A stretch of DNA of 64,000 nt from a virus. Shown in pieces: positions 1 through 64,000 of the stretch (positions are counted from its first letter, which is position 1; the number at the start of each line of letters is the position of its first letter). Made by a program: the position numbers and the translations under genes. The stretch spans positions 32,001 through 96,000 of the IMG/VR virus record IMGVR_UViG_3300045994_000055. One strand, 5' to 3'. The notes beneath the pieces were generated by a model. It was not told the DNA's origin. It saw nothing but the letters and a program-made list of their open reading frames with translations, and made no database searches.

Positions 1-317
1 TAATCTAGTTGTTTGCTATATTCTTGACAGCAGTATGCAAATGTGATTGGTGGGTTTACCTTAATGTTATATGCGTCGTTGTACTCTAGTAGATTTCGTG
101 TGTAAATATTGATTTTACTTTTGGGAAAATTGAATAAGGTGCATAGGCTGTCGAGTAACTTGTACAAGCCTAACATTTCTATGTCTGGGCCCTCACTATT
201 CAGCATGATAGATACTTCTCTGCCAAGTAACATTTGCTGTACTATGTTACCCACCTTTGATTCCAACCCACTAAACCCTAGGTCAGTATTTGGTAAATTT
301 ATTGCAGAATAAATCAT
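1..317 (-). CDS. Hypothetical protein, 3'-truncated by the window edge
   Basis: Manual translation MIYSAINLPNTDLGFSGLESKVG...EGPD... is open to position 1; its ATG overlaps the TGA of the upstream gene (ATGA). Confidence 0.7.
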   Translation of the reverse strand, partial: MIYSAINLPNTDLGFSGLESKVGNIVQQMLLGREVSIMLNSEGPDIEMLGLYKLLDSLCTLFNFPKSKINIYTRNLLEYNDAYNIKVNPPITFAYCCQEYSKQLD

Positions 318-1207
318 TCTCTTGTCATGATCCCTGGGTCTTTGTACCCTGCTCTGTAGTGGTGCTTGAAGAATTTGCTTTGCTGTGCATCCATATCTAG
401 AATAGGTAGACCAAGCCTAGTACGTACTGCTTCACTAAACTCAATGCCAGCAAAGTCTCTATTTTGATATTGATCCCACAGTTCCTTTAACTTTGTAAAG
501 TCTTGTACGTCTTTGTAGTTCCAGTCTGTTAGCATTGTCATGTACGTACCAAGGCGTGCGCCATAAATTGCGTATATACCATTCTCTGCATCGCAACCGA
601 CATTATGCCAAATAGTTAAGTTGTCCATGTTACGCTGTACTACCGCAGTCTTGAACTCTTCTAGTGTAGGTTTTTTGCCACGATTAAGAGACATCTTAAC
701 ACCTTCCCTAAACCCGGCGCGCCAGGCTTGAAACGGTGTACCGTTAGGGTACGTTGTAGAATAACAACCGCCCATGGCCCAGTACTTCGGGTCAAAGCAG
801 AATTCGACATCAGTTTCATCGCTCCCAGTTGATGCTTCGTGTGTCTGCATATTCATGACAAAATCTTTAGTCCAGCAAGAGATGCCTCCGTTGCCGTACA
901 TTAGTCCGTTTACTTCGTTACGTGCTTTCCAGCGGAAAACACTCTCGCGATTAGAATCGTCTATTGTTAGTTGCTTGTTAAAGAAAGCAGGGTCAGGTAT
1001 ATTATCGCCGTCAATAAGTATAAAACGTTCAGTATCAGAAGCCATCGCAGCGCCTTTATGAGCTGCGTCTGATCCCACAATCCCATCCACCCTCTTAGCC
1101 CATGGTACCATGTTTTGAAGCTTGATCCAAAACTCTTCTTTTTTAGGTTCGTCATATGTTAGGAAAATGCAGTCTAAGTCTGCAACGTCAATTAACTCTG
1201 TACTCAT
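314..1207 (-). CDS. Putative glycosyltransferase (GT-A-like)
   Basis: IFLTYDEP N-terminus and LIDGDN DxD motif; likely start MSTELID at 1207 (track start 1243). Confidence 0.55.
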   Translation of the reverse strand: MSTELIDVADLDCIFLTYDEPKKEEFWIKLQNMVPWAKRVDGIVGSDAAHKGAAMASDTERFILIDGDNIPDPAFFNKQLTIDDSNRESVFRWKARNEVNGLMYGNGGISCWTKDFVMNMQTHEASTGSDETDVEFCFDPKYWAMGGCYSTTYPNGTPFQAWRAGFREGVKMSLNRGKKPTLEEFKTAVVQRNMDNLTIWHNVGCDAENGIYAIYGARLGTYMTMLTDWNYKDVQDFTKLKELWDQYQNRDFAGIEFSEAVRTRLGLPILDMDAQQSKFFKHHYRAGYKDPGIMTRE

Positions 1208-1541
1208 AGTATTCGATATCTGTGTATGTTTCGTCTTGCTCAATAATTAAATTGGCATGGTTCTTTACTGTAGGGAATCCACTAGTAGACTTGCTTAATT
1301 GTACACGAAAGCCAGGGTCACTTTCAATCTTTTTGAGCTTACGGTTGACTACGGTGTATCTAAAGTAGTTCTCGTAGTCGTGTTGTGATACAACAATGTA
1401 GGTGCCAGGTTCATGCGATTGCATGGAGCAACTTGTAATGTTGCCATCTACATTGTAGTAAATTCTGTATTCTAGTGGTTCTATGTATAGCGGCTGAGTG
1501 GCAGCTATTGCTTTGAGAAATTCTGATTCTGCATCAGTCAT
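1188..1541 (-). CDS. Hypothetical protein
   Basis: ORF overlaps both neighbours; likely start MTDAE at 1541. Confidence 0.65.
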   Translation of the reverse strand: MTDAESEFLKAIAATQPLYIEPLEYRIYYNVDGNITSCSMQSHEPGTYIVVSQHDYENYFRYTVVNRKLKKIESDPGFRVQLSKSTSGFPTVKNHANLIIEQDETYTDIEYYEYRVN

Positions 1542-2340
1542 TGTATTTATAGCTTTTGTCATAATAATGGACTGGATGGTATTGATTTAAATTGTTGATA
1601 CGGATCATGTTTCCATCAGTCTCGGTCATTACTGTATCAAATACTGTACGTGCATCTGACCAGGCCTGTATACCTGATTTAAGGTGCACGAAGTTAATGA
1701 AGTCCATGCTTGGCATTGTGCATTGCTCCATGCCTACAGCGTGAGCAGTTAATGCGTATAGCACATCAGTGGAGGGGTAGTCTTCATCGCAACCAATCAG
1801 GCTGGTCTTGACTGCTTCCCAATTAGAGATGATGCTGAATGCTGCACCAAAGAACTCTGCTGCGGGCCTACTGTACCTAAAGTACATTAAGCCATTGTAC
1901 ACGTCAGGCAAGTGGTTGTCATCAAACATCTTGCGATACTTGCGCACGGCAGAAGCGTTGCCTCTGTAGTTTTTACAACCCGTAGATAGTACAACGTCCC
2001 TAAGCCTAAATGCATGTAACCAATGATCAATACTGCGAGTAAACAGGAGATCGCTTTCGAGTTTAATTGTTTCCTTAAACGGGGTTAACGAAAATGCATA
2101 CGGCTCGAGTGACATTGCAGGCATGTCAGTCTCAGGCAGTTCAACTACGTAATCAAACACCTTTTCCATTGCGGGTGTAATTTCTTTGGACGTAGCTTTA
2201 TCTACAAAAACAGCGTACCGATTATTTTTTTGCGTTGCTTTAATGTTCTTTGCTTGCATATACGCAAGGCGCAGGTAGTCAGTCTCCGCGGAGTTAATAG
2301 CAAACGTGGCAAAGCCTAATTGTTCTTTGTGGTTAAACAC
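1534..2340 (-). CDS. Putative GT8-like glycosyltransferase
   Basis: TPFKETIKLESD motif and YNGLMYF; GTG start at 2340 with GAGGAG SD; resembles the adjacent gene. Confidence 0.55.
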   Translation of the reverse strand: MFNHKEQLGFATFAINSAETDYLRLAYMQAKNIKATQKNNRYAVFVDKATSKEITPAMEKVFDYVVELPETDMPAMSLEPYAFSLTPFKETIKLESDLLFTRSIDHWLHAFRLRDVVLSTGCKNYRGNASAVRKYRKMFDDNHLPDVYNGLMYFRYSRPAAEFFGAAFSIISNWEAVKTSLIGCDEDYPSTDVLYALTAHAVGMEQCTMPSMDFINFVHLKSGIQAWSDARTVFDTVMTETDGNMIRINNLNQYHPVHYYDKSYKYND

Positions 2341-3154
2341 ACATCTCCTCGATGAATCGTGCAAAATTTGCACTTTGCAAATAGTCCTTATCCATAACGT
2401 GCACACATTGCTTTGGTATCATTACTGCTTTGTCTTTCATACGCACAGCAAGTAGACTGCCTTTTGTCTGTATGCTTTCTACTTGCTGTTCTAACGTAAG
2501 CATTACCCACGGGATGCCTTGATCTTCGTTCAAGTTGTAACCAGATATGATATTGTTAGCAATAGCAAAAGCGTAGTCATTTCGGTAGCTTCTACCGCCG
2601 ACATTGTATAGTTTGCAGTAATAAGGGTAGTTACGTTGGACGCGGCCCACCATATCAAAGAGCATTTCAGCTTTATCAGTTTTCCTAAATAGTACAACTG
2701 TAGCCCAAACGAATGGTAGTGAAGTAGTACCCATTTCTTCATTAGAAGGCCCATTTGTGTCCCTGTTATGATGCATTATTTTGTAGTCAAAATCCGTCTC
2801 AAACAATTTGAGTAAGCTGTCATCTAGCACCAAGTAATCAGTGTCTAGCAGTATCGTTTCTTCGTATGGTGAGAAAGCGTAGGCTGTATAGCGATCAAAA
2901 TTCTTCCACTGTACTTGTACATCGCTCAGGTCAGAACGAAAGTTGCCGTTTTTGGCATCTACTCTGTGCACGACATGGAAATCAAATTTGGGATCACCTG
3001 CCATATCAGTCACTAGCGTAACTGGCAGCTTCAGGTATTTTTCAATTAGTCTGGCGGCGTTATCTGCAATTCCAACGTAGTTTACAGTGGGCGAGTTGAA
3101 TGCAAATAGTATTACACCGCGCTTAGACTTTGCGGATTTGTTTGAGTTCGGCAT
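2333..3154 (-). CDS. Putative GT8-like glycosyltransferase
   Basis: SPYEETILLDTD DxD motif, WATVVLF, RNDYAF. Confidence 0.6.
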   Translation of the reverse strand: MPNSNKSAKSKRGVILFAFNSPTVNYVGIADNAARLIEKYLKLPVTLVTDMAGDPKFDFHVVHRVDAKNGNFRSDLSDVQVQWKNFDRYTAYAFSPYEETILLDTDYLVLDDSLLKLFETDFDYKIMHHNRDTNGPSNEEMGTTSLPFVWATVVLFRKTDKAEMLFDMVGRVQRNYPYYCKLYNVGGRSYRNDYAFAIANNIISGYNLNEDQGIPWVMLTLEQQVESIQTKGSLLAVRMKDKAVMIPKQCVHVMDKDYLQSANFARFIEEMCV

Positions 3155-3434
3155 GTTGCTGGGACCAACGGTTCATCACCTTTTGGTAATGTTGCTGTGC
3201 TGTGACTAGAAAGACTTGCTTGTCTACTTCAATTGGGTTTTGGTACGAGTCTTCCAAAAACAGTTCGTCAATGGGCCAAGTTGCCACAAACGCTAGAAGC
3301 TCTGGTGTAATTTTGAATAGCCCACCATTGTGTGCAAAATGGAGATCAGTTTGAATCTGTTCCCGTAGAATGGTTTTGTTGACTTGATAGTCGGTAGATT
3401 TTTTGATTTGATCTACGATTGGTTGAATGGTCAT
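3123..3434 (-). CDS. Hypothetical protein
   Basis: 103-aa ORF, first gene after a sigma70-type promoter. Confidence 0.7.
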   Translation of the reverse strand: MTIQPIVDQIKKSTDYQVNKTILREQIQTDLHFAHNGGLFKITPELLAFVATWPIDELFLEDSYQNPIEVDKQVFLVTAQQHYQKVMNRWSQQHAELKQIRKV

Positions 3435-3441
3435 AAATGAA

Positions 3442-3474
3442 AAAGCTAGTATGCCCTTACAGTATACTAGCTTT
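3442..3474 (-). terminator. Intrinsic terminator hairpin of the tail-fibre transcript, overlapping a -10 box
   Basis: 11-bp inverted repeat aaagctagtat/atactagcttt ending in a U-run on the minus strand. Confidence 0.65.
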
Positions 3475-3489
3475 CTCTTATGAAGTCAA
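3461..3489 (-). promoter_or_regulatory. Sigma70-type promoter for the glycosyltransferase cluster
   Basis: TTGACT-17 nt-TATACT on the minus strand. Confidence 0.7.
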
Positions 3490-3498
3490 CGTGTTTGA

Positions 3499-4359
3499 TT
3501 ACGCTACGGTAACTGTACCCCAGCTATTAGCCAAATATGTTGTTTCTGGTGGAGTTACGTCAACGCGGTGATTGATAGTAACGTTCAAGCTATCGTTAAT
3601 ACCTTGCTGTGCGGCAGAAACAACAACCAATGATAATGTAACAACGTTACCGGAAACAGAAGCACCAAGACTAACTGTGTCGCTAGTGTAAGCTGCTGTA
3701 GTGCCAGTTACAACCACAAAGTTTTGGTTAGATGCTGTTAAGTTAGCGTAGCCAAAAGCTGTGTTATTAGTATTCAACGTACCGCCAGTACCAGTGCGGC
3801 CACCGTTTGTTGCACGACGGAAAGCTGTCACACTGCCGAAGTTAGTACCAACTAAAGTTACAATAGCGCCAGAACGAGCCGATGCATCACCGTTAGTAAC
3901 GCCAGAAACTACAAAGTTTAATTGTCCGCCGCATTGGAAGAACTTTGCGGCACTTGTACTAAATGTAACTGTTCTGTTAATCGTTGTTGTTAATGCGCCT
4001 GCTGTATTTGCACTCGACCATACAGGACTAAACGTTGCGCCAGTCACCAAAGTACCTTGAGTGGCAAATGCATTAACGTTTGTTACTGCTGTGGAAACGC
4101 CAGTATTAACTGACGCCAAATATGTTACCGTTGTACCTGCCGTAGGCAATGTAATTGCTGCTGTGCCGCTTTGGTGTGCAAGGCAGTTGTTCAATGAACC
4201 GATTAATGTTGACCATTGTGCCGCTGTGACGGTATTACCAGTTGCCAAATTGGTGGGAACTGCGGTTTGGCCGTATGCTGTACTCCAAGTACCGTTTAAT
4301 GTTGTTGCTAACGAGTTGTAATCTGTTGCAGCAATTACGCCGCCTGATGAGTATGCCAT
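3499..4359 (-). CDS. Virion structural / tail-fibre-associated protein
   Basis: Thr/Gly/Ala/Ser-rich, MAY- start typical of these fibre genes, located in the tail block. Confidence 0.6.
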   Translation of the reverse strand: MAYSSGGVIAATDYNSLATTLNGTWSTAYGQTAVPTNLATGNTVTAAQWSTLIGSLNNCLAHQSGTAAITLPTAGTTVTYLASVNTGVSTAVTNVNAFATQGTLVTGATFSPVWSSANTAGALTTTINRTVTFSTSAAKFFQCGGQLNFVVSGVTNGDASARSGAIVTLVGTNFGSVTAFRRATNGGRTGTGGTLNTNNTAFGYANLTASNQNFVVVTGTTAAYTSDTVSLGASVSGNVVTLSLVVVSAAQQGINDSLNVTINHRVDVTPPETTYLANSWGTVTVA

Positions 4360-4374
4360 GGTTAATCCTGTATT

Positions 4375-5946
4375 TTAGTTATTTATTTTCACGATGGCTT
4401 CTATGAAAGAAATTCCATCCGTATATTTGTCCTGTAAGGCCCGTCCAATTACGTTCCAAGGGGTAATTTCATCTTTGGTTCCTGCCCTGGCAACACCGTT
4501 TCCGGCGCTAACTAAACGATCACCTTTTCGAATAATCCCGACTACTTTGACAGGGACTCTACCACTTAGTGCAACGGGAGGATGAGTGATGTCATCCCCG
4601 CTGTCTGCGTTCATTAAATAAGCTGCTTTCGTACTTATCACTCCGAACACTTTTTCACTGAGTTCAGCTTTAACAGAGGTGATTTCTGCACTTCCGCCTA
4701 GTTCAACTACTGTCCCTGCATCGTACTCTGCGTCTGACGCAAATCTTTCGGCCAAGTCAGCGTATTTTGCTTGCATACTTGTGCCATATATACTAGAGAA
4801 CCAATGTGTACTATCACCCAAATTCACCGCACCGTTAACTGCGGGAACTAATGATCCTGTGATAGAGTTAGATCCATCACGGGCCAATGCTGCATTGTCT
4901 ACATAAAATTTATTAGCAATGTCATTCGAATTTAATGGTGCCGACGATACCTCAGCATGTCCAGAAACTGCATTTGCAGTAAACACAGGCACAGTTACAC
5001 CAGTTTGGTTTACACAAATAGTAATGTTTTTACCGGTGACACCATGGCGTAATCTACCAGTACCAGTACCCGCTTCTACATCAAGAATAACTTCGCTGTT
5101 TGGTCCGATGCGCAATCCATCATTGCTGCTGATTGTCATTGGGACAGTGGACGGAACTGTAATGTCTGTTCTGGCAAAGTTATTGGCTGAAATTGCTACA
5201 CCGTTAACTATTAAATTTTCAGCAGTAGTGGCAATACCGTTATATTTGTATCCAAATGCACCATCAGTACTAAGGTTAAACCCTGGCTTGATTGTTGTAA
5301 ACCCTGGGACTGACGATGAAAATTGTGTCCCGCCATTGAGAATACCAACCAATGCATTGCTTACATAAAATTTAATTACGATGTGCTGGAGATTGTCCGT
5401 ACCAAGAATTGTGTCAGGGGTGGCACCAGTTTGACCGGTCGTAGTATTGTTTACTGGTCCGATTGTTAACCAGCCACCGTTACTTACTGCATTAGCGCCA
5501 GTGACAGCGCCAGTGAACAATTTTAGTTGTCTGTTTGCAGTATCCCACCACAAGTCACCGATAATAGGATCGTATGCCAAATACTTAGGAGTACCTACTG
5601 TAGGACCACCAGGCGAAGTTTCAGTTACTGGTTCGGACGAATAAATCGTCGACAGTGATTTCCAAATTGCTGGATTGCCGGCTGCTGTGGCCGCATTAAC
5701 TTTTAATACCTTGTTTGCAGTATCCCACCAAATTTGACCAGGTAGTGCTGCTGTGGGACTCTTAGTGTTTGCAAAATTTTCTAGTAGATAAACAAAGTTC
5801 TCGTTTAACAACTTACCATAGCCTGGGTAATTTTTACCAATCAATGAAAGGCTAGTAGATCCAGTGTTAACTGTACCGTCTTGTAGTCCTGCATCGCCCA
5901 TTCCTGGGATTGTACTTCCGTTTGCTAGTGATATTGAATAAGCCAT
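4375..5946 (-). CDS. Tail fibre protein with C-terminal intramolecular chaperone (peptidase G2-like) domain
   Basis: N-terminal LIGKNYPGYG...NENF..LLENF...GQIWWD module; C-terminal YADLAE...GRVPVKV...GD.LV motif. Confidence 0.7.
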   Translation of the reverse strand: MAYSISLANGSTIPGMGDAGLQDGTVNTGSTSLSLIGKNYPGYGKLLNENFVYLLENFANTKSPTAALPGQIWWDTANKVLKVNAATAAGNPAIWKSLSTIYSSEPVTETSPGGPTVGTPKYLAYDPIIGDLWWDTANRQLKLFTGAVTGANAVSNGGWLTIGPVNNTTTGQTGATPDTILGTDNLQHIVIKFYVSNALVGILNGGTQFSSSVPGFTTIKPGFNLSTDGAFGYKYNGIATTAENLIVNGVAISANNFARTDITVPSTVPMTISSNDGLRIGPNSEVILDVEAGTGTGRLRHGVTGKNITICVNQTGVTVPVFTANAVSGHAEVSSAPLNSNDIANKFYVDNAALARDGSNSITGSLVPAVNGAVNLGDSTHWFSSIYGTSMQAKYADLAERFASDAEYDAGTVVELGGSAEITSVKAELSEKVFGVISTKAAYLMNADSGDDITHPPVALSGRVPVKVVGIIRKGDRLVSAGNGVARAGTKDEITPWNVIGRALQDKYTDGISFIEAIVKINN

Positions 5947-5978
5947 GCTGTATTTATGCTAGAAATTATGTGCGTGTA

Positions 5979-6395
5979 TTACCACGTTTGACTCAGTGCA
6001 GTCCGAGTCCAAATGTTTGTTGTTCCGTTATAACTTCCAGTACACATATACAAGTACGCAGAGTCTACTGCCATCATACCTGCTTTGTCTCCAACTGCAC
6101 CTGTTGCACTAGTAGGAGCATTGTGCCACAATCCAAGTTTTACCCAATTGCCACCAGTAAACACATTGAGCGAGCCAACAGTGCTATCCCACCATTGCTG
6201 TCCACTTAGTGGATTGGCAGGAGAAGCAGGGCTAGAAAAATTTTCAGTGATACGGACAAAATTTTCATTTTGCAACGCACCGTAGTTTGTAACTTTTCTA
6301 CCAATTAAGGAAATACCTGCATGGGAACGGTCAACTGCTCCGTCTACTACTGTAGCCAGCAAGGTACCGTTTGTCTGTTTAACTAAGTAGGCCAT
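5979..6395 (-). CDS. Short structural protein sharing the fibre N-terminal module
   Basis: LIGRKVTNYG...NENF...ENF...GQQWWD matches the N-terminus of 4375..5946. Confidence 0.65.
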   Translation of the reverse strand: MAYLVKQTNGTLLATVVDGAVDRSHAGISLIGRKVTNYGALQNENFVRITENFSSPASPANPLSGQQWWDSTVGSLNVFTGGNWVKLGLWHNAPTSATGAVGDKAGMMAVDSAYLYMCTGSYNGTTNIWTRTALSQTW

Positions 6396-6397
6396 AA

Positions 6398-7042
6398 TTA
6401 CCCAATATAAGATAAGTTGGTCAATGCTTGTATACGGATCGTGTAATCGATCTTAATTTTGCGGTTTAAGGACTTTTGCACAGGGTGGAAAACCACGTGT
6501 GTAAGCATTTTACCTGACGTACTAAAGAGACCTAGTTCATCAAATACGTATTGTTCGTTTAAGTTTTGGCTATTGTCAAAAGCCGCTTGGCCTTGTGGTT
6601 CACCGTAGTCTAGCAACATAGTTACTAGGATGTCAGTATACACTTTACCGGGGATGTGACGAATTTCCATCTTATTGTTAAGTGGATCTAAATTCTCTGC
6701 ACTTGTACCGTCAATAACTTTAGTGAATGTCTGATTGTACAATGCAGCATTCTGGTTATTAGTGTTGGTTGGCAAGTAGTTGATAACACCCGTAGGGTCA
6801 ACGGATGTTCCACCGTTGCCTAAGTTAATGGTCTTAATAAAGTTACCAGAAAGATCAGCCAAGCTATATGCGATAGCTTCAGACATGTTCTCGTAGTGGA
6901 TCGCGTTTGGTTTATCGTGAAATACTTCGTTCGTTTCCGGATCATAGATCTTGATGTGTCCGCGAATATTCAACCCGCCTTGTTCGTCGGGTTGTTTTTC
7001 TTCTTGAATAGGCATAGGTTGGACCTCCTTAGGCTCATCCAT
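6398..7042 (-). CDS. Putative baseplate / fibre-attachment protein
   Basis: FDELGL and THVVFHPVQKS motifs; lies between the giant baseplate gene and the fibre genes. Confidence 0.55.
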   Translation of the reverse strand: MDEPKEVQPMPIQEEKQPDEQGGLNIRGHIKIYDPETNEVFHDKPNAIHYENMSEAIAYSLADLSGNFIKTINLGNGGTSVDPTGVINYLPTNTNNQNAALYNQTFTKVIDGTSAENLDPLNNKMEIRHIPGKVYTDILVTMLLDYGEPQGQAAFDNSQNLNEQYVFDELGLFSTSGKMLTHVVFHPVQKSLNRKIKIDYTIRIQALTNLSYIG

Positions 7043-7043
7043 T

Positions 7044-8171
7044 TTATAGACGACCTACTACGATTTCAATTACGCCAACTGCGGCGCTACTGTAGTTTTC
7101 CAATGCCTTACCAATGATAGAGCCTAGCACAGGATTAGTTGCTACAGTAGCAACACCTGGGATATCGCTAGTTGTTAGCATATCACCACGGGAGATAGAG
7201 CCAACAACTTTACAAGGCACACGACCTTGCAACCCAACTGCCGCAACATAATCAGCAGTTAATCCTGCATTCATCAGATGAGCAGGTTGCGTGGACACAA
7301 CACCAGCCACTTTAGTATTGCTTGCACCAACTGCAATTGTTACTTCACTTGTAGTACCAAAGCACAAAACAGTGCCTGGCTCGTAGGTAGCATCAGCTAC
7401 ATACATTTCAGCCAAGTCAGCGTAACGTGCAGTTGTCGCTTGACCATAAATTGTAGCAAAGTAGTTGCTTGGTCCGCCTAAGTTCAACGTACCGTTGGAG
7501 GTAGGGAGGAACGTGCTAGACATTGTGTAATTTGTTGCGTTAACCGTGGTTGCAGACAATGTAGTAGGGCTTAACGTCGCTACACTTACTGTTCCAGCGT
7601 TCAATGTAGTAACTGTGGCTGTACCGTTGACTGTTAAACCAGTTAGCGAACCAACGGATGTAATATTTGTTTGGGCTGCGCCAGTTACGGTTGCTGCTGA
7701 CCCAGTAACACTACCAGCAATAGGGCTAGTTACTGTCAAATTAGTAAGAGTACCAATTGTTGTAATCGCTGGCTGGGACGGGGTAGCAATCGCACCGTAT
7801 AACGAAACGGCATGGACAGTAGCCGATGCATTAAAGTTTGGAGCATCAACATTACCGCTAAACGATGAAGCGCCAGTTACTGCTAAATTATTAACTGTCA
7901 AGTTACCAGTAATAGAACCAGTAGTTGCTGTAATACTTGTCGCAGCTAAGACACCGTTAATGGTACCTGCTCCATTAACCGTTAATGAACCAGCAGTCAG
8001 TGCACCTGCGATAGTTGCACTGTTTGCGCTCAATGCTGGCAAAGCTGCCAAATAGCTCTTTAGATTTGCACCGGTGATGCGCTGGGTAATACCAACCGTT
8101 TCTACCGGAATATTTGTATAGTCCAGAATTGTGTTGATTTCTGGTAAACCGCTGATTGTAATCGTTGCCAT
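7044..8171 (-). CDS. Tail fibre/spike protein with peptidase G2-like chaperone domain
   Basis: Thr-rich beta repeats; YADLAEMY...GRVPCKV...GKALE C-terminus. Confidence 0.7.
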   Translation of the reverse strand: MATITISGLPEINTILDYTNIPVETVGITQRITGANLKSYLAALPALSANSATIAGALTAGSLTVNGAGTINGVLAATSITATTGSITGNLTVNNLAVTGASSFSGNVDAPNFNASATVHAVSLYGAIATPSQPAITTIGTLTNLTVTSPIAGSVTGSAATVTGAAQTNITSVGSLTGLTVNGTATVTTLNAGTVSVATLSPTTLSATTVNATNYTMSSTFLPTSNGTLNLGGPSNYFATIYGQATTARYADLAEMYVADATYEPGTVLCFGTTSEVTIAVGASNTKVAGVVSTQPAHLMNAGLTADYVAAVGLQGRVPCKVVGSISRGDMLTTSDIPGVATVATNPVLGSIIGKALENYSSAAVGVIEIVVGRL

Positions 8172-8216
8172 GTTAAAAACGCCTTAATATGTTATATTTA
8201 TGTATTTATTCACCAT

Positions 8217-11200
8217 TTAAATCTCACCGCGAATAAATCGCGACTGAATGGTCGTCGAAAGCATCATACCGCCCCCGTCTGTTATCGCTCCCACTGATGC
8301 AGGAACTGTTCCTAAGTAATCACCGCTTAATCCACCGCTATTCCACGAGAATCCCATTGCAGTTAGCACTGGATCTGTTTGAATAGTAACCCCATCCATA
8401 ATTTGTGTACCTAAATCCCACGTTGTTGGCGGAATACCTTGTGTTAAAACGTCCCACCCAACAGGTACAAACCCAGCTTCAGTGGTAAGTGTAAATGCCC
8501 CGAAGTCAGAAGCCAATACATTTTCCCAAATTCCCTCGACTGCTGCTGAAATAATGATCTCAGCACCAAGCGCAGGGGCAGCTGGTATAAATCCAGGAGT
8601 ATAAGGGTTAGAACCAATGCGTACAAACTTAATTTTTACTGGATGAGTTTGAATTACTTCAAAATTTGTAACTTTCTTGCCCGCAACTGTAACCTTTACC
8701 GTTTCTGGGTAAATGGTGTTGATGAAATGTGTCTCAAACACTGTAGTAACGTTATCACCGTGACGAATCTCAGGGCCGCCTTGGACAGTAACGTCTGGGA
8801 CATACGAAGTACCTGGAATAATTTGATCACCACCAGCATCAACTACAAATGACCCAGCGGCATGCAATGCAGCACCGCCAGTACCTTCAGCAGCTCTACG
8901 AATCTGTGTTAATGTGCTATTCGCTTCGTCCACACCATAGAAGGTAATCAACTCACCGTTAATGAACACACGACCTGGCGCATCTAAGTCTACACTTGGG
9001 TAAGATAGTATATAAATGTTGTCAACATGCACTACTGTATCAGTGATATGTAGGTCTTGTGTTAACGATGTTGTATACTTAGGAAGAATACGTGTGTACG
9101 ATACTTTTCCGTTCATATCGTAGAAATCTCTCCAACCAATTAGCTCGTATTGTGACTGTGACAAGATTGCAGTGGCATGAGCCGGCGCAATGTTAGTACC
9201 TGTGATAACAATCGCTGGATTAGAATTGATAGTTAACCCTGCGCCACTGCTGACAATAGTGAACGAAGTTATCGCTCCATTAGCAGCAAGCACTGGCACA
9301 AGGTTAGCGTTATTGATACCATTAACAGTTACATGAACTGGAATAATTCCAGTTACATCTACACCCTTGGACGCTTTGTCAACAATAGAGGCAGCATCGT
9401 CGTAACCATAGCCAACGTCCTGTACTGTAATACTGCTGATAGTGAACACATTCGTGTCAAAACCATTGGTGTTAGCTTGCAAGACTTGGATGTCTAGTGT
9501 TTCGTATACACGACCTGGCATCATTTCTTCAGGTGCATGAGAACTAAATGTATCGTAGTATTGGCCACCGTCTATTAGAATGTCCTCTGGGCGTTCGCCT
9601 AAGCCTAACGACTTCACGTCTCCATTACCATAAAACTTACGCACATCCTTGTATGCTGAAGCAATAGTAGAATCAATTTGGTTACCAGCTATAACAAGCG
9701 CAGACAAAGGCATCGCAGTAGCAAATTCAATCTTACTCACTTTGCTACTATCTAAGTATGGTTCAGTGTTATCTATAATCCACTTACCAGTAAGCCAATT
9801 GATACGGATATCACCGTCACCAGCAGTAGGCGACGATGGCATTACGATGTTGTTTGTTAATTGGAAGAATTGGCCAACTGTTGGGTCTGTTAAGTCAGTT
9901 GACGACAAGTTAGCAGTTTGGCTAGCTACATTACCCCATACATCCAACGTTATTGCACTAGCTTGCGCAATGTAATATTCAAAATTAACTGACGCATTTA
10001 CAATATACGACTCTGGGGGTCCCGAGATCACACCGCCAACTATGCCGTCAATCCACATCCCTGTAGGTTTTGTGTCTCCTATGTTATATCCTGGTGGAAG
10101 CACATCTCCAGTCTGGAATGTCTCTAGTGTCCAAGAGCCAGTCTTGAAGAAGAAGCCTGTGACGTCTGGCGTCACAGAGTGCTGTAGTATGTCACTGCTG
10201 ACAGCAAACGTGCCAATCACTGTATCTTCAGAATACTTGCTGCCAGTAATGGTGACACCAGGGTATTCAATACCATTAACTAGCTGTGTTAACGAATTAC
10301 CAGGCATTCCTTCACCAGGTGCATAGTAACCAGTAATTCTATCGTTGTTAGTAATTAGAACGTTGCCTTGATCAAGCTTAACAAACTTGCTGTAGTCAAA
10401 CAAATCATGCAATGCACTAACTGGAATAGAAAACTCAAGTACACTTTGTATACCTTGCGCATCTTGCGCCACAAAGGTGAATCCAGCAACTTGTGGTGGC
10501 GGAACAGGGCTAGGGTTGTGACTACTATCCAATGGGCGTGTGTCATTAGTAGGACCAGCATGCCATACATGTTTAATGGTCGCTGACTGCGCTGATTCTG
10601 TTGGTATAACTGGTAAGTAAATGTCACCACCATAAGCAACTAGCACACCACTTTCCAACCATACTGTTGGTTCCGCGGCATTTGAAGTATTAAACAATAC
10701 TTGCGCAGTTCCTCCAGTAATCGTGCCGGCCATCAATATTCCACTAAAGTCAACAATGCCAATATTGCTTTCAAAATGTCCGGCATCGCCAGCCCACAAA
10801 TATTGTTGACTGGAGGATGAATCTGACGATCCCAATGTCGCAAAATATTCTGTGTTAGGTTCCCACTGTACTACTTGCGTATCGTAAGTAATACGGTCAA
10901 ACTTAAGTTCTGTGGTTACACTGCGCACAGTGTTATAACTATGCCCAACATCAACCTTAAATTCATTGCGCAACAAAGGTACTAGAACTAGTCCTTCACC
11001 GTTGCCATTAACAGTCACAGTAGGTATGCTTGTATAACCGCTACCTGGATTAGTGATAGTAACTGTCAATACTTTGCCACCAACTGGTTGCGATGCTTTA
11101 GCTGTCGCGCCAGTACCACCGCCACCAGAAATAGTTATGATTGGGGCAGTTGTATAGTTGTCTCCAGACGCTGATACTGCAATTTCAACTACTTTGTATG

Positions 11201-14200
11201 TGTGGTGATTGTTCCAATCTGCATAGTTAACGTCTGTTGCCAAACGTTCTGCATCGTAATACTGCTCCCCAGACGGTGAGCGGTAGGTATTAGAGATCGT
11301 GTCGTAATACGATGGCAAGTCAAAGTCAGTTACGCCAGTGTGCAAGAAATCTGTGGTACTTTGCGTTGGCAAGTATTCACGGATGATAGTGCGGTATGGC
11401 TTAACTTCGTTGATGTAGTCTTCGTAGTAAGTCTGATTGTCCTTGATGTAGCTTGGGTATTGTGCTAACTCGCGGATGTTGTGAACAACGGACAAGAACG
11501 ATGTCTTAAAGATCCAATCAGGTGCAGACTGCTCTGTGTAAATGTAGTTAACCAAGCTAAAGAATAGTTTGTTGAACTCAATTTGCAAGTCAGCGATAAA
11601 GATGTCATCAGACACTGCACTGAAAACGTCGCGTGTTTCAAGTATAGGATTCTGGTCGAATCGAATCGTATCAAAGTTATCATTACCAAAGCCCATGTTA
11701 CCGGCTTCTAAGTCGTACAGTGTAGGCAAGATTTGAATCGTGCCTTCCTCTGATGCAACCTTGTCCAAGGTTAATGTAGCAGTAGCCCGGTAAATGGCAA
11801 ACTTACCATTGCCGTCGTCTAGCACCTTGACAACATCGCCATTAACCAACGTTAGTTTACTGATCAATGGGTATGCTGCGATTGTATATGATGGGATCGT
11901 TGTTTTACTATAAGATGCATCATACCAATCTGCATACTTAAAATACAAACTAGTCAAATAGCTTTGGATACGACTCAATGTCCACTCAGCTTTACTTGCT
12001 GACCACACGTATATGGTCCATAGCCCATCGTAATCAGTGTCGTTGTTTACTAATACTTTGTATCCATCAGTTAGGTTAGTCTTTAAGATGTATCCTAACT
12101 CGTTCTTAGTAACTAAAATCTTGTCATACTCGCCTGTACCAGCAGCTGGTTTTGCTTCACCGTTGAGCAACTTATTCAGATTCCGCAAGTTAGCAATAGG
12201 GTACTGTGCGAATACATTATTGATGTACTTGACAAAATTAGCCAATGCTGTTTGCCTGTCAACAAACATTGTTTGACGGGGGCGAATGTCAATACCGTAA
12301 CGAGCAGCTACACTGAGCGCCGGGGCAGGCACTGCATGTCCAGCAAAATTGATACCAGACAAGCTGTCTTGAAGCTTATCTATAATACGATGCGGAATTT
12401 CCGAATTCGTATTCTCTTTAACTAGCTCATACTCAGTGTGAATAATATTCGTATTTTGTATTGGCGTGTGGTCAATGTGTAATGCAATTGCCTGCCCAAC
12501 CAAATAATTATTAATATTGAACAAGCTAACTGCGGTTGGCGCAATAGCAGCGATGTACGGAATACCTTGGTCTCGTGGATTAGATAAAATCTGCTGTATC
12601 GTGTAACCGCTATTAGTGCGATTGGTTAAGTTAGTGTCAACTGTAGTCTTGTCGCCCACCCAATAGTAATACTTGCTCTTAATAACATTTGTAGACTTAT
12701 CTACGTACATGTGCGTAACAAAATAACTATCATCTAAGTATTTAGGTACACCGTTACCACCATTGGCTACATATTGAGACGGGATATACTCGCTCGCTGT
12801 CCATTCGTATACCTTAAATTTACTGCCAGGGAAGGTGTTGCCCCAATGTGTATTTTTGTAATCTAACGAACCTTGTTCGTAGTTAACAAAACGTACTTGG
12901 CTCAAGTCCCACCATGTTTTGCCTAGCTGCAAGTCACTCCAATGGAAATCTAAACTAAATCCATCAATGCCATTATTGTACGATGCGGGATCTTGTTCTG
13001 TTTTGAAGTCTAAGTCTTGGTCAGCAATGCCTAATATTTTTCCCTTAGCTGGATCATATATATCAAGACGGGCAAGAATGCTTTGCGTGTTCTTGTTATA
13101 TACAAACGCTTTAGAAATACTTGAGTAATCAACTTGTGGTGTTTCAGTTCTAACTAGCTGCCATCCTTTGTAGTTTACAGCATTAAAGAATTCAAATACT
13201 GATCCACCAGCAATGTCATACATTTTGTCACCAGCGGAACCAACAAAGATCGACTTACCCATTATTTCAACAGCCGCACCAAACATCATACCAGTACTCA
13301 TCGCACCAGGCTTCAATACTTGAGTGTATTCAAACACTGATGGGCTATCTACTGTAGCATGTGGATTGTTGATCAAGTCAAATACATACACTGCGCCACT
13401 ATCAACAGTTGCATGTGTGAATACTGTACTACCAGAGTCAAAGTCTGTAGTATTAGTGTCAAACACCATCCCAACAATAGTAGTTGCACCGCTGGACGAT
13501 ATTGCCAATGTGTTCTCGTCTTCAGAAATACTCATTGCAATGCCAAAGACCTCACTCACGTTGGATAACGGATGATTAATAATTTGTGATGCAGGATAAG
13601 TGCTTAGCCCCAATGCGTCAAATGCTAATCTAGAAATCCCAGGTAATACATTAAACGTGTTAACACCAATTGTAGCCGACGCTATTCTCAATTTACCTTC
13701 ATAATTACTTGCAGTAATACCAGGTATACCTGAACTATTGATAGAATCAATGACTGATGCCAGCGTAGTCCCACCTAGTAGGACATCTACGTTATTAATT
13801 CTAATTTCGCCCCCAGCAGTAATTACTGGATTAACTACAGTGCCTGTAATTACACCATACAATTTTGCCGGATTGGTAAACTTGTGAACACCACCGTCAT
13901 ATGCTGGCGCAGAAACGTACATGGACGACGCATCATCACACATTATCACATTGGACCCAAATTGTTGGCCAGGAATACCAGTCAGTTTAGTGATTAGCGT
14001 AAAGTGGTTATTTTCAATTGATACAATTGTTCCGGCTGCTGGAGCCACAAAGAATTGCACTACTTGCCCGTACTGTATGTATTCTGTGTTTAGTTTTTGT
14101 TCTGCCCCATCCAATAATACTTTAAAACTGCTATCAATTGAGCGCTTTGTAGTTACTGTATTCGATGTGCCAACCATTATAAAGTTTTCAACGCTTCGAT

Positions 14201-17200
14201 CAAATACATATGCTGCATTGCTTGCACCAACAATGATAGTACGGCCATATAAGTCGCAATTGATACTTACACCAAAATTGTCACCAGGTGCCGTATCAGC
14301 AGCTGGTAATGCACCACGATACTTGTAATTGGTGGAGTAATCTATAGATATTTTTTCAGTAACAGGTAACGTAAATGTTAGAGTACTACCAGCTATAGTC
14401 GTGGATACTGTATAGTCTATATTTAAAATATACGCTGCACTGCCTTGCACTATGACGTCAGGTGAGTCAATTGCCACTGGTCCAACATATCCGATATCTA
14501 AATTAATCGTTGGATATGGGTTAGCAAGAGTACTATCAACCCACTCATATATATGAACTAATCCGCCGTTAGATGCGCCGGGCTCAGAAATATACAACCA
14601 ATTCCCATCATTGGATGAGCATATTGATGCACCGTAATATGCGTTTGTCGCAGGAAGTGGTGACACTAATACTTGTTGTAATGCAATGCCTGTTCCATTT
14701 TCTATCTTATAAATGTAAACGTGGCCTTGGTGTAAATCGTTGACACCTGCACCTTTGCTCTTGCTTGCACCAACAACCATGACACGGTCGTTCAAGTCTA
14801 GCGAATCACCAAAACCTAATGTGCCGCTTGCGCCGCTTGTGTAGCTGCTATGTTGGACCCAGCTTGCGTTTTCTATATACTCACCAGTGGCTTGGCGCAC
14901 AAAGCTTGATACGCGACCATTGCCACTGTCAGGCGACCCTACATACAAGAACTGCTTGCTCTTACTTGCTTTAACTGTTTTACCAAAACTATTTCCAGCG
15001 TAATATTCGCTGATATTAGGAATGGTTTTTGTTGCGTATGCCCATGGCTCATTGCGACGGTAAACACCCCAACCATTAGATGATGCGTTATCAACCCATA
15101 AGTTGTCATTGGCTGTCCATCCATATAGAGGGCTAGCCGTTTGAATATCTGCAACTGTTTTTAACCTGCTTGAAGATAGTTTAAACAACATAGCAGAGTC
15201 GTATATCACCTTGGCTTTTTGCAATGTGGTATACCCAGTAACTATAGCAATAGTGAAATTCAAACTATCTATTACATCGTATACTTGATAAAAGCCGTCA
15301 AACGACGTAAGTGTATCGTTTACGGTGTAGCTGAATCCCTTAAGCGCAATAATATCACCGATTGCCATTTGGTGTGGGCCGTTGGTTGTAACTGTGCCTA
15401 AGTTGTCCATGTTGTAAGTCAATGATACAACGTGAACACCTGTCTCGGACACACGATACACATTCCAGCTACCACTGAAGTCTTTTGCAGTCCAAATAGT
15501 ATAACCAGTACCGATGTTAGCAATGGATGATGACAAATTACGATAATCAGCAAAATCAAATATTGTTGCATCGACATCGTCTATTCGTGGGTAACCCGCG
15601 ACTGGTAATGTAATCTTGTCAGCTGATGTTTGATGTGTATCAAACATCTCTGGTGAGTTGTTTTTAGATGCGCGGTATATATCCATTGGATAATATGCTG
15701 TCGCACCAAATACAGGTGTCTCGCCATCGTGTAAAAACTGCAATGCTGCTGGATTTGCGGTAACTGCCAAATCACTAAGTATTACCTCAGCGTAATGATT
15801 GCTTTCCGTTGCACCGTATTCACCTACACGTAATGCCCACTCTTCATATACATTGATAGAGGTAGGGGAGCCATTGATCTCAGCTGATGACAACGCAGTC
15901 ACCGCATCAAGCGTGCCTTTTTGTTTTATGTAACCTTGATAGAACTTAACTTGGGTTTCTGCATCTATCAACAAATCAGTTAAGTAATTACGTTCCCTGA
16001 ATCCTGTCAAGCCATTGCTATAGAAGTTGACCGACTCATTGAACGGCTGATTATCAACATCATATACAGACTCAAACATCTTAGCATTGTTTGCAAAGTT
16101 AGGCATCAACCCGATTTTAAGTTGTGCCTGATCAATTTGCTTCCAATCTGCGGTAACAAAATCCACTGATGCTACTACATCAGTCAATGCAGTGTAATAC
16201 AAATCCTTAAACGTTACTAGCTGGCCCTTGCGGTAATCCACACCAGATTGCCAGATGTCATACTTTGCATCATTGTAAATAAAACCTGGTGGGTTCAATA
16301 CACCAGACCAATTTGCAGTTTTGTATCCCACAAACTTCAAACGATATTGGCGATTGCCAGTGTCTGCAGAATAAATGATATCATTGAATACTGTCGTGTT
16401 ATCAAAAATAATGACGTGCTCGTATTGCACTAAGCTTAACTCAGCTAACGCTATTGACTGCCCTGAAAAACTAGTTACCGTAAAATCATTATCGGACCGA
16501 ACTACGGTGAAGTTGGTGTTCTTAATAGTACCAAAATTTGGATCTAATAGCTTAGAGCCTGTTGGGGTGTTAACAATCTCATCAACTACTGAATTGGTTG
16601 CTGCCACTCGTAATTTGCTGTGCACTGGGCTCAATACTATTATGTTGCCAGGAGCCCATCCTTGTTGCGCCCAAGTTAAAAATTCCTTAGCAGACAAGAC
16701 CCAATCTTTTTTCTCGCCTAAGTCTAGGTCAGAGTCAATGAATATGAATCCTTGGCTTTGCAATGAACGTTGGTAGCTTACTAAGAAATCCACGACTTCT
16801 TGTGTAGACGTAAATTCGTAACCGTATGCAATTTTTTGCAATAAAGAATAGTAATCTTTAAAAATAGTACCAGTAAGTGCACCAACTTTAATAGAATAAG
16901 CATTATTGGAGGCTTGTGATGGGATGATAGTGAAGTAGGGGTTGCTTAAGTCGTAACCAGACACAGTGTAACCACCAGCACTCTTCTCAACAATAACCGC
17001 AGAGTAAACTATCTTCTCAACAGGGACAGATTTGTTTAGGATGATACTGTAGTTTTCGTCAGGGATAACAATACTGTTATTGGTAGACGATGGGCTACCT
17101 TGTTCAGCTAAAATCTTCAAGAACTTCTTATCAGTATAACCAGCTACCTTGTAGTTAAGCTGTACAGACACGTTCTTCAACGCTGTCTTAATTTTTGCTT

Positions 17201-20200
17201 GTGGGTCTCCAATTCCTAAGTTCTTTAAGTAGTCAGCAATCCAATTTACGTAACCCGCAGTGCGGATAACGCCACCACTAGATGTATCACCGTTGACTTC
17301 AATTGATGTAGGAGTTAAGTGCTGGTGTGTAGTCTTGTTGACGTATTGCATTAACCCGGCATCCATGCTGTAACGCTCCACATTGGCATATAAGCCAAAA
17401 TACATCGCTGGTTTAGTTAAAGCCATTGCAATTTGCACTGCGTAAGCATAGTCAGAACTCTTACGCCATGCTGCTTCCGCAGGACCAACATCACCAATTG
17501 CAAAACTTGTATTGGCTTTGGAGCCGTCAAAATCAAGCACTGCATACTTTTCGGGGCTTAACAAATTGCCTGCATCGTCTACCGGGATAAGACTTAGTAA
17601 GCCAGGACGTGCGTAAGTCGTGTCAATACCCGCACGTTCGCCTGCGTGGATGTAGCCCAAACTTAGGTCAGTCCATAGCGTTAAGTTACCACCAGTGTAA
17701 GGCGCTGGACCGTAACGGTCTTGCCACCACGTAGGTTTGTCGCTGAAGCCTAGCATTTCCCAAGGGTGGGTATGTGGGCGCATTGTATCATAGTAATACA
17801 TGAAAATCGCACGCCAGCTTCCCGGTAAGAACTCTCCATCAACCGTGTCACGGAAGTTTTTGTAGTTCCATGTCCATGGGTTACTGCCTTGGAAAAACTT
17901 GTTGGCCGTAAAATCTAAGCGATTTGCGCCCGCCCACACTAGGAAACTGTTAGACAAGATTTGGTTATATTCCGCTAAGTTGTAATCGGTATTACGGAAC
18001 TTGCCAGGTGTATGATCGGCATGCATCGATACATCATATACTGCTTTGATATTATTAAAGATCCGCATCTCTAATTCTAATAGCAAGTCATCTCTATAAT
18101 CATTGAACGCTGGAGTCAAACTACCATCGTGGCCTTGTATTACGTAATTAGGTGTTACATACGTATTATCTAAATACTTGGTTGGTGTGAATTTTGGGTA
18201 AAGGCCTAACTTAGACGGTGTCTCAGGAACAAAATTACCGTCAGTATTAGAGTACTCAACGATAGATAAAATATCATTGTAGTTTAAGTTATATGTATCC
18301 GCAATCGTAATAGACGGAGCATCCGCATTAAAGGAATAATCTCTGCCTTTTGCTAACAATGTTTTAGTTGTATTGTTGCCCACTGATCTACTAATGTAAA
18401 CCAATACTGCTTTATTGCTTAACACTGTATCATCAAATATAGATGTTAACTGGTACGACTTAACTCGAGGGTCCAGAATTGCGTAGTCAGGTAGCACAGT
18501 CTTAGCATCGCCGTGTGGAAGCATATCGCTGTAGTACCACGGGAACGAACTATTTTTAATACTATTGATTTGCTTGATAATTGCATCCGCAGTTGCTGGT
18601 ATATCAGTCAAGCTTACGTTAGTTGTTGTAGCTAATTCTAAGAAACGATTCTTGAATTTAGTGTATTCGCGTTGAGCTAACTTCACAGAGTCAACAAAAT
18701 TCATTTGTTGATCTACTAAGAATAACTCGCTGTACAGAACTGGCGCTGAGTGTTTAAGTATACTGCCGCCCTGTAACTTTATGTTAAGGTCGCGCAAGTT
18801 ACTTGTGCCTGGTACAGTTCCGGTGACGTCCATACTGTTACGATACAATGTAACCAAATGGTTACGCATTTGGCCAAGTGTTAGTGTCGCAAAGTTTGCA
18901 TTTTCCGCATTGTTGTCAAGGTTGGAAGGAACTTGGTAGAACCCCAATGCACTAGCGGTTTTACTGTAGATTAGAATATCAACAGAATCATTAGCTGCTA
19001 ACAATGTAGAGTCAATGACTACTACTGGACGGATGCCAACTTGAGTTAGACCAAATTTTGCAGTGTCAACAAATTTACTATTAACTAATACCTTTATGCT
19101 AGGGACGGTGTCCGGTGCTTCAGGTAGTATGTCCACTTCAAATACATTGTTTACACCGTCTGCGATGTAGGAAATTAATTGGTACTGCTTTGTAAATTCG
19201 TTAGTAAGTGTCCACCCATTAGCAACACTAAACGTAGAAATATCACTCGTGATATGTAACAAACCAGTGTTGACAGGTACAGTGTAAGTAACTGGCCCAA
19301 TTAAGTAGGAAAAAGTATCAGTGTCAAAATTATTAGAAAATTGGATATCACCAACATTGTTGAATGACCTGTAACTAAGTGGGAATCCCAATACTGTGTC
19401 ATTTGCTCCTGCCCCTGTCTTGTACGAGAAAATAGGAGTACCTGTGAAGTTAGTATTTGTATAGAATGATGTATCACCAAAACTAATACCATTCTTATCA
19501 AAAGCATCAAACAATGGAGCCTGGTTCGCTGCTAATTTGGATTGACTTGCAAGCCATTCAGAACCGTTAAACCAAAACTCAGTGGTTGTATTATTTTTAA
19601 CTACAACAGAGTTACCAGTAGCAATGATCGAATCAGTTGCTTCAATCAAGCTACCAATGTACTCCGCAGAGAAAGGATCGTTACTAACATTAACGATGGT
19701 GAATGTGTAAATTTTGTTACGAACAATAGTGCTAGTATCCTTGCTGAATACGACTCTATCGCCGTGGCGTAAAATAACCGTCGCACCTGCCACAGTTGTA
19801 ACAAACAATGTTGCACTGATTGCTGGGACAGCTTCGATTTGTGTATACGCATTTGTTATCACAGAGTCCAAAATATCAATTGGTGCTTTCGCCACTGTAC
19901 CGTGATTAAACAATTTTGTATTGCGCTGAATTTCAATGATAGGACGTTTTGCTGACGCATTTTGGTCAAGAAGTAACTCAGTACCATTGAACTCCGCTAC
20001 GTACTTAATGACGTCTACGTGTGTCCAACGATTGCTACGCGACCATGCATTCAAATCAGCCGACGCCCTGTTGACTGTCAAGTAATCATGCGTTACTGGT
20101 TGTAGTGCCAAATTAAGTTTAAGGCCAGTTCCAGAACCACCAATGACAGTCACGGGGTTTACTGGTAACGTACTATACAGACCGCTTGAGAGTATTTTAA

Positions 20201-21833
20201 AAGTTGTCACAGTGCCAGTTGCACTAACCCCTGTAATTAATATCGTCGCAGGCTGTGTGTATACTCCACCAGTGGCGGTTAACAAATCATTGACTTTGTA
20301 TCCTACGCCTTGTGCAATTTCTGAAACTGTGCTGGTCGCCCAATCCTCAATTGATAGCAAATGGTCAGCAGGTACTAATTTAATCGATTCACCAACACCA
20401 GATACATAGTAAGTGCGATTTGCAAATTCAGGAGTTACTGAGTGATCAAATGTAATCTGCAATCCACTTGTAAATGTCACACCATTAGGACTAACATAAT
20501 ATTGTTTGCCTTCTATGTCAACTAATGGATTTAGTATATCATTGACTGGTTGCACTAATTTAATGGTTCCTACTGCGCTTGCAGTTGAACCAGATTGGTA
20601 GTACAATGTGTCAAGTGCAGCGGTTGTTGAAGGTACTAGTGTAAAACGATCGTAGTAATCAACATAGAAATCTTTGGTTGCATTAGCGGAACCTGATTTA
20701 ACGTACACTTTTTCGTTTACTGCGACTGCTTGCTGTGGCGACAGATTAATGTACCCATCACTGTCAACTGTAATCAACCATGTTGAGCTACGTGCAGATT
20801 CGACCACAGTGGCGCCCATCGGTACATTCATTGTCCATGGTAATTGATCCACGCCAATGGCGCTCAGCATAAATGCAGCATCAGTGTTAGTTAGTGCCGC
20901 AGTGCGGGTAGTGGAAGCTGTCCAATCTAAATCGTCGTAAACACCACCAACAAAAATAAGAGTCTTGTTATGGATATTTCCTGTCGTGCCGTCTAATCCA
21001 CTAATAGTATTGAACGTTGCAAGACTTACGGCCTGAATATCTTTGTACGATAACTTTGTGGCGTAATCTACACTGGCCGCAGTGTTCATTGACATGAATC
21101 TAAGCTGTGTGTCTATTTGTGGCACGTTAAATGTTACGGAACCAGTGGATGCCCCATTATTGAGCACACCAAATACATCGCGTGTGCTTACGTTTGGCCT
21201 GTTAGCATCAAGACCAGTCATTCCGGGTTGTGTTTGAATCCAGAATGGATTGGTGCCGTCTACGTTGAACGTATACGAGCCACCGTATGCAAGCGTGATG
21301 TCAGCGTTGTTCACCATGCCAGTACCAAAGTAATAGGTATTGGTACCAGTGTTAAAATGTACGTCCCACGAATAATTTAGTGGTACCCCGTTTGCAGAAA
21401 CCACGACAGAGTCTGGTCCATTAGGCAACCAGTAGTATTGCGAGAAGTTAACAAACTTGTCTAAGTCTAGTAATCCAGAATAGCTATATGCTTGGTTACT
21501 GAATAATCTTGAATGATTATCTACATTGCCACCATAGTATGCAATCTTGTTAATTAAGTCAGGATACGATGCATAAAAATCTGTCGTACCAGCTTGGGGA
21601 TTGTTAACTATTACCCCTGGTTCAACTTGATAGTGTTGACGGGAGTCTGATGGCTCAGCTACATAGCCATCGCCAACTTTATACGTAGGGGCAAATTTTC
21701 TACCTATATAACCAGAGACCTTTTTAAAGTTTGGTTCGCTTGTTAACTGGTCTAATGTAGCATTGAGGAACTTTTGGTTCGTGTCTGTACGGAAGACTTC
21801 TGGTAGAAAATTATGTGTCTTAAATGCGGCCAT
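8217..21833 (-). CDS. Giant virion structural protein (4538 aa), baseplate-wedge associated
   Basis: Uninterrupted 13.6-kb ORF directly after the gp6-like gene; FG-GAP-like propeller repeats (FGKTV...GSP, FGDSL...VGA) and GSGYT repeats. Confidence 0.75.
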   Translation of the reverse strand: MAAFKTHNFLPEVFRTDTNQKFLNATLDQLTSEPNFKKVSGYIGRKFAPTYKVGDGYVAEPSDSRQHYQVEPGVIVNNPQAGTTDFYASYPDLINKIAYYGGNVDNHSRLFSNQAYSYSGLLDLDKFVNFSQYYWLPNGPDSVVVSANGVPLNYSWDVHFNTGTNTYYFGTGMVNNADITLAYGGSYTFNVDGTNPFWIQTQPGMTGLDANRPNVSTRDVFGVLNNGASTGSVTFNVPQIDTQLRFMSMNTAASVDYATKLSYKDIQAVSLATFNTISGLDGTTGNIHNKTLIFVGGVYDDLDWTASTTRTAALTNTDAAFMLSAIGVDQLPWTMNVPMGATVVESARSSTWLITVDSDGYINLSPQQAVAVNEKVYVKSGSANATKDFYVDYYDRFTLVPSTTAALDTLYYQSGSTASAVGTIKLVQPVNDILNPLVDIEGKQYYVSPNGVTFTSGLQITFDHSVTPEFANRTYYVSGVGESIKLVPADHLLSIEDWATSTVSEIAQGVGYKVNDLLTATGGVYTQPATILITGVSATGTVTTFKILSSGLYSTLPVNPVTVIGGSGTGLKLNLALQPVTHDYLTVNRASADLNAWSRSNRWTHVDVIKYVAEFNGTELLLDQNASAKRPIIEIQRNTKLFNHGTVAKAPIDILDSVITNAYTQIEAVPAISATLFVTTVAGATVILRHGDRVVFSKDTSTIVRNKIYTFTIVNVSNDPFSAEYIGSLIEATDSIIATGNSVVVKNNTTTEFWFNGSEWLASQSKLAANQAPLFDAFDKNGISFGDTSFYTNTNFTGTPIFSYKTGAGANDTVLGFPLSYRSFNNVGDIQFSNNFDTDTFSYLIGPVTYTVPVNTGLLHITSDISTFSVANGWTLTNEFTKQYQLISYIADGVNNVFEVDILPEAPDTVPSIKVLVNSKFVDTAKFGLTQVGIRPVVVIDSTLLAANDSVDILIYSKTASALGFYQVPSNLDNNAENANFATLTLGQMRNHLVTLYRNSMDVTGTVPGTSNLRDLNIKLQGGSILKHSAPVLYSELFLVDQQMNFVDSVKLAQREYTKFKNRFLELATTTNVSLTDIPATADAIIKQINSIKNSSFPWYYSDMLPHGDAKTVLPDYAILDPRVKSYQLTSIFDDTVLSNKAVLVYISRSVGNNTTKTLLAKGRDYSFNADAPSITIADTYNLNYNDILSIVEYSNTDGNFVPETPSKLGLYPKFTPTKYLDNTYVTPNYVIQGHDGSLTPAFNDYRDDLLLELEMRIFNNIKAVYDVSMHADHTPGKFRNTDYNLAEYNQILSNSFLVWAGANRLDFTANKFFQGSNPWTWNYKNFRDTVDGEFLPGSWRAIFMYYYDTMRPHTHPWEMLGFSDKPTWWQDRYGPAPYTGGNLTLWTDLSLGYIHAGERAGIDTTYARPGLLSLIPVDDAGNLLSPEKYAVLDFDGSKANTSFAIGDVGPAEAAWRKSSDYAYAVQIAMALTKPAMYFGLYANVERYSMDAGLMQYVNKTTHQHLTPTSIEVNGDTSSGGVIRTAGYVNWIADYLKNLGIGDPQAKIKTALKNVSVQLNYKVAGYTDKKFLKILAEQGSPSSTNNSIVIPDENYSIILNKSVPVEKIVYSAVIVEKSAGGYTVSGYDLSNPYFTIIPSQASNNAYSIKVGALTGTIFKDYYSLLQKIAYGYEFTSTQEVVDFLVSYQRSLQSQGFIFIDSDLDLGEKKDWVLSAKEFLTWAQQGWAPGNIIVLSPVHSKLRVAATNSVVDEIVNTPTGSKLLDPNFGTIKNTNFTVVRSDNDFTVTSFSGQSIALAELSLVQYEHVIIFDNTTVFNDIIYSADTGNRQYRLKFVGYKTANWSGVLNPPGFIYNDAKYDIWQSGVDYRKGQLVTFKDLYYTALTDVVASVDFVTADWKQIDQAQLKIGLMPNFANNAKMFESVYDVDNQPFNESVNFYSNGLTGFRERNYLTDLLIDAETQVKFYQGYIKQKGTLDAVTALSSAEINGSPTSINVYEEWALRVGEYGATESNHYAEVILSDLAVTANPAALQFLHDGETPVFGATAYYPMDIYRASKNNSPEMFDTHQTSADKITLPVAGYPRIDDVDATIFDFADYRNLSSSIANIGTGYTIWTAKDFSGSWNVYRVSETGVHVVSLTYNMDNLGTVTTNGPHQMAIGDIIALKGFSYTVNDTLTSFDGFYQVYDVIDSLNFTIAIVTGYTTLQKAKVIYDSAMLFKLSSSRLKTVADIQTASPLYGWTANDNLWVDNASSNGWGVYRRNEPWAYATKTIPNISEYYAGNSFGKTVKASKSKQFLYVGSPDSGNGRVSSFVRQATGEYIENASWVQHSSYTSGASGTLGFGDSLDLNDRVMVVGASKSKGAGVNDLHQGHVYIYKIENGTGIALQQVLVSPLPATNAYYGASICSSNDGNWLYISEPGASNGGLVHIYEWVDSTLANPYPTINLDIGYVGPVAIDSPDVIVQGSAAYILNIDYTVSTTIAGSTLTFTLPVTEKISIDYSTNYKYRGALPAADTAPGDNFGVSINCDLYGRTIIVGASNAAYVFDRSVENFIMVGTSNTVTTKRSIDSSFKVLLDGAEQKLNTEYIQYGQVVQFFVAPAAGTIVSIENNHFTLITKLTGIPGQQFGSNVIMCDDASSMYVSAPAYDGGVHKFTNPAKLYGVITGTVVNPVITAGGEIRINNVDVLLGGTTLASVIDSINSSGIPGITASNYEGKLRIASATIGVNTFNVLPGISRLAFDALGLSTYPASQIINHPLSNVSEVFGIAMSISEDENTLAISSSGATTIVGMVFDTNTTDFDSGSTVFTHATVDSGAVYVFDLINNPHATVDSPSVFEYTQVLKPGAMSTGMMFGAAVEIMGKSIFVGSAGDKMYDIAGGSVFEFFNAVNYKGWQLVRTETPQVDYSSISKAFVYNKNTQSILARLDIYDPAKGKILGIADQDLDFKTEQDPASYNNGIDGFSLDFHWSDLQLGKTWWDLSQVRFVNYEQGSLDYKNTHWGNTFPGSKFKVYEWTASEYIPSQYVANGGNGVPKYLDDSYFVTHMYVDKSTNVIKSKYYYWVGDKTTVDTNLTNRTNSGYTIQQILSNPRDQGIPYIAAIAPTAVSLFNINNYLVGQAIALHIDHTPIQNTNIIHTEYELVKENTNSEIPHRIIDKLQDSLSGINFAGHAVPAPALSVAARYGIDIRPRQTMFVDRQTALANFVKYINNVFAQYPIANLRNLNKLLNGEAKPAAGTGEYDKILVTKNELGYILKTNLTDGYKVLVNNDTDYDGLWTIYVWSASKAEWTLSRIQSYLTSLYFKYADWYDASYSKTTIPSYTIAAYPLISKLTLVNGDVVKVLDDGNGKFAIYRATATLTLDKVASEEGTIQILPTLYDLEAGNMGFGNDNFDTIRFDQNPILETRDVFSAVSDDIFIADLQIEFNKLFFSLVNYIYTEQSAPDWIFKTSFLSVVHNIRELAQYPSYIKDNQTYYEDYINEVKPYRTIIREYLPTQSTTDFLHTGVTDFDLPSYYDTISNTYRSPSGEQYYDAERLATDVNYADWNNHHTYKVVEIAVSASGDNYTTAPIITISGGGGTGATAKASQPVGGKVLTVTITNPGSGYTSIPTVTVNGNGEGLVLVPLLRNEFKVDVGHSYNTVRSVTTELKFDRITYDTQVVQWEPNTEYFATLGSSDSSSSQQYLWAGDAGHFESNIGIVDFSGILMAGTITGGTAQVLFNTSNAAEPTVWLESGVLVAYGGDIYLPVIPTESAQSATIKHVWHAGPTNDTRPLDSSHNPSPVPPPQVAGFTFVAQDAQGIQSVLEFSIPVSALHDLFDYSKFVKLDQGNVLITNNDRITGYYAPGEGMPGNSLTQLVNGIEYPGVTITGSKYSEDTVIGTFAVSSDILQHSVTPDVTGFFFKTGSWTLETFQTGDVLPPGYNIGDTKPTGMWIDGIVGGVISGPPESYIVNASVNFEYYIAQASAITLDVWGNVASQTANLSSTDLTDPTVGQFFQLTNNIVMPSSPTAGDGDIRINWLTGKWIIDNTEPYLDSSKVSKIEFATAMPLSALVIAGNQIDSTIASAYKDVRKFYGNGDVKSLGLGERPEDILIDGGQYYDTFSSHAPEEMMPGRVYETLDIQVLQANTNGFDTNVFTISSITVQDVGYGYDDAASIVDKASKGVDVTGIIPVHVTVNGINNANLVPVLAANGAITSFTIVSSGAGLTINSNPAIVITGTNIAPAHATAILSQSQYELIGWRDFYDMNGKVSYTRILPKYTTSLTQDLHITDTVVHVDNIYILSYPSVDLDAPGRVFINGELITFYGVDEANSTLTQIRRAAEGTGGAALHAAGSFVVDAGGDQIIPGTSYVPDVTVQGGPEIRHGDNVTTVFETHFINTIYPETVKVTVAGKKVTNFEVIQTHPVKIKFVRIGSNPYTPGFIPAAPALGAEIIISAAVEGIWENVLASDFGAFTLTTEAGFVPVGWDVLTQGIPPTTWDLGTQIMDGVTIQTDPVLTAMGFSWNSGGLSGDYLGTVPASVGAITDGGGMMLSTTIQSRFIRGEI

Positions 21834-21846
21834 TGTAATTTAGATG

Positions 21847-24800
21847 TTATAGTGTATTTAACCCAGCTAAAGACTGGTTAATTTGAGATGCAGTAATAGC
21901 ACTGATAATCTCAACGTTGTCAACTGTAGCGGCGCTGACCACAATTTCGTTTGCTTCTGCATTAATTTGGTACAACCCGCCAAACGACGCAGTGCTGTCG
22001 CTTGGTACGATAATGATAGAAGAGATATTAGGAACCAACTCAGTGTGCAAGTATGCGCTGAGTTCTGAGAAGTAGAATGTTTCACCAAAGTCCCAATTGT
22101 TGATGTCAAAGTATTTGTTGATAGTTGAAATAACACGGCTCTTGATATCATTGTCAGAAATTGTTACATTGCTATTCTTAACTACTTTAAATGTCGCACG
22201 TAGTACACTGGCAGCTTTATTACCAAATATAGGTTTAAATTTTACGGGATTGTAAATGATCGTGTCAGACAGTGCCTTCAAGTTTTCCAAGGTAGAGAAC
22301 TCTGTGCGCAATTCTTCTGTCGTTGGCGCCACTGGCTGTGCTACTTTACCACTGCTATCTTTGATCCAAGCCGCGTAAGCAGTATTGTATTCCTTAGTAA
22401 GGATGTACAAGTCCATGATGTTGTTAGGGCTTGGATCAATACGACGGTTACCAGGGCTATTGTGGCGGTACTGGAAGTACAAGTTTTGACGGCCAGTTTT
22501 TGCAACATAGTTATTTGTGATGGATACTGCACCACCAGTCACTGAGTAAAACTTATTTTCCGCAGTTGCATAAAATACTTGTCCATCACTATACGATGCA
22601 CTGTACAATGCAATCTGTGATTTTGTTAGATAAGAGTCTACCACTGCACCAAGTGATACAACTGCATATTTTACAAAATTATCGTAATCAGTGACTTGCT
22701 TAAAGAATATGTTTGTATTGCTATCTGGAGCAACTAACGTGTTAAACAATGTAGGATCGTCAGGGATACCATCATTGTTTGCATCTGGGAACGTAACTAA
22801 TATTTTTTGTGTGTCTAAATAGCCATCAAGCTGAACCACATTGTTATAAACATACCAAATTTGGTCTGTGGAAAGTGGCTGTTGTGTGACAGGATCATTA
22901 TTAACTTTCAAAATCTTAATTTGATCACGCACTGCGGTACCAGTAGAACTGTCGTACACCTTAACTTTAGGGTCAAAGTAAAAACGTGTTTCCAATTCGC
23001 TTTCCATGTAGTAATACAGGTTACGTTGAGTAATTGTATATTGTCCACTGAAGTAAGTGAATGCTAAAATCCAAGACGAGTCTGATGCACTTTGCGTAGA
23101 ACCAGCAGTAGTAATGTCAAATTGATTCAAGTTAAGGTTGGCTTCGTCAATTGTCACCCATTCCATTGTTGCTGCATCATAGCGAACACCAAAGTTTTTC
23201 TTACCAAGTATCAAAGTGGTAAATGTTTCAATCAAACTAGTTGGCCAATCATTCTTATATGGCGGAGTAATTTCACTTACTACAGCGTACACTGGACCAG
23301 ACGCTGTATTCAACGTCGTTGGTAAAATTTGGCTAAATGTTACTGTCGTAGAAGTATTAGAAACTACCGCAGCATAAAGATACGTTTTATCAGTAGGCAA
23401 TGTTGCTGCCCCAGCTACTATTTGATTATCCTTGTTAAAGTGGTAATCTTGTGGTGGCAAGAATTTAACCAATGCACCTGGCTGTATATATTTTGCTGCA
23501 CCACTTGCACCAACACCTAATGTTGTCAATGTTGTAGCATGAGTCAAGGTATTAACTGTGTTAATGTAGCCAGATGTCGTATTAGTAGTCGATGATGTCG
23601 CAACAAACGTAGGAGATGCCCCAATTAAATATGTGGGCGCACTGTAGTGATACAAGTGCATTATTTCCTTAGCGGATATCATTGGTAACGCTACATTGTA
23701 GATTGCTTTAAGCACTTCTGACGTAGTAGTGTAAGTAAACGTTGTTGCAGTATTTGCTATATTTCTATAGATTACACCGTCTTGTGCAAATATATTAGTA
23801 GACGAATACTTACCAGAGACGTCTGTCACGTCAAGGTAGCGAGACACGCCAGAGCTAGTGCGGTTAACTGCTTTAACTTTGATGATGTTAGAGAATGTCG
23901 TATAAGGGAGAATGTTGTAATCCTCACCTGTAATCATACGGTTCTGCGTGTAGTATTGCTGCGGTGCTTTTGTGCGGATATCATCTAATGCCTCTGCCGC
24001 AGAGCTATTAGCTACTGTGTAATGTAGGCTGCAAGACAAAGTTAATGTTTCTACGCGGTTATTGCGAGATACGTAGTTCATTGAAATAACAACGTTTTGC
24101 ATTTCGTCAGGTGTAATTTTATAGTTTTGTCCGTTGCTTTGACGATAGAACAACTTGTAGTCACCCTGTGGAATACTCGCAAACGCACCGTCACCAAAAA
24201 CTAAGTCAACTTGATCATTTGCTCGGGAATTGACTTGGTACAAGTTACGCTCGTTTGTTTGATTGTAAACAATGTTAACCCCACCAATTGCAGGTACTTT
24301 AGTCCACTTAGTTCCTAATGTGCCTTGAGCTGTTAAAGGATACAACCAAACATCATTGTTATTGATATCACTAAAATTGATACTAACTACACGGTTGGGT
24401 AATTTTTCGGCAATGTTGAATGGCAATGCATTTAAGTCGCCTTGTTTGAAATATACAAAGAATCCAGTATTATTTGATCCATTGCCTTGATTGTCGTTCT
24501 TGTACAATAAGTTAAACTTACCACTTGGTGTAGGGTCGACTTCGTAGACATAGCTTTGCCCGGCCGCAGAAGCAGAAACTACTTCAAAATTCATCGAGCT
24601 ATTTTCTACCTTAGCAGTAAACTTATAGATAGGGGTAGCGCCAGCTATAACATTGACACTATATTCATCAGTTTGAATCCCGTTAATTATATTTGCTGCA
24701 CCTGGTTTACCCACTACTTGTGTGTTGACCATAGACGCATTCAAAATTGCAGTGTATTGCTCTAACCAGTTTTCATTGGATGTATCGTTCCATGACACAA

Positions 24801-25221
24801 GCAAGTTGGACAAATTTATACCATTGGAATCAGTCACTGACTCTGTAGTTGATACACTGCCAATTTTTAAAAAGCCACTTGCCGCAGTGTTACGCTTAGG
24901 ATTATAGCTGATTAAACGTGCAAGCTTAAGCACAGAGTCACGGCGTTCTGCTGTGTCGATGAAGTTTTCGCGAGCGTTTAAGTCTGTGCGGAATGCTAAA
25001 CTTTGGCCCAAAAACGCTATCAAGTCGATTAGCGCAATGTACTCGCTAGATTCCGTAAAGTCATTGAAATCTTCAGGGTAATACGTGCGTAAGTAGTCGA
25101 TCATTGACTTACGAAGCGTCTCGTAATCGTAGCTTTGGAAGTCAGCGTCACGGAACGTCTGGTAGACTTTAGTCCAGTCTTGCTGAACTAAAAGATTTGA
25201 TTGTCGTGTTGTTAATGCCAT
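21847..25221 (-). CDS. gp6: Baseplate wedge subunit, T4 gp6-like
   Basis: DFQSYDYETLRKSMIDYL...FNDF.ESSE...ENFIDTA.RR.SV.KLA...Y.P and QNRMITGEDY motifs. Confidence 0.85.
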   Translation of the reverse strand: MALTTRQSNLLVQQDWTKVYQTFRDADFQSYDYETLRKSMIDYLRTYYPEDFNDFTESSEYIALIDLIAFLGQSLAFRTDLNARENFIDTAERRDSVLKLARLISYNPKRNTAASGFLKIGSVSTTESVTDSNGINLSNLLVSWNDTSNENWLEQYTAILNASMVNTQVVGKPGAANIINGIQTDEYSVNVIAGATPIYKFTAKVENSSMNFEVVSASAAGQSYVYEVDPTPSGKFNLLYKNDNQGNGSNNTGFFVYFKQGDLNALPFNIAEKLPNRVVSINFSDINNNDVWLYPLTAQGTLGTKWTKVPAIGGVNIVYNQTNERNLYQVNSRANDQVDLVFGDGAFASIPQGDYKLFYRQSNGQNYKITPDEMQNVVISMNYVSRNNRVETLTLSCSLHYTVANSSAAEALDDIRTKAPQQYYTQNRMITGEDYNILPYTTFSNIIKVKAVNRTSSGVSRYLDVTDVSGKYSSTNIFAQDGVIYRNIANTATTFTYTTTSEVLKAIYNVALPMISAKEIMHLYHYSAPTYLIGASPTFVATSSTTNTTSGYINTVNTLTHATTLTTLGVGASGAAKYIQPGALVKFLPPQDYHFNKDNQIVAGAATLPTDKTYLYAAVVSNTSTTVTFSQILPTTLNTASGPVYAVVSEITPPYKNDWPTSLIETFTTLILGKKNFGVRYDAATMEWVTIDEANLNLNQFDITTAGSTQSASDSSWILAFTYFSGQYTITQRNLYYYMESELETRFYFDPKVKVYDSSTGTAVRDQIKILKVNNDPVTQQPLSTDQIWYVYNNVVQLDGYLDTQKILVTFPDANNDGIPDDPTLFNTLVAPDSNTNIFFKQVTDYDNFVKYAVVSLGAVVDSYLTKSQIALYSASYSDGQVFYATAENKFYSVTGGAVSITNNYVAKTGRQNLYFQYRHNSPGNRRIDPSPNNIMDLYILTKEYNTAYAAWIKDSSGKVAQPVAPTTEELRTEFSTLENLKALSDTIIYNPVKFKPIFGNKAASVLRATFKVVKNSNVTISDNDIKSRVISTINKYFDINNWDFGETFYFSELSAYLHTELVPNISSIIIVPSDSTASFGGLYQINAEANEIVVSAATVDNVEIISAITASQINQSLAGLNTL

Positions 25222-25238
25222 AATATACCTGTATTAGG

Positions 25239-25246
25239 TATTTATA
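25239..25246 (-). promoter_or_regulatory. T4-type late promoter TATAAATA
   Basis: Exact TATAAATA 17 nt upstream of the gp6 ATG. Confidence 0.7.
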
Positions 25247-25266
25247 GCTTTCTAAAAGTGCTAGTA

Positions 25267-25635
25267 TTAACGCACTGTTCCCGAGTCTCGGTCAAATGTA
25301 AACGACATGGCTGATGTTTGATTAGTTGGAATGTATGTCAATACAATTTGAATTTGCAAGCCACTTTGGTGCTCTGTCATGACTACATCGTTGATACTTA
25401 ACCTAGGATCGTAACTTACTACTGAGTTAACGTCATCCAGTATTACTTTCTTAGTTTCAGGGGTCAACGGTTCAAAAAGCATGTTCCAAATGATGCTACC
25501 AAAATTTGGATTCATTAACTTTTCGCCTTTGCGAATCTGAAAGTGATTCAACAAATCGCGCTTAACTAGCTCAATGTCAGTTAGCCTGAATTTCTTGTTT
25601 TGCCCTAGAGTAGATAGTCCGCGATATGTTGTCAT
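25267..25635 (-). CDS. gp25: Baseplate wedge subunit, T4 gp25-like
   Basis: KGEKLMNPNFGS.IW..LFEP...DPR motif. Confidence 0.9.
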   Translation of the reverse strand: MTTYRGLSTLGQNKKFRLTDIELVKRDLLNHFQIRKGEKLMNPNFGSIIWNMLFEPLTPETKKVILDDVNSVVSYDPRLSINDVVMTEHQSGLQIQIVLTYIPTNQTSAMSFTFDRDSGTVR

Positions 25636-25642
25636 CTAGTAT

Positions 25643-28129
25643 TTAACCCTTATATTGGATGTGCACGACGTCGTATGCCAATGGGAAGTTAAACCCATAC
25701 TTGTCTAGTAATCCAGTGCTCAGTAAGTATTGCAAGTCTGCACGAGCAATGTCAAAAGCAATACCACGTATGTGCGGGGCATTCGGGCTTGGTTTAGCTG
25801 GTTTTAATACGTGACTGTTACCAGCCAGCCACGCATTGTATAGTGCTGTTTGTTCCTCCAATGTACGCTTTGCGCTGCTCAAGGTAAGCTTACGGCTAGT
25901 TTTTGCTTTAAATTCTTTTGCCATATTCTCAAATGCAGCCTTCATTGGTCCAGCGAGCATTTCATAATGTGCTTTATCACCTGAGTTTGCAGTAAAGTTA
26001 ATCACTGATTCTGGCCCTATTCCGCTGTCAGATGGGCCAGATGGTACTGCTGGGGTAGCGTCAGCGACAACCTGCATTGCAAGTACATCAATTGCATAAC
26101 GCCCCCAATTATATGCTGCCGCACCAGCGCCACCTTCTTTACGCCACGCCAATGCCTTACGGACAGGCTCGTCTTCATCCCTATAGTAATACGCAACTGA
26201 TATCATACCAGCAACTGTGCAAATATCGTCATTTGCTACTATTGCATTTTGATTTAATAGTTCAATATAGTAATCATTGATAATTTGGGCCATCACTACA
26301 TCTTGGGTGCCAGTGTGCGTTGTCCAATCAGTTACACTCTTAATACCCTCTGTCCCAGCCCAGGACAAAGTAGAATTGATATTTGTTGCATCAGTGACAT
26401 ATCCATAATGCTTCAGTAACTTCCCGTTAATTTGATACTTACCGACCCTAGTAGATGTAGTTTTGGTAAAGTTTGAACCACTTTCTGCGTACCCAATTTG
26501 CACCATTAGTGCTTTAGCTTGAAGGGCAGCCAACCTACCTAGTGATTGTACATGCGGTGCTGCGGCCGCTGACATTTCACTTAACGGTGCTGCTGGAGAA
26601 ACTTGCTGGCCTTTAGCAGACACTGGTCCCGGATCAGTTAGTTTAGCATCGTTTGCGCAGGTACTTGATTGTTTTACCACTGGCGTTGGCACAGTAAACA
26701 AACTTGATCCCGCTGCCTTACTGGTCGCTGCTGATTGTCGTGGCCATGGCTCGTGGCTAGGTGCCACAGTAACAATACTTTCAAACACTGCTGACTTGCT
26801 TACCCACAACCCTGACGCTTCAGCTGATGTGTCAGTATGCGAATTTGAAGCCAATGCTGACACCGCTGCTACATCCGCAGGAGTTTGTGTATTCAAATAT
26901 ATTTTGCCACCCTTTAAGACTAAGTCACTGCTAGTTTTAAAACTACCAGACGCCCCTTGAATTTTCATTTCACCGCTGCTTAAAATACCTATTGAACTTG
27001 CCTGCAGTGCAATACTTGTTGATTTGGTCGTATGCTTTGCTGTTTGCTGTGCAATGGACGATGATGCATTTATGTTTACACTAGCCCCACTGTTTAAGTT
27101 GATGTCCTTATCAGCATGTAAGTTAAACTCTCCTTCAGTACGCATATTAATACCTTGCTGCGAGTACACATTAATGTGACCTCCGCCAGTAAATTCTAAC
27201 CATGCGGTACCAGTGCTATTTGCAATGTATAACACATCTTCAGTGTCATGCATTAAGATTTGGTGCCCGCCTGCTGTGCGTAAACGCACTAGCTGACTAT
27301 TAGCATTTTGATCACCATCGTCCATAATAAACGTGTGGCCACCCTTGCGAGTCTTAACGGTAATGTCGTCAAGTGTAAGAGTACCAGCTGCCATCTTAGC
27401 TTTAAATTGCGGGTCATCAGCTGGATCATTACCTGGTCGGCCAGGTGTTGATATACCAAAAACTTGCGATGGACTTTCGCGCTGTGATGATGACGTCACA
27501 GCCCCGCGCACCGTATCCCTATCAAGTCCTTGATCCATAAGAATCGCAACCTGCGGCTCGTGTGGTGGTTTAAGATTTTTATCAAATCCTGGGCCAATAT
27601 TTGCATTAGGTGCTAGTTCATTGAACTCTGCTACTGGCCAATTACTATCTTGCGAGTATTTTGCCTTCATCGCAGCGTCTGTCATATTTGCCGTATCTAC
27701 TGGTCCAGCTGCAAGACCAGGTAGCATGTAGTGGCTTAAGTCTGTGTTGATACAAGCAAACCAATATCCGCGGTTAGGGTCACCTGCAATGAATGTACAT
27801 ATCACTTGGCAGTTAACGTCAGGCGGGACGCCCCACATACCATAACTATGTGGTACTTGCGAGAATTCGTTATTACGACCGCCACTATCAACTGGCTTGT
27901 ATGTTGTACCACCATAAGGACTTGCATAAGAAACTGTACGCCAGGATGCAGGCGCTTCTTCATCTCCGCCCAACTCAGGAATCCATACTTGCAAGCGCCC
28001 AGCTTTCAATGGATCGTAGTTATTTTTAACGTAACCAATAAATGGCCCGCTATCAATGCGTACGCCAGGTGTGTCTTCTCTACGTGCCCACTCAGGTAGT
28101 TTTTTACCAAATCGTCTATTAGTTGCCAT
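25643..28129 (-). CDS. gp5: Baseplate hub/spike protein (gp5/VgrG-like) with a lysozyme-like domain and a C-terminal M15 peptidase domain
   Basis: DPLKAGRLQVWIP OB-fold start; beta-helix RTAGGHQILMHD; AESG...GKYQ; SAKR..EEQ...PHIRGIAFD...DVVHIQ. Confidence 0.8.
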   Translation of the reverse strand: MATNRRFGKKLPEWARREDTPGVRIDSGPFIGYVKNNYDPLKAGRLQVWIPELGGDEEAPASWRTVSYASPYGGTTYKPVDSGGRNNEFSQVPHSYGMWGVPPDVNCQVICTFIAGDPNRGYWFACINTDLSHYMLPGLAAGPVDTANMTDAAMKAKYSQDSNWPVAEFNELAPNANIGPGFDKNLKPPHEPQVAILMDQGLDRDTVRGAVTSSSQRESPSQVFGISTPGRPGNDPADDPQFKAKMAAGTLTLDDITVKTRKGGHTFIMDDGDQNANSQLVRLRTAGGHQILMHDTEDVLYIANSTGTAWLEFTGGGHINVYSQQGINMRTEGEFNLHADKDINLNSGASVNINASSSIAQQTAKHTTKSTSIALQASSIGILSSGEMKIQGASGSFKTSSDLVLKGGKIYLNTQTPADVAAVSALASNSHTDTSAEASGLWVSKSAVFESIVTVAPSHEPWPRQSAATSKAAGSSLFTVPTPVVKQSSTCANDAKLTDPGPVSAKGQQVSPAAPLSEMSAAAAPHVQSLGRLAALQAKALMVQIGYAESGSNFTKTTSTRVGKYQINGKLLKHYGYVTDATNINSTLSWAGTEGIKSVTDWTTHTGTQDVVMAQIINDYYIELLNQNAIVANDDICTVAGMISVAYYYRDEDEPVRKALAWRKEGGAGAAAYNWGRYAIDVLAMQVVADATPAVPSGPSDSGIGPESVINFTANSGDKAHYEMLAGPMKAAFENMAKEFKAKTSRKLTLSSAKRTLEEQTALYNAWLAGNSHVLKPAKPSPNAPHIRGIAFDIARADLQYLLSTGLLDKYGFNFPLAYDVVHIQYKG

Positions 28130-28130
28130 G

Positions 28131-30890
28131 TTATCTGAATCCTGCTCCGCGACGGATAGCCTTTAAGTTATTACTTTCGTCCGCTGCTATAGCCGCGGGA
28201 GTTTTTGCGGGAGTGGGCGGTTGGATAGGAAGCAGTGTTTTATTGTTAACAGAGTTTAATGTTGCCTGTGACACTACGCCTTTGTAGTCCCCTACACCAG
28301 GCACTCCTGTGGGCTTCATCATTGCTGACCCACTAACTGATGCTGCGGCCGCTTGTAATGGATCAGTTGCTGACTTGGGCGCTATATTAGCTGGGCGCAC
28401 ACCAGTGGGCGTAGCTGCATCCGCGCTTATATAATCGCTTTCTGCTCGCTCAACTTTTGATGTGCCTTTTATTGTTTTTGTTTTCATCATACGTACACCA
28501 GTAAGTGTCTGCACGAACTGCCCCTTACTAAACTCACTGTCTACCGTCAATATCTTGTAAAACCCCGTAAACTTGGAAGTAGCATATTTTGTATTCTTTG
28601 TAATACCACCTGTTGACTCGTCCATGTCAGTTGGAGTCATGAACTTAACATTACAAAAGATTTCTGAGTGGTCCATTGCAATTGACCCATTAGTGTTAAC
28701 ACCAATGCCATTGGTTGTTTTGGAGTTATATCCCGGCTGCCCTGGATTGGTGTATAAATCGTCCTGCTTGATAAAATGTGGGTCGCCAATGATTTTTAAC
28801 TTTAAGTTAATCATGTCACCACGGGCATTGGAATATATGCTTGCAAGCGCATTAGCCACAACCGCTTGCTTTTGCGTTGACACTCTACCCGTAGATTGAC
28901 TGTCACCTGAGCTAGTGACCTCTAGTGGCATTGCATTTGGATTTTCTGATTCATCTGAATCGTCCAGTACCACATAGTCAGCTTCGTCTTCGTTTCCTTT
29001 TGTGTCTTTGTTATTTCCTGCTGCTGAATTCTTAGGGAGGCCCACAGTTGCAGTAAAGTAAGCCACATCAAAATCAATCGCAAAGTCAATGATATCTATA
29101 TTTTTACCAGTGTATATGTAGTTATAATCTTTCACTGCCGCAGTAGGGTTAGCATACGGCATAGCTGGATGCTTAGAGTTATGATAACGGTGATACACGA
29201 CGTGGTATACAGTCGTGGTTGCGTAGCGTTTACGAATTGTATCGTATCGCAACTCAGTGATCTGTGGAATAATTTTGTAAAAGTCTACCCACTTATTCTC
29301 TGGGAATTTTTTACGGTTGCCGCCATCGTCAACCATTTGCTTGGCTATATAATCGCTATTGGACATTACTTGGTTAATTACATCAATGATCCGCGTGCCG
29401 GCATGGATGCCAAACGTCCTACCATTACCCGGGGCCACAACATAGTTTCCGCTATTATCTTTTGCAGCATTGCTCCGTGCACCAAACACTGCTTTGCTGT
29501 GCGGAGTTTCTGGTGGATTGATACTTGACTCTAGGATTTTTATAGGGAAGTCGTCAAAGCTAAACGAAACTTTGTCCAACTCTGCTACGTCTTTATTTTT
29601 TACTAATAGGGCAAACCATTCATTGAGTGCATTATTATAATTGGCAACTGTATACGGGGTAGTTGTGTCTACTTGCGGCTCTCCTGCTTTTGCATTGCCC
29701 CTTCGTATGCTCACGTCATCATTTTGTGTCGCTTCTTCTTGTGCGGCTTTTTCTTGACGATTTTTATCAACCCTTGATGCTTGAGTAGCGCCTACATTAG
29801 CAGGAGCCTCTCCTTTAAAGAAATTACCAATGGTAGTTGCTTCAATTTCTAAGTTGACAGGTGTAGTTACCGCGGTGTCTTTGAACGCCCCGTGATTAAA
29901 CGGCACTGCCTTAACAGAGTACTCTGCACCTTTGGATGATGCTTTGATTTTGAATTCAATAAGCTGTATAGGAAAGCGTTTGCGATGCTCAGTTAGTGGT
30001 GCGTGAATAGAACCTAAATCATCACTACCAAAGAAGTCTAGTTCTATTAAGTACGGCTGTGCAAGATAATTCTTACTGCCAATCACTGAACTCTTGCTTG
30101 CATTGATTAGTCTATCTAACAATGTCATACCGTATGGCTCAATGATCGTGAAGCTCATCTCAATCGCATTGGTGCCGCGATTTTGATTGTTGAGCCCAAT
30201 TACTGTCGTCATCCTAAAGTTTTCAAAGTAGAAGTCGTCGTGGAACTCGTAATGCCTGCCAGTGTTAACGTTATCCGCTGCCTTATTATACCTGCCAGCA
30301 GAGCTTATCAATGCAAACTTAGGTGCCCAGGAACTGACTTGATCAGCTGGTGTTTTTTGCAAAGTTTCGTATTCTTCCTTAGCCAACATAAACAAGGTTA
30401 ACCCATAGGTGTATGTTGCATACTGGTGCAACGGGTTTGCAAGTGGTTTAACGTTAGCTTGATAATTTGCCACATCTTGTGCAAATAAATTTACACCATT
30501 AGACGATGGTGCAGGCTCCGCAGCCAATACCCTTGAATCAGCTTGTGCTTGCAAGCTATTACCAGATGCAAATTGCTCATTGGCTGAAATAGCTTTATCT
30601 AGTTTGCCTTGCCCTGCGTCAGTCAATGGTGTAGTCACAACATTGCCTTCACGAACAGGGGACGTCGTCGCAGTGCTAGCCGTTGCGTCTGCTTTATCTA
30701 CCAGCGGCAGCGAATATAATTCTTCTGTTTGCGCTTGTATTTCGTCGTATGTTGCTTGCGTTTCCGCCGTGAGTTGCTTACCTTCAACACTAGAAGGTGT
30801 AACTTTATTTTTGTCCCATTGGGCTTGTATTGCTGCAAGCTTATTTTTATTCGCTTGAATTGCCGCGGTTAACTCAGCTCTAGTAGCCAT
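28131..30890 (-). CDS. Baseplate hub protein (gp27-like position)
   Basis: NPLHQYATYTY, IIGDP and FTGFYKILTV.SEF..GQFVQ.L motifs; lies between gp53 and gp5. Confidence 0.6.
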   Translation of the reverse strand: MATRAELTAAIQANKNKLAAIQAQWDKNKVTPSSVEGKQLTAETQATYDEIQAQTEELYSLPLVDKADATASTATTSPVREGNVVTTPLTDAGQGKLDKAISANEQFASGNSLQAQADSRVLAAEPAPSSNGVNLFAQDVANYQANVKPLANPLHQYATYTYGLTLFMLAKEEYETLQKTPADQVSSWAPKFALISSAGRYNKAADNVNTGRHYEFHDDFYFENFRMTTVIGLNNQNRGTNAIEMSFTIIEPYGMTLLDRLINASKSSVIGSKNYLAQPYLIELDFFGSDDLGSIHAPLTEHRKRFPIQLIEFKIKASSKGAEYSVKAVPFNHGAFKDTAVTTPVNLEIEATTIGNFFKGEAPANVGATQASRVDKNRQEKAAQEEATQNDDVSIRRGNAKAGEPQVDTTTPYTVANYNNALNEWFALLVKNKDVAELDKVSFSFDDFPIKILESSINPPETPHSKAVFGARSNAAKDNSGNYVVAPGNGRTFGIHAGTRIIDVINQVMSNSDYIAKQMVDDGGNRKKFPENKWVDFYKIIPQITELRYDTIRKRYATTTVYHVVYHRYHNSKHPAMPYANPTAAVKDYNYIYTGKNIDIIDFAIDFDVAYFTATVGLPKNSAAGNNKDTKGNEDEADYVVLDDSDESENPNAMPLEVTSSGDSQSTGRVSTQKQAVVANALASIYSNARGDMINLKLKIIGDPHFIKQDDLYTNPGQPGYNSKTTNGIGVNTNGSIAMDHSEIFCNVKFMTPTDMDESTGGITKNTKYATSKFTGFYKILTVDSEFSKGQFVQTLTGVRMMKTKTIKGTSKVERAESDYISADAATPTGVRPANIAPKSATDPLQAAAASVSGSAMMKPTGVPGVGDYKGVVSQATLNSVNNKTLLPIQPPTPAKTPAAIAADESNNLKAIRRGAGFR

Positions 30891-30893
30891 CGC

Positions 30894-31196
30894 TTATAAC
30901 CCCAAGTCAGTGTTGAGATTAGATTTCTTAGGAATATAAATTGTCATACCAGGGTAGAAATCGAAAATAGGATCTTTGAGTGTATTTGGGTTGCGCATAG
31001 CAAATACCCACCATAGTGCAGCGTCACCGTACAAGTCATGTGCTAACAGGTCAGGGCGATATTGATAAACAGTATTGATCGTAAACTGCACATCATCAGC
31101 ATACGCTGTAACCTTGCGTACATTCATCACATCCAAGAATGGGCCAAATGTAGTTGTAGATGCGTACGGGCTTGAATTTTTATAAGTAGTTGCCAT
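30894..31196 (-). CDS. gp53: Baseplate wedge protein, gp53-like (LysM-like)
   Basis: RPDLLAHDLYG...LWWVFA..N motif. Confidence 0.85.
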   Translation of the reverse strand: MATTYKNSSPYASTTTFGPFLDVMNVRKVTAYADDVQFTINTVYQYRPDLLAHDLYGDAALWWVFAMRNPNTLKDPIFDFYPGMTIYIPKKSNLNTDLGL

Positions 31197-32101
31197 TAGA
31201 TGAATCCCGTAGTTTTTCCGCCGTACCCACCTATCAATGTCCCCTTAGCAAAATCAGACAAGTTGAAGTTATCTGCTATATTTCTGCGAGAGTAGATAGG
31301 CTGTAATGTAACTTGTATCTGACTAGATGTAGGAATCATCGTGTGTAGCTTTGGGGTCACTGATACAGAGTCGTAAGCTGAATCAGGCACTGACAGTTTA
31401 AATGTCACTCCCGTCTCTGCTTGCACATAGTCAACGTCCTGTGGCATAGTATGGGTAAACGACGTCACCACACAAGGTACATTAGGAAAATAGCTATCAC
31501 CGTAACCTGTCAAAAACACCATTGGAGGAGGGCTACCAGTATTTGTGCTGCCACCAAACCACATTTTAGTTGCTGATCTAAAAAAGTGAATGCAAGCCAA
31601 TACATAGGCTGCTTCAGTGCCGTTTTGCGCAGTAAAATCACCAGTGATGCTAATCGCTGCGACCTCTGAACCTTCGTACGCATAGTTGGTGTAGTTGCTA
31701 TGTGTTAATGTTTGTGCACCATAGCGAGCAGTATGAGAAATTGCTATCTGTGGTGTATACGGGAATATGACCCCGTCTGTTTCCTTGAGTGGGGCTAAGA
31801 TGCCAGCATCACTTGGGTCTTTATAAAAATAATCCGCACCAGCAGCAAGCTTAATGCGTACACGCCAATCAATCAAGTCACTTGAGAACCTAGGTGCTTT
31901 TACTGCGGCAGTAGGTTTTTTAGCTGTACCGCCAGACATTAAGTTAGACACTTGTAATCTAATCCCAGATGGGTCTAAAATTTTAGCAGGGTCAATTGAT
32001 TTAAGGTTATTGTACGATTCAGACGCAGCCGCTGATATCTGATTCCCTACGTCTTTAAGGCCTTGCGGTATAGAGGGTTCAAATCCAAATATTGACATCA
32101 A
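31196..32101 (-). CDS. Baseplate tail-tube initiator (gp48/gp54-like)
   Basis: FPYTP, G.PPP...L.GYG...F..VP.VV motifs; adjacent to gp53. Confidence 0.65.
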   Translation of the reverse strand: MMSIFGFEPSIPQGLKDVGNQISAAASESYNNLKSIDPAKILDPSGIRLQVSNLMSGGTAKKPTAAVKAPRFSSDLIDWRVRIKLAAGADYFYKDPSDAGILAPLKETDGVIFPYTPQIAISHTARYGAQTLTHSNYTNYAYEGSEVAAISITGDFTAQNGTEAAYVLACIHFFRSATKMWFGGSTNTGSPPPMVFLTGYGDSYFPNVPCVVTSFTHTMPQDVDYVQAETGVTFKLSVPDSAYDSVSVTPKLHTMIPTSSQIQVTLQPIYSRRNIADNFNLSDFAKGTLIGGYGGKTTGFI

Positions 32102-32109
32102 AATTTCTC

Positions 32110-32138
32110 TTGCTTTTTATATATTTAGCTGCTACAAT
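32110..32138 (+). promoter_or_regulatory. Sigma70-type extended -10 promoter for gp55-gp47-gp46, with an opposite-strand TAAATA in its spacer
   Basis: TTGCTT-17 nt-TACAAT with TG extension; tattta at 32122-32127. Confidence 0.65.
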
Positions 32139-32163
32139 ATAGCTATACTTAATAGGAGTTACC

Positions 32164-33105
32164 ATGAAGGTAAATTATCTCAACAATAAAGACATCTTGA
32201 AAGAGATTCATAAATCAAAGACAACGTACTGTACATTCACTAAGCCGGATTACTCCGAATATGATGTAATCGTCAATCACGTTAACGAAATCCCGAAACT
32301 ATTTTTGGAAACTATCGAAACCAAGGAGGAAATCAGCGAAGACGGTGTTAAATCCAAAGTAACTACTAGAGTTCCACCAAAAGCACTTACAGCACGGGCA
32401 ACACGACTTACCAAGCTATCCCAAGAAATTGAACTTGCTGCTGGCAAAAAGCCCAGAAGTGAACTAGCTACTGTGGAATGGGACACTATTCAACCAGACG
32501 ACGTTGTTTTTCGTGTAATGACATGGGAACATGTACCGTTAGACGACACTAAGAAAGGCAAGAAAGTAGCTGATTACGTTGATGACGATATTCCCCATTC
32601 CGAATATGATGTTGAAGACGAACCAGTCGATCCAAAGTTCAAGAAGTACACACGCTGCAACTTCCCGCCCTTTATGCATTACAAAATGGAAAATGGTGAA
32701 CTTACGCTAGTAGGCAAGTCCCATTGGGAAGGTCCATTTGATACTGGTTCGTTTACCAAGGATAAGGGCGCTATGACAAACAAGCTTGCACACATGTTCG
32801 TTAAGCTGTGTGAGCGTTATGCTACTCGTTCTAACTGGCGCGGATACACTTACAATGATGAAATGCGGGCGCAGGCATTGCTACAGCTTTCCCAAATTGG
32901 CTTACGCTTTGACGAAGCCAAATCAGATAATCCATTCGCTTACTACACCGCAGCAATCACAAATTCATTTACTCGTGTTCTAAATATCGAAAAGCGTAAT
33001 CAAAATATACGCGACGACATTTTGGAAATCAATGGACTAAATCCATCGTACACTAGACAAGGCATGTCCTCTGGCGGAGGTGGCGGAGGAGATTATGACG
33101 AATAA
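32164..33105 (+). CDS. gp55: Late-transcription sigma factor, T4 gp55-like
   Basis: NYLNNKD...; NWRGYTYNDEM; FDE.KSDNPFAYYT; lies upstream of gp47/gp46; AGGAG SD. Confidence 0.9.
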   Translation: MKVNYLNNKDILKEIHKSKTTYCTFTKPDYSEYDVIVNHVNEIPKLFLETIETKEEISEDGVKSKVTTRVPPKALTARATRLTKLSQEIELAAGKKPRSELATVEWDTIQPDDVVFRVMTWEHVPLDDTKKGKKVADYVDDDIPHSEYDVEDEPVDPKFKKYTRCNFPPFMHYKMENGELTLVGKSHWEGPFDTGSFTKDKGAMTNKLAHMFVKLCERYATRSNWRGYTYNDEMRAQALLQLSQIGLRFDEAKSDNPFAYYTAAITNSFTRVLNIEKRNQNIRDDILEINGLNPSYTRQGMSSGGGGGGDYDE

Positions 33106-33964
33106 GGCGGTCCCGATAATATATAATGGTGGGTATTATGGTACATTTGTACATTGGGCACTGCTATATTTTTCAGGGTTAGTGGTCGAATCAGGGTTCC
33201 CATTTTTTCCAAATGGGAGCAGCCACCAGTATGAAGCTGGCGATGCACTTATTGGTATTTCTGAATGGAGGAATTTTGATTCCCATCAGCATACTGCACC
33301 AATATACCGTGTACACCCCAAAACGTCAAAATTTGACGTGTTGCAAGATGTGATCTCAGAAATTTTGCAAAGCACCGGCAAAGCAATATACTTAACTACC
33401 AGTAAACACACCTTACTTACGATAAACAATAAATTTGACAAAATTTGGGCTGATGGTTGGATGGCTAACCAAGCCAACGAATTAGAAGAAAACGTCAGTG
33501 CCTGGGGAAGTAAGAAATACGATAATTTGCAGGAATGGCAAAAAAGAGAATTTCTATCATACTACATCTTTAAACAACATGCGGCTGAAAACGAACCGTT
33601 ATATAGTGTGCCTGATAAACTGTTTTCTTTTGAAATTGGAGATCTATTTACAGATTTCGAAAAATCTATTAGAGCGATGTTAGACTATGTAAACTTACCG
33701 TGTGTTAGAACTAATTTTTCAGAAATACACTCTACATGGGCCACATTACAGATCCATTATGGTAAAGACGAGCAAGCTTCTGCAATTATTGAGGCAGTGA
33801 CAAGCGATAAATATATGGAGTGGAGCAACTTAACTTTAGTTGATGAGGCGTTTATTCAAATGTCATTGCGAGACTCGCATAACCTCGACATGCTATGCTA
33901 CAACCTAAACGTGTTCCCCACTAACACAACTGATCTACGAAAAATATTGATTAATGGCGGGTAA
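33095..33964 (+). CDS. Hypothetical protein, paralog A (possibly sulfotransferase/P-loop-like)
   Basis: GGYYGTFVHW...GSSH; ATG at 33095 with GGAGGA SD. Confidence 0.65.
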   Translation: MTNKAVPIIYNGGYYGTFVHWALLYFSGLVVESGFPFFPNGSSHQYEAGDALIGISEWRNFDSHQHTAPIYRVHPKTSKFDVLQDVISEILQSTGKAIYLTTSKHTLLTINNKFDKIWADGWMANQANELEENVSAWGSKKYDNLQEWQKREFLSYYIFKQHAAENEPLYSVPDKLFSFEIGDLFTDFEKSIRAMLDYVNLPCVRTNFSEIHSTWATLQIHYGKDEQASAIIEAVTSDKYMEWSNLTLVDEAFIQMSLRDSHNLDMLCYNLNVFPTNTTDLRKILINGG

Positions 33965-34824
33965 GGAATCTAATAGCATAGTAATTCTTTATGCAGACGG
34001 TGCATACGGTACCTTTGTGCATTGGGCAATACTTTTTTTTGCGGGAATGGTAGATACTGCACTGCCATTCACTGAAAATGGTAGTAGTCATTATATCAGT
34101 TCTGATTTGGCAGTAGCAAAATTTTGTGGCTTAGATAGGTGGCAAGCGTATTTACAATCTAACGTTGAATTTGACATCATCAGGGGTCACCCAGGTGGTG
34201 AAGAGTTTGCCAAAAGCTGCAACGTTATTGCCGCATCTGCAAAAAAGGCAATCTTTTTAGATGTGTCAAATGTACCAATTCTCACATTCAATAACAAAGT
34301 TGACAAAGTTTTAAATGGGTGGATTTCTTTTGATGATACCATATGTGTTGACGGTAACCTGATCACTGAATATTGCTTCAGTACTTCGCAAAGATGGGAA
34401 AAACGGCTATTACTATCAAAAGTAGTATCACAACTGCATATCGAGCACACCGGACACAATACATTGCACTCACTAGACCCACAAATAAAACGAGTACACG
34501 TAGAGTCATTGTTTACAGATTTTAAAGGAACAATATTGATGTTATTGGATTACTGTGGTCTCACGTGCGTTCGTGATAATGATTTTGACCGTATTTTCAC
34601 TAAGTGGAGTGAATTGCAAGCGCACAGGTCCAAAGATGAAATAGTAAGTAGCATAGTAGATGCAGTAGCCACAAACAAAAACACATTGTGGGCACCCTTA
34701 ACTTTAGTTGATGAGGCATTTGTTCAAATGCGCTTACGAGACTTGCATAACCTCGACATGATATGCTATAATGTCAATGTGTTTCCCACAAACACAACTG
34801 ATCTACGAAAAATATTGATTAATG
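33923..34824 (+). repeat. Direct repeat: identical 34-nt copies at 33923-33956 and 34791-34824, within ~125-nt similar 3' ends
   Basis: aacacaactgatctacgaaaaatattgattaatg occurs twice. Confidence 0.9.
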
Positions 34825-34829
34825 TCTAA
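33954..34829 (+). CDS. Hypothetical protein, paralog B
   Basis: GAYGTFVHW...GSSH; C-terminus LTLVDEAF...FPTNTTDLRKILIN shared with paralog A. Confidence 0.7.
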   Translation: MAGKESNSIVILYADGAYGTFVHWAILFFAGMVDTALPFTENGSSHYISSDLAVAKFCGLDRWQAYLQSNVEFDIIRGHPGGEEFAKSCNVIAASAKKAIFLDVSNVPILTFNNKVDKVLNGWISFDDTICVDGNLITEYCFSTSQRWEKRLLLSKVVSQLHIEHTGHNTLHSLDPQIKRVHVESLFTDFKGTILMLLDYCGLTCVRDNDFDRIFTKWSELQAHRSKDEIVSSIVDAVATNKNTLWAPLTLVDEAFVQMRLRDLHNLDMICYNVNVFPTNTTDLRKILINV

Positions 34830-35838
34830 CCTATTTAAAAAAGCTGCGGTCTTTACAGACATCCATTTCGGACTGAAGTCAAACAGTCAAACACACAACG
34901 AAGATTGCTTGCAATTCGTAAAATGGGCAACTGACAAAGCCCTAGCAGAAGGGTGCGACACCTGTTTGTTTTTAGGTGACTGGCACAACAATAGGGCAAG
35001 CCTAAATATCGTGACTTTGAACTACAGTTTGAAGGCACTAGAATACATGAACGAGCATTTTGATCGTGTGTTCTTTATTCCTGGGAATCACGATCTCTAT
35101 TACAGAGACAAGCGTGATATACAAAGCGTGGAGTTTGCGCGACACCTTAAGAATGTGACCATTTGCAACGATTGGCACAGTGAGGGCGATGTAGTAATAG
35201 CGCCTTGGCTCGTAGGTGAAGAGCACAAGAAGATACATAAACTCAAAGGGCAGTACATGTTCGGTCACTTTGAGCTTCCGGGTTACTACATGAACGCAAT
35301 GGTTCAAATGCCGGATCACGGAGAGATAAAGCGTGAGGACTTTAAAGGGTTCAGGCACGTTTTTAGCGGGCATTTCCACAAACGCCAATCAGCGAAGAAC
35401 ATTACCTACGTTGGAAATTGTTTCCCGCACAACTATGCAGATGCCGGCGACGACGATCGCGGCATGATGATTATGGAATGGGGCAAAGAGCCCGTGTACC
35501 ACGCTTGGCCTGATCAGCCTAAGTATCGAGTGTTTAAGCTATCTGATGTGTTGCAACATACAGAGAAGATGCTTTTGCCCAAGATGCATGTTCGTGTGGA
35601 CATTGACATTGAGATCAGTTACGAAGAAGCTAACTTTATCAAAGACACATTCATTTCTACATACGGGCTACGTGAACTTACGTTGCTGCCGCAGAAGAAC
35701 ACAGACTTCGAACAGTTTGCCACCAAGGGTAACATCAAGTTCGAGTCCATTGATACAATCGTAACAAAGCAGATTACGAACATCGAGAGTGACAAATTCA
35801 ACAAAAAGCTATTGCTTGATCTATACAGAAACCTGTAA
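34822..35838 (+). CDS. gp47: Recombination nuclease subunit, T4 gp47/Mre11/SbcD-like
   Basis: DIHFG, GD, GNHD and GHFH metallophosphoesterase motifs. Confidence 0.93.
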   Translation: MSNLFKKAAVFTDIHFGLKSNSQTHNEDCLQFVKWATDKALAEGCDTCLFLGDWHNNRASLNIVTLNYSLKALEYMNEHFDRVFFIPGNHDLYYRDKRDIQSVEFARHLKNVTICNDWHSEGDVVIAPWLVGEEHKKIHKLKGQYMFGHFELPGYYMNAMVQMPDHGEIKREDFKGFRHVFSGHFHKRQSAKNITYVGNCFPHNYADAGDDDRGMMIMEWGKEPVYHAWPDQPKYRVFKLSDVLQHTEKMLLPKMHVRVDIDIEISYEEANFIKDTFISTYGLRELTLLPQKNTDFEQFATKGNIKFESIDTIVTKQITNIESDKFNKKLLLDLYRNL

Positions 35839-35846
35839 AATAACAC

Positions 35847-37619
35847 ATGGCATTCAAAATAAAATCTTTAACGGTTAAAAACTTCATGAGCGTTGGCAAT
35901 GCCACGCAAGCTGTCAATTTCGACCGCAATGACTTAACGTTGGTACTGGGTGAAAATAACGATCTAGGTGGGGATGACGGCGGGTCACGCAACGGCACAG
36001 GTAAGACAACCATTATCAATGCGTTAAGCTTTGGGTTGTTTGGTAGTGCGCTATCCAACATTAAGAAGGATAACCTAATCAATAAGACCAATGCCAAGAA
36101 CATGCTGGTCACAATTGATTTTGAGAAGGACGGCGTTGAGTACAAAATCGAACGTGGGCGCAAGCCTAGCGTTATGCGCTTTTGGGTGGCTGGCGAAAAG
36201 AAGGAAGCTACTGACGAGGCGCAGGGTGATTCGCGTGAGACACAGCAAGAAATCGAACGTATGCTTTGCATGTCGCACGATATGTTTAAGCACATCATTG
36301 CGCTAAACACATACACTACGCCATTCTTAGACATGAAGGCTGGCGAGCAACGTGTTATCATCGAGCAACTGCTTGGTATTACGCTGCTGTCTGAGAAGGC
36401 TGATGCACTCAAAGAGCAGTCTACAGAGACAAAGAAAGCTATCACACAAGAGCAGTATCGCATTGATGCTGTGCTTAATGCCAACAAGCGTATTGAAGAA
36501 CAAATTGATTCGCTGAAGCGTAGGCAAACACTGTGGCTTAACAAGCAAAAAGACGATATTTCGAAGCTGTCCGAATCTTACGACGAGTTGATTCACATTG
36601 ACATCGACAAAGAGCTTGCTGCACACAAAGCATTGGCCACTTGGAATCAGCTTAACTCTGATATCAACGGACTTAATGCTGCAATTAAACGTGTAGAGCT
36701 AGCCAAAGACAAAGAAGAAAAGCTAGTTAACAAACTAAGCAAAGAAGTTGAAAGCTTGGCTGCGCACAAGTGTCATACATGCGGGCAAGACTTTCACGAC
36801 GATGCGCATGCCGAAGTCGTGCAGCGCAAGCGCACAGAACTAGACACTTCAGTTAATGACTACGCCGAATACTTAGACCAACTAACTGATCTTAATGCAG
36901 CACTAGAAGAAGTGGGTGCATTGGGTCCAGTGCCTAAGGTGTATTACGATACAGAGGCAGAAGCAGTAAACCACAAAGCAAAGCTTGCAAACATTTTGCA
37001 GCAACTTGCTACTAAGGAAGAGGACAAAGATCCTTATGCAGAGCAGATAGAAGAGATGAAGACGAAGGGTATCGAAGAGGTCAAGTACGACCATATCAAC
37101 CAGTTGAACAGTGTTAAGGACCACCAAGAGTTCCTGTTCAAGATGCTTACTAACAAGGATAGCTTTATCCGCAAGCTAATCATCGATCAAAACTTAACCC
37201 ACTTGAATGCTCGTCTTGCTTTCTATCTCGACAAAATTGGTCTCCCGCACACAGTTAAGTTCAACAATGACCTTACCGTAGCAATTGAAGAACTGGGCCG
37301 TGAGTTAGACTTCGACAACTTGTCTCGAGGTGAACGTACTCGTTTGATCTTGTCTCTGTCTTGGTCGTTCCGTGACGTATGGGAAAGCTTGTATCAAACA
37401 GTTAACCTACTGTTCATTGACGAACTTGTAGACAACGGTATGGATACCGCTGGTGTTGAAAACACATTAGCTATTCTTAAGAAGATGAGTCGCGAAGGCG
37501 ACAAGAGCATTTGGCTTGTGTCGCACAAAGACGAATTGATTGGACGAGTCAACCAAGTGTTTAACGTTATCAAAGAGAACGGTTACACAACGTATGGAAC
37601 TGACACAGAGGTTGTGTAA
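35847..37619 (+). CDS. gp46: Recombination ATPase subunit, T4 gp46/Rad50/SbcC-like
   Basis: NGTGKTT Walker A, CHTC zinc hook, LSRGE signature, LFIDE Walker B. Confidence 0.95.
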   Translation: MAFKIKSLTVKNFMSVGNATQAVNFDRNDLTLVLGENNDLGGDDGGSRNGTGKTTIINALSFGLFGSALSNIKKDNLINKTNAKNMLVTIDFEKDGVEYKIERGRKPSVMRFWVAGEKKEATDEAQGDSRETQQEIERMLCMSHDMFKHIIALNTYTTPFLDMKAGEQRVIIEQLLGITLLSEKADALKEQSTETKKAITQEQYRIDAVLNANKRIEEQIDSLKRRQTLWLNKQKDDISKLSESYDELIHIDIDKELAAHKALATWNQLNSDINGLNAAIKRVELAKDKEEKLVNKLSKEVESLAAHKCHTCGQDFHDDAHAEVVQRKRTELDTSVNDYAEYLDQLTDLNAALEEVGALGPVPKVYYDTEAEAVNHKAKLANILQQLATKEEDKDPYAEQIEEMKTKGIEEVKYDHINQLNSVKDHQEFLFKMLTNKDSFIRKLIIDQNLTHLNARLAFYLDKIGLPHTVKFNNDLTVAIEELGRELDFDNLSRGERTRLILSLSWSFRDVWESLYQTVNLLFIDELVDNGMDTAGVENTLAILKKMSREGDKSIWLVSHKDELIGRVNQVFNVIKENGYTTYGTDTEVV

Positions 37620-38626
37620 TGTTAGCAACTTGGCATTGGCATATTGAGATCAGCAGCAAGTGCACATTGAAGTGCCCTCGCTGCGCTCGTCAAGAGGTGC
37701 CAGGTTCATTGATAAATACAGAACTTGATCTTACCTTCTTTATGAAGGCGTTTTCACCGTCGTTTATTGTCTCTGACGTTGAAAAAATTACGTTCTGCGG
37801 TGACGATGGTGACCCTATATACGCACATGATTTGGTGAGGATTATCAAATACATAAAAAGCATAAAAGATGTTGAAATTGTCATCGTTACCAACGGTAGC
37901 TACAAAAAGGCTGAGTGGTGGAAAGACTTGGGACGAACCCTCACTAGCAAGGACTCTGTACACTTTTCTGTCGACGGCTATGATTTTACTTCTAATAACC
38001 TGTATAGGGTTAATAGTGACTACCATAGCATTATTGACGGAATTTCTGCCCTTCGTGCTGCTAGCGATTGCCAAATTGTTTGGGCGGCTATTGCATTTAA
38101 GTTTAACGAAGAGCACATAGAGCACATGAAGGGATCAGCAAGGTTCCTTGGTATGGATCGATTCCAACTTACCAAGAGCACAAAGTTCGGGTCAATATAT
38201 AACTCGTACGGGGTAAATGATCCGTTGGAACCTAGTGTAAAGTTTGTAAGCAGCACACACCGCTTCGAGCGGGAAATAACACAATTTACGCATAGATTAC
38301 CTACACCAGTGCACAGCATTAACACGGTGCTATTCAACAAAAACAAGGGTAAAACCCCGATTATTCCGCTGTGCGGCATAGGAAACAAGGGCTTATACTT
38401 GGATTCTCGCGGCAGGGTGTTCCCATGCTGCTGGGTAGCTAATCGATACGGACACAATTCCGAGTGGCAAGAGATTGCAAATAAGTTTGACTTGCATACT
38501 AGATCAATGCAGAATGTACTTGAAGATGCATTTTGGACTACTGAATTCCAAGAGTTTAAGTGGCAAGAGTGCAAAACAAAATGCAGTAGCAAGGTTATGA
38601 ATGAAAATTACGCTACTGCTTGGTGA
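37619..38626 (+). CDS. Radical SAM protein with SPASM/twitch-like C-terminus
   Basis: CTLKCPRC motif; GDP; C...G...PCCW...C..KC. Confidence 0.88.
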   Translation: MLATWHWHIEISSKCTLKCPRCARQEVPGSLINTELDLTFFMKAFSPSFIVSDVEKITFCGDDGDPIYAHDLVRIIKYIKSIKDVEIVIVTNGSYKKAEWWKDLGRTLTSKDSVHFSVDGYDFTSNNLYRVNSDYHSIIDGISALRAASDCQIVWAAIAFKFNEEHIEHMKGSARFLGMDRFQLTKSTKFGSIYNSYGVNDPLEPSVKFVSSTHRFEREITQFTHRLPTPVHSINTVLFNKNKGKTPIIPLCGIGNKGLYLDSRGRVFPCCWVANRYGHNSEWQEIANKFDLHTRSMQNVLEDAFWTTEFQEFKWQECKTKCSSKVMNENYATAW

Positions 38627-38647
38627 GGAGGATAACTATATGTACGC

Positions 38648-39076
38648 ATGTGGCATTATCTCAATGAAGAAGTTAAAGAAATCTCTGATGACGTAGTTGG
38701 ATTCGTCTACCTCATTACTAACACCCTCACGGGTCGTAAGTATGTAGGTAAGAAACTAGCTAAGTTTTCAAAGACTTCTTACAAAGTAGTTAAGTTGAAA
38801 AACGGTACGAAAAAGAAGAAAAAGATTCGAAGCAAGATCGATAGTAACTGGAAAGAATACTATGGATCAAGCGTTGAATTGACTGCTGATGTTTTGAAAT
38901 TTGGGGCGGATAACTTTAAACGAGAGATCCTACACTATTGCAAATCAAAAGCAGCCTGCTCTTATATAGAAGCTCGTGAGCAATTCGAACGTAAAGTTTT
39001 GGAAAGCGACGACTACTATAACGGTCAGATATCATGCCGTATACATGGTTCACACATCAAGAACAAACTTTTATAA
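38648..39076 (+). CDS. Small GIY-YIG endonuclease (catalytic domain only)
   Basis: GFVYLITN...KYVGKK, YYGSS, E and YYNG motifs; poly-Lys insertion. Confidence 0.85.
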   Translation: MWHYLNEEVKEISDDVVGFVYLITNTLTGRKYVGKKLAKFSKTSYKVVKLKNGTKKKKKIRSKIDSNWKEYYGSSVELTADVLKFGADNFKREILHYCKSKAACSYIEAREQFERKVLESDDYYNGQISCRIHGSHIKNKLL

Positions 39077-39239
39077 ACCTCAATAGACACAATGTCAAAA
39101 CCGCATGGCCTTTCTAAAACGTATCATTATGGACACGCCCAGCTTTAAGCAGGGCACTCAGTTTTCTAACTCGGCAATGGGTTACTAAGCGCCAATTATT
39201 CCCAGACCTTCTGTAACACTTTTAATTTTTAAATAAGCA

Positions 39240-39830
39240 GTTCAATAGCTCGCACAGGCTAATTTCATGTGCCCTACGAAAAGAGGACGACGGCGTCACT
39301 CGGACGGGAATCACCTTGCTGCCAGGTGTGTTTAGTCACTATCCTTTACAGGACGACGATGGGATAAGCCTACTTACAACCCGTTTGACTATCCGAATTG
39401 AATTCTTATTTAAAAATTATCATTATGGCTAAATGTTTGCGGCACTGTGAAAAAGATACAACCGCAGCTTATAGAACGCAGAGTCCAACTGTGTCACTAG
39501 GGTTCCGTTACGGCGCGAGTAAGCAGCACTTACTTTTAAAAAATGCGTGTGAAGATGGAGTAGAGGGTACCGCGTAACCGCCCCCGTTTGTTATTGCCGA
39601 CAAAATCTCTGTAATTTTGGATGACTCACTCACTCAGCGAAAGATAAAGTCATGACTTCACCTGGAAATCAGGTGAAGTCTGACAAATCTATCTAGCGAA
39701 GGATATATCTGTTTAACAGCCGCATACCACATAACATTAAGTTCAATGAGTATTACAGTTTTTAACGCTAATGTTAAGAAATAAGATACGAGCCGATAGG
39801 CGATGTATCGGACTTGTGTAACAAGTCCTT
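39240..39830 (+). ncRNA. Candidate large structured non-coding RNA (strand and ends uncertain)
   Basis: ~820-nt gap with no credible ORF and many hairpins, e.g. gacttcacctg-gaaat-caggtgaagtc at 39654-39680 and ggacttgt-gta-acaagtcc at 39810-39828. Confidence 0.45.
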
Positions 39831-39899
39831 GAAGTAATCCCAAGTGACTCACCTAGGTTACTAGTATATACTTGCTGGTTATAAATGGTATATCACGAG

Positions 39900-40055
39900 T
39901 TAAAAATACGGAAGCTTACTTGCCTTAGTAGTTTCAATATTTTCCTTAGCTATCTCTCCGATTAGTTCACGCTCAACCATTCCGAGTTGAAGTATCTCAG
40001 GGTAGCTCATACCTCCACGCATTAACCAACACATGCGCAGTGCTTCTTTTTTCAT
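39900..40055 (-). CDS. Small baseplate hub assembly protein (gp51-like); probable -1 frameshift extension of the upstream gene
   Basis: MKKEALRMCWLMRGGMSYPEILQLGMVERELIGEIAKENIETTKASKLPYF; the frame stays open upstream to the slippery site at 40133-40139. Confidence 0.7.
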   Translation of the reverse strand: MKKEALRMCWLMRGGMSYPEILQLGMVERELIGEIAKENIETTKASKLPYF

Positions 40056-40117
40056 GCCCTTAACTTGCCTTTCATAGGACTCTAAGAGTCCTATGACTTC
40101 TGCTTCGGTTTTAAGTG

Positions 40118-40969
40118 TTAAGAGCTTTTTCCGAAAAAACTTGCATAGTCAAATGTTAAGTCGATGTTATACGGCTTGCTGCATTCGTTACATTGAAGCT
40201 GCAATGGTTTCAATTTTGATACTTCATTGATTTGTGCGAGTCTCTCTTGTATTGTGTGTATCACTGATGCGTCGGACTTTGTGTAAAATTCAGTTAAGAA
40301 GTCCATGTTGCTTACTCTCTCGTCACCGTCAATCTCAATGTACTCAGTGCTATTAGCAATGGATCTAATTCCCAACTCAGTTAAACGTTTCATGCTTTCT
40401 TCAAGCAACTTAGCTTTTTCTTCAGATGGCGTTGCCTCTGGCATATTCAACGCATTAACTAATCGCTCTTCTTCAAATCTCACGTTGTCGCCACGATTTG
40501 TGTTGAAGTACGACTGTGGCTTCAATTTGATTCTAAGTTTGCCGATAGCTACTGCCTCTGTGAAATCAGGCTGTGCCAAGTTTTGCAGTTGAATAGTCAA
40601 ATCAACCTCGTGCGTATTTTCCTCTTGACAATGCGGGCACCTGGAATCAAATTCCATGTTATTACCAAATGATGCAATGCGCAATGCTATTAGCACAGTG
40701 TCCACGTCGATTGATGGCATATCCCATGCTGATGTGATGTTTGGAATGCAGCTTTGTATTACATTAACAATGCCCTGCCCGTTCATCAATGCATCAGGCG
40801 TTTTAAGCATGATTTCGTCGTTTAAACTCATTGGGTACACTGGTAAGTCGCCTGATTCAGTGAGATTTAACGAACCTTCCTTCCACCAGCGCCCATTAGA
40901 CGGTAGCTTCAAGTAAATCACGGGTTGGCGGAAATACCCACTTAGTGGGTTGCGTTGGGTTGAATCCAT
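40118..40969 (-). CDS. gp26: Baseplate hub assembly chaperone, T4 gp26-like
   Basis: LKLPS.G...PM...DE, D..LIALRIAS.G, two CxxC pairs, FF at the C-terminus. Confidence 0.8.
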   Translation of the reverse strand: MDSTQRNPLSGYFRQPVIYLKLPSNGRWWKEGSLNLTESGDLPVYPMSLNDEIMLKTPDALMNGQGIVNVIQSCIPNITSAWDMPSIDVDTVLIALRIASFGNNMEFDSRCPHCQEENTHEVDLTIQLQNLAQPDFTEAVAIGKLRIKLKPQSYFNTNRGDNVRFEEERLVNALNMPEATPSEEKAKLLEESMKRLTELGIRSIANSTEYIEIDGDERVSNMDFLTEFYTKSDASVIHTIQERLAQINEVSKLKPLQLQCNECSKPYNIDLTFDYASFFGKSS

Positions 40970-40979
40970 GGTAGAAATC

Positions 40980-41010
40980 CTATAAATAATCGATATACTC
41001 TTATTTATAG
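40980..41010. promoter_or_regulatory. Pair of opposed TATAAATA late promoters for gp26 and the tape measure
   Basis: ctataaataa at 40980-40989 and its exact reverse complement at 41001-41010. Confidence 0.75.
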
Positions 41011-41018
41011 GGCCATGA

Positions 41019-43523
41019 ATGTCAGATATCGATTATGATAGATTAAGCGAAGCCGTCGCCAGAGCAATTGTGGCCGGCGGCTCAGGCAATGCTATTGATC
41101 CACGCAACACTGTGGGCTCGCGTAACGCTCATGCTGACGAAAAAGAGTGGGCTAGGATGATGGCAACCATTAAGAAAGCCCACACTGGCTTTGATAAATG
41201 GAACAACGTGCTAAAAAAGGGACAGTTACAATACGTAGATGTCACTGAACGACTTAAAGAGCTAGACGATGAAATAGCAAACATTGACGAAAATCTATCC
41301 ACATTTGAGGCAACAATTGCCAAGGGTGCATTGGAAGAGAAAAAAGCGGCACTTATTAAAGCAGCGGCGGCACAAAATTTTTCGTCTGGGCTGTCCAATG
41401 CAATATCGTTAATACACAAGGGAGCGGATGGCGTTGGTAGACTTGGTATGTCAGCAGCATCGTCGGCTGGAACGTTGACAAAAAGTTTCCTTGACAGTGG
41501 GTCAGGTATAGGGTTAGCGACTGAAGCAATGACTGCTGGGATCGATTTAGCAGGTCAAGCCAGTGGTGCTGCTGGACAAGCAATAGGTGGAGTTGGCAAC
41601 GCAATGACCCGCAGTAGTAATAAGTGGGTTAAAGGGTTGGGTATGGCCACTGAAGCCCTTGGTCCGTTTGTGGGTATGCTCGGCGAAGGTGCTTCCAAGT
41701 TATTAAAATTTGGTGTTGCGATTCTAGGTAAGGAAGTAGAGAAAACAGTTAAGGCATTCAATGATGCATCGTCCGTTGGTGCAATGTTTGGTGGTGGGCT
41801 GTCAGAGCTGCGCGATACTGCACTAAATGCAGGTTTGACTATGGACCAATTTGCAAACGTTTTGCAAAAACACTCAGCGGACTTAGCTGGGTCTGGTATG
41901 GGTGTTGCTGAAGGATCACGCCGTATGGGCGCAGCAATTAAAGCTGGTGGCACTGAGATGAAAACTCAACTGCTAAATCTAGGATATAGCTTTGAGGAGC
42001 AGGCAGGATTAGTTGCGGAGACAATGAAGGACATGCGTGGCTCGGGTGGCCCGCTTCGTGCATCTAATGCACAAGTTGCAATTGAAACACAAAAGTATGC
42101 AGAAAATTTGCGCACAATAGCAGCTATCACTGGTGAAGATGGCAAAAAGCGCATGGAAGAAGCTCGAAACAAAGCTAACCAACTGGCGTTCCAACAAAAA
42201 CTAGCAGGCATGGATGAGAAGCAACGGCGTGGTGTAGTTAATGCCATGGGGAATATGTCCGAGATTCAACAAAAGAATTTCATGGACATGGTTAACTTTG
42301 GGTCAGTCATTAACCAAGAAGGTGCCACCGCGGCCGCACTAAGTCCGGGGTTGAACGATAGCGTACAACAATTTACTGACTCATTTAAAAATGGTACATT
42401 GGATGAAATGGAAGCACGCCGCATTCAAGCAAACAATACTGATCAAATTAAAAAGGACATGTTAGATAACGTTGCCATTGGTCTTGCTGGTGCAGCGGGT
42501 GTTGGCGGGTTAGTGCAAAGTTTGTCTGAGAGTATGGGCACAGAGTTGCAATTTAGAAATAAGTGGACAGAAGAAGCAATTAAGGCAGGAACTGAAGGTG
42601 TGCAAGCGCAAAAAACAACGCAAGACGAATTCACTGGTACTGTTCGTGATGTAGAAATCCAAATGCAAAGCTTTAAGGTACAATTGCAGACTCTAATTAA
42701 TCCATTACTTGGTGAGTATACAAGGGTATTGGACGAGTCAATTCAAGCCATGCAAAAACTAATAGACGAGGCAATACCAGATCACAAAAAGATGGGAAGC
42801 GAGTCTGGTTCATGGTGGTCTAAGAACGGTCGTGCAGCATTAGATTATGGCGGTACTGCACTTGGGACAGCTGGTGGTGCGCTTGCTGGTGGTCTTTCTA
42901 GCTTTGGTGTTGCTGCTATTCCAGGTGCAGTAATGGGTGGCCTAGGGGGTCATGAAATAGGAAATTCTGTTGCTGATGCATTGGGCCTGCCACCTGCAGA
43001 CAAAGGTAAAGCAGACGGTGGTATTGCATCTGGATCTAAACGCGGCTTTTTAGAAAAACTGCACGGTACAGAATTAGTAATTCCTTTGGATTCAGGTGGA
43101 AAGCTTAAAGCTGGTACACAAGGCTACGCTGATCTAATGACTGCATTACCATCAGCAGAGCCACAAATGGCATCTATGCCAAATTTTGAAAACAAGAATT
43201 CTACGTCCATATCAAATAATATACAACCACCATCGGCTGATTTTAGCGGTATAGTTGGTAGTATACAAGAAATGAGTGAGAAGTTTTCAATTGCGACTAC
43301 ATCGTCATTGGATAGCGCAATAGCTGCATTGACTAATAAACTATCTAGCAAAGAGTCTGCTGAATCCATAAACTTCCAAATCAAGTCTAACTCTGATTTA
43401 ACAGAAGCATTGCAGAATTTGATTACTACTGCACGGGACCAACTCGAAAAGCAAGACGAGATGCTACGTGCAATGAATGACACGAAGGACTACACTGAAA
43501 GACTTTATAACGCAATGGCTTAA
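41019..43523 (+). CDS. Tape measure protein (putative)
   Basis: Long Ala/Gly-rich helical protein; ADGGIASG...LHGTE.VIPL motif; adjacent to the gp26-like gene. Confidence 0.75.
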   Translation: MSDIDYDRLSEAVARAIVAGGSGNAIDPRNTVGSRNAHADEKEWARMMATIKKAHTGFDKWNNVLKKGQLQYVDVTERLKELDDEIANIDENLSTFEATIAKGALEEKKAALIKAAAAQNFSSGLSNAISLIHKGADGVGRLGMSAASSAGTLTKSFLDSGSGIGLATEAMTAGIDLAGQASGAAGQAIGGVGNAMTRSSNKWVKGLGMATEALGPFVGMLGEGASKLLKFGVAILGKEVEKTVKAFNDASSVGAMFGGGLSELRDTALNAGLTMDQFANVLQKHSADLAGSGMGVAEGSRRMGAAIKAGGTEMKTQLLNLGYSFEEQAGLVAETMKDMRGSGGPLRASNAQVAIETQKYAENLRTIAAITGEDGKKRMEEARNKANQLAFQQKLAGMDEKQRRGVVNAMGNMSEIQQKNFMDMVNFGSVINQEGATAAALSPGLNDSVQQFTDSFKNGTLDEMEARRIQANNTDQIKKDMLDNVAIGLAGAAGVGGLVQSLSESMGTELQFRNKWTEEAIKAGTEGVQAQKTTQDEFTGTVRDVEIQMQSFKVQLQTLINPLLGEYTRVLDESIQAMQKLIDEAIPDHKKMGSESGSWWSKNGRAALDYGGTALGTAGGALAGGLSSFGVAAIPGAVMGGLGGHEIGNSVADALGLPPADKGKADGGIASGSKRGFLEKLHGTELVIPLDSGGKLKAGTQGYADLMTALPSAEPQMASMPNFENKNSTSISNNIQPPSADFSGIVGSIQEMSEKFSIATTSSLDSAIAALTNKLSSKESAESINFQIKSNSDLTEALQNLITTARDQLEKQDEMLRAMNDTKDYTERLYNAMA

Positions 43524-43556
43524 CCGCTAAATACACAATATACTGGATTTTTATAA

Positions 43557-45278
43557 ATGTCTTGGAAAAAGTTTTTCAAAACCGCAAATGTACCGTCTAA
43601 CCTGAGCCCATTGGGCAATGGTCAAGGCCGTATGGCTGATATGGGCTACCGTAATTACCAAAGTAATTTGCCCGAAGTCTACACTGGTCACCCAAACCGC
43701 ACTGAACGTTACTCCCAATACGAACAAATGGATGGCGACTCTGAAGTTAATGCAGCTTTGGATATTTTGGCCGAGTTCTGCACACAAAAGAACATGGAAA
43801 ACAATACAGCGTTTTCCATTCACTTCAAAGACAAGCCAACAGACAATGAAGTAAACATCATCAAAGAGCAGCTACAGCAATGGGTTGCTCTTAACGAATT
43901 CAACAAGCGTATTTTTAAGATATTCCGTAACGTACTAAAGTACGGCGATCAAGTCTTTGTGCGCGATCCAGAAACATTCAAACTGTTCTGGACTGAAATG
44001 GGGAAGGTTACTAAAGTAATCGTTGACGAAGCTGCTGGAAAGAAACCGGAACAATACCTAATTAAGGACATTAACCCGAACTTCCAAAATCTAACTGTAA
44101 CCGCAGTTAGCACCGCGGATACGTACAGTAACAATCCTCAAAACGGTGGTGCAGGTGGCGGTGGCTATGTGCAAACCGGTGCCCCATTCTCTGGCGGTTC
44201 TAGATTTACGCACCAGACAAACGAAGCAGTTATCAACGCCGAACACATCGTGCATATTAGTCTGACAGAAGGTTTAGACGTGTTTTGGCCCTTCGGTACT
44301 AGCGTACTTGAAAACGTATTCAAAGTTTTCAAGCAGAAGGAATTGCTAGAGGATGCTATTATTATCTATCGTGTGCAACGTGCGCCTGAACGTCGTATTT
44401 TCAAGATTGACGTAGGTAACATGCCAACACACATGGCTATGGCATTCGTTGACCGTGTTAAGAACGAAGTTTCTCAACGTAGAATTCCTACACAAACAGG
44501 TGGCAGCTCCAACATGATGGACGCTACATACAACCCATTAAGCACAAACGAAGACTTTTTCTTCCCTGTTACTGCTGATGGCCGTGGCTCTTCTGTTGAA
44601 GCATTAGCTGGCGGACAAAACTTAGGCGAAATTACAGACTTACGCTTCTTTACGAACAAGCTATTCCGTGGTTTGCGTATCCCTTCTAGCTACTTGCCAA
44701 CAGGTGTTGACGAGGGTTCCCAATCGTTTAGTGATGGTAAAGTAGGCACTGCTCTTATTCAAGAGTGGCGCTTTAACCAATACTGCAAGCGTCTACAAGC
44801 GATGATTGCAGACAAGCTAGACCAAGAATTTAAGATGTTTATGCGCTGGAGAGGCATTAACATTGACGGGTCATTATTTGATCTTATATTTGAAGAGCCA
44901 CAAAACTTTGCTGGCTACGCACAAGCAGATGCCGACCAAGCACGTATTGGTACATTCACTGCACTCGAAGCATTCCCATATTTCTCAAAGCGTTGGCTAA
45001 TGAAACGCTACTTAGGCTTAACTGAGGAAGAGATGAATGAAAACGAACAGCAATGGAATGAAGAGCAAGGCGACGTTGAGTCTGCGCCAGCTGACGGTGC
45101 TGATTTACGTAGCGTTGGTGTTACTCCTGGTGGCATTTCCGGTGACTTAGAAAACCTAGCACCAATGCCAGGCGAAGAGGGTGCAGACCCAGCAGCTGGC
45201 GGTGCACCAGGTGCTCCTGCCGCTGGCGGCGGTATTCCGGGCGGTGGTGCTGGTGGACAGCCTGCCGCAGTTGGTTAA
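43557..45278 (+). CDS. gp20: Portal protein, T4 gp20-like
   Basis: LEDAIIIYRVQRAPERRIFKIDVGNMP and EDFFFP motifs; TAAATA upstream. Confidence 0.95.
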   Translation: MSWKKFFKTANVPSNLSPLGNGQGRMADMGYRNYQSNLPEVYTGHPNRTERYSQYEQMDGDSEVNAALDILAEFCTQKNMENNTAFSIHFKDKPTDNEVNIIKEQLQQWVALNEFNKRIFKIFRNVLKYGDQVFVRDPETFKLFWTEMGKVTKVIVDEAAGKKPEQYLIKDINPNFQNLTVTAVSTADTYSNNPQNGGAGGGGYVQTGAPFSGGSRFTHQTNEAVINAEHIVHISLTEGLDVFWPFGTSVLENVFKVFKQKELLEDAIIIYRVQRAPERRIFKIDVGNMPTHMAMAFVDRVKNEVSQRRIPTQTGGSSNMMDATYNPLSTNEDFFFPVTADGRGSSVEALAGGQNLGEITDLRFFTNKLFRGLRIPSSYLPTGVDEGSQSFSDGKVGTALIQEWRFNQYCKRLQAMIADKLDQEFKMFMRWRGINIDGSLFDLIFEEPQNFAGYAQADADQARIGTFTALEAFPYFSKRWLMKRYLGLTEEEMNENEQQWNEEQGDVESAPADGADLRSVGVTPGGISGDLENLAPMPGEEGADPAAGGAPGAPAAGGGIPGGGAGGQPAAVG

Positions 45279-45312
45279 TACAGACTAAACTAAATACAAT
45301 AATAAGAAAAAT

Positions 45313-45555
45313 ATGTTTATAGCTGAACTTTTTGAACCTGCTGCTCCTGGTTATCGTGACGAAAACGATGACGGCTCTGTCATGAAATTACATGATATGC
45401 GCAAGACAAAGCTTACATTTGCACACATCAACAAGCTAAGACAAGCTAACGATGTGCGTAAATTTGAGCACGAAGAGAAGCTAGAGCAAGTTAGTAAGCA
45501 GTATAAACCAGCCGCAGATCCAGGTGCAATGCCTGGTGGCGGCATGGGCATTTAA
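45313..45555 (+). CDS. Small head-module protein (prohead core position)
   Basis: 80-aa ORF after the portal; TAAATA upstream. Confidence 0.65.
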   Translation: MFIAELFEPAAPGYRDENDDGSVMKLHDMRKTKLTFAHINKLRQANDVRKFEHEEKLEQVSKQYKPAADPGAMPGGGMGI

Positions 45556-45677
45556 CAAAATATTACGATTCCATTGCACACTCCAATGGAATCGCTCAAT
45601 ATCTGCCCATTACAAACACAAATACACGCATATATGTAAATAACATATAGCCATAATATTGAAAGGTAACCTTTAAC

Positions 45678-46850
45678 ATGAACAAGTATGAACAATTGAT
45701 TGAGTACATCATCAATGACCAAGAAGACAAAGCTCGTGAATTATTTCACAGCATCGTTGTAGCCAAGAGCCGCGACATCTACGAAAGCTTGATGGACGAA
45801 ACTGTTGACCAGTACGACCAACAAGGCGACTTAGTTGATGACGTAACTCGTGACGAAAACGGTGGTTTAGGCGAAGCTGACGACGAGTTCGGCGGCGAGA
45901 TGGACGGCGACATGGGCGATGATGACGGCATGGGCGACGACGAGTTCGGCGGCGATGACATGGGCGGCGACGAGATGGGCGACGAATTTGGTGGTGACGA
46001 TCTAGGCGATGACCTAGGTGGTGACGACATGGGCGGCGAAGGCGATATGTCCGCTAAGTTCCAAGATATCAAGTCTGCTATTGACGACTTAGAAGCTGAG
46101 TTTGCATCCATTATGGGTGGCGACGAAGGCATGGAAGGCGAAATGGGCGACGGCGAAATTGAAGGCGGCGACGAGATGGCTGCTGACGACGCTGGTGAAG
46201 ACTTTGGTGGCGCACCTGAAGAAGTTGGCGCTGAAGAAGAAGAGCCAATGGGCGAAAGCGCAAATCCTTTTGCTAAGTCTGGTAGCGGCAAGTCCGGTTC
46301 CGGTAAGGCATCTGGCTCTGGCAAGAAGGCTTCGGGTTCGGGCAAAGCAGCAAGCGGTTCTGGTAAAGCAGGCAGCGGTAATCCATTCGCTAAGAAGGGT
46401 TCCGGTTCTGGCGCTAAGACAGAAAGCCGTAAGTCCGCAGCAGAATTAATGCGCGAATACGTTGAGAAGATTTCCGACGGCCACGGTCCTGAAAAGCACG
46501 GTGAAGCTGAAGGCAATGAAGTCGGCAGCGATCGTAAGAGCTTCCCAGTAAACAAGACAACTCCTGTTGCAGGTAAGAACGATATGGGCGGCACTGCTTC
46601 CAATATCCTTTCCGGCAAGGGCAATGACACAAGCGACAAAGACGGTCAAACATCCAAGGCTAAAGCAGGCGGCTTCATGAAGGCTCCTGTTGCTATCCCT
46701 GGTTCTGAACGTAACGTTAACAAGGTAGGCGGTAACGCTGGTGCCCAACAATTCTTTAAGACCAAGGAAAAGGCTAAAGAAGCTGAAGGTAGCACTACTA
46801 AGGACTCCGTACCAGTTAGCAAAGATAGCTTAGGCTACGCTAAGAAGTAA
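45678..46850 (+). CDS. Prohead core/scaffold-like low-complexity protein
   Basis: Acidic D/E/G/M repeats and SGSGK repeats; lies between portal and protease. Confidence 0.65.
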   Translation: MNKYEQLIEYIINDQEDKARELFHSIVVAKSRDIYESLMDETVDQYDQQGDLVDDVTRDENGGLGEADDEFGGEMDGDMGDDDGMGDDEFGGDDMGGDEMGDEFGGDDLGDDLGGDDMGGEGDMSAKFQDIKSAIDDLEAEFASIMGGDEGMEGEMGDGEIEGGDEMAADDAGEDFGGAPEEVGAEEEEPMGESANPFAKSGSGKSGSGKASGSGKKASGSGKAASGSGKAGSGNPFAKKGSGSGAKTESRKSAAELMREYVEKISDGHGPEKHGEAEGNEVGSDRKSFPVNKTTPVAGKNDMGGTASNILSGKGNDTSDKDGQTSKAKAGGFMKAPVAIPGSERNVNKVGGNAGAQQFFKTKEKAKEAEGSTTKDSVPVSKDSLGYAKK

Positions 46851-46863
46851 TTAGGTCAATATT

Positions 46864-47502
46864 ATGGCTTTGTACCTAAAAGAGAACTTAACTTTTGACC
46901 GAGCAGGTCTTACGATTCTATCGGAAGACGCTGCTGACGGAAAAGGCAAGAATCTCTATATGAAGGGGATATTCATCGAGGGAGGTGTGAAGAACGCTAA
47001 CCAACGTGTTTATCCTGTTCACGAAATAGAACGAGCTGTTGGGACCATCAATGAACAAATCAAGGGCGGCTACTCCGTTTTAGGCGAAGTAGACCATCCG
47101 GACGATTTAAAGATCAACTTGGATCGCGTCTCCCACATGATTGAACAAATGTGGATGGACGGACCTTGCGGCCATGGTAAGTTGAAAATTCTTCCTACAC
47201 CAATGGGCGAACTTGTTAAGTCAATGTTAGCTTCTGGTGTTAAGTTAGGTGTTTCATCCCGTGGATCTGGTAACGTGAATGAAGGCTCCGGGCATGTAAG
47301 CGAGTTTGAGATTGTTACAGTAGACATTGTTGCGCAACCAAGTGCACCACATGCTTACCCAAAAGCAATCTACGAAAGCTTGATGAATATGCAAGGTGGC
47401 GCAAAACTTTTTGGGATTGCAAAAGAAGCGTCCCAGGATCAAAAAGTACAACGGTACTTGAAAGAAGCCATTACCGGCTTTATCAAAGAATTAAAGAAAT
47501 AA
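46864..47502 (+). CDS. gp21: Prohead protease, T4 gp21-like
   Basis: N.NQRVYP, GEVDHP, LGVSSRGSG, TVDIVAQPSAP motifs. Confidence 0.95.
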   Translation: MALYLKENLTFDRAGLTILSEDAADGKGKNLYMKGIFIEGGVKNANQRVYPVHEIERAVGTINEQIKGGYSVLGEVDHPDDLKINLDRVSHMIEQMWMDGPCGHGKLKILPTPMGELVKSMLASGVKLGVSSRGSGNVNEGSGHVSEFEIVTVDIVAQPSAPHAYPKAIYESLMNMQGGAKLFGIAKEASQDQKVQRYLKEAITGFIKELKK

Positions 47503-47517
47503 AACGGAGAAACCCTA

Positions 47518-48639
47518 ATGTTAAACGCACTAAAACCTCTGTTGGACAACGGCATTATTAACGAAGGCACTCGCGATGCTATCACTGAAGCTTGGGACAC
47601 ACAATTGTCTGAAGCTAAGGAAACAGTTCGCGCTGAGTTACGTGAAGAATTTGCACAACGTTATCAACATGACAAGCAAGTAATGGTTGAAGCACTTGAC
47701 AAGATGGTTACAGAAAGTCTTACTGCTGAATTGGCTGAGTTCCAATCTGAAAAGCAAGCTTTAGCTGAAGACCGTGTGAAATTTAAACGTCACATGAACG
47801 AAGGCGCTGAGAAGTTTAACAACTTCATGGTAAGCAAGTTAGCAGAAGAAATCCAAGAACTACGTAAGGACCGCATTGGTTACGAAAACTCTATCGGTAA
47901 GTTAGAGTCGTTTGTTATCAAGGCATTGTCCGAAGAGATCAAGGAATTCGACAAAGACAAGCAAGCTGTAGTTGAAACTAAGGTCCGCTTAATCGCTGGC
48001 GCTAAGGACAAACTAGCTGAATTACAACAAGCATTTATTGCTCGTAGTTCACAACTTGTTAAAGAAGCTGTAACAAAGAGTCTTACAACTGAAATGACAC
48101 AATTGAAAGAAGACATCCAACTTGCTCGTGAGAACATGTTCGGTCGTCGTCTGTTCGAAGCTTTTGCTTCCGAATTCGCAGTTACTCACTTAAATGAGAA
48201 CGTCGAAATCGCTAAGTTATCTAAGCTAGTAAAAGAAACAAATGCTGCACTTGCAGAGTCTAAGAAGACTATTCAAGCTAAAGCTGCCTTGGTTGAATCC
48301 AAGGAACAAGAGATTCGTATTATCCAAGAAACTACATCACGTAAGGCTTTATTGTCTGATTTGATGAAGCCATTGGCTAAAGAGAAGGCCGCTGTAATGA
48401 GCGAGCTTTTAGAGAGTGTTCAAACTTCCAAGTTACAGAGCGCTTACGAAAAGTATCTTCCTGCTGTACTTAACAACAAAGCTACACAGACAACCCAGGC
48501 TCCTGCTCCGCAGAAAGCTATGATGACTGAAAGCCGTGTTGCAGTAACTGGAGATAAGGCTGCTACAAATGCTGCGGTCAACAAAGCACATGACACTAAT
48601 GTGATTGAGTTGAAGCGTTTGGCAGGGCTAAAATATTAA
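47518..48639 (+). CDS. gp22: Major scaffolding protein, T4 gp22-like
   Basis: Glu/Lys-rich coiled coil between the protease and major capsid genes. Confidence 0.85.
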   Translation: MLNALKPLLDNGIINEGTRDAITEAWDTQLSEAKETVRAELREEFAQRYQHDKQVMVEALDKMVTESLTAELAEFQSEKQALAEDRVKFKRHMNEGAEKFNNFMVSKLAEEIQELRKDRIGYENSIGKLESFVIKALSEEIKEFDKDKQAVVETKVRLIAGAKDKLAELQQAFIARSSQLVKEAVTKSLTTEMTQLKEDIQLARENMFGRRLFEAFASEFAVTHLNENVEIAKLSKLVKETNAALAESKKTIQAKAALVESKEQEIRIIQETTSRKALLSDLMKPLAKEKAAVMSELLESVQTSKLQSAYEKYLPAVLNNKATQTTQAPAPQKAMMTESRVAVTGDKAATNAAVNKAHDTNVIELKRLAGLKY

Positions 48640-48664
48640 ACCCTAATTAGGAGAAAATGAAATT

Positions 48665-49840
48665 ATGACAACCGCATTACTAGAAAGCCGTTGGGGCGAA
48701 ACCAAAGAAGCCCTGTTAGAAGGCCTACAAGGTTCCAAGCGTACCTCGATGAGCGTTATTCTTGAAAACACACGCAAGCATTTAGCTGAATCTGCTACAG
48801 CAGGCTCGACATCTACTGGTTCTATCGCGACTTTAAACCGCGTTATTCTTCCAGTTATCCGTCGTGTTATGCCTACAGTTATCGCTAACGAAATCGTTGG
48901 CGTTCAGCCAATGACCGGACCTGTTGCTCAGATCCACACCCTACGTGTACGTTATGCAGATAACATGGCACACGGTTCCGATTCTTCGCAATCTGTTAAC
49001 GCAGGTGACGAAGCATTGAGCCCATTCAAGATCGCTACACAGTATTCTGGCGCTGCTTCTGGCAAGCCACAAACTACAGCGACAATGGAAGGTGTTCCAG
49101 GTAACCGTATCAACGTTCAAATCTTGAAACAAGTTGTTGAAGCGAAGACTCGCAAGTTAAGCGCACGTTGGACCTTTGAAGCTGCTCAAGACGCACAAGC
49201 TATGCACGGTTTAGACGTGGAAGCTGAAGTTATGGCAGCTCTTGCTCAAGAAATTACAGTTGAAATCGACCAGGAAATCTTAGGTTCCCTACGTTCTTTA
49301 GCTGCAACTGAGTACACATACAACCAAGCTACTGTATCCGGTACTGCTACTTTCGTTGGTGACGAACACGCTGCTTTAGCTGTTCTTATCAATCGTGCAG
49401 CTAACTTGATCGCTCAACGCACACGCCGTGGCGCTGGTAACTGGGCAGTTGTTTCGTCCGCAGCATTGACAGTATTGCAATCTGCAACTACTTCTGCATT
49501 CGCACGTACAACAGAAGGTACATTCGAAGCACCTACAAATACCAAGTTCGTTGGTACATTGAACGGCGCGATGAAGATTTATGTAGACGGCTACGCACAA
49601 GACGGTCAAAACGTTCTTGTTGGCTACAAGGGTTCTTCGGAAGCCGACGCAGCAGCGTTCTATTGCCCATACATTCCTTTGATGAGCTCTGGTGTTGTTC
49701 TTGATCCAGCAACATTCGAACCAGTCGTAGGCTTTATGACACGTTACGGCTATGTTGAGTTAACAAACACAGCATCGTCCCTAGGTAACGCTGGCGACTA
49801 CTTAGCTGAAATCGCAATCAGCAACTTAAGCTTCCAATAA
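48665..49840 (+). CDS. gp23: Major capsid protein, T4 gp23-like
   Basis: GVQPMTGP, KTRKL.A.WT.E.AQD, EIDQEI, YCPYIPL, TRYG motifs. Confidence 0.97.
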   Translation: MTTALLESRWGETKEALLEGLQGSKRTSMSVILENTRKHLAESATAGSTSTGSIATLNRVILPVIRRVMPTVIANEIVGVQPMTGPVAQIHTLRVRYADNMAHGSDSSQSVNAGDEALSPFKIATQYSGAASGKPQTTATMEGVPGNRINVQILKQVVEAKTRKLSARWTFEAAQDAQAMHGLDVEAEVMAALAQEITVEIDQEILGSLRSLAATEYTYNQATVSGTATFVGDEHAALAVLINRAANLIAQRTRRGAGNWAVVSSAALTVLQSATTSAFARTTEGTFEAPTNTKFVGTLNGAMKIYVDGYAQDGQNVLVGYKGSSEADAAAFYCPYIPLMSSGVVLDPATFEPVVGFMTRYGYVELTNTASSLGNAGDYLAEIAISNLSFQ

Positions 49841-49866
49841 TATTGGGACTTTTGTTACGCAACATG

Positions 49867-49890
49867 AAAAAGGGACTTCGGTCCCTTTTT
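49867..49890 (+). terminator. Intrinsic terminator after gp23
   Basis: aaaaagggac-TTCG-gtcccttttt, a C(UUCG)G tetraloop hairpin. Confidence 0.9.
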
Positions 49891-49906
49891 CATGACTAAG
49901 TATTAT

Positions 49907-50590
49907 ATGACAGATAAACCTAACTTACTAACATTACCGGGTGCGGGGAGCGCCTGGTTGCGCCATGTGGTGTGGGCACTTGAAAATAATGAAATTTTAC
50001 AAAGCCCCGGGCCTAATTTTCATAATACAAAAAAAACGCAATCTATGTTGCACTCGCATTTTGCAACTAACAACGATATCGTACTCCACGGACCAAAATC
50101 AATTTTTAATATTTCACTGAACTATTACACCAAGTATGCAATGGTGTACAATGTTAATGGCTGCAATGTCACGTGTGCCCAAGAAAGATTAAATGCAATA
50201 GTTGACCATTTAAATTATTACTTAATGACACGTCAGCAAGAAATGGCAAATCGAAAAATAGATATCAACTACGATTATATATTCAGTGATAAACAACTTT
50301 TTACGAGTCAATTATTTGATGTGTTATCTTCGCACAACATAGCGTTCACTCCTAGATACGATTTTGTTTCTTATGCAATTGACAAATATAAGCAAACGTG
50401 TATTAACATGGATGAAATAGTTGAAAACTGGGAAAATGATTTTTGGTTAGCTTGGTGCATTGCTTGCAGTGATATTAACGGTATTACGATACCTGGTGAT
50501 TCATCAGACTTAACAAAACTAGTGCCTGCACTTAAGCGGCATGGTGACTTTTATTTGAATGAGCTTACAAAAGTAGCATCGTTTGGGTGA
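49907..50590 (+). CDS. Hypothetical protein (possibly sulfotransferase/P-loop-like)
   Basis: AT-rich ORF with PGAGSAWL near the N-terminus; likely start 49907 after TAAGTA. Confidence 0.6.
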   Translation: MTDKPNLLTLPGAGSAWLRHVVWALENNEILQSPGPNFHNTKKTQSMLHSHFATNNDIVLHGPKSIFNISLNYYTKYAMVYNVNGCNVTCAQERLNAIVDHLNYYLMTRQQEMANRKIDINYDYIFSDKQLFTSQLFDVLSSHNIAFTPRYDFVSYAIDKYKQTCINMDEIVENWENDFWLAWCIACSDINGITIPGDSSDLTKLVPALKRHGDFYLNELTKVASFG

Positions 50591-50622
50591 TATACTAAAT
50601 ACTGTATACCACTCGGGATGGG

Positions 50623-50663
50623 AAGGGCAAATCGGGCTTTAGTTAATGACTACTGCCCTTTTT
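50623..50663 (+). terminator. Terminator-like hairpin
   Basis: aagggca...tgccctt followed by a T-run. Confidence 0.55.
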
Positions 50664-50681
50664 GTTTGACTAAGTATTCGT

Positions 50682-52589
50682 ATGGAACAAGACAAACACG
50701 TATGGTCAGCTGAGACCATGGTAGCAAACACTGCTAAACCACGACGTAAAAACGTAAATCCCGTAATATACGAACACAACGTTACTAGGAAAACTAGGCT
50801 TACTCTAGTTATGATGGGTTGTTGGGGCGTATACTTTGCACCTTATAACATCGCTAGGTTATCTGCCTTAACTAAAGAAGCAGGCTATGCTACTAGATCC
50901 TTTGATTTCAACGTAGACTTGTATACCACATTCAAATCTAATGGCTTAGACAAAGCGTGGGACTCTATCAATTACTATTGGTGGAACGATGGCAACTACC
51001 AAGACAAATTGCACGATGCGGCATTGCCTCATTATGCTGCTTACTTAGACAAGATTGTGGCATCAAATCCTACCGTTGTTGGATTTAGCATTTACGACAC
51101 AAACAAAGTACCTACGTATTGGATGATACGTGAACTTAAGAAACGCTTGCCATTTGTGCTAGTTATTGCAGGTGGACCATCCTGCCACAATCCAGAGTAT
51201 GAGGCAATAGACGAAATTGATTACTACGTTGTTGGTGAGGGAGAGCAAATCCTGTTAGACATGCTTGAGAACTTTGAAAACAACGTACTGCCAGAGACTA
51301 AGAAACTAGGTACCTCGTACAGTGATTCCCGCGTTGATATTGATAGCTTGCCTTTCCCTGACTACAGCGAATTTGATTTGTCTTTGTATACAAACGGTAC
51401 GGGCGTTAGCGCAGAGATCAGCCGCGGCTGTGTGGCTAAGTGTAGCTTCTGCACAGAGACTTGGTTCTGGAAGTTTAGAGACCGCCAAGCTAACCGCATA
51501 TTGGACGAAGTAGAAGACCAAATTAAGAACTACGGTATCACCTATGTATGGTTTATTGATAGCTTAGTTAACGGCAATCTCAAAGAGTTGCGCACGTTTG
51601 CAAAAGGCGCCATTGAGAAGCAGTTCAATATTAGTTGGATGGGGTATGTACGCTGTGACGGGCGTATGGATGCAGATTACTTCAAAGACTTAAAGGACAG
51701 CGGCGCCCACTATCTAAGCTTTGGCGTTGAAAGCGGCTCACAAAAAGTACTGGACTTAATGAAGAAGAAGGTTATGGTCTCTGAGATAGATGCCAACATG
51801 CGCGATTGTAAAAACGCAGGCATTACTGTGCATGTTAACTGGATAGTAGGCTTTCCTAATGAGAACATCAAAGCACACAATGACAGCTTGATACTACTGT
51901 GGAACAACCGTAACTACATGGATCTAATAAGCACGGGCATGACATTGGGCGATAGCAGAGGAACAGACTTTGAGTTCAACCGAGAGCAATACAGCATGAG
52001 CAATTGGGACGACAAGTTTTGGGGATGGTGGTATTCTAAAGATCTGAGTAATACAAAAGTGCACAGGCTTGTGAGAATGAAACTGCTTAATATCTGGCTA
52101 GACATTTGCTATAATAACGGCGTGTTATTCAATACTCAGCGCCGCGACATTGACTCGCACTATACACTATCTAAGCTAAAGTTAGTTAACCCGCCAGACA
52201 ATATTACGCTAGATGATTTTGACTTCAACATTATCAAAACTGATCTTGGTAATTTTGCTGACACGCTAATGAATGAGATATGGGCATTTTTACGGCTAAT
52301 GTATAGAGTAGCTGGTGGCTTTGAGATTACACTGCGTTTCAACCGCGAGGAAGACTTAGTCGCATTTGGTGACGTTATGATGGTTGACCGTTACGATGCA
52401 ACATACAACTTTAGTATAACTGATGACGGTGAGTGGAATGCAGACTTTGTATTTGCGTTGCAAGACAACGACGAATGGCGCTTACCTATACACCCAGACA
52501 AAAGCTTTACACATCACTATGTAGGAACGGGGCAGTGGACCAATGCCCAAACTGCCCTGAACAAAAAGATAATATGGATTCAATCTTAA
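50682..52589 (+). CDS. Cobalamin-binding (class B-like) radical SAM protein
   Basis: VGFS...AGGP...VVGEGE B12-binding domain; SRGCVAKCSFC; GVESGSQKVL; IVGFP.E. Confidence 0.88.
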   Translation: MEQDKHVWSAETMVANTAKPRRKNVNPVIYEHNVTRKTRLTLVMMGCWGVYFAPYNIARLSALTKEAGYATRSFDFNVDLYTTFKSNGLDKAWDSINYYWWNDGNYQDKLHDAALPHYAAYLDKIVASNPTVVGFSIYDTNKVPTYWMIRELKKRLPFVLVIAGGPSCHNPEYEAIDEIDYYVVGEGEQILLDMLENFENNVLPETKKLGTSYSDSRVDIDSLPFPDYSEFDLSLYTNGTGVSAEISRGCVAKCSFCTETWFWKFRDRQANRILDEVEDQIKNYGITYVWFIDSLVNGNLKELRTFAKGAIEKQFNISWMGYVRCDGRMDADYFKDLKDSGAHYLSFGVESGSQKVLDLMKKKVMVSEIDANMRDCKNAGITVHVNWIVGFPNENIKAHNDSLILLWNNRNYMDLISTGMTLGDSRGTDFEFNREQYSMSNWDDKFWGWWYSKDLSNTKVHRLVRMKLLNIWLDICYNNGVLFNTQRRDIDSHYTLSKLKLVNPPDNITLDDFDFNIIKTDLGNFADTLMNEIWAFLRLMYRVAGGFEITLRFNREEDLVAFGDVMMVDRYDATYNFSITDDGEWNADFVFALQDNDEWRLPIHPDKSFTHHYVGTGQWTNAQTALNKKIIWIQS

Positions 52590-52747
52590 GTATACTTCAA
52601 AAGTAAGAAGCTAACAAGCTCATCCTTCTCTACTGTGATCTCGTACCCGTTAACTAATTTGGTAAACGGGTAGTGCTTAATCTTATTCTCTTGCAAATAT
52701 TTAAGCACTGCGGTTACGTCACTCTTCGGAATCGTCAGACTCATCAT
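52586..52747 (-). CDS. Small hypothetical protein
   Basis: MMSLTIPKSD...LLKYT, overlapping the 3' end of the upstream gene. Confidence 0.5.
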   Translation of the reverse strand: MMSLTIPKSDVTAVLKYLQENKIKHYPFTKLVNGYEITVEKDELVSFLLLKYT

Positions 52748-53291
52748 AATACTCATCCTCGTCAAAGTAGTCAACGTTCTTAGTAACCGCCTCATCATAC
52801 ATTTTATAGTACGGCTCGTTCGGCATCAACTCACGCAAGTCCTTTACAGTGAGCAACAGTGCAGTCAACTCATCCTTCTTGTGTACATCAGTTACATAGA
52901 AAGTAGTAGTGCAAACACCACCAATAGTTTTTATGGGCCCATGCTTAACCTCTAAGCTTTGTAACGAGTCCTGCAACTGCTTGCCCCACTTAGTAATAAC
53001 ACGGGTAATGCCCTTAGCGGTATTGCGCAAAACACTCTTATCGTGATTCGTCGCAGAACGTATTGTCGCCTCGTTATTGTCGTCTATCGTCAAGTGACAG
53101 TCCTTGAACTTAAAGCTACCTTTGGTGTGCGGGTTATCCTTAGTCTCTTTAGTGCTCCAAGGCATGTTACATTCAACGTGCTCGACGTAGTATGTTTTGC
53201 CTTTAGTTTTGATAACCCACATTGGGATAGTGGGGTCTTCTAAGTGCTTCTTGTTGAAGTGAAACACAACTTCTTTACAAACCATTTCCAT
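52719..53291 (-). CDS. Hypothetical phage protein
   Basis: 190-aa ORF with GGAG SD, starting 1 nt after the stop of the Pth2-like gene; acidic tail. Confidence 0.75.
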   Translation of the reverse strand: MEMVCKEVVFHFNKKHLEDPTIPMWVIKTKGKTYYVEHVECNMPWSTKETKDNPHTKGSFKFKDCHLTIDDNNEATIRSATNHDKSVLRNTAKGITRVITKWGKQLQDSLQSLEVKHGPIKTIGGVCTTTFYVTDVHKKDELTALLLTVKDLRELMPNEPYYKMYDEAVTKNVDYFDEDEYYDESDDSEE

Positions 53292-53292
53292 T

Positions 53293-53667
53293 TTATTCTC
53301 CTTTATCCATTATGCTGTATGCTTTGCTTGCACGGAATTTGTACAAACTAAACTTCTTGAAAATTTCCTTTTGCTCTTCGTAGTAGATAGGTTCAGTCGT
53401 AAGACTTGTAAACCCTGTCTCATAGTCAGGCTCGTGGAACATGTGAAATTTAATGCCGTTGTTGATCAAGTGATCACCGGCCTTCATCAACGCTGCTTCG
53501 TTCTTAGCCTCTAGTAATACTAGGAACGTGTTTGTTGTTGGATTTCGATTCTTGAAATCCCGCCCGGATTCCTGTGCGGAATGGGCAGCTTGCACAATTT
53601 GAGTCTCGATTGGTAAGTCCGAGCGAATAAAGGTGTAGCAGTAGTGTTTGCCGTCTATCTATTTCAT
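53293..53667 (-). CDS. Pth2-like peptidyl-tRNA hydrolase with an in-frame amber codon at codon 3
   Basis: AGGAG-8 nt-ATG AAA TAG ATA GAC...; YTFIRSDL...QAAH...LVLL...F.EPD...TS...P are Pth2-family motifs; the RSDL motif lies upstream of the track's GTG start. Confidence 0.75.
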
Positions 53668-53696
53668 TTTGATTTCTCCTTGGTTAAAATGATCGT

Positions 53697-53785
53697 AAAA
53701 AAGCCCGTACGAGAACTCTTCCTCTAATTGGAAGCTCTGGTCCGGGCTAAAAGGGTAATAGTTAATCTATTGCATTATGTATTTA
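53697..53785 (-). promoter_or_regulatory. TAAATA promoter and structured leader/terminator upstream of the Pth2-like gene
   Basis: tattta at 53780-53785; agcccg(53702-53707)/cgggct(53743-53748) with inner cttcc/ggaag, ending in a U-run. Confidence 0.55.
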
Positions 53786-53796
53786 GTCTAGCACAA

Positions 53797-54681
53797 TTAC
53801 GCGAAGATTTCAAGTGCTGTGCCGCATTCTGTACAAAATTTTGCATTCGCTTTGTTCATTTTGCCGCAAGTAGTGCACTTTGGCTTTGCTTTTACTGTAA
53901 CTGGTAGCAGCACGGGCTTATTGTCAGGGGTTTCACCCAACAGTTTAAGCACAATGGAATGCTTTTCTGGCAGCACTGGGAACCAGCTTGCAGTAGCAAA
54001 CTTTTGATCGCTCTTGGAACCAGCAACGGTGATGCCAGCATCGTTATAGCTTACGTTCTGTGCTTGCGCAGTCACATTGTTCAACGATGCATTGGTAACG
54101 GATGCGGAAGCACCAGACGCAAGTACACTGCGAGCAATGCTCGACTTGAATGGTACTGGCTCATTGCTGCTGAAGGTGGCGTCACCGCTGCTCCATTGTG
54201 CATTGTTAACTTGGGAGATGGTGTTACCTAGTCCCTTGAAAATCATTCCATCTTGGCGCAAGCCAGTATGTTGCTGCTTCCACACGTTTTGTTGGTAGTC
54301 CCAAATCGTAGTTCCAGCGAATGTAATTGGTAGGTGTTCGAACTGATACGAGATGTTGATGATACCGTCTTCGATACCAATGCCCTTATGTGCTTCGATT
54401 TGTGCAGTGCGCTCAATGAATTTGAACTTATTGCCTGCTGAGAGGTTGCCGTTCTTGATCCAGCGTTCCAAATCAATGGTTTGTCCTGCGAGCAGCACTA
54501 AGCCGCCAGGACAGACATCAGTACCGTCAAGCGTAATGTTTACGATGGCGCGGACCGTGTTGAGATTTTTAAGAACTATGGAGTATTCTGAGCCGAATGG
54601 GATATAAACTGTATCCTTGAACTCACGTAAGATTTTGCCGTTAGCTTTTAGGCTCGCAACGAGCTTTTGATTGTACATCAT
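53797..54681 (-). CDS. Hypothetical protein with C-terminal zinc ribbon
   Basis: CTTCG...FCTECG; AAGGA SD; TAAATA at 54759-54764. Confidence 0.8.
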   Translation of the reverse strand: MMYNQKLVASLKANGKILREFKDTVYIPFGSEYSIVLKNLNTVRAIVNITLDGTDVCPGGLVLLAGQTIDLERWIKNGNLSAGNKFKFIERTAQIEAHKGIGIEDGIINISYQFEHLPITFAGTTIWDYQQNVWKQQHTGLRQDGMIFKGLGNTISQVNNAQWSSGDATFSSNEPVPFKSSIARSVLASGASASVTNASLNNVTAQAQNVSYNDAGITVAGSKSDQKFATASWFPVLPEKHSIVLKLLGETPDNKPVLLPVTVKAKPKCTTCGKMNKANAKFCTECGTALEIFA

Positions 54682-54761
54682 TATGTTTCCTTTTTACTGC
54701 TTTGGACTACAAGCACAATTTATTAAAGTCCAGATTTGCTACAACCGAGTAACAAAAATAT

Positions 54762-55154
54762 TTATCTCGGCAGCACGACGTGCAGACGAAACTTTTTCCT
54801 AGCATAGCGCACAGTAGCCCAAGTACCAGATCGTACTTCTTCTACGCTGCGCATTGGGGCAGCAAACAAAAACTCGCATTCATCTACGATGTTCTTGTCC
54901 CGCGTCAAGTAATCAAATTGGGGTCTTAACTCATCACCCACACAATATGCACGAGCTATCTGTGCTTTTGGTGGGTGAACTACGATTCTGGCATCTGGGA
55001 ACGAGTTTTGGACTATCATGTGTGCCTCAGCGTCTGCGCCCATGCAATCACCATGATGAAACTCAGTCATACCCATTTTACCGAGAAGCATGTAAAAGCT
55101 TTCGACTTGGGAATCACTCATTCCTTCTCTCGAACCAGTAAATCCAATTTTCAT
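54762..55154 (-). CDS. SLOG-superfamily (DprA/YspA-like) protein
   Basis: IGFTGSR, HHGDCMGAD, R.KNIV, SGTWATVRYA motifs. Confidence 0.75.
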   Translation of the reverse strand: MKIGFTGSREGMSDSQVESFYMLLGKMGMTEFHHGDCMGADAEAHMIVQNSFPDARIVVHPPKAQIARAYCVGDELRPQFDYLTRDKNIVDECEFLFAAPMRSVEEVRSGTWATVRYARKKFRLHVVLPR

Positions 55155-55163
55155 AGTGTCCTT

Positions 55164-55240
55164 TGGTGCGTTATCCCGGATTCGAACCGAGCACCGTCGA
55201 GTTTAGAAGTCGCCGCTCTAACCAAATGAGCTAATAACGC
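55164..55240 (-). tRNA. tRNA with CUA anticodon (amber-suppressor type), atypical anticodon stem
   Basis: GCGTTAT/ATAACGC acceptor stem, GCTC/GAGC D-stem, TTCGAAT T-loop, A73 and encoded CCA; anticodon loop TT-CTA-AA (CTA at 55204-55206). Confidence 0.85.
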
Positions 55241-55248
55241 ATAGATCC

Positions 55249-55277
55249 AGTGTACATTAAATGCATTATTCTGTAAA
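55249..55277 (-). promoter_or_regulatory. Sigma70-type promoter for the tRNA and SLOG gene
   Basis: TTTACA-17 nt-TACACT ending 8 nt before tRNA position 1. Confidence 0.65.
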
Positions 55278-55372
55278 CATAAATGGCTAAATATCTGGTT
55301 CGCTCTTAAATGAGAGCTCGTGCGAGTAGCCACTCCGCGGGGCTTAGAACGCTCACAACAAAGGAAAATAAA

Positions 55373-55843
55373 ATGGCAAAAGGTATTAAAGTAGCAAATC
55401 AAGCACCAGCAGCACCATTGGGCAGCACAGTAGACGGCTTAGTCAGCGCAGACCAAGGTCAAGCGTCTGGTTTTGGTGGTACGGGTGGCGTTAGTAACAC
55501 AGTTAACGGCAAGGGCGTTAAGACAATAGACGTACAATACAAGACATTGGCTGGTGTAGCAGTTGCACACGGCTTCGTTATCAATCAAAAGGGTTCTGCA
55601 AAGTTCTTAGTTGATGATTCCGCAGCAGCAGGTACTCATATCACTGTAGTTCAACTTGTAAACAAAGCCGCTGGCGCATTAGCAGCAGGCGAAGCAAGCA
55701 TTGCTTGTTACGACACAGCAAGCGCACCTTTCTACGCTCGTCGTATCAGCACAAAGCACGTTTATGACTTCGCAGGCAACAAGTTTATGTACAAGGTTAA
55801 CACCCCAGCTACATCAGCTTACGCTAACGTAGCATCTTACTAA
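55373..55843 (+). CDS. Probable abundant virion protein (e.g. head decoration)
   Basis: AAGGA SD and ATG at 55373; own TAAATA (55288-55293) and terminator; biased codon use like gp23. Confidence 0.6.
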   Translation: MAKGIKVANQAPAAPLGSTVDGLVSADQGQASGFGGTGGVSNTVNGKGVKTIDVQYKTLAGVAVAHGFVINQKGSAKFLVDDSAAAGTHITVVQLVNKAAGALAAGEASIACYDTASAPFYARRISTKHVYDFAGNKFMYKVNTPATSAYANVASY

Positions 55844-55844
55844 G

Positions 55845-55871
55845 AAAAGGGCGACTTTAGGGTCGCTTTTT
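55845..55871 (+). terminator. Intrinsic terminator
   Basis: gggcgact-ttag-ggtcgctt followed by a T-run. Confidence 0.75.
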
Positions 55872-55918
55872 CACGACTTTTTTATCAGCATAAATATCTA
55901 ATAACGGAAGAATTACCC

Positions 55919-56602
55919 ATGAGTAAAGGCATTAGATATAACGGCGATTATAGTATTACCGCGGCAGACGCTACTGGTAATCTCATTGTGACTGTGGATA
56001 CAATGACGATTCACGGCAACCTGAATGTCATTGGTAATGTAAGTGAAATTACATCTAATAATAGTGCTGTGTCTGATAATTTTATCACCCTGAATGCAGG
56101 TGAGACCGCAGCAGGCGTTACATTGGGCACAGCTGGTATCGACGTAGATCGTGGGTCACTAGCCAGAACTGCAATTCGTTGGAATGAAAACAGACCCACA
56201 GGCCCTGCACGTTGGGAACTAACTAACGACGGTACAACTTGGGGTGGCATTTCTACCATAACCAGCTCAGGTGCATCGTTTGCGTTGATTGATGACTTAA
56301 ACCCGCAACTAGGTGCAAATCTAGATGTATTGGGCCGCACTATTTTTAGTTCAAACAATGAAGTAGTTATATTTGGTATGAGTGCAGGAAATTTAATCCC
56401 TGCTGGCACTTACGGTTCGGGCATTGCAATTCAAAATACTCCTGTCGTTCCGTCGGCTATTACAGATCATACTGTAATCTACTCACAAGAACCGCAAAAT
56501 GGTGGCGCCGGCTTATATGTAACAACTAACCCAGCCAACCCAGTGCAAGAAGAATTAATAACCAAAGCTAAGGCAATTGCTTATGCTTTGATTTTCAGAT
56601 AA
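55919..56602 (+). CDS. Tail-fibre-related structural protein
   Basis: GNLNVIG...DNFITLN...AGIDVDRG and PQLGANLD motifs; TAAATA upstream. Confidence 0.65.
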   Translation: MSKGIRYNGDYSITAADATGNLIVTVDTMTIHGNLNVIGNVSEITSNNSAVSDNFITLNAGETAAGVTLGTAGIDVDRGSLARTAIRWNENRPTGPARWELTNDGTTWGGISTITSSGASFALIDDLNPQLGANLDVLGRTIFSSNNEVVIFGMSAGNLIPAGTYGSGIAIQNTPVVPSAITDHTVIYSQEPQNGGAGLYVTTNPANPVQEELITKAKAIAYALIFR

Positions 56603-56611
56603 GGAACAACA

Positions 56612-56938
56612 ATGTTAACAAGCGTATTATTACCAATCACTCCGACAAGCATTATTGCGGGCACTCCTACTGAAGGTGTGGCATTAACTTGCATTCAAGC
56701 TTGCAATAACACAAATATTGCAGGTACGCCCCAAACGTTAACACTAAGCGTGTATGCAGTGCCGGCAGGTCGTTCAGCAGACGCGACAACATTAATTTAT
56801 AGTGAAATTGAAATTACGGCAGGCGATTCATACATAGTCGATCAAGAGCGTATGGTATTAGGTAACGGTGACTCTATATGGGCCAAAGCTTCAATAGCGG
56901 GAGCGTTAGTTTTCACAGTTAGCTCAGTGGGTATCTAA
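56612..56938 (+). CDS. Small structural protein
   Basis: AAGGA SD; beta-rich, ERMVLGNGD. Confidence 0.65.
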   Translation: MLTSVLLPITPTSIIAGTPTEGVALTCIQACNNTNIAGTPQTLTLSVYAVPAGRSADATTLIYSEIEITAGDSYIVDQERMVLGNGDSIWAKASIAGALVFTVSSVGI

Positions 56939-56939
56939 A

Positions 56940-57395
56940 ATGGGTCGTTATTTAAAAAACGTTAAGCTACAAACAGGAGCAAATAAAGCTATTCAAGTTC
57001 CGTTGTCTACGTCTGCTGGTGGTCCACAGGTACCACAAGACGGTATGATCCGCTTCAATACCACTCTAAATCAACTTGAGTGGTTCTATAATGGGCAATG
57101 GTGGGATGTAGCTAACCGCGGTACAGTAGACATCATCATTGAGACTCACACTGGCAACGAATTTGTTGGTACTGATGTAGGCTACGATCTTCAACTCAAT
57201 AATCAAGCTAATTATATAACAGACTTTATGGTGTTTATTGGTGGGGTTTATCAGATCCCCGGCGTGCATTACACCTTCGCTGTCCCATCGACATTGACTT
57301 TAGTAAGCGCACCGCCAACAGTTGACTCTGCAGGTAACGCTAACTACATAACTATAGTGTTTAACTTGAATTCTACCAATGCAGTATACGGCTAA
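56940..57395 (+). CDS. Structural protein
   Basis: GMIRFNTT...E.YNG.W and VFIGGVYQ.P motifs of phage fibre modules. Confidence 0.65.
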   Translation: MGRYLKNVKLQTGANKAIQVPLSTSAGGPQVPQDGMIRFNTTLNQLEWFYNGQWWDVANRGTVDIIIETHTGNEFVGTDVGYDLQLNNQANYITDFMVFIGGVYQIPGVHYTFAVPSTLTLVSAPPTVDSAGNANYITIVFNLNSTNAVYG

Positions 57396-57427
57396 GAAGC
57401 AAATAAATATAAAAACGGAGCGTTAAC

Positions 57428-58885
57428 ATGGCAATTGGAAGAATATCGGGACAAATGTTGTCGTCTAGCTTGGACAGACAAAGCAATCTGACCTTTATCA
57501 ACAACACAACCACGTTAATGCATTTGGATTTTTCGGGGTCTAAGGTAGGTATTAACACAGATAATGTCACCGAAACTCTTACTGTCAAAGGTAAAATAGG
57601 AACAGATGATAGCGAAGGCGGTGGGGTATTAATTAACGGTACTACTATTTCAGCCAAAGCCAATCGTATCTTATACGTAGGCAGCGAGGTCGCCCTAGGC
57701 GATTTGAGTACGGTGTACATCAATGGCGGCAGCAATTTAGACATTATTACTACGGATGGTAGTGGAACGTTGACTTGGACAAGCGCAAATGTATGGTTGG
57801 CTAACAGCAACTTCTTGCAAGACTTAACCATCAATGGTGCCACTTTATCAACAAGTGTAACTAACGGTAATGTAACTATCCAAGGCAACGGGACTGGCCT
57901 AGTTACATCGCCAAACATGTACGTAGGCAATTTAAATGCTGGATACTTTCTGTCTAACGATATAAATGGCGTAATGTACGGAGTAGTGAACGGCGTTTTG
58001 AACGGTGATGTGCTAACACCAGCACAGCCATTCATAACAAGCGTTGGTACATTGACTGGTTTAACAACGTCGGGTAACATTTATGCCCCGTTTGTAAATG
58101 CACAGCTACGCGGCGCTCTTTATACGAATAACATATACGATGTTAATGGAAATTTAACAATACACACGCAACCAGGTGCTGTGCTAACTATTGACAGTAC
58201 AGCAGCACAAGTTATACCAGTGGGTAGTACAGCCCAACGCCCTACGGGCCCATTGGGATCATTTAGGTATAACACAGAATCCAATGCTCCGGAGTATTTT
58301 AACGGTACATCTTGGGTCAGTATGAAATCTGAAGTGTCTACACAGTCACTTTACGGAAACAACTCGCAAGATACATTCTTGCTAAACTATCACACCACAC
58401 AAGATAGTATCATTGTAAGTATTAACGGTACAGTTCAACAACCAGGAATTGCTTATGCCGTTGATCCTAACTCTGCCAACTACATTCTCTTTACCGAAGT
58501 ACCAAAATCAGGTGATACTATAGAAGTTCGGTTCTTGTCTACGGCGCCAATGGTAGAGATGGCGCAACAAAACTCGATTACGGTAGTTTCCCCAACTATT
58601 AGTTATGGCACCTCCCCAGTAATCATTGACGAGTTCAAAATGGTTGATTATAGATCCGCAAAATATACAGTTACGGCACAAGCAGCTAACGGCGACTTAA
58701 ATATGTCTGAAGTTATGGTTATGCATGACGGAATTACGTCTACAGCTACACAGACTGCAACAGCAGGTACGGCAAATGTGGTTGCCTATACTACCACTGT
58801 AGCTGCTGGTAATGTACGACTATTAGCGCAATCGGCGCTTTCTGGTGCCTCATTGAAATTGTATAAACTTTACTTCCCACTTTAA
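57428..58885 (+). CDS. Tail fibre-like protein
   Basis: P.GSTAQRP...RYNT...EYFNG..W; INGTVQQP; YRSAKY C-terminal module. Confidence 0.7.
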   Translation: MAIGRISGQMLSSSLDRQSNLTFINNTTTLMHLDFSGSKVGINTDNVTETLTVKGKIGTDDSEGGGVLINGTTISAKANRILYVGSEVALGDLSTVYINGGSNLDIITTDGSGTLTWTSANVWLANSNFLQDLTINGATLSTSVTNGNVTIQGNGTGLVTSPNMYVGNLNAGYFLSNDINGVMYGVVNGVLNGDVLTPAQPFITSVGTLTGLTTSGNIYAPFVNAQLRGALYTNNIYDVNGNLTIHTQPGAVLTIDSTAAQVIPVGSTAQRPTGPLGSFRYNTESNAPEYFNGTSWVSMKSEVSTQSLYGNNSQDTFLLNYHTTQDSIIVSINGTVQQPGIAYAVDPNSANYILFTEVPKSGDTIEVRFLSTAPMVEMAQQNSITVVSPTISYGTSPVIIDEFKMVDYRSAKYTVTAQAANGDLNMSEVMVMHDGITSTATQTATAGTANVVAYTTTVAAGNVRLLAQSALSGASLKLYKLYFPL

Positions 58886-58965
58886 AGTACGCACATTTTA
58901 AAAACCGCTGGTAATAGCCATATTAGCGACACGCAGCTAAATATGGATATAACTGGAGATAAAAG

Positions 58966-61836
58966 ATGGCCGTAACTAGAATTAAAAATAATCAGATCAC
59001 TGATTCGACAATTACATACCAAAAGATTGCCAACCAAACACTTGTTGGTGCAAACTTTAACCCGAACTTAACCCTTAACTCAAACGTTAGTATTATTGGT
59101 AACTTAACAGTGTCTGGTGGCTCCAGCGTTGTTAATTCCACTAATACCTACGTTAACGATCCGGTGGTTGTGTTCAACAATGGATACATTGGTAGCTTAA
59201 CAGGCTATGACATTGGTATTTTAGTCAATCGTAACTTAGCAACCTTAACTGGCTACGGCGCAGTTAACACAGCTTGGTTATGGAGCGAAGCTGATAGCGC
59301 ATTCGTAGCAATTGCTACAACAGACACAGGCGAAGGTGTCACAGGAGTTAACAACTCTGGCTTTGTCAACATCAAAGCACACGATGTAACAGCAACAGGC
59401 AACGTAGACATTACAGGTTCGATTTCTGCTTCTAGCTTCAGCGTTGGCGCTGGTGGTACATTTAGCGGTAACATTTCGTCTGCATACGCAACAATCACAA
59501 ACTTAACATCTGGCAATGCACAGATCAGTGGCGGCGCTATTACAAGCACACCAGTTTCTGGCTCTACTGTACAAGCAACAGTATTAACTACTGCAAATGC
59601 ACAAATTTCCGGCGGCGCAATTAGCAATACACCTATTAACGGTTCCGTTATTGGTGCAAACGTTGCAGCAGCAGGTACGTTCACAACATTAACATCCACT
59701 GGTGGCATTACTGGTACGTTGCAAACAGCAGCACAACCAAATGTAACATCCGTTGGCACATTGACAAGCTTAAGCGTAACAGGCACCGCAACTGCTGGTA
59801 ATATCAGCACTGCTGGTACAGCTACAGTCGGTACATCTACAGTAACAGGTAATGCTACAGTTGGTGGTACTTTAGGCGTAACTGGTGACGTTACAGTCTC
59901 ATCTAACGTAAACAGCACAAGCACAACTACTGGTTCTATCGTAACTGCGGGTGGTGTTGGTATTGCTAAGGATGTAAACATCGGTGGTTTAGCTAACATT
60001 GCAAATGTACAAGTAGCTAACAACACAATTTCTTCCCTAAGCGGCAACTTAAACTTAAGCAGCTCTGGCTCCGTTAAAATCGGCGCATTGACAATGCCTC
60101 AAGTTGACGGTGTTGCAGCTTCGGTTATGACATCTGACGGTGCAGGTAATTTAAGTTTACAAAGCTTGGCAGGCGCCGGCGTTCGTGGTAATGTTATCCA
60201 ATTAGGTACCCCAACTACTGGAACAATAGTTGACAACAGCCCAGCTATTACTACATGGACAACAGGTACATACATTACTGATGCAGTTGACCGTTTGAAT
60301 GAAGTATTAGGCAAGTTGGTTCCAACTCAACCATCTACATTCCCTGGTTCTCCGTTCACATTGACAGTAAGCAGCTTAAGCAGCGGTTTACGTATGACTA
60401 ACTTCACACAGACAGACAACAGTGGTACTGGTGGCCGTTCTGTAGCTGGTGGTACAACTATTTCGGCATACAAGCGTGTAAACACATACGCAACAAACGC
60501 AGCTAACGACGTTGGCCCTGGTGATTCCGGTACAGTTTCCGTTATGAAGAACGGCGCTTCCTCTGGTTCCCACACAATCGTTTCTGGCACTGGTAACAAC
60601 GGTACATACAGCGATTTAGTTATCAGTGACAACGCTGACTACGGTAGCAAGTCTGCTCAAGCTTTAGGCTTCTGGTACTCCTTTGACGCGGCAGCTTCTG
60701 GTACAGTTGCTGGCGGTTGGAACGATGTATACTTGACAGACACAGCTGGTACACCAACAAATACAGTTGGGTGGTACTATGACTCTGCGGCTCCTGGTAC
60801 TCCAGTTATTACACAAAGCAGCTTTGCAGTGACTTCTAACGTAGTTGCATACAGCTCAAGCGTTCCTCACTACACTTCCAGTGCAGTTTGGACATACAGC
60901 GGTACAGCAAATCGTTTAACTGGTGACTTATACCCAGCTACAGACAGCTTCTTTACTGGCACTGCAGGTGGTTCGTTCCAAGCACCAGCTACGGTAACAT
61001 ACACCGCAGCAGGCGTAACAGTTCCTCCTGCACGTAACTTGTATGTTGCTTCTGGTTCCGCTACAGTTTCTACAACAGCTTCCATTGCTAACAGCACTGG
61101 CGTAAGCAGCGTAGGTCCTACAGTAAGCGCAGCAAACAGCTATGCAACAGGCAGCTTGGCATTAACACCAGGCGGCAACGTATTACGTATTGATGCAGCA
61201 AGCACAGCAACACCAAATGAAAACAACATCGTTGTTGGTACATTCGGTTCCGGCGGTGCAGCAAGTGCAGTACGTGTTGGTGGTTTAGCTACAGGTGCTA
61301 CTCCAACTACAGGCAGCATCACAAGCTGGACAAGCAGCTCAGCATTACCAACATATGAAGCTACAGTTGTAGGCGGTACTATCAAGAACGATACTACAAA
61401 CTACAGCACAGGCTATTTCCCAGTTGGTCCAGACTTAAGCACTGGCCGTACTGGTACACAATACATTACATTCCGTATCACTCGTGATGCAACATCTAAG
61501 TTCGACATTGCTGTAACAGGCAAGATCTCTGGCGTGCAAGTTGCATTGCCAGGCAGCAGTTTAGACACAACAGCTTCCCCAACTAATGGTTGGATCGACG
61601 CTACTGTGGCTTACGGCGGCGCAGGTGTTCCAGGTACTGGTACAGGCGGTAACGGCAGCACAGGTTGCGCATTGGGCGGTGCTATTACTACAGGTTCCGT
61701 GGTAACACAAAGCAAGACAGTAACATTTGGTACAGTATCTAGTAACAGCAGCACTAATAACTATATCTTTGTACGTTTTGCATTAGTAGCTGGTGATAGC
61801 ATTACAGCATTGAGCTTCCCGAACGCGACACACTAA
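58966..61836 (+). CDS. Long tail fibre-like protein
   Basis: Thr/Gly/Ser-rich beta repeats; GGAG SD and TAAATA upstream. Confidence 0.7.
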   Translation: MAVTRIKNNQITDSTITYQKIANQTLVGANFNPNLTLNSNVSIIGNLTVSGGSSVVNSTNTYVNDPVVVFNNGYIGSLTGYDIGILVNRNLATLTGYGAVNTAWLWSEADSAFVAIATTDTGEGVTGVNNSGFVNIKAHDVTATGNVDITGSISASSFSVGAGGTFSGNISSAYATITNLTSGNAQISGGAITSTPVSGSTVQATVLTTANAQISGGAISNTPINGSVIGANVAAAGTFTTLTSTGGITGTLQTAAQPNVTSVGTLTSLSVTGTATAGNISTAGTATVGTSTVTGNATVGGTLGVTGDVTVSSNVNSTSTTTGSIVTAGGVGIAKDVNIGGLANIANVQVANNTISSLSGNLNLSSSGSVKIGALTMPQVDGVAASVMTSDGAGNLSLQSLAGAGVRGNVIQLGTPTTGTIVDNSPAITTWTTGTYITDAVDRLNEVLGKLVPTQPSTFPGSPFTLTVSSLSSGLRMTNFTQTDNSGTGGRSVAGGTTISAYKRVNTYATNAANDVGPGDSGTVSVMKNGASSGSHTIVSGTGNNGTYSDLVISDNADYGSKSAQALGFWYSFDAAASGTVAGGWNDVYLTDTAGTPTNTVGWYYDSAAPGTPVITQSSFAVTSNVVAYSSSVPHYTSSAVWTYSGTANRLTGDLYPATDSFFTGTAGGSFQAPATVTYTAAGVTVPPARNLYVASGSATVSTTASIANSTGVSSVGPTVSAANSYATGSLALTPGGNVLRIDAASTATPNENNIVVGTFGSGGAASAVRVGGLATGATPTTGSITSWTSSSALPTYEATVVGGTIKNDTTNYSTGYFPVGPDLSTGRTGTQYITFRITRDATSKFDIAVTGKISGVQVALPGSSLDTTASPTNGWIDATVAYGGAGVPGTGTGGNGSTGCALGGAITTGSVVTQSKTVTFGTVSSNSSTNNYIFVRFALVAGDSITALSFPNATH

Positions 61837-61859
61837 TATAATCTAGGAGAATAATTAAA

Positions 61860-64000
61860 ATGGCAATTAGCGATACACAAAAAATTGACGACCTGTACAA
61901 GAAGTTAGTATACGGCGTCACTAAAACAGACGTTGCAGGAAATAAATCTCCTAGTAACGAAGCAATAGCGAGCCCGCTATTGGTTCGTGGCGACACACTA
62001 TGGAACCAATCTGGTGACATCCCAAGTACAGCACCAGGTTCTACATCTGGTGTAGTACATGTTCGCACTGGTACCGCATCTATTATGGCTGCGGCTGATC
62101 CTACAGTAGTTCCATCTACACGTACTTGGTTGACAAGTATCGCAAAATGGATTCCTCCAGAGTTTGGTTCGAGCTACACTGTTAAGGCATACGCTGACAC
62201 AGCTGGCGCAGCAAATCCACAAAGCACTGGTACATTGTTAGCACCGGACGGTTCCGGTAACAATGACGCTTGGATATTTGACTACCAAGCAGGTGTTTTA
62301 AACTTTGCTGACACTAACGTCCCTACAGCTTTAAGCGGTAAGGTTGTTTACATTGTTGGTTATACATACACTGGTACAATGGGTGTTGCAAACAACGCTT
62401 CGTTCGGTAACTTAACAGTTTCTGACACAACTATTTCCGCAGCTACTACAAACAGTAGCTTGAACTTAAGCGGCAATGGTACAGGTAACGTTGTTTTAAC
62501 TGGCACCACAGTAGTGGTTGCTGGTAACGAAACAGTTTCTGGTACATTAGCTGTAACTGGTGCTGTAACTGCTCCTACATTCAACGGTAACGTAAGTGCT
62601 ACTACAGCAACTATCGCTACAGCTACTATCTCCGGTGGCACTGTAAACGGTACAGTTATTGGTGGTACAACTCCTGCAGCAGCAACATTCACAACAGTAA
62701 CTGGCGGTCCTGCTACATTCAGCAGCATCAACAATACTCCAGTTGGTAATGCAACTCCTTCCACTGGTGCGTTCACATCGTTAGCAGCTAACGGCGCAAC
62801 AACATTCACAGACGCTACACAAAGCACATTGACAAACAATGGCGCTGTAGTTATTGCTGGCGGTGTTGGTATTGCTAAGAACTTAAACGTTGGTGGCGAT
62901 ACTGTTATTGGTGGTAACTTAACAGTTGCAGGTACAACTACAACAGTTAACTCTACAACAGTAGCGGTTGCTGACTTAAACATCACTGTAGCCAAAGACG
63001 CTACAACCGCAGCACAAGCTGACGGCGGTGGTTTAACTGTAGCTGGTGCAAACGCAACATTAACTTATGTTCAAGCAACAGATACATGGAATTTAAATAA
63101 AGATGTTACTGCTCCTGCATTAGCATTAAGTGGTGTAACAAACAGCACAAGCCCAACAACTGGTGACTTGACAACTGCTGGTGGTGCAGGTGTTGCTATT
63201 GACTTATGGGTAGGCGGCACAATCCACGGTAACATTGCTACAAGTAACTTACAAGCTACAGGTGGTTCTGCTACTGGCATGACAGCATTGAGCTCGACAA
63301 CAGTAACAACTGGCAACGCTCAAATCTCTGGCGGCGCTATCACTAGCACACCAGTAAGCGGCAGCACTGGTTCGTTCACAACAGCAACAACTGGTAACTT
63401 ACAAGCAACTGGCGGCGCATTAAGCGGTGTTACCGTTTCTGCAACTTCCGTTACAACAGCTAACGCTCAAGTAACTGGCGGTGCAATCAGCGGTACCCCA
63501 GTTAGCGGTTCTACTGTACAAGGTACAAGCGTAACAACAGCTAACGCAGTAGTTACTGGTGGTACAATGTCTGGTGTTACAATCACAAGCAGCCCAATCT
63601 CTGGTAGCACTGGTTCGTTCTCGACATTGACATCTGGTTCAGCTACATTAACTGGCGGTGCAATCAGCGGTATGACAGTTGACGCTACAAGCGTAACAAC
63701 TAGCAACGCACAGATCACTGGCGGTTCCGTAACTGGCGTAGCATTAGGTGCTACAAGCTTCACAACAGCTAACGCACAGATTACTGGTGGTAATATCAGC
63801 GGTACTCCAGTAAGCGGCAGCACTGGTTCGTTCACAGTATTGACAACAGCTAACGCACAAGTTACTGGTGGTGATATCCAGAACACACCAATCAGCGGTT
63901 CTACTGGTTCGTTTACTAACGTTACAACTGGTGGCTTAACAGCTACAAGCGGTTCTGTAACTGGCTTGACAACATTGAGTGCAACTACAGCTTCTGCTAC
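61860..64000 (+). CDS. Tail fibre-like protein, truncated by the window edge
   Basis: AGGAG SD, ATG at 61860 (MAISDTQKIDDLYKKLVYG...); apparently open to the end; absent from the track because it has no stop. Confidence 0.8.
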   Translation, partial: MAISDTQKIDDLYKKLVYGVTKTDVAGNKSPSNEAIASPLLVRGDTLWNQSGDIPSTAPGSTSGVVHVRTGTASIMAAADPTVVPSTRTWLTSIAKWIPPEFGSSYTVKAYADTAGAANPQSTGTLLAPDGSGNNDAWIFDYQAGVLNFADTNVPTALSGKVVYIVGYTYTGTMGVANNASFGNLTVSDTTISAATTNSSLNLSGNGTGNVVLTGTTVVVAGNETVSGTLAVTGAVTAPTFNGNVSATTATIATATISGGTVNGTVIGGTTPAAATFTTVTGGPATFSSINNTPVGNATPSTGAFTSLAANGATTFTDATQSTLTNNGAVVIAGGVGIAKNLNVGGDTVIGGNLTVAGTTTTVNSTTVAVADLNITVAKDATTAAQADGGGLTVAGANATLTYVQATDTWNLNKDVTAPALALSGVTNSTSPTTGDLTTAGGAGVAIDLWVGGTIHGNIATSNLQATGGSATGMTALSSTTVTTGNAQISGGAITSTPVSGSTGSFTTATTGNLQATGGALSGVTVSATSVTTANAQVTGGAISGTPVSGSTVQGTSVTTANAVVTGGTMSGVTITSSPISGSTGSFSTLTSGSATLTGGAISGMTVDATSVTTSNAQITGGSVTGVALGATSFTTANAQITGGNISGTPVSGSTGSFTVLTTANAQVTGGDIQNTPISGSTGSFTNVTTGGLTATSGSVTGLTTLSATTASA
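63240..63960 (+). repeat. Imperfect tandem coding repeats (TTANAQITGG...TPVSGSTGSF, ~20-25 aa)
   Basis: acaacagctaacgca.. and agcggcagcactggttcgttcac recur several times. Confidence 0.75.

What the first reader, a model, noticed from the sequence alone, without database searches (positions are those of the whole stretch)
53293..55277. Amber-gated peptidyl-tRNA hydrolase paired with a phage-encoded CUA suppressor tRNA: candidate translational switch
Seen: the Pth2-like gene has a strong SD (AGGAG, 53676-53680) and ATG (53667) but reads ATG-AAA-TAG, then continues in frame for 121 codons with intact Pth2-type motifs. The only later start in the track (GTG 53595) would delete the RSDL motif. A tRNA with a CUA anticodon lies 1.5 kb upstream on the same strand. 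Every accepted complete gene in the window ends in TAA or TGA, and none, including the 13.6-kb ORF, has an internal TAG, so this is not genome-wide recoding. Established: start-codon/sense/stop minigenes such as lambda bar cause peptidyl-tRNA drop-off; tRNA-Lys is the tRNA most readily sequestered when Pth is limiting; RF1 reads UAG; prfB autoregulates through a stop-codon-dependent recoding event. Inference: Pth output is set by competition between RF1 and the suppressor tRNA at this one codon. This could act as a sensor or timer for termination/tRNA stress, possibly countering tRNA- or translation-targeting defences.
Basis: partly seen in the sequence, partly recalled or inferred. Interest (0 to 1): 0.92.

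Follow-up and report, generated by a model that had tools for sequence, protein, structure and literature searches.

The report
Stop-codon-locked phage hydrolase gene with key tRNA
A freshwater phage has a UAG stop as the third codon of a small tRNA-hydrolase-like gene and carries its own UAG-reading tRNA nearby; dozens of distant phages keep this lock-and-key pair, so the enzyme is probably made only when that tRNA overrides the stop.

Summary
On the minus strand an AGGAG ribosome site is followed by ATG-AAA-TAG (53667-53659), then 121 sense codons of a Pth2-fold protein. A tRNA with a CUA anticodon lies 1.5 kb upstream.

It is neither an error nor genome-wide recoding. The same SD-ATG-N(1-8)-stop leader occurs in 12 of 18 GenBank phage loci examined and in 37 of 58 IMG/VR sequence clusters.

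The leader stop matches the tRNA. All 25 TAG leaders with a suppressor within 10 kb have a CUA tRNA, and all 3 TGA leaders have a UCA tRNA. The TGA leaders sit at 2-3 separate places on the protein tree.

Relatives that start with a sense codon also keep a CUA tRNA, often 1-23 nt after their stop codon. So the protein family itself is tied to suppressor tRNAs.

Best reading: a gene-specific translational lock opened by the phage's own suppressor tRNA. This gives the 'orphan' suppressor tRNAs of standard-code phages such as XacN1 a conserved target.

What the enzyme hydrolyses, and why its synthesis is gated, is not known. Nothing here is experimental. My six literature searches found no description. 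This scan has noted the same layout on other DNA before.

The parts
55164..55240 (-). Suppressor-type tRNA with anticodon CUA and an encoded CCA. ARAGORN labels it 'tRNA-Pyl' only because of the anticodon. The anticodon stem has two non-standard pairs, G27:A43 and C31:C39.
   Evidence: ARAGORN. Rfam tRNA 51.5 bits, with the alignment showing the two marked non-pairs. No PylS in the held record.
55249..55277 (-). Promoter-like site (TTTACA-17-TACACT) that ends 9 nt before the tRNA.
   Evidence: Consensus scan, 9 of 12 matches. The region holds no more such sites than shuffles do (6 against 4.7), so this is weak.
53676..53680 (-). Shine-Dalgarno AGGAG, 8 nt before the ATG.
   Evidence: Sequence. 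An SD-like motif is present before the leader ATG in 31 of 36 leader clusters.
53659..53667 (-). Leader ATG-AAA-TAG, the 'lock'. The next codon is ATA.
   Evidence: The same design is seen in 12 of 18 GenBank loci and in 37 of 58 IMG/VR clusters.
53293..53658 (-). Body of the Pth2-fold protein: 121 codons plus TAA.
   Evidence: AlphaFold2 pLDDT 89.4, pTM 0.82. The top Foldseek hits are Pth2/Bit1 structures with TM about 0.7. Profile hits to PDB Pth2 chains. Pfam PTH2 matched in 10 of 11 aligned members at E<=0.1.
53697..53748 (-). Long imperfect hairpin followed by TTTTTT, between the upstream zinc-ribbon gene and the leader. It looks like a terminator or attenuator.
   Evidence: RNA fold. The simple terminator scan did not report it. 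Function not tested.
53767..53775 (-). Second ATG-CAA-TAG, without an SD, in the same frame as the main leader and open all the way to it (36 codons upstream).
   Evidence: Sequence. Upstream mini-ORFs ending in TAG are not enriched among relatives: 8 of 35 loci, against 8 for TGA and 9 for TAA. Probably chance.
52719..53291 (-). 190-aa gene of unknown family. Its ATG lies 2 nt after the Pth2-like stop codon, so it is probably translationally coupled to the gated gene.
   Evidence: ORF list. No Pfam, PHROG or PADLOC match.
53797..55154 (-). Two genes between the tRNA and the leader: a 130-aa protein (weak match to phrog_289) and a 294-aa protein with a C-terminal zinc ribbon.
   Evidence: The zinc-ribbon protein recurs near the gene in 4 of 58 clusters only, so it is not a core part.

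Best explanation
This is a gene-specific translational lock. Ribosomes start at the SD-ATG and meet UAG as codon 3. They finish the Pth2-fold protein only if the phage's own CUA tRNA decodes that UAG before release factor 1 ends translation. The amount of enzyme therefore follows the amount of working suppressor tRNA.

Shown by comparison:
- The lock is conserved.
- The tRNA co-occurs with it.
- The stop codon and the anticodon change together.
- The region behind the stop encodes an essential strand of the fold.

Inferred:
- The tRNA is made, charged and reads the stop. The residue inserted is plausibly Gln, because sense variants carry Gln there.
- The very early position and the purine after the stop favour read-through.
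- The enzyme is an ester hydrolase acting on the 3' end of tRNA (peptidyl- or acyl-tRNA), and its job is tied to suppressor tRNA activity. It either clears by-products of suppression or limits the suppressor itself.
For: 1. Conservation of the leader.
- ATG-N(1-2)-TAG directly precedes the conserved core in 12 of 18 GenBank loci examined. These are CBB, GAP32, Kaldavass, XbC2, fHe-Yen9-03, fHe-Yen9-04, pEa_SNUABM_19, BF, Arash, RsoM2USA, the 595-kb uncultured phage LR756511, and ME3.
- XacN1 and Xoo-sp13 have the leader at the 5' end of a fused form.
- Among IMG/VR loci plus the window, 37 of 58 clusters have a leader: 34 TAG, 3 TGA, 0 TAA.
- The leader codons differ while the stop stays.

2. 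Co-occurrence with a suppressor tRNA.
- All 9 leader-bearing GenBank phages that I scanned have a CUA tRNA.
- 28 of 37 leader clusters have the matching suppressor within 10 kb, and 3 more have it elsewhere on the contig.
- RaK2 has a sense start. Its whole genome holds 8 tRNAs and none is a suppressor.

3. Co-variation of stop and anticodon.
- TAG with cta 25, TGA with tca 3, mismatched 0. Fisher p = 3e-4, not corrected for phylogeny.
- The TGA leaders lie at 3 places on the tree. Well-supported branches force at least 2 changes.

4. Position of the suppressor among tRNAs. The tRNA nearest the gene is a suppressor in 39 of 54 clusters. Among all further tRNAs in the flanks the figure is 20 of 244.

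5. Context of the stop. The base after the stop is a purine in 34 of 36 leaders, against 58% purines at first codon positions in these genes.

6. The residues behind the stop are needed. The invariant Arg12 and Asp14 sit in strand 1, before any restart codon.

7. Gene callers stumble on the stop. 64 of 118 database proteins of the family begin inside strand 1. In GenBank the gene is truncated, split or unannotated.

8. Pth2 fold.
Against: - No experiment and no RNA data. No listed sequencing run is on record as RNA.
- This window's tRNA has two non-standard pairs in its anticodon stem and may decode poorly.
- The phages still end many of their own genes with the suppressed stop: 134 of 919 long ORFs end in TAG in amber-suppressor loci, and 24 of 53 end in TGA in opal-suppressor loci. 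Suppression is therefore unlikely to be both strong and general.
- The gate is dispensable. Relatives 91-95% identical are predicted with Gln or Lys at the site (I could not see their DNA). 19 clusters start with a sense codon.
- Linkage to the tRNA persists without the gate, so gating is not the whole reason for the linkage.
- 6 leader clusters show no suppressor. Five are fragments of 48 kb or less. One, a 175-kb contig, was searched only within 10 kb.
- The window protein scores below Pfam's PTH2 cut-off. It also lacks the Gly-Lys loop that aligns next to the conserved Arg-x-Asp in solved Pth2.
Confidence: 0.78

Rival explanations
1. Sensor of release-factor activity. The leader measures RF1 availability (RF2 in the TGA forms). 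Read-through, helped by the phage tRNA, rises when termination is slow. More hydrolase is then made when ribosomes stall at stops and peptidyl-tRNA accumulates. The logic resembles prfB.
For: Only TAG (RF1-specific) or TGA (RF2-specific) is used, never TAA, in 37 leaders. The gene product resembles an enzyme that clears peptidyl-tRNA. This reading is compatible with all the co-variation data, because it adds a purpose to the same gate.
Against: Nothing distinguishes it from plain dependence on the tRNA. No release-factor gene or RF-1 domain is in the held record. The sense-start clade keeps the tRNA but has no sensor.
Confidence: 0.2
2. Mini-ORF with termination and re-initiation. ATG-AAA-TAG is a complete two-codon ORF, and ribosomes restart at the next codon without help from the tRNA.
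For: The codon after the stop is ATT, ATA, ATC or GTG in 13 of 36 leaders. These are known rare or alternative start codons (recalled).
Against: The other 23 of 36 have codons that are not starts, such as GTT, GTA, GTC, AAT, AAC and GAC. Re-initiation cannot explain why TGA leaders go with UCA tRNAs and TAG leaders with CUA tRNAs. It also cannot explain second in-frame TAGs inside the body of some members.
Confidence: 0.05
3. Genome-wide or late-gene recoding of TAG (code 15). The leader TAG would be just one of many sense TAGs.
For: Phage suppressor tRNAs are the hallmark of recoded phages (recalled; the start of the abstract of PMC10879173, seen in a search listing, says so). Some relatives carry 2-3 CUA tRNAs and a second TAG in this gene.
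Against: In the held 134 kb, ORF coverage is the same with TAG as sense (0.94 against 0.94), and no other gene shows the design. In relatives the gain from reading TAG as sense is no larger than for the TGA or TAA controls. The cultured phages are annotated with the standard code. The XacN1 authors found nothing behind 18 amber stops (PMC5852040, passage read). The TAG sits at one fixed place, which recoding would not give.
Confidence: 0.04
4. Sequencing error, or a recently broken gene (pseudogene).
For: A 91% identical relative is predicted with Gln at this codon. If that codon is CAG, it is one transition from TAG.
Against: An independent sample's contig is identical over the site. The same stop at the same place occurs in dozens of distant phages while the protein stays conserved.
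Confidence: 0.01

Closest known systems
Stop-codon recoding in phages with phage-encoded suppressor tRNAs (TAG or TGA reassigned; crAss-like, Lak and others; recalled, plus the abstract start of PMC10879173 seen in a search listing)
   Same: A phage-encoded tRNA with a CUA or UCA anticodon reads an in-frame stop in phage genes while the host uses the standard code. A timing or regulatory role has been proposed.
   Different: Here one gene family is affected and the rest of the genome reads by the standard code. The stop sits at a fixed place, codon 3 to 9. The gene is a tRNA-related enzyme, not a late structural or lysis gene.
prfB (RF2) autoregulation through an early in-frame UGA (recalled)
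   Same: An early in-frame stop in a gene of the translation apparatus sets its own output by competition at the A site.
   Different: prfB escapes by a +1 frameshift and senses its own product. Here the frame continues in phase 0, and escape needs a separate, co-inherited tRNA whose anticodon co-varies with the stop.
Lambda bar and other AUG-NNN-stop minigenes, whose toxicity is relieved by Pth (recalled)
   Same: An SD, a start codon, one sense codon and a stop. Linked with peptidyl-tRNA hydrolase biology.
   Different: The minigene ends at its stop. Here a conserved 121-codon protein follows in frame. The sense codon is not conserved: 21 different last codons among 36 leaders.
Pth2 / Bit1 (PTRH2) peptidyl-tRNA hydrolases of archaea and eukaryotes (PF01981)
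   Same: Same fold, TM about 0.7. Shared Arg-x-Asp, Gln-x-x-His-x-x-x-Glu, and an acidic residue plus Thr in the second half.
   Different: 13-17% identity. Below Pfam's cut-off for this protein. A two-residue gap where solved Pth2 has Gly-Lys. Phage-borne and tied to suppressor tRNAs. Activity unknown.
pylT/pylS: dedicated CUA tRNA beside genes with in-frame UAG
   Same: A dedicated CUA tRNA encoded near a gene that needs UAG read as sense.
   Different: No PylS in the held record. The tRNA aligns to the general tRNA model end to end, 51.5 bits. The residue at the site is not conserved and sits in a disordered N-terminal tail.

Membership tests
Pth2 (PF01981) peptidyl-tRNA hydrolase | Sequence match above Pfam's gathering score | tested here: not met
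   The window protein scores 19.5 bits against a cut-off of 23 (E 0.0012). 10 of 11 aligned relatives match at E<=0.1, best 1.9e-6. Two fused relatives pass the cut-off, at 24.8 and 23.5 bits.
Pth2 (PF01981) peptidyl-tRNA hydrolase | The Pth2 alpha/beta fold | tested here: met
   Model pLDDT 89.4. Foldseek counts 13 matches at E<=0.001 and lists 12 of them. Nine chains are of entries named Bit1 or peptidyl-tRNA hydrolase, or of MJ0051, which the sequence search names peptidyl-tRNA hydrolase (2zv3). The other three (1wn2, 1rlk, 2gax) carry no function in their titles. TM 0.59-0.71.
Pth2 (PF01981) peptidyl-tRNA hydrolase | Catalytic residues (Asp and Thr of the D-A-G-x-T motif, and a Lys in the Gly-Lys loop; these roles are recalled and come from no call) | tested here: inconclusive
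   An invariant or near-invariant Glu76 and Thr84 align with the Asp and Thr. The Gly-Lys loop is a gap in the family profile.
Pth2 (PF01981) peptidyl-tRNA hydrolase | Hydrolysis of peptidyl- or N-acyl-aminoacyl-tRNA | not testable with these tools
   Needs an enzyme assay.
Stop-codon-recoded phage (code 15 or code 4) | In-frame reassigned stops in many genes; better ORFs under the alternative code | tested here: not met
   Coverage 0.94 against 0.94. Only one gene has the design in the 134 kb held. The record is only 38% complete.
Stop-codon-recoded phage (code 15 or code 4) | Phage-encoded suppressor tRNA | tested here: met
   tRNA-CUA at 55164-55240.
prfB-type autoregulatory recoding | Continuation of the protein in the +1 frame after the early stop | tested here: not met
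   The conserved protein continues in frame 0.
Pyrrolysine system (pylT with pylS) | PylS encoded with the tRNA | tested here: not met
   No match to TIGR02367 in the held record. The control genomes respond to the same search. The record is a fragment.
bar-type minigene | SD, AUG, one sense codon, stop | tested here: met
   AGGAG-8 nt-ATG-AAA-TAG.
bar-type minigene | The ORF ends at that stop, with nothing conserved behind it in frame | tested here: not met
   A conserved Pth2-fold protein follows in frame.

The most novel reading that the evidence does not exclude
The suppressor tRNA and the stop-locked Pth2-like gene form a self-contained feedback module. The tRNA licenses synthesis of a hydrolase, and the hydrolase in turn acts on the suppressor's own acyl- or peptidyl-tRNA, or on the peptidyl-tRNA debris of suppression. 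This would hold read-through at a set level. If so, it would be the first natural, gene-specific 'tRNA key / stop-codon lock' circuit in bacteria or phages. It would also explain why standard-code phages carry suppressor tRNAs.
Probability: 0.22. Interest if true: 0.92.

Novelty: new variant of a known kind. Interest (0 to 1): 0.82.

Why it matters
Suppressor tRNAs turn up in many phages that use the standard code, and nobody has known what they read. The XacN1 authors looked and found no target (PMC5852040, passage read). This family gives such tRNAs a conserved target, including in XacN1 itself (ORF364).

The target is hidden from gene callers. The gene is truncated, split or missing in most annotations.

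The finding would also be a natural counterpart of the amber-gated switches built in synthetic biology, with ready-made matched parts in both TAG/CUA and TGA/UCA versions.

Several carriers are cultured phages of laboratory-tractable hosts (Pectobacterium CBB, Serratia BF, Cronobacter GAP32, Acinetobacter ME3, Salmonella Arash). The idea is therefore directly testable.

Tried and rejected
A second ATG-CAA-TAG does lie in frame 36 codons upstream, before a terminator-like hairpin. It has no SD. Among relatives, upstream mini-ORFs ending in TAG are no commoner than those ending in TGA or TAA: 8, 8 and 9 of 35 loci. I did not adopt this idea.

Stop-codon avoidance as a sign of an active suppressor. 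I expected TAG stops to be depleted in amber-suppressor phages and TGA stops in opal-suppressor phages. Instead, TAG/(TAG+TGA) is 0.35 in amber loci against 0.20 in opal loci (Fisher p 0.11). TGA remains the commonest stop in opal loci, 24 of 53. This gives no support and is reported as evidence against strong suppression.

ORF-coverage test for recoding in relatives. It is too crude to discriminate, because removing any stop raises coverage. The verbose list of TAG-holding frames was useless.

Conserved neighbours. Only clade-specific ones were found:
- a roughly 100-aa protein upstream in the sense-start clade (11 clusters);
- a roughly 150-aa protein downstream in another clade (6 clusters).
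Neither has a Pfam or PADLOC match.

N-terminal domain of the XacN1-type fusion. It has an H..HD..IGK motif by eye. Pfam gives no hit at E<=0.05. The protein atlas lists a cluster in which 15% of members carry HD (score 0.96). This is a lead only.

RNA evidence. No RNA holder is listed.

Reads. Contigs of X5 and X7 do not cover the TAG, and X8 covers little of the stretch.

DNA of the closest relatives (P0066, P0099, P0059) could not be obtained, so their Gln or Lys codons are inferred from predicted proteins only.

Literature. Searches found no paper that links a Pth2-like gene to suppressor tRNAs. Only Creative Commons PMC papers and bioRxiv preprints are covered.
Full report
What is in the window.

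On the minus strand the sequence reads AGGAG (53680-53676), 8 nt, then ATG AAA TAG ATA GAC (53667 onwards). The frame stays open for 121 codons to TAA at 53295-53293. The first canonical start after the TAG is GTG 53595, 21 codons after the stop.

One tRNA is found in the window, at 55164-55240 on the same strand, 1.5 kb upstream. It has anticodon CUA and an encoded CCA. It fits the general tRNA model end to end at 51.5 bits, but it has two non-standard pairs in the anticodon stem. ARAGORN's name for it, 'tRNA-Pyl', reflects only the anticodon. No PylS is encoded in the held record.

The record is a 134-kb viral fragment, estimated 38% complete. It occurs in river, wetland and pond metagenomes of several studies. 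A contig from a sample not flagged as a possible source is identical over 53200-54060, TAG included.

It is not recoding and not chance.

The stops of 101 long ORFs in the 134 kb are TAA 81, TGA 16 and TAG 4. The four TAG cases lie outside the window. ORF coverage does not rise when TAG is read as sense: 0.94 against 0.94.

I scanned both strands for SD-ATG-N(1-8)-stop followed by 80 or more open codons. This gave two TAG cases, none for TGA and two for TAA. Only the Pth2-like gene lacks a start codon just behind the stop.

The protein.

Pfam PTH2 matches weakly: E 0.0012, 19.5 bits, cut-off 23. PHROG 1866 aligns from residue 3, so relatives begin where this leader begins.

A profile of 11 relatives hits solved Pth2 chains, 24bt_A at E 7e-4 and 2zv3_A at 1e-3. 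The alignment shares Arg-x-Asp, Gln-x-x-His-x-x-x-Glu, and an acidic residue plus Thr in the second half. It has a gap where Pth2 has its Gly-Lys loop. Pfam PTH2 is matched by 10 of 11 members at E<=0.1.

An AlphaFold2 model built on 41 sequences has pLDDT 89.4 and pTM 0.82. Foldseek counts 13 matches at E<=0.001. The listed ones are human Bit1, archaeal Pth2 chains, and three entries with no function in their titles. TM is 0.59-0.71.

Strand 1 (residues 5-12 after the stop) ends in the invariant Arg12, and Asp14 follows just after it. A start at GTG 53595 would therefore delete an essential part.

The leader is conserved.

tblastn against GenBank phages found 35 records. I fetched 18 loci, one per distinct phage. 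The other 17 rows are RefSeq duplicates or near-identical Erwinia and Klebsiella records.

- Twelve of the 18 read ATG-N(1-2)-TAG directly before the conserved core: CBB, GAP32, Kaldavass, XbC2, fHe-Yen9-03, fHe-Yen9-04, pEa_SNUABM_19, BF, Arash, RsoM2USA, the 595-kb uncultured phage LR756511, and ME3.
- RaK2 and phiKp_21 start with sense codons.
- Four are fused to N-terminal domains.

In these records the gene is annotated truncated, split in two, or not at all.

XacN1 and Xoo-sp13 carry the fused form. Their fused ORFs are preceded, in frame, by SD-ATG-AAG-TAG and SD-ATG-AAG-AAG-TAG, four codons before the annotated ATG.

A scan of IMG/VR with the alignment returned 75 loci. With the window, and leaving out L092 (my motif filter missed it; it is a TAG leader with a CUA tRNA), these make 58 clusters at 90% identity.

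I made three corrections by hand. In L105 and L109 the 'start' that my rule picked is the Met inside the conserved core. In L114 the leader sits at the 5' end of a fusion. After these corrections:

- 37 clusters have a stop leader (34 TAG, 3 TGA, 0 TAA);
- 19 start with a sense codon;
- 2 are other fusions.

Among the 36 unfused leaders:

- the number of sense codons before the stop is 2 in 22, 3 in 5, 4 in 5, 5 in 1 and 8 in 3;
- an SD-like motif precedes the ATG in 31;
- the last sense codon takes 21 different values;
- the base after the stop is A in 18, G in 16, C in 2 and T in none, against 58% purines at first codon positions in these genes;
- 26 have an Ile or Val codon after the stop, which I cannot explain.

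Some members have a second in-frame TAG at one spot in the loop after helix 1: L088, L103, L109, L110, L123, and also L147.

In the large protein database 1920 proteins match at E<=1e-5, nearly all named 'hypothetical'. Of the best 120, 118 hold the core motif. Of these, 64 begin inside strand 1, as expected if gene callers are blocked by a stop.

The tRNA goes with the leader.

Pattern scans followed by ARAGORN found a CUA tRNA in all 9 leader-bearing GenBank phages that I scanned: CBB, Arash (annotated there as tRNA-Phe), GAP32, BF, fHe-Yen9-04, RsoM2USA, LR756511, Kaldavass and ME3. XbC2, fHe-Yen9-03 and pEa_SNUABM_19 were not scanned.

A full scan of RaK2, which has a sense start, found 8 tRNAs and no suppressor.

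Among the 37 leader clusters:

- 28 have the matching suppressor within 10 kb, and none has only a non-matching one;
- whole-contig scans add 3, at about 40-63 kb away;
- of the remaining 6, five are fragments of 48 kb or less, and one (L114, a 175-kb contig) was not scanned beyond 10 kb.

The strongest evidence is the co-variation. The three TGA leaders (L087, L121, L133) have UCA tRNAs and no CUA tRNA. The 25 TAG leaders with a nearby suppressor have CUA. Fisher p is 3e-4, uncorrected for relatedness. On a maximum-likelihood tree of the 58 proteins the TGA leaders lie at three places, and well-supported branches force at least two changes.

The tRNA nearest the gene is a suppressor in 39 of 54 clusters with any tRNA in the flank. 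Among all further tRNAs the figure is 20 of 244.

The link goes beyond the lock.

Of the 21 clusters without a leader, 19 still have a suppressor within 10 kb (17 CUA, 2 UUA). In nine clusters the CUA tRNA begins 1-23 nt after the gene's stop codon. So the protein family, not only its leader, is tied to suppressor tRNAs.

The suppressor tRNAs themselves are diverse class I tRNAs. Some phages carry two or three different ones.

Close relatives of the window's protein are predicted with a sense codon at the site: MKQIDD.. at 91% identity and MTKIED.. at 95%. Compare also MKAALQVQ.. with MKAAL-TAG-VQ.. in L081. Among the 54 database proteins with a full N-terminus, 19 have Gln as the third residue. 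This fits repeated TAG/CAG switching and Gln as the inserted residue.

How it most likely works.

Initiation at the SD-ATG brings UAG into the A site after one peptide bond. Either RF1 ends translation there or the phage tRNA decodes the codon and the enzyme is made. The co-variation shows that the tRNA and the stop are a matched pair.

The rest is inference:

- That the very early position and the following purine favour the tRNA over the release factor rests on recalled work on minigenes and on amber context effects, not on any call.
- That the enzyme hydrolyses an ester at the tRNA 3' end follows from the fold.
- That its role concerns suppression follows from the linkage.

Two purposes fit. 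The enzyme may clear peptidyl-tRNA produced by suppression, or it may limit the suppressor itself as negative feedback. I cannot choose between them.

Evidence against strong suppression.

The carriers still end many of their own genes with the suppressed stop: TAG in 134 of 919 long ORFs in amber loci, and TGA in 24 of 53 in opal loci. Suppression is therefore probably weak or context-dependent.

This window's tRNA has an imperfect anticodon stem. The gate is evidently dispensable in some lineages.

Rivals.

- Re-initiation after a mini-ORF fails on the non-start codons behind 23 of 36 stops and on the co-variation.
- Recoding fails, and on the standard-code cultured carriers.
- Error or pseudogene fails on conservation.
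- An RF1/RF2-sensing purpose is compatible with the data and remains open.

Literature and earlier notes.

Seven full-text searches found no paper that links a Pth2-like gene to suppressor tRNAs.

In the XacN1 paper (PMC5852040; two passages read) the authors report two CUA tRNAs and say they could not identify target genes. They tested only what lies behind 18 amber stops at ORF ends. ORF364, with its leader, is such a target.

Other works named in this report are recalled, not read: phage recoding, prfB, bar minigenes, context rules and Pth2 catalytic residues.

This scan has noted the same layout before on other DNA. 189 notes hold the search words, in at least 139 genomes. I reached my reading before seeing them. 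A later check recorded there put 'what was seen stands' at 85 in 100 and the bold reading at 20 in 100.

Noticed in passing
window 55302-55375 (+): A match to the Rfam 'freshwater-2' RNA motif (30.6 bits, below the gathering score of 49.9, E 0.046). It ends in the SD and ATG (55373) of a + strand gene that begins MAKGIKV...
   Followed up: no
window 53767-53775 (-): A second ATG-CAA-TAG, in frame with the main leader and open to it, upstream of a terminator-like hairpin (53748-53697). It has no SD. The feature is not enriched among relatives.
   Followed up: partly
L002 (Salmonella phage Arash) 2810-2881; record OQ632216.1 49176-49247: The tRNA annotated 'tRNA-Phe' has anticodon CTA by ARAGORN. 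The Pth2-like gene is annotated there as two CDSs split around the leader.
   Followed up: yes
L168 (Xanthomonas phage XacN1) 236-259; L169 (Xoo-sp13) 204-230: The fused ORF (XacN1 ORF364) is preceded in frame by SD-ATG-AAG-TAG. This is a candidate target for the CUA tRNAs whose targets the XacN1 authors could not find.
   Followed up: yes
L088, L103, L109, L110, L123, L147 (IMG/VR loci), loop after helix 1 of the protein: A second in-frame TAG recurs at one loop position (..P-P/G-TAG-D/N-E-H-P-H..). These are double-locked versions of the gene.
   Followed up: partly
L127, L132, L134, L136-L139, L142, L144, L145, L147, just upstream of the Pth2-like gene: In the sense-start clade the order is: a conserved protein of about 100 aa (motif E-F/Y-R-H-x-H-I-A-Y..L-R-G), then the Pth2-like gene, then the tRNA-CUA. 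The small protein has no Pfam or PADLOC match.
   Followed up: partly
36 leader clusters, codon after the stop: 26 of 36 have an Ile or Val codon (ATT, GTT, GTA, GTC, ATA, ATC, GTG) directly after the leader stop. In the model that residue lies in the coil before strand 1. Unexplained.
   Followed up: no
window 8217-21833 (-): A single ORF of 4538 aa (13.6 kb).
   Followed up: no
window 50682-52589 (+): A 635-aa ORF with a CxxxCxxC motif (CVAKCSFC), seen by eye. This is typical of radical SAM enzymes (recalled).
   Followed up: no
L013/L178 (Klebsiella phage RaK2) and L146: Where the gene has a sense start and no suppressor is present, it is flanked by a tRNA-Leu(UAA) gene: upstream in RaK2 and downstream in L146.
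   Followed up: no
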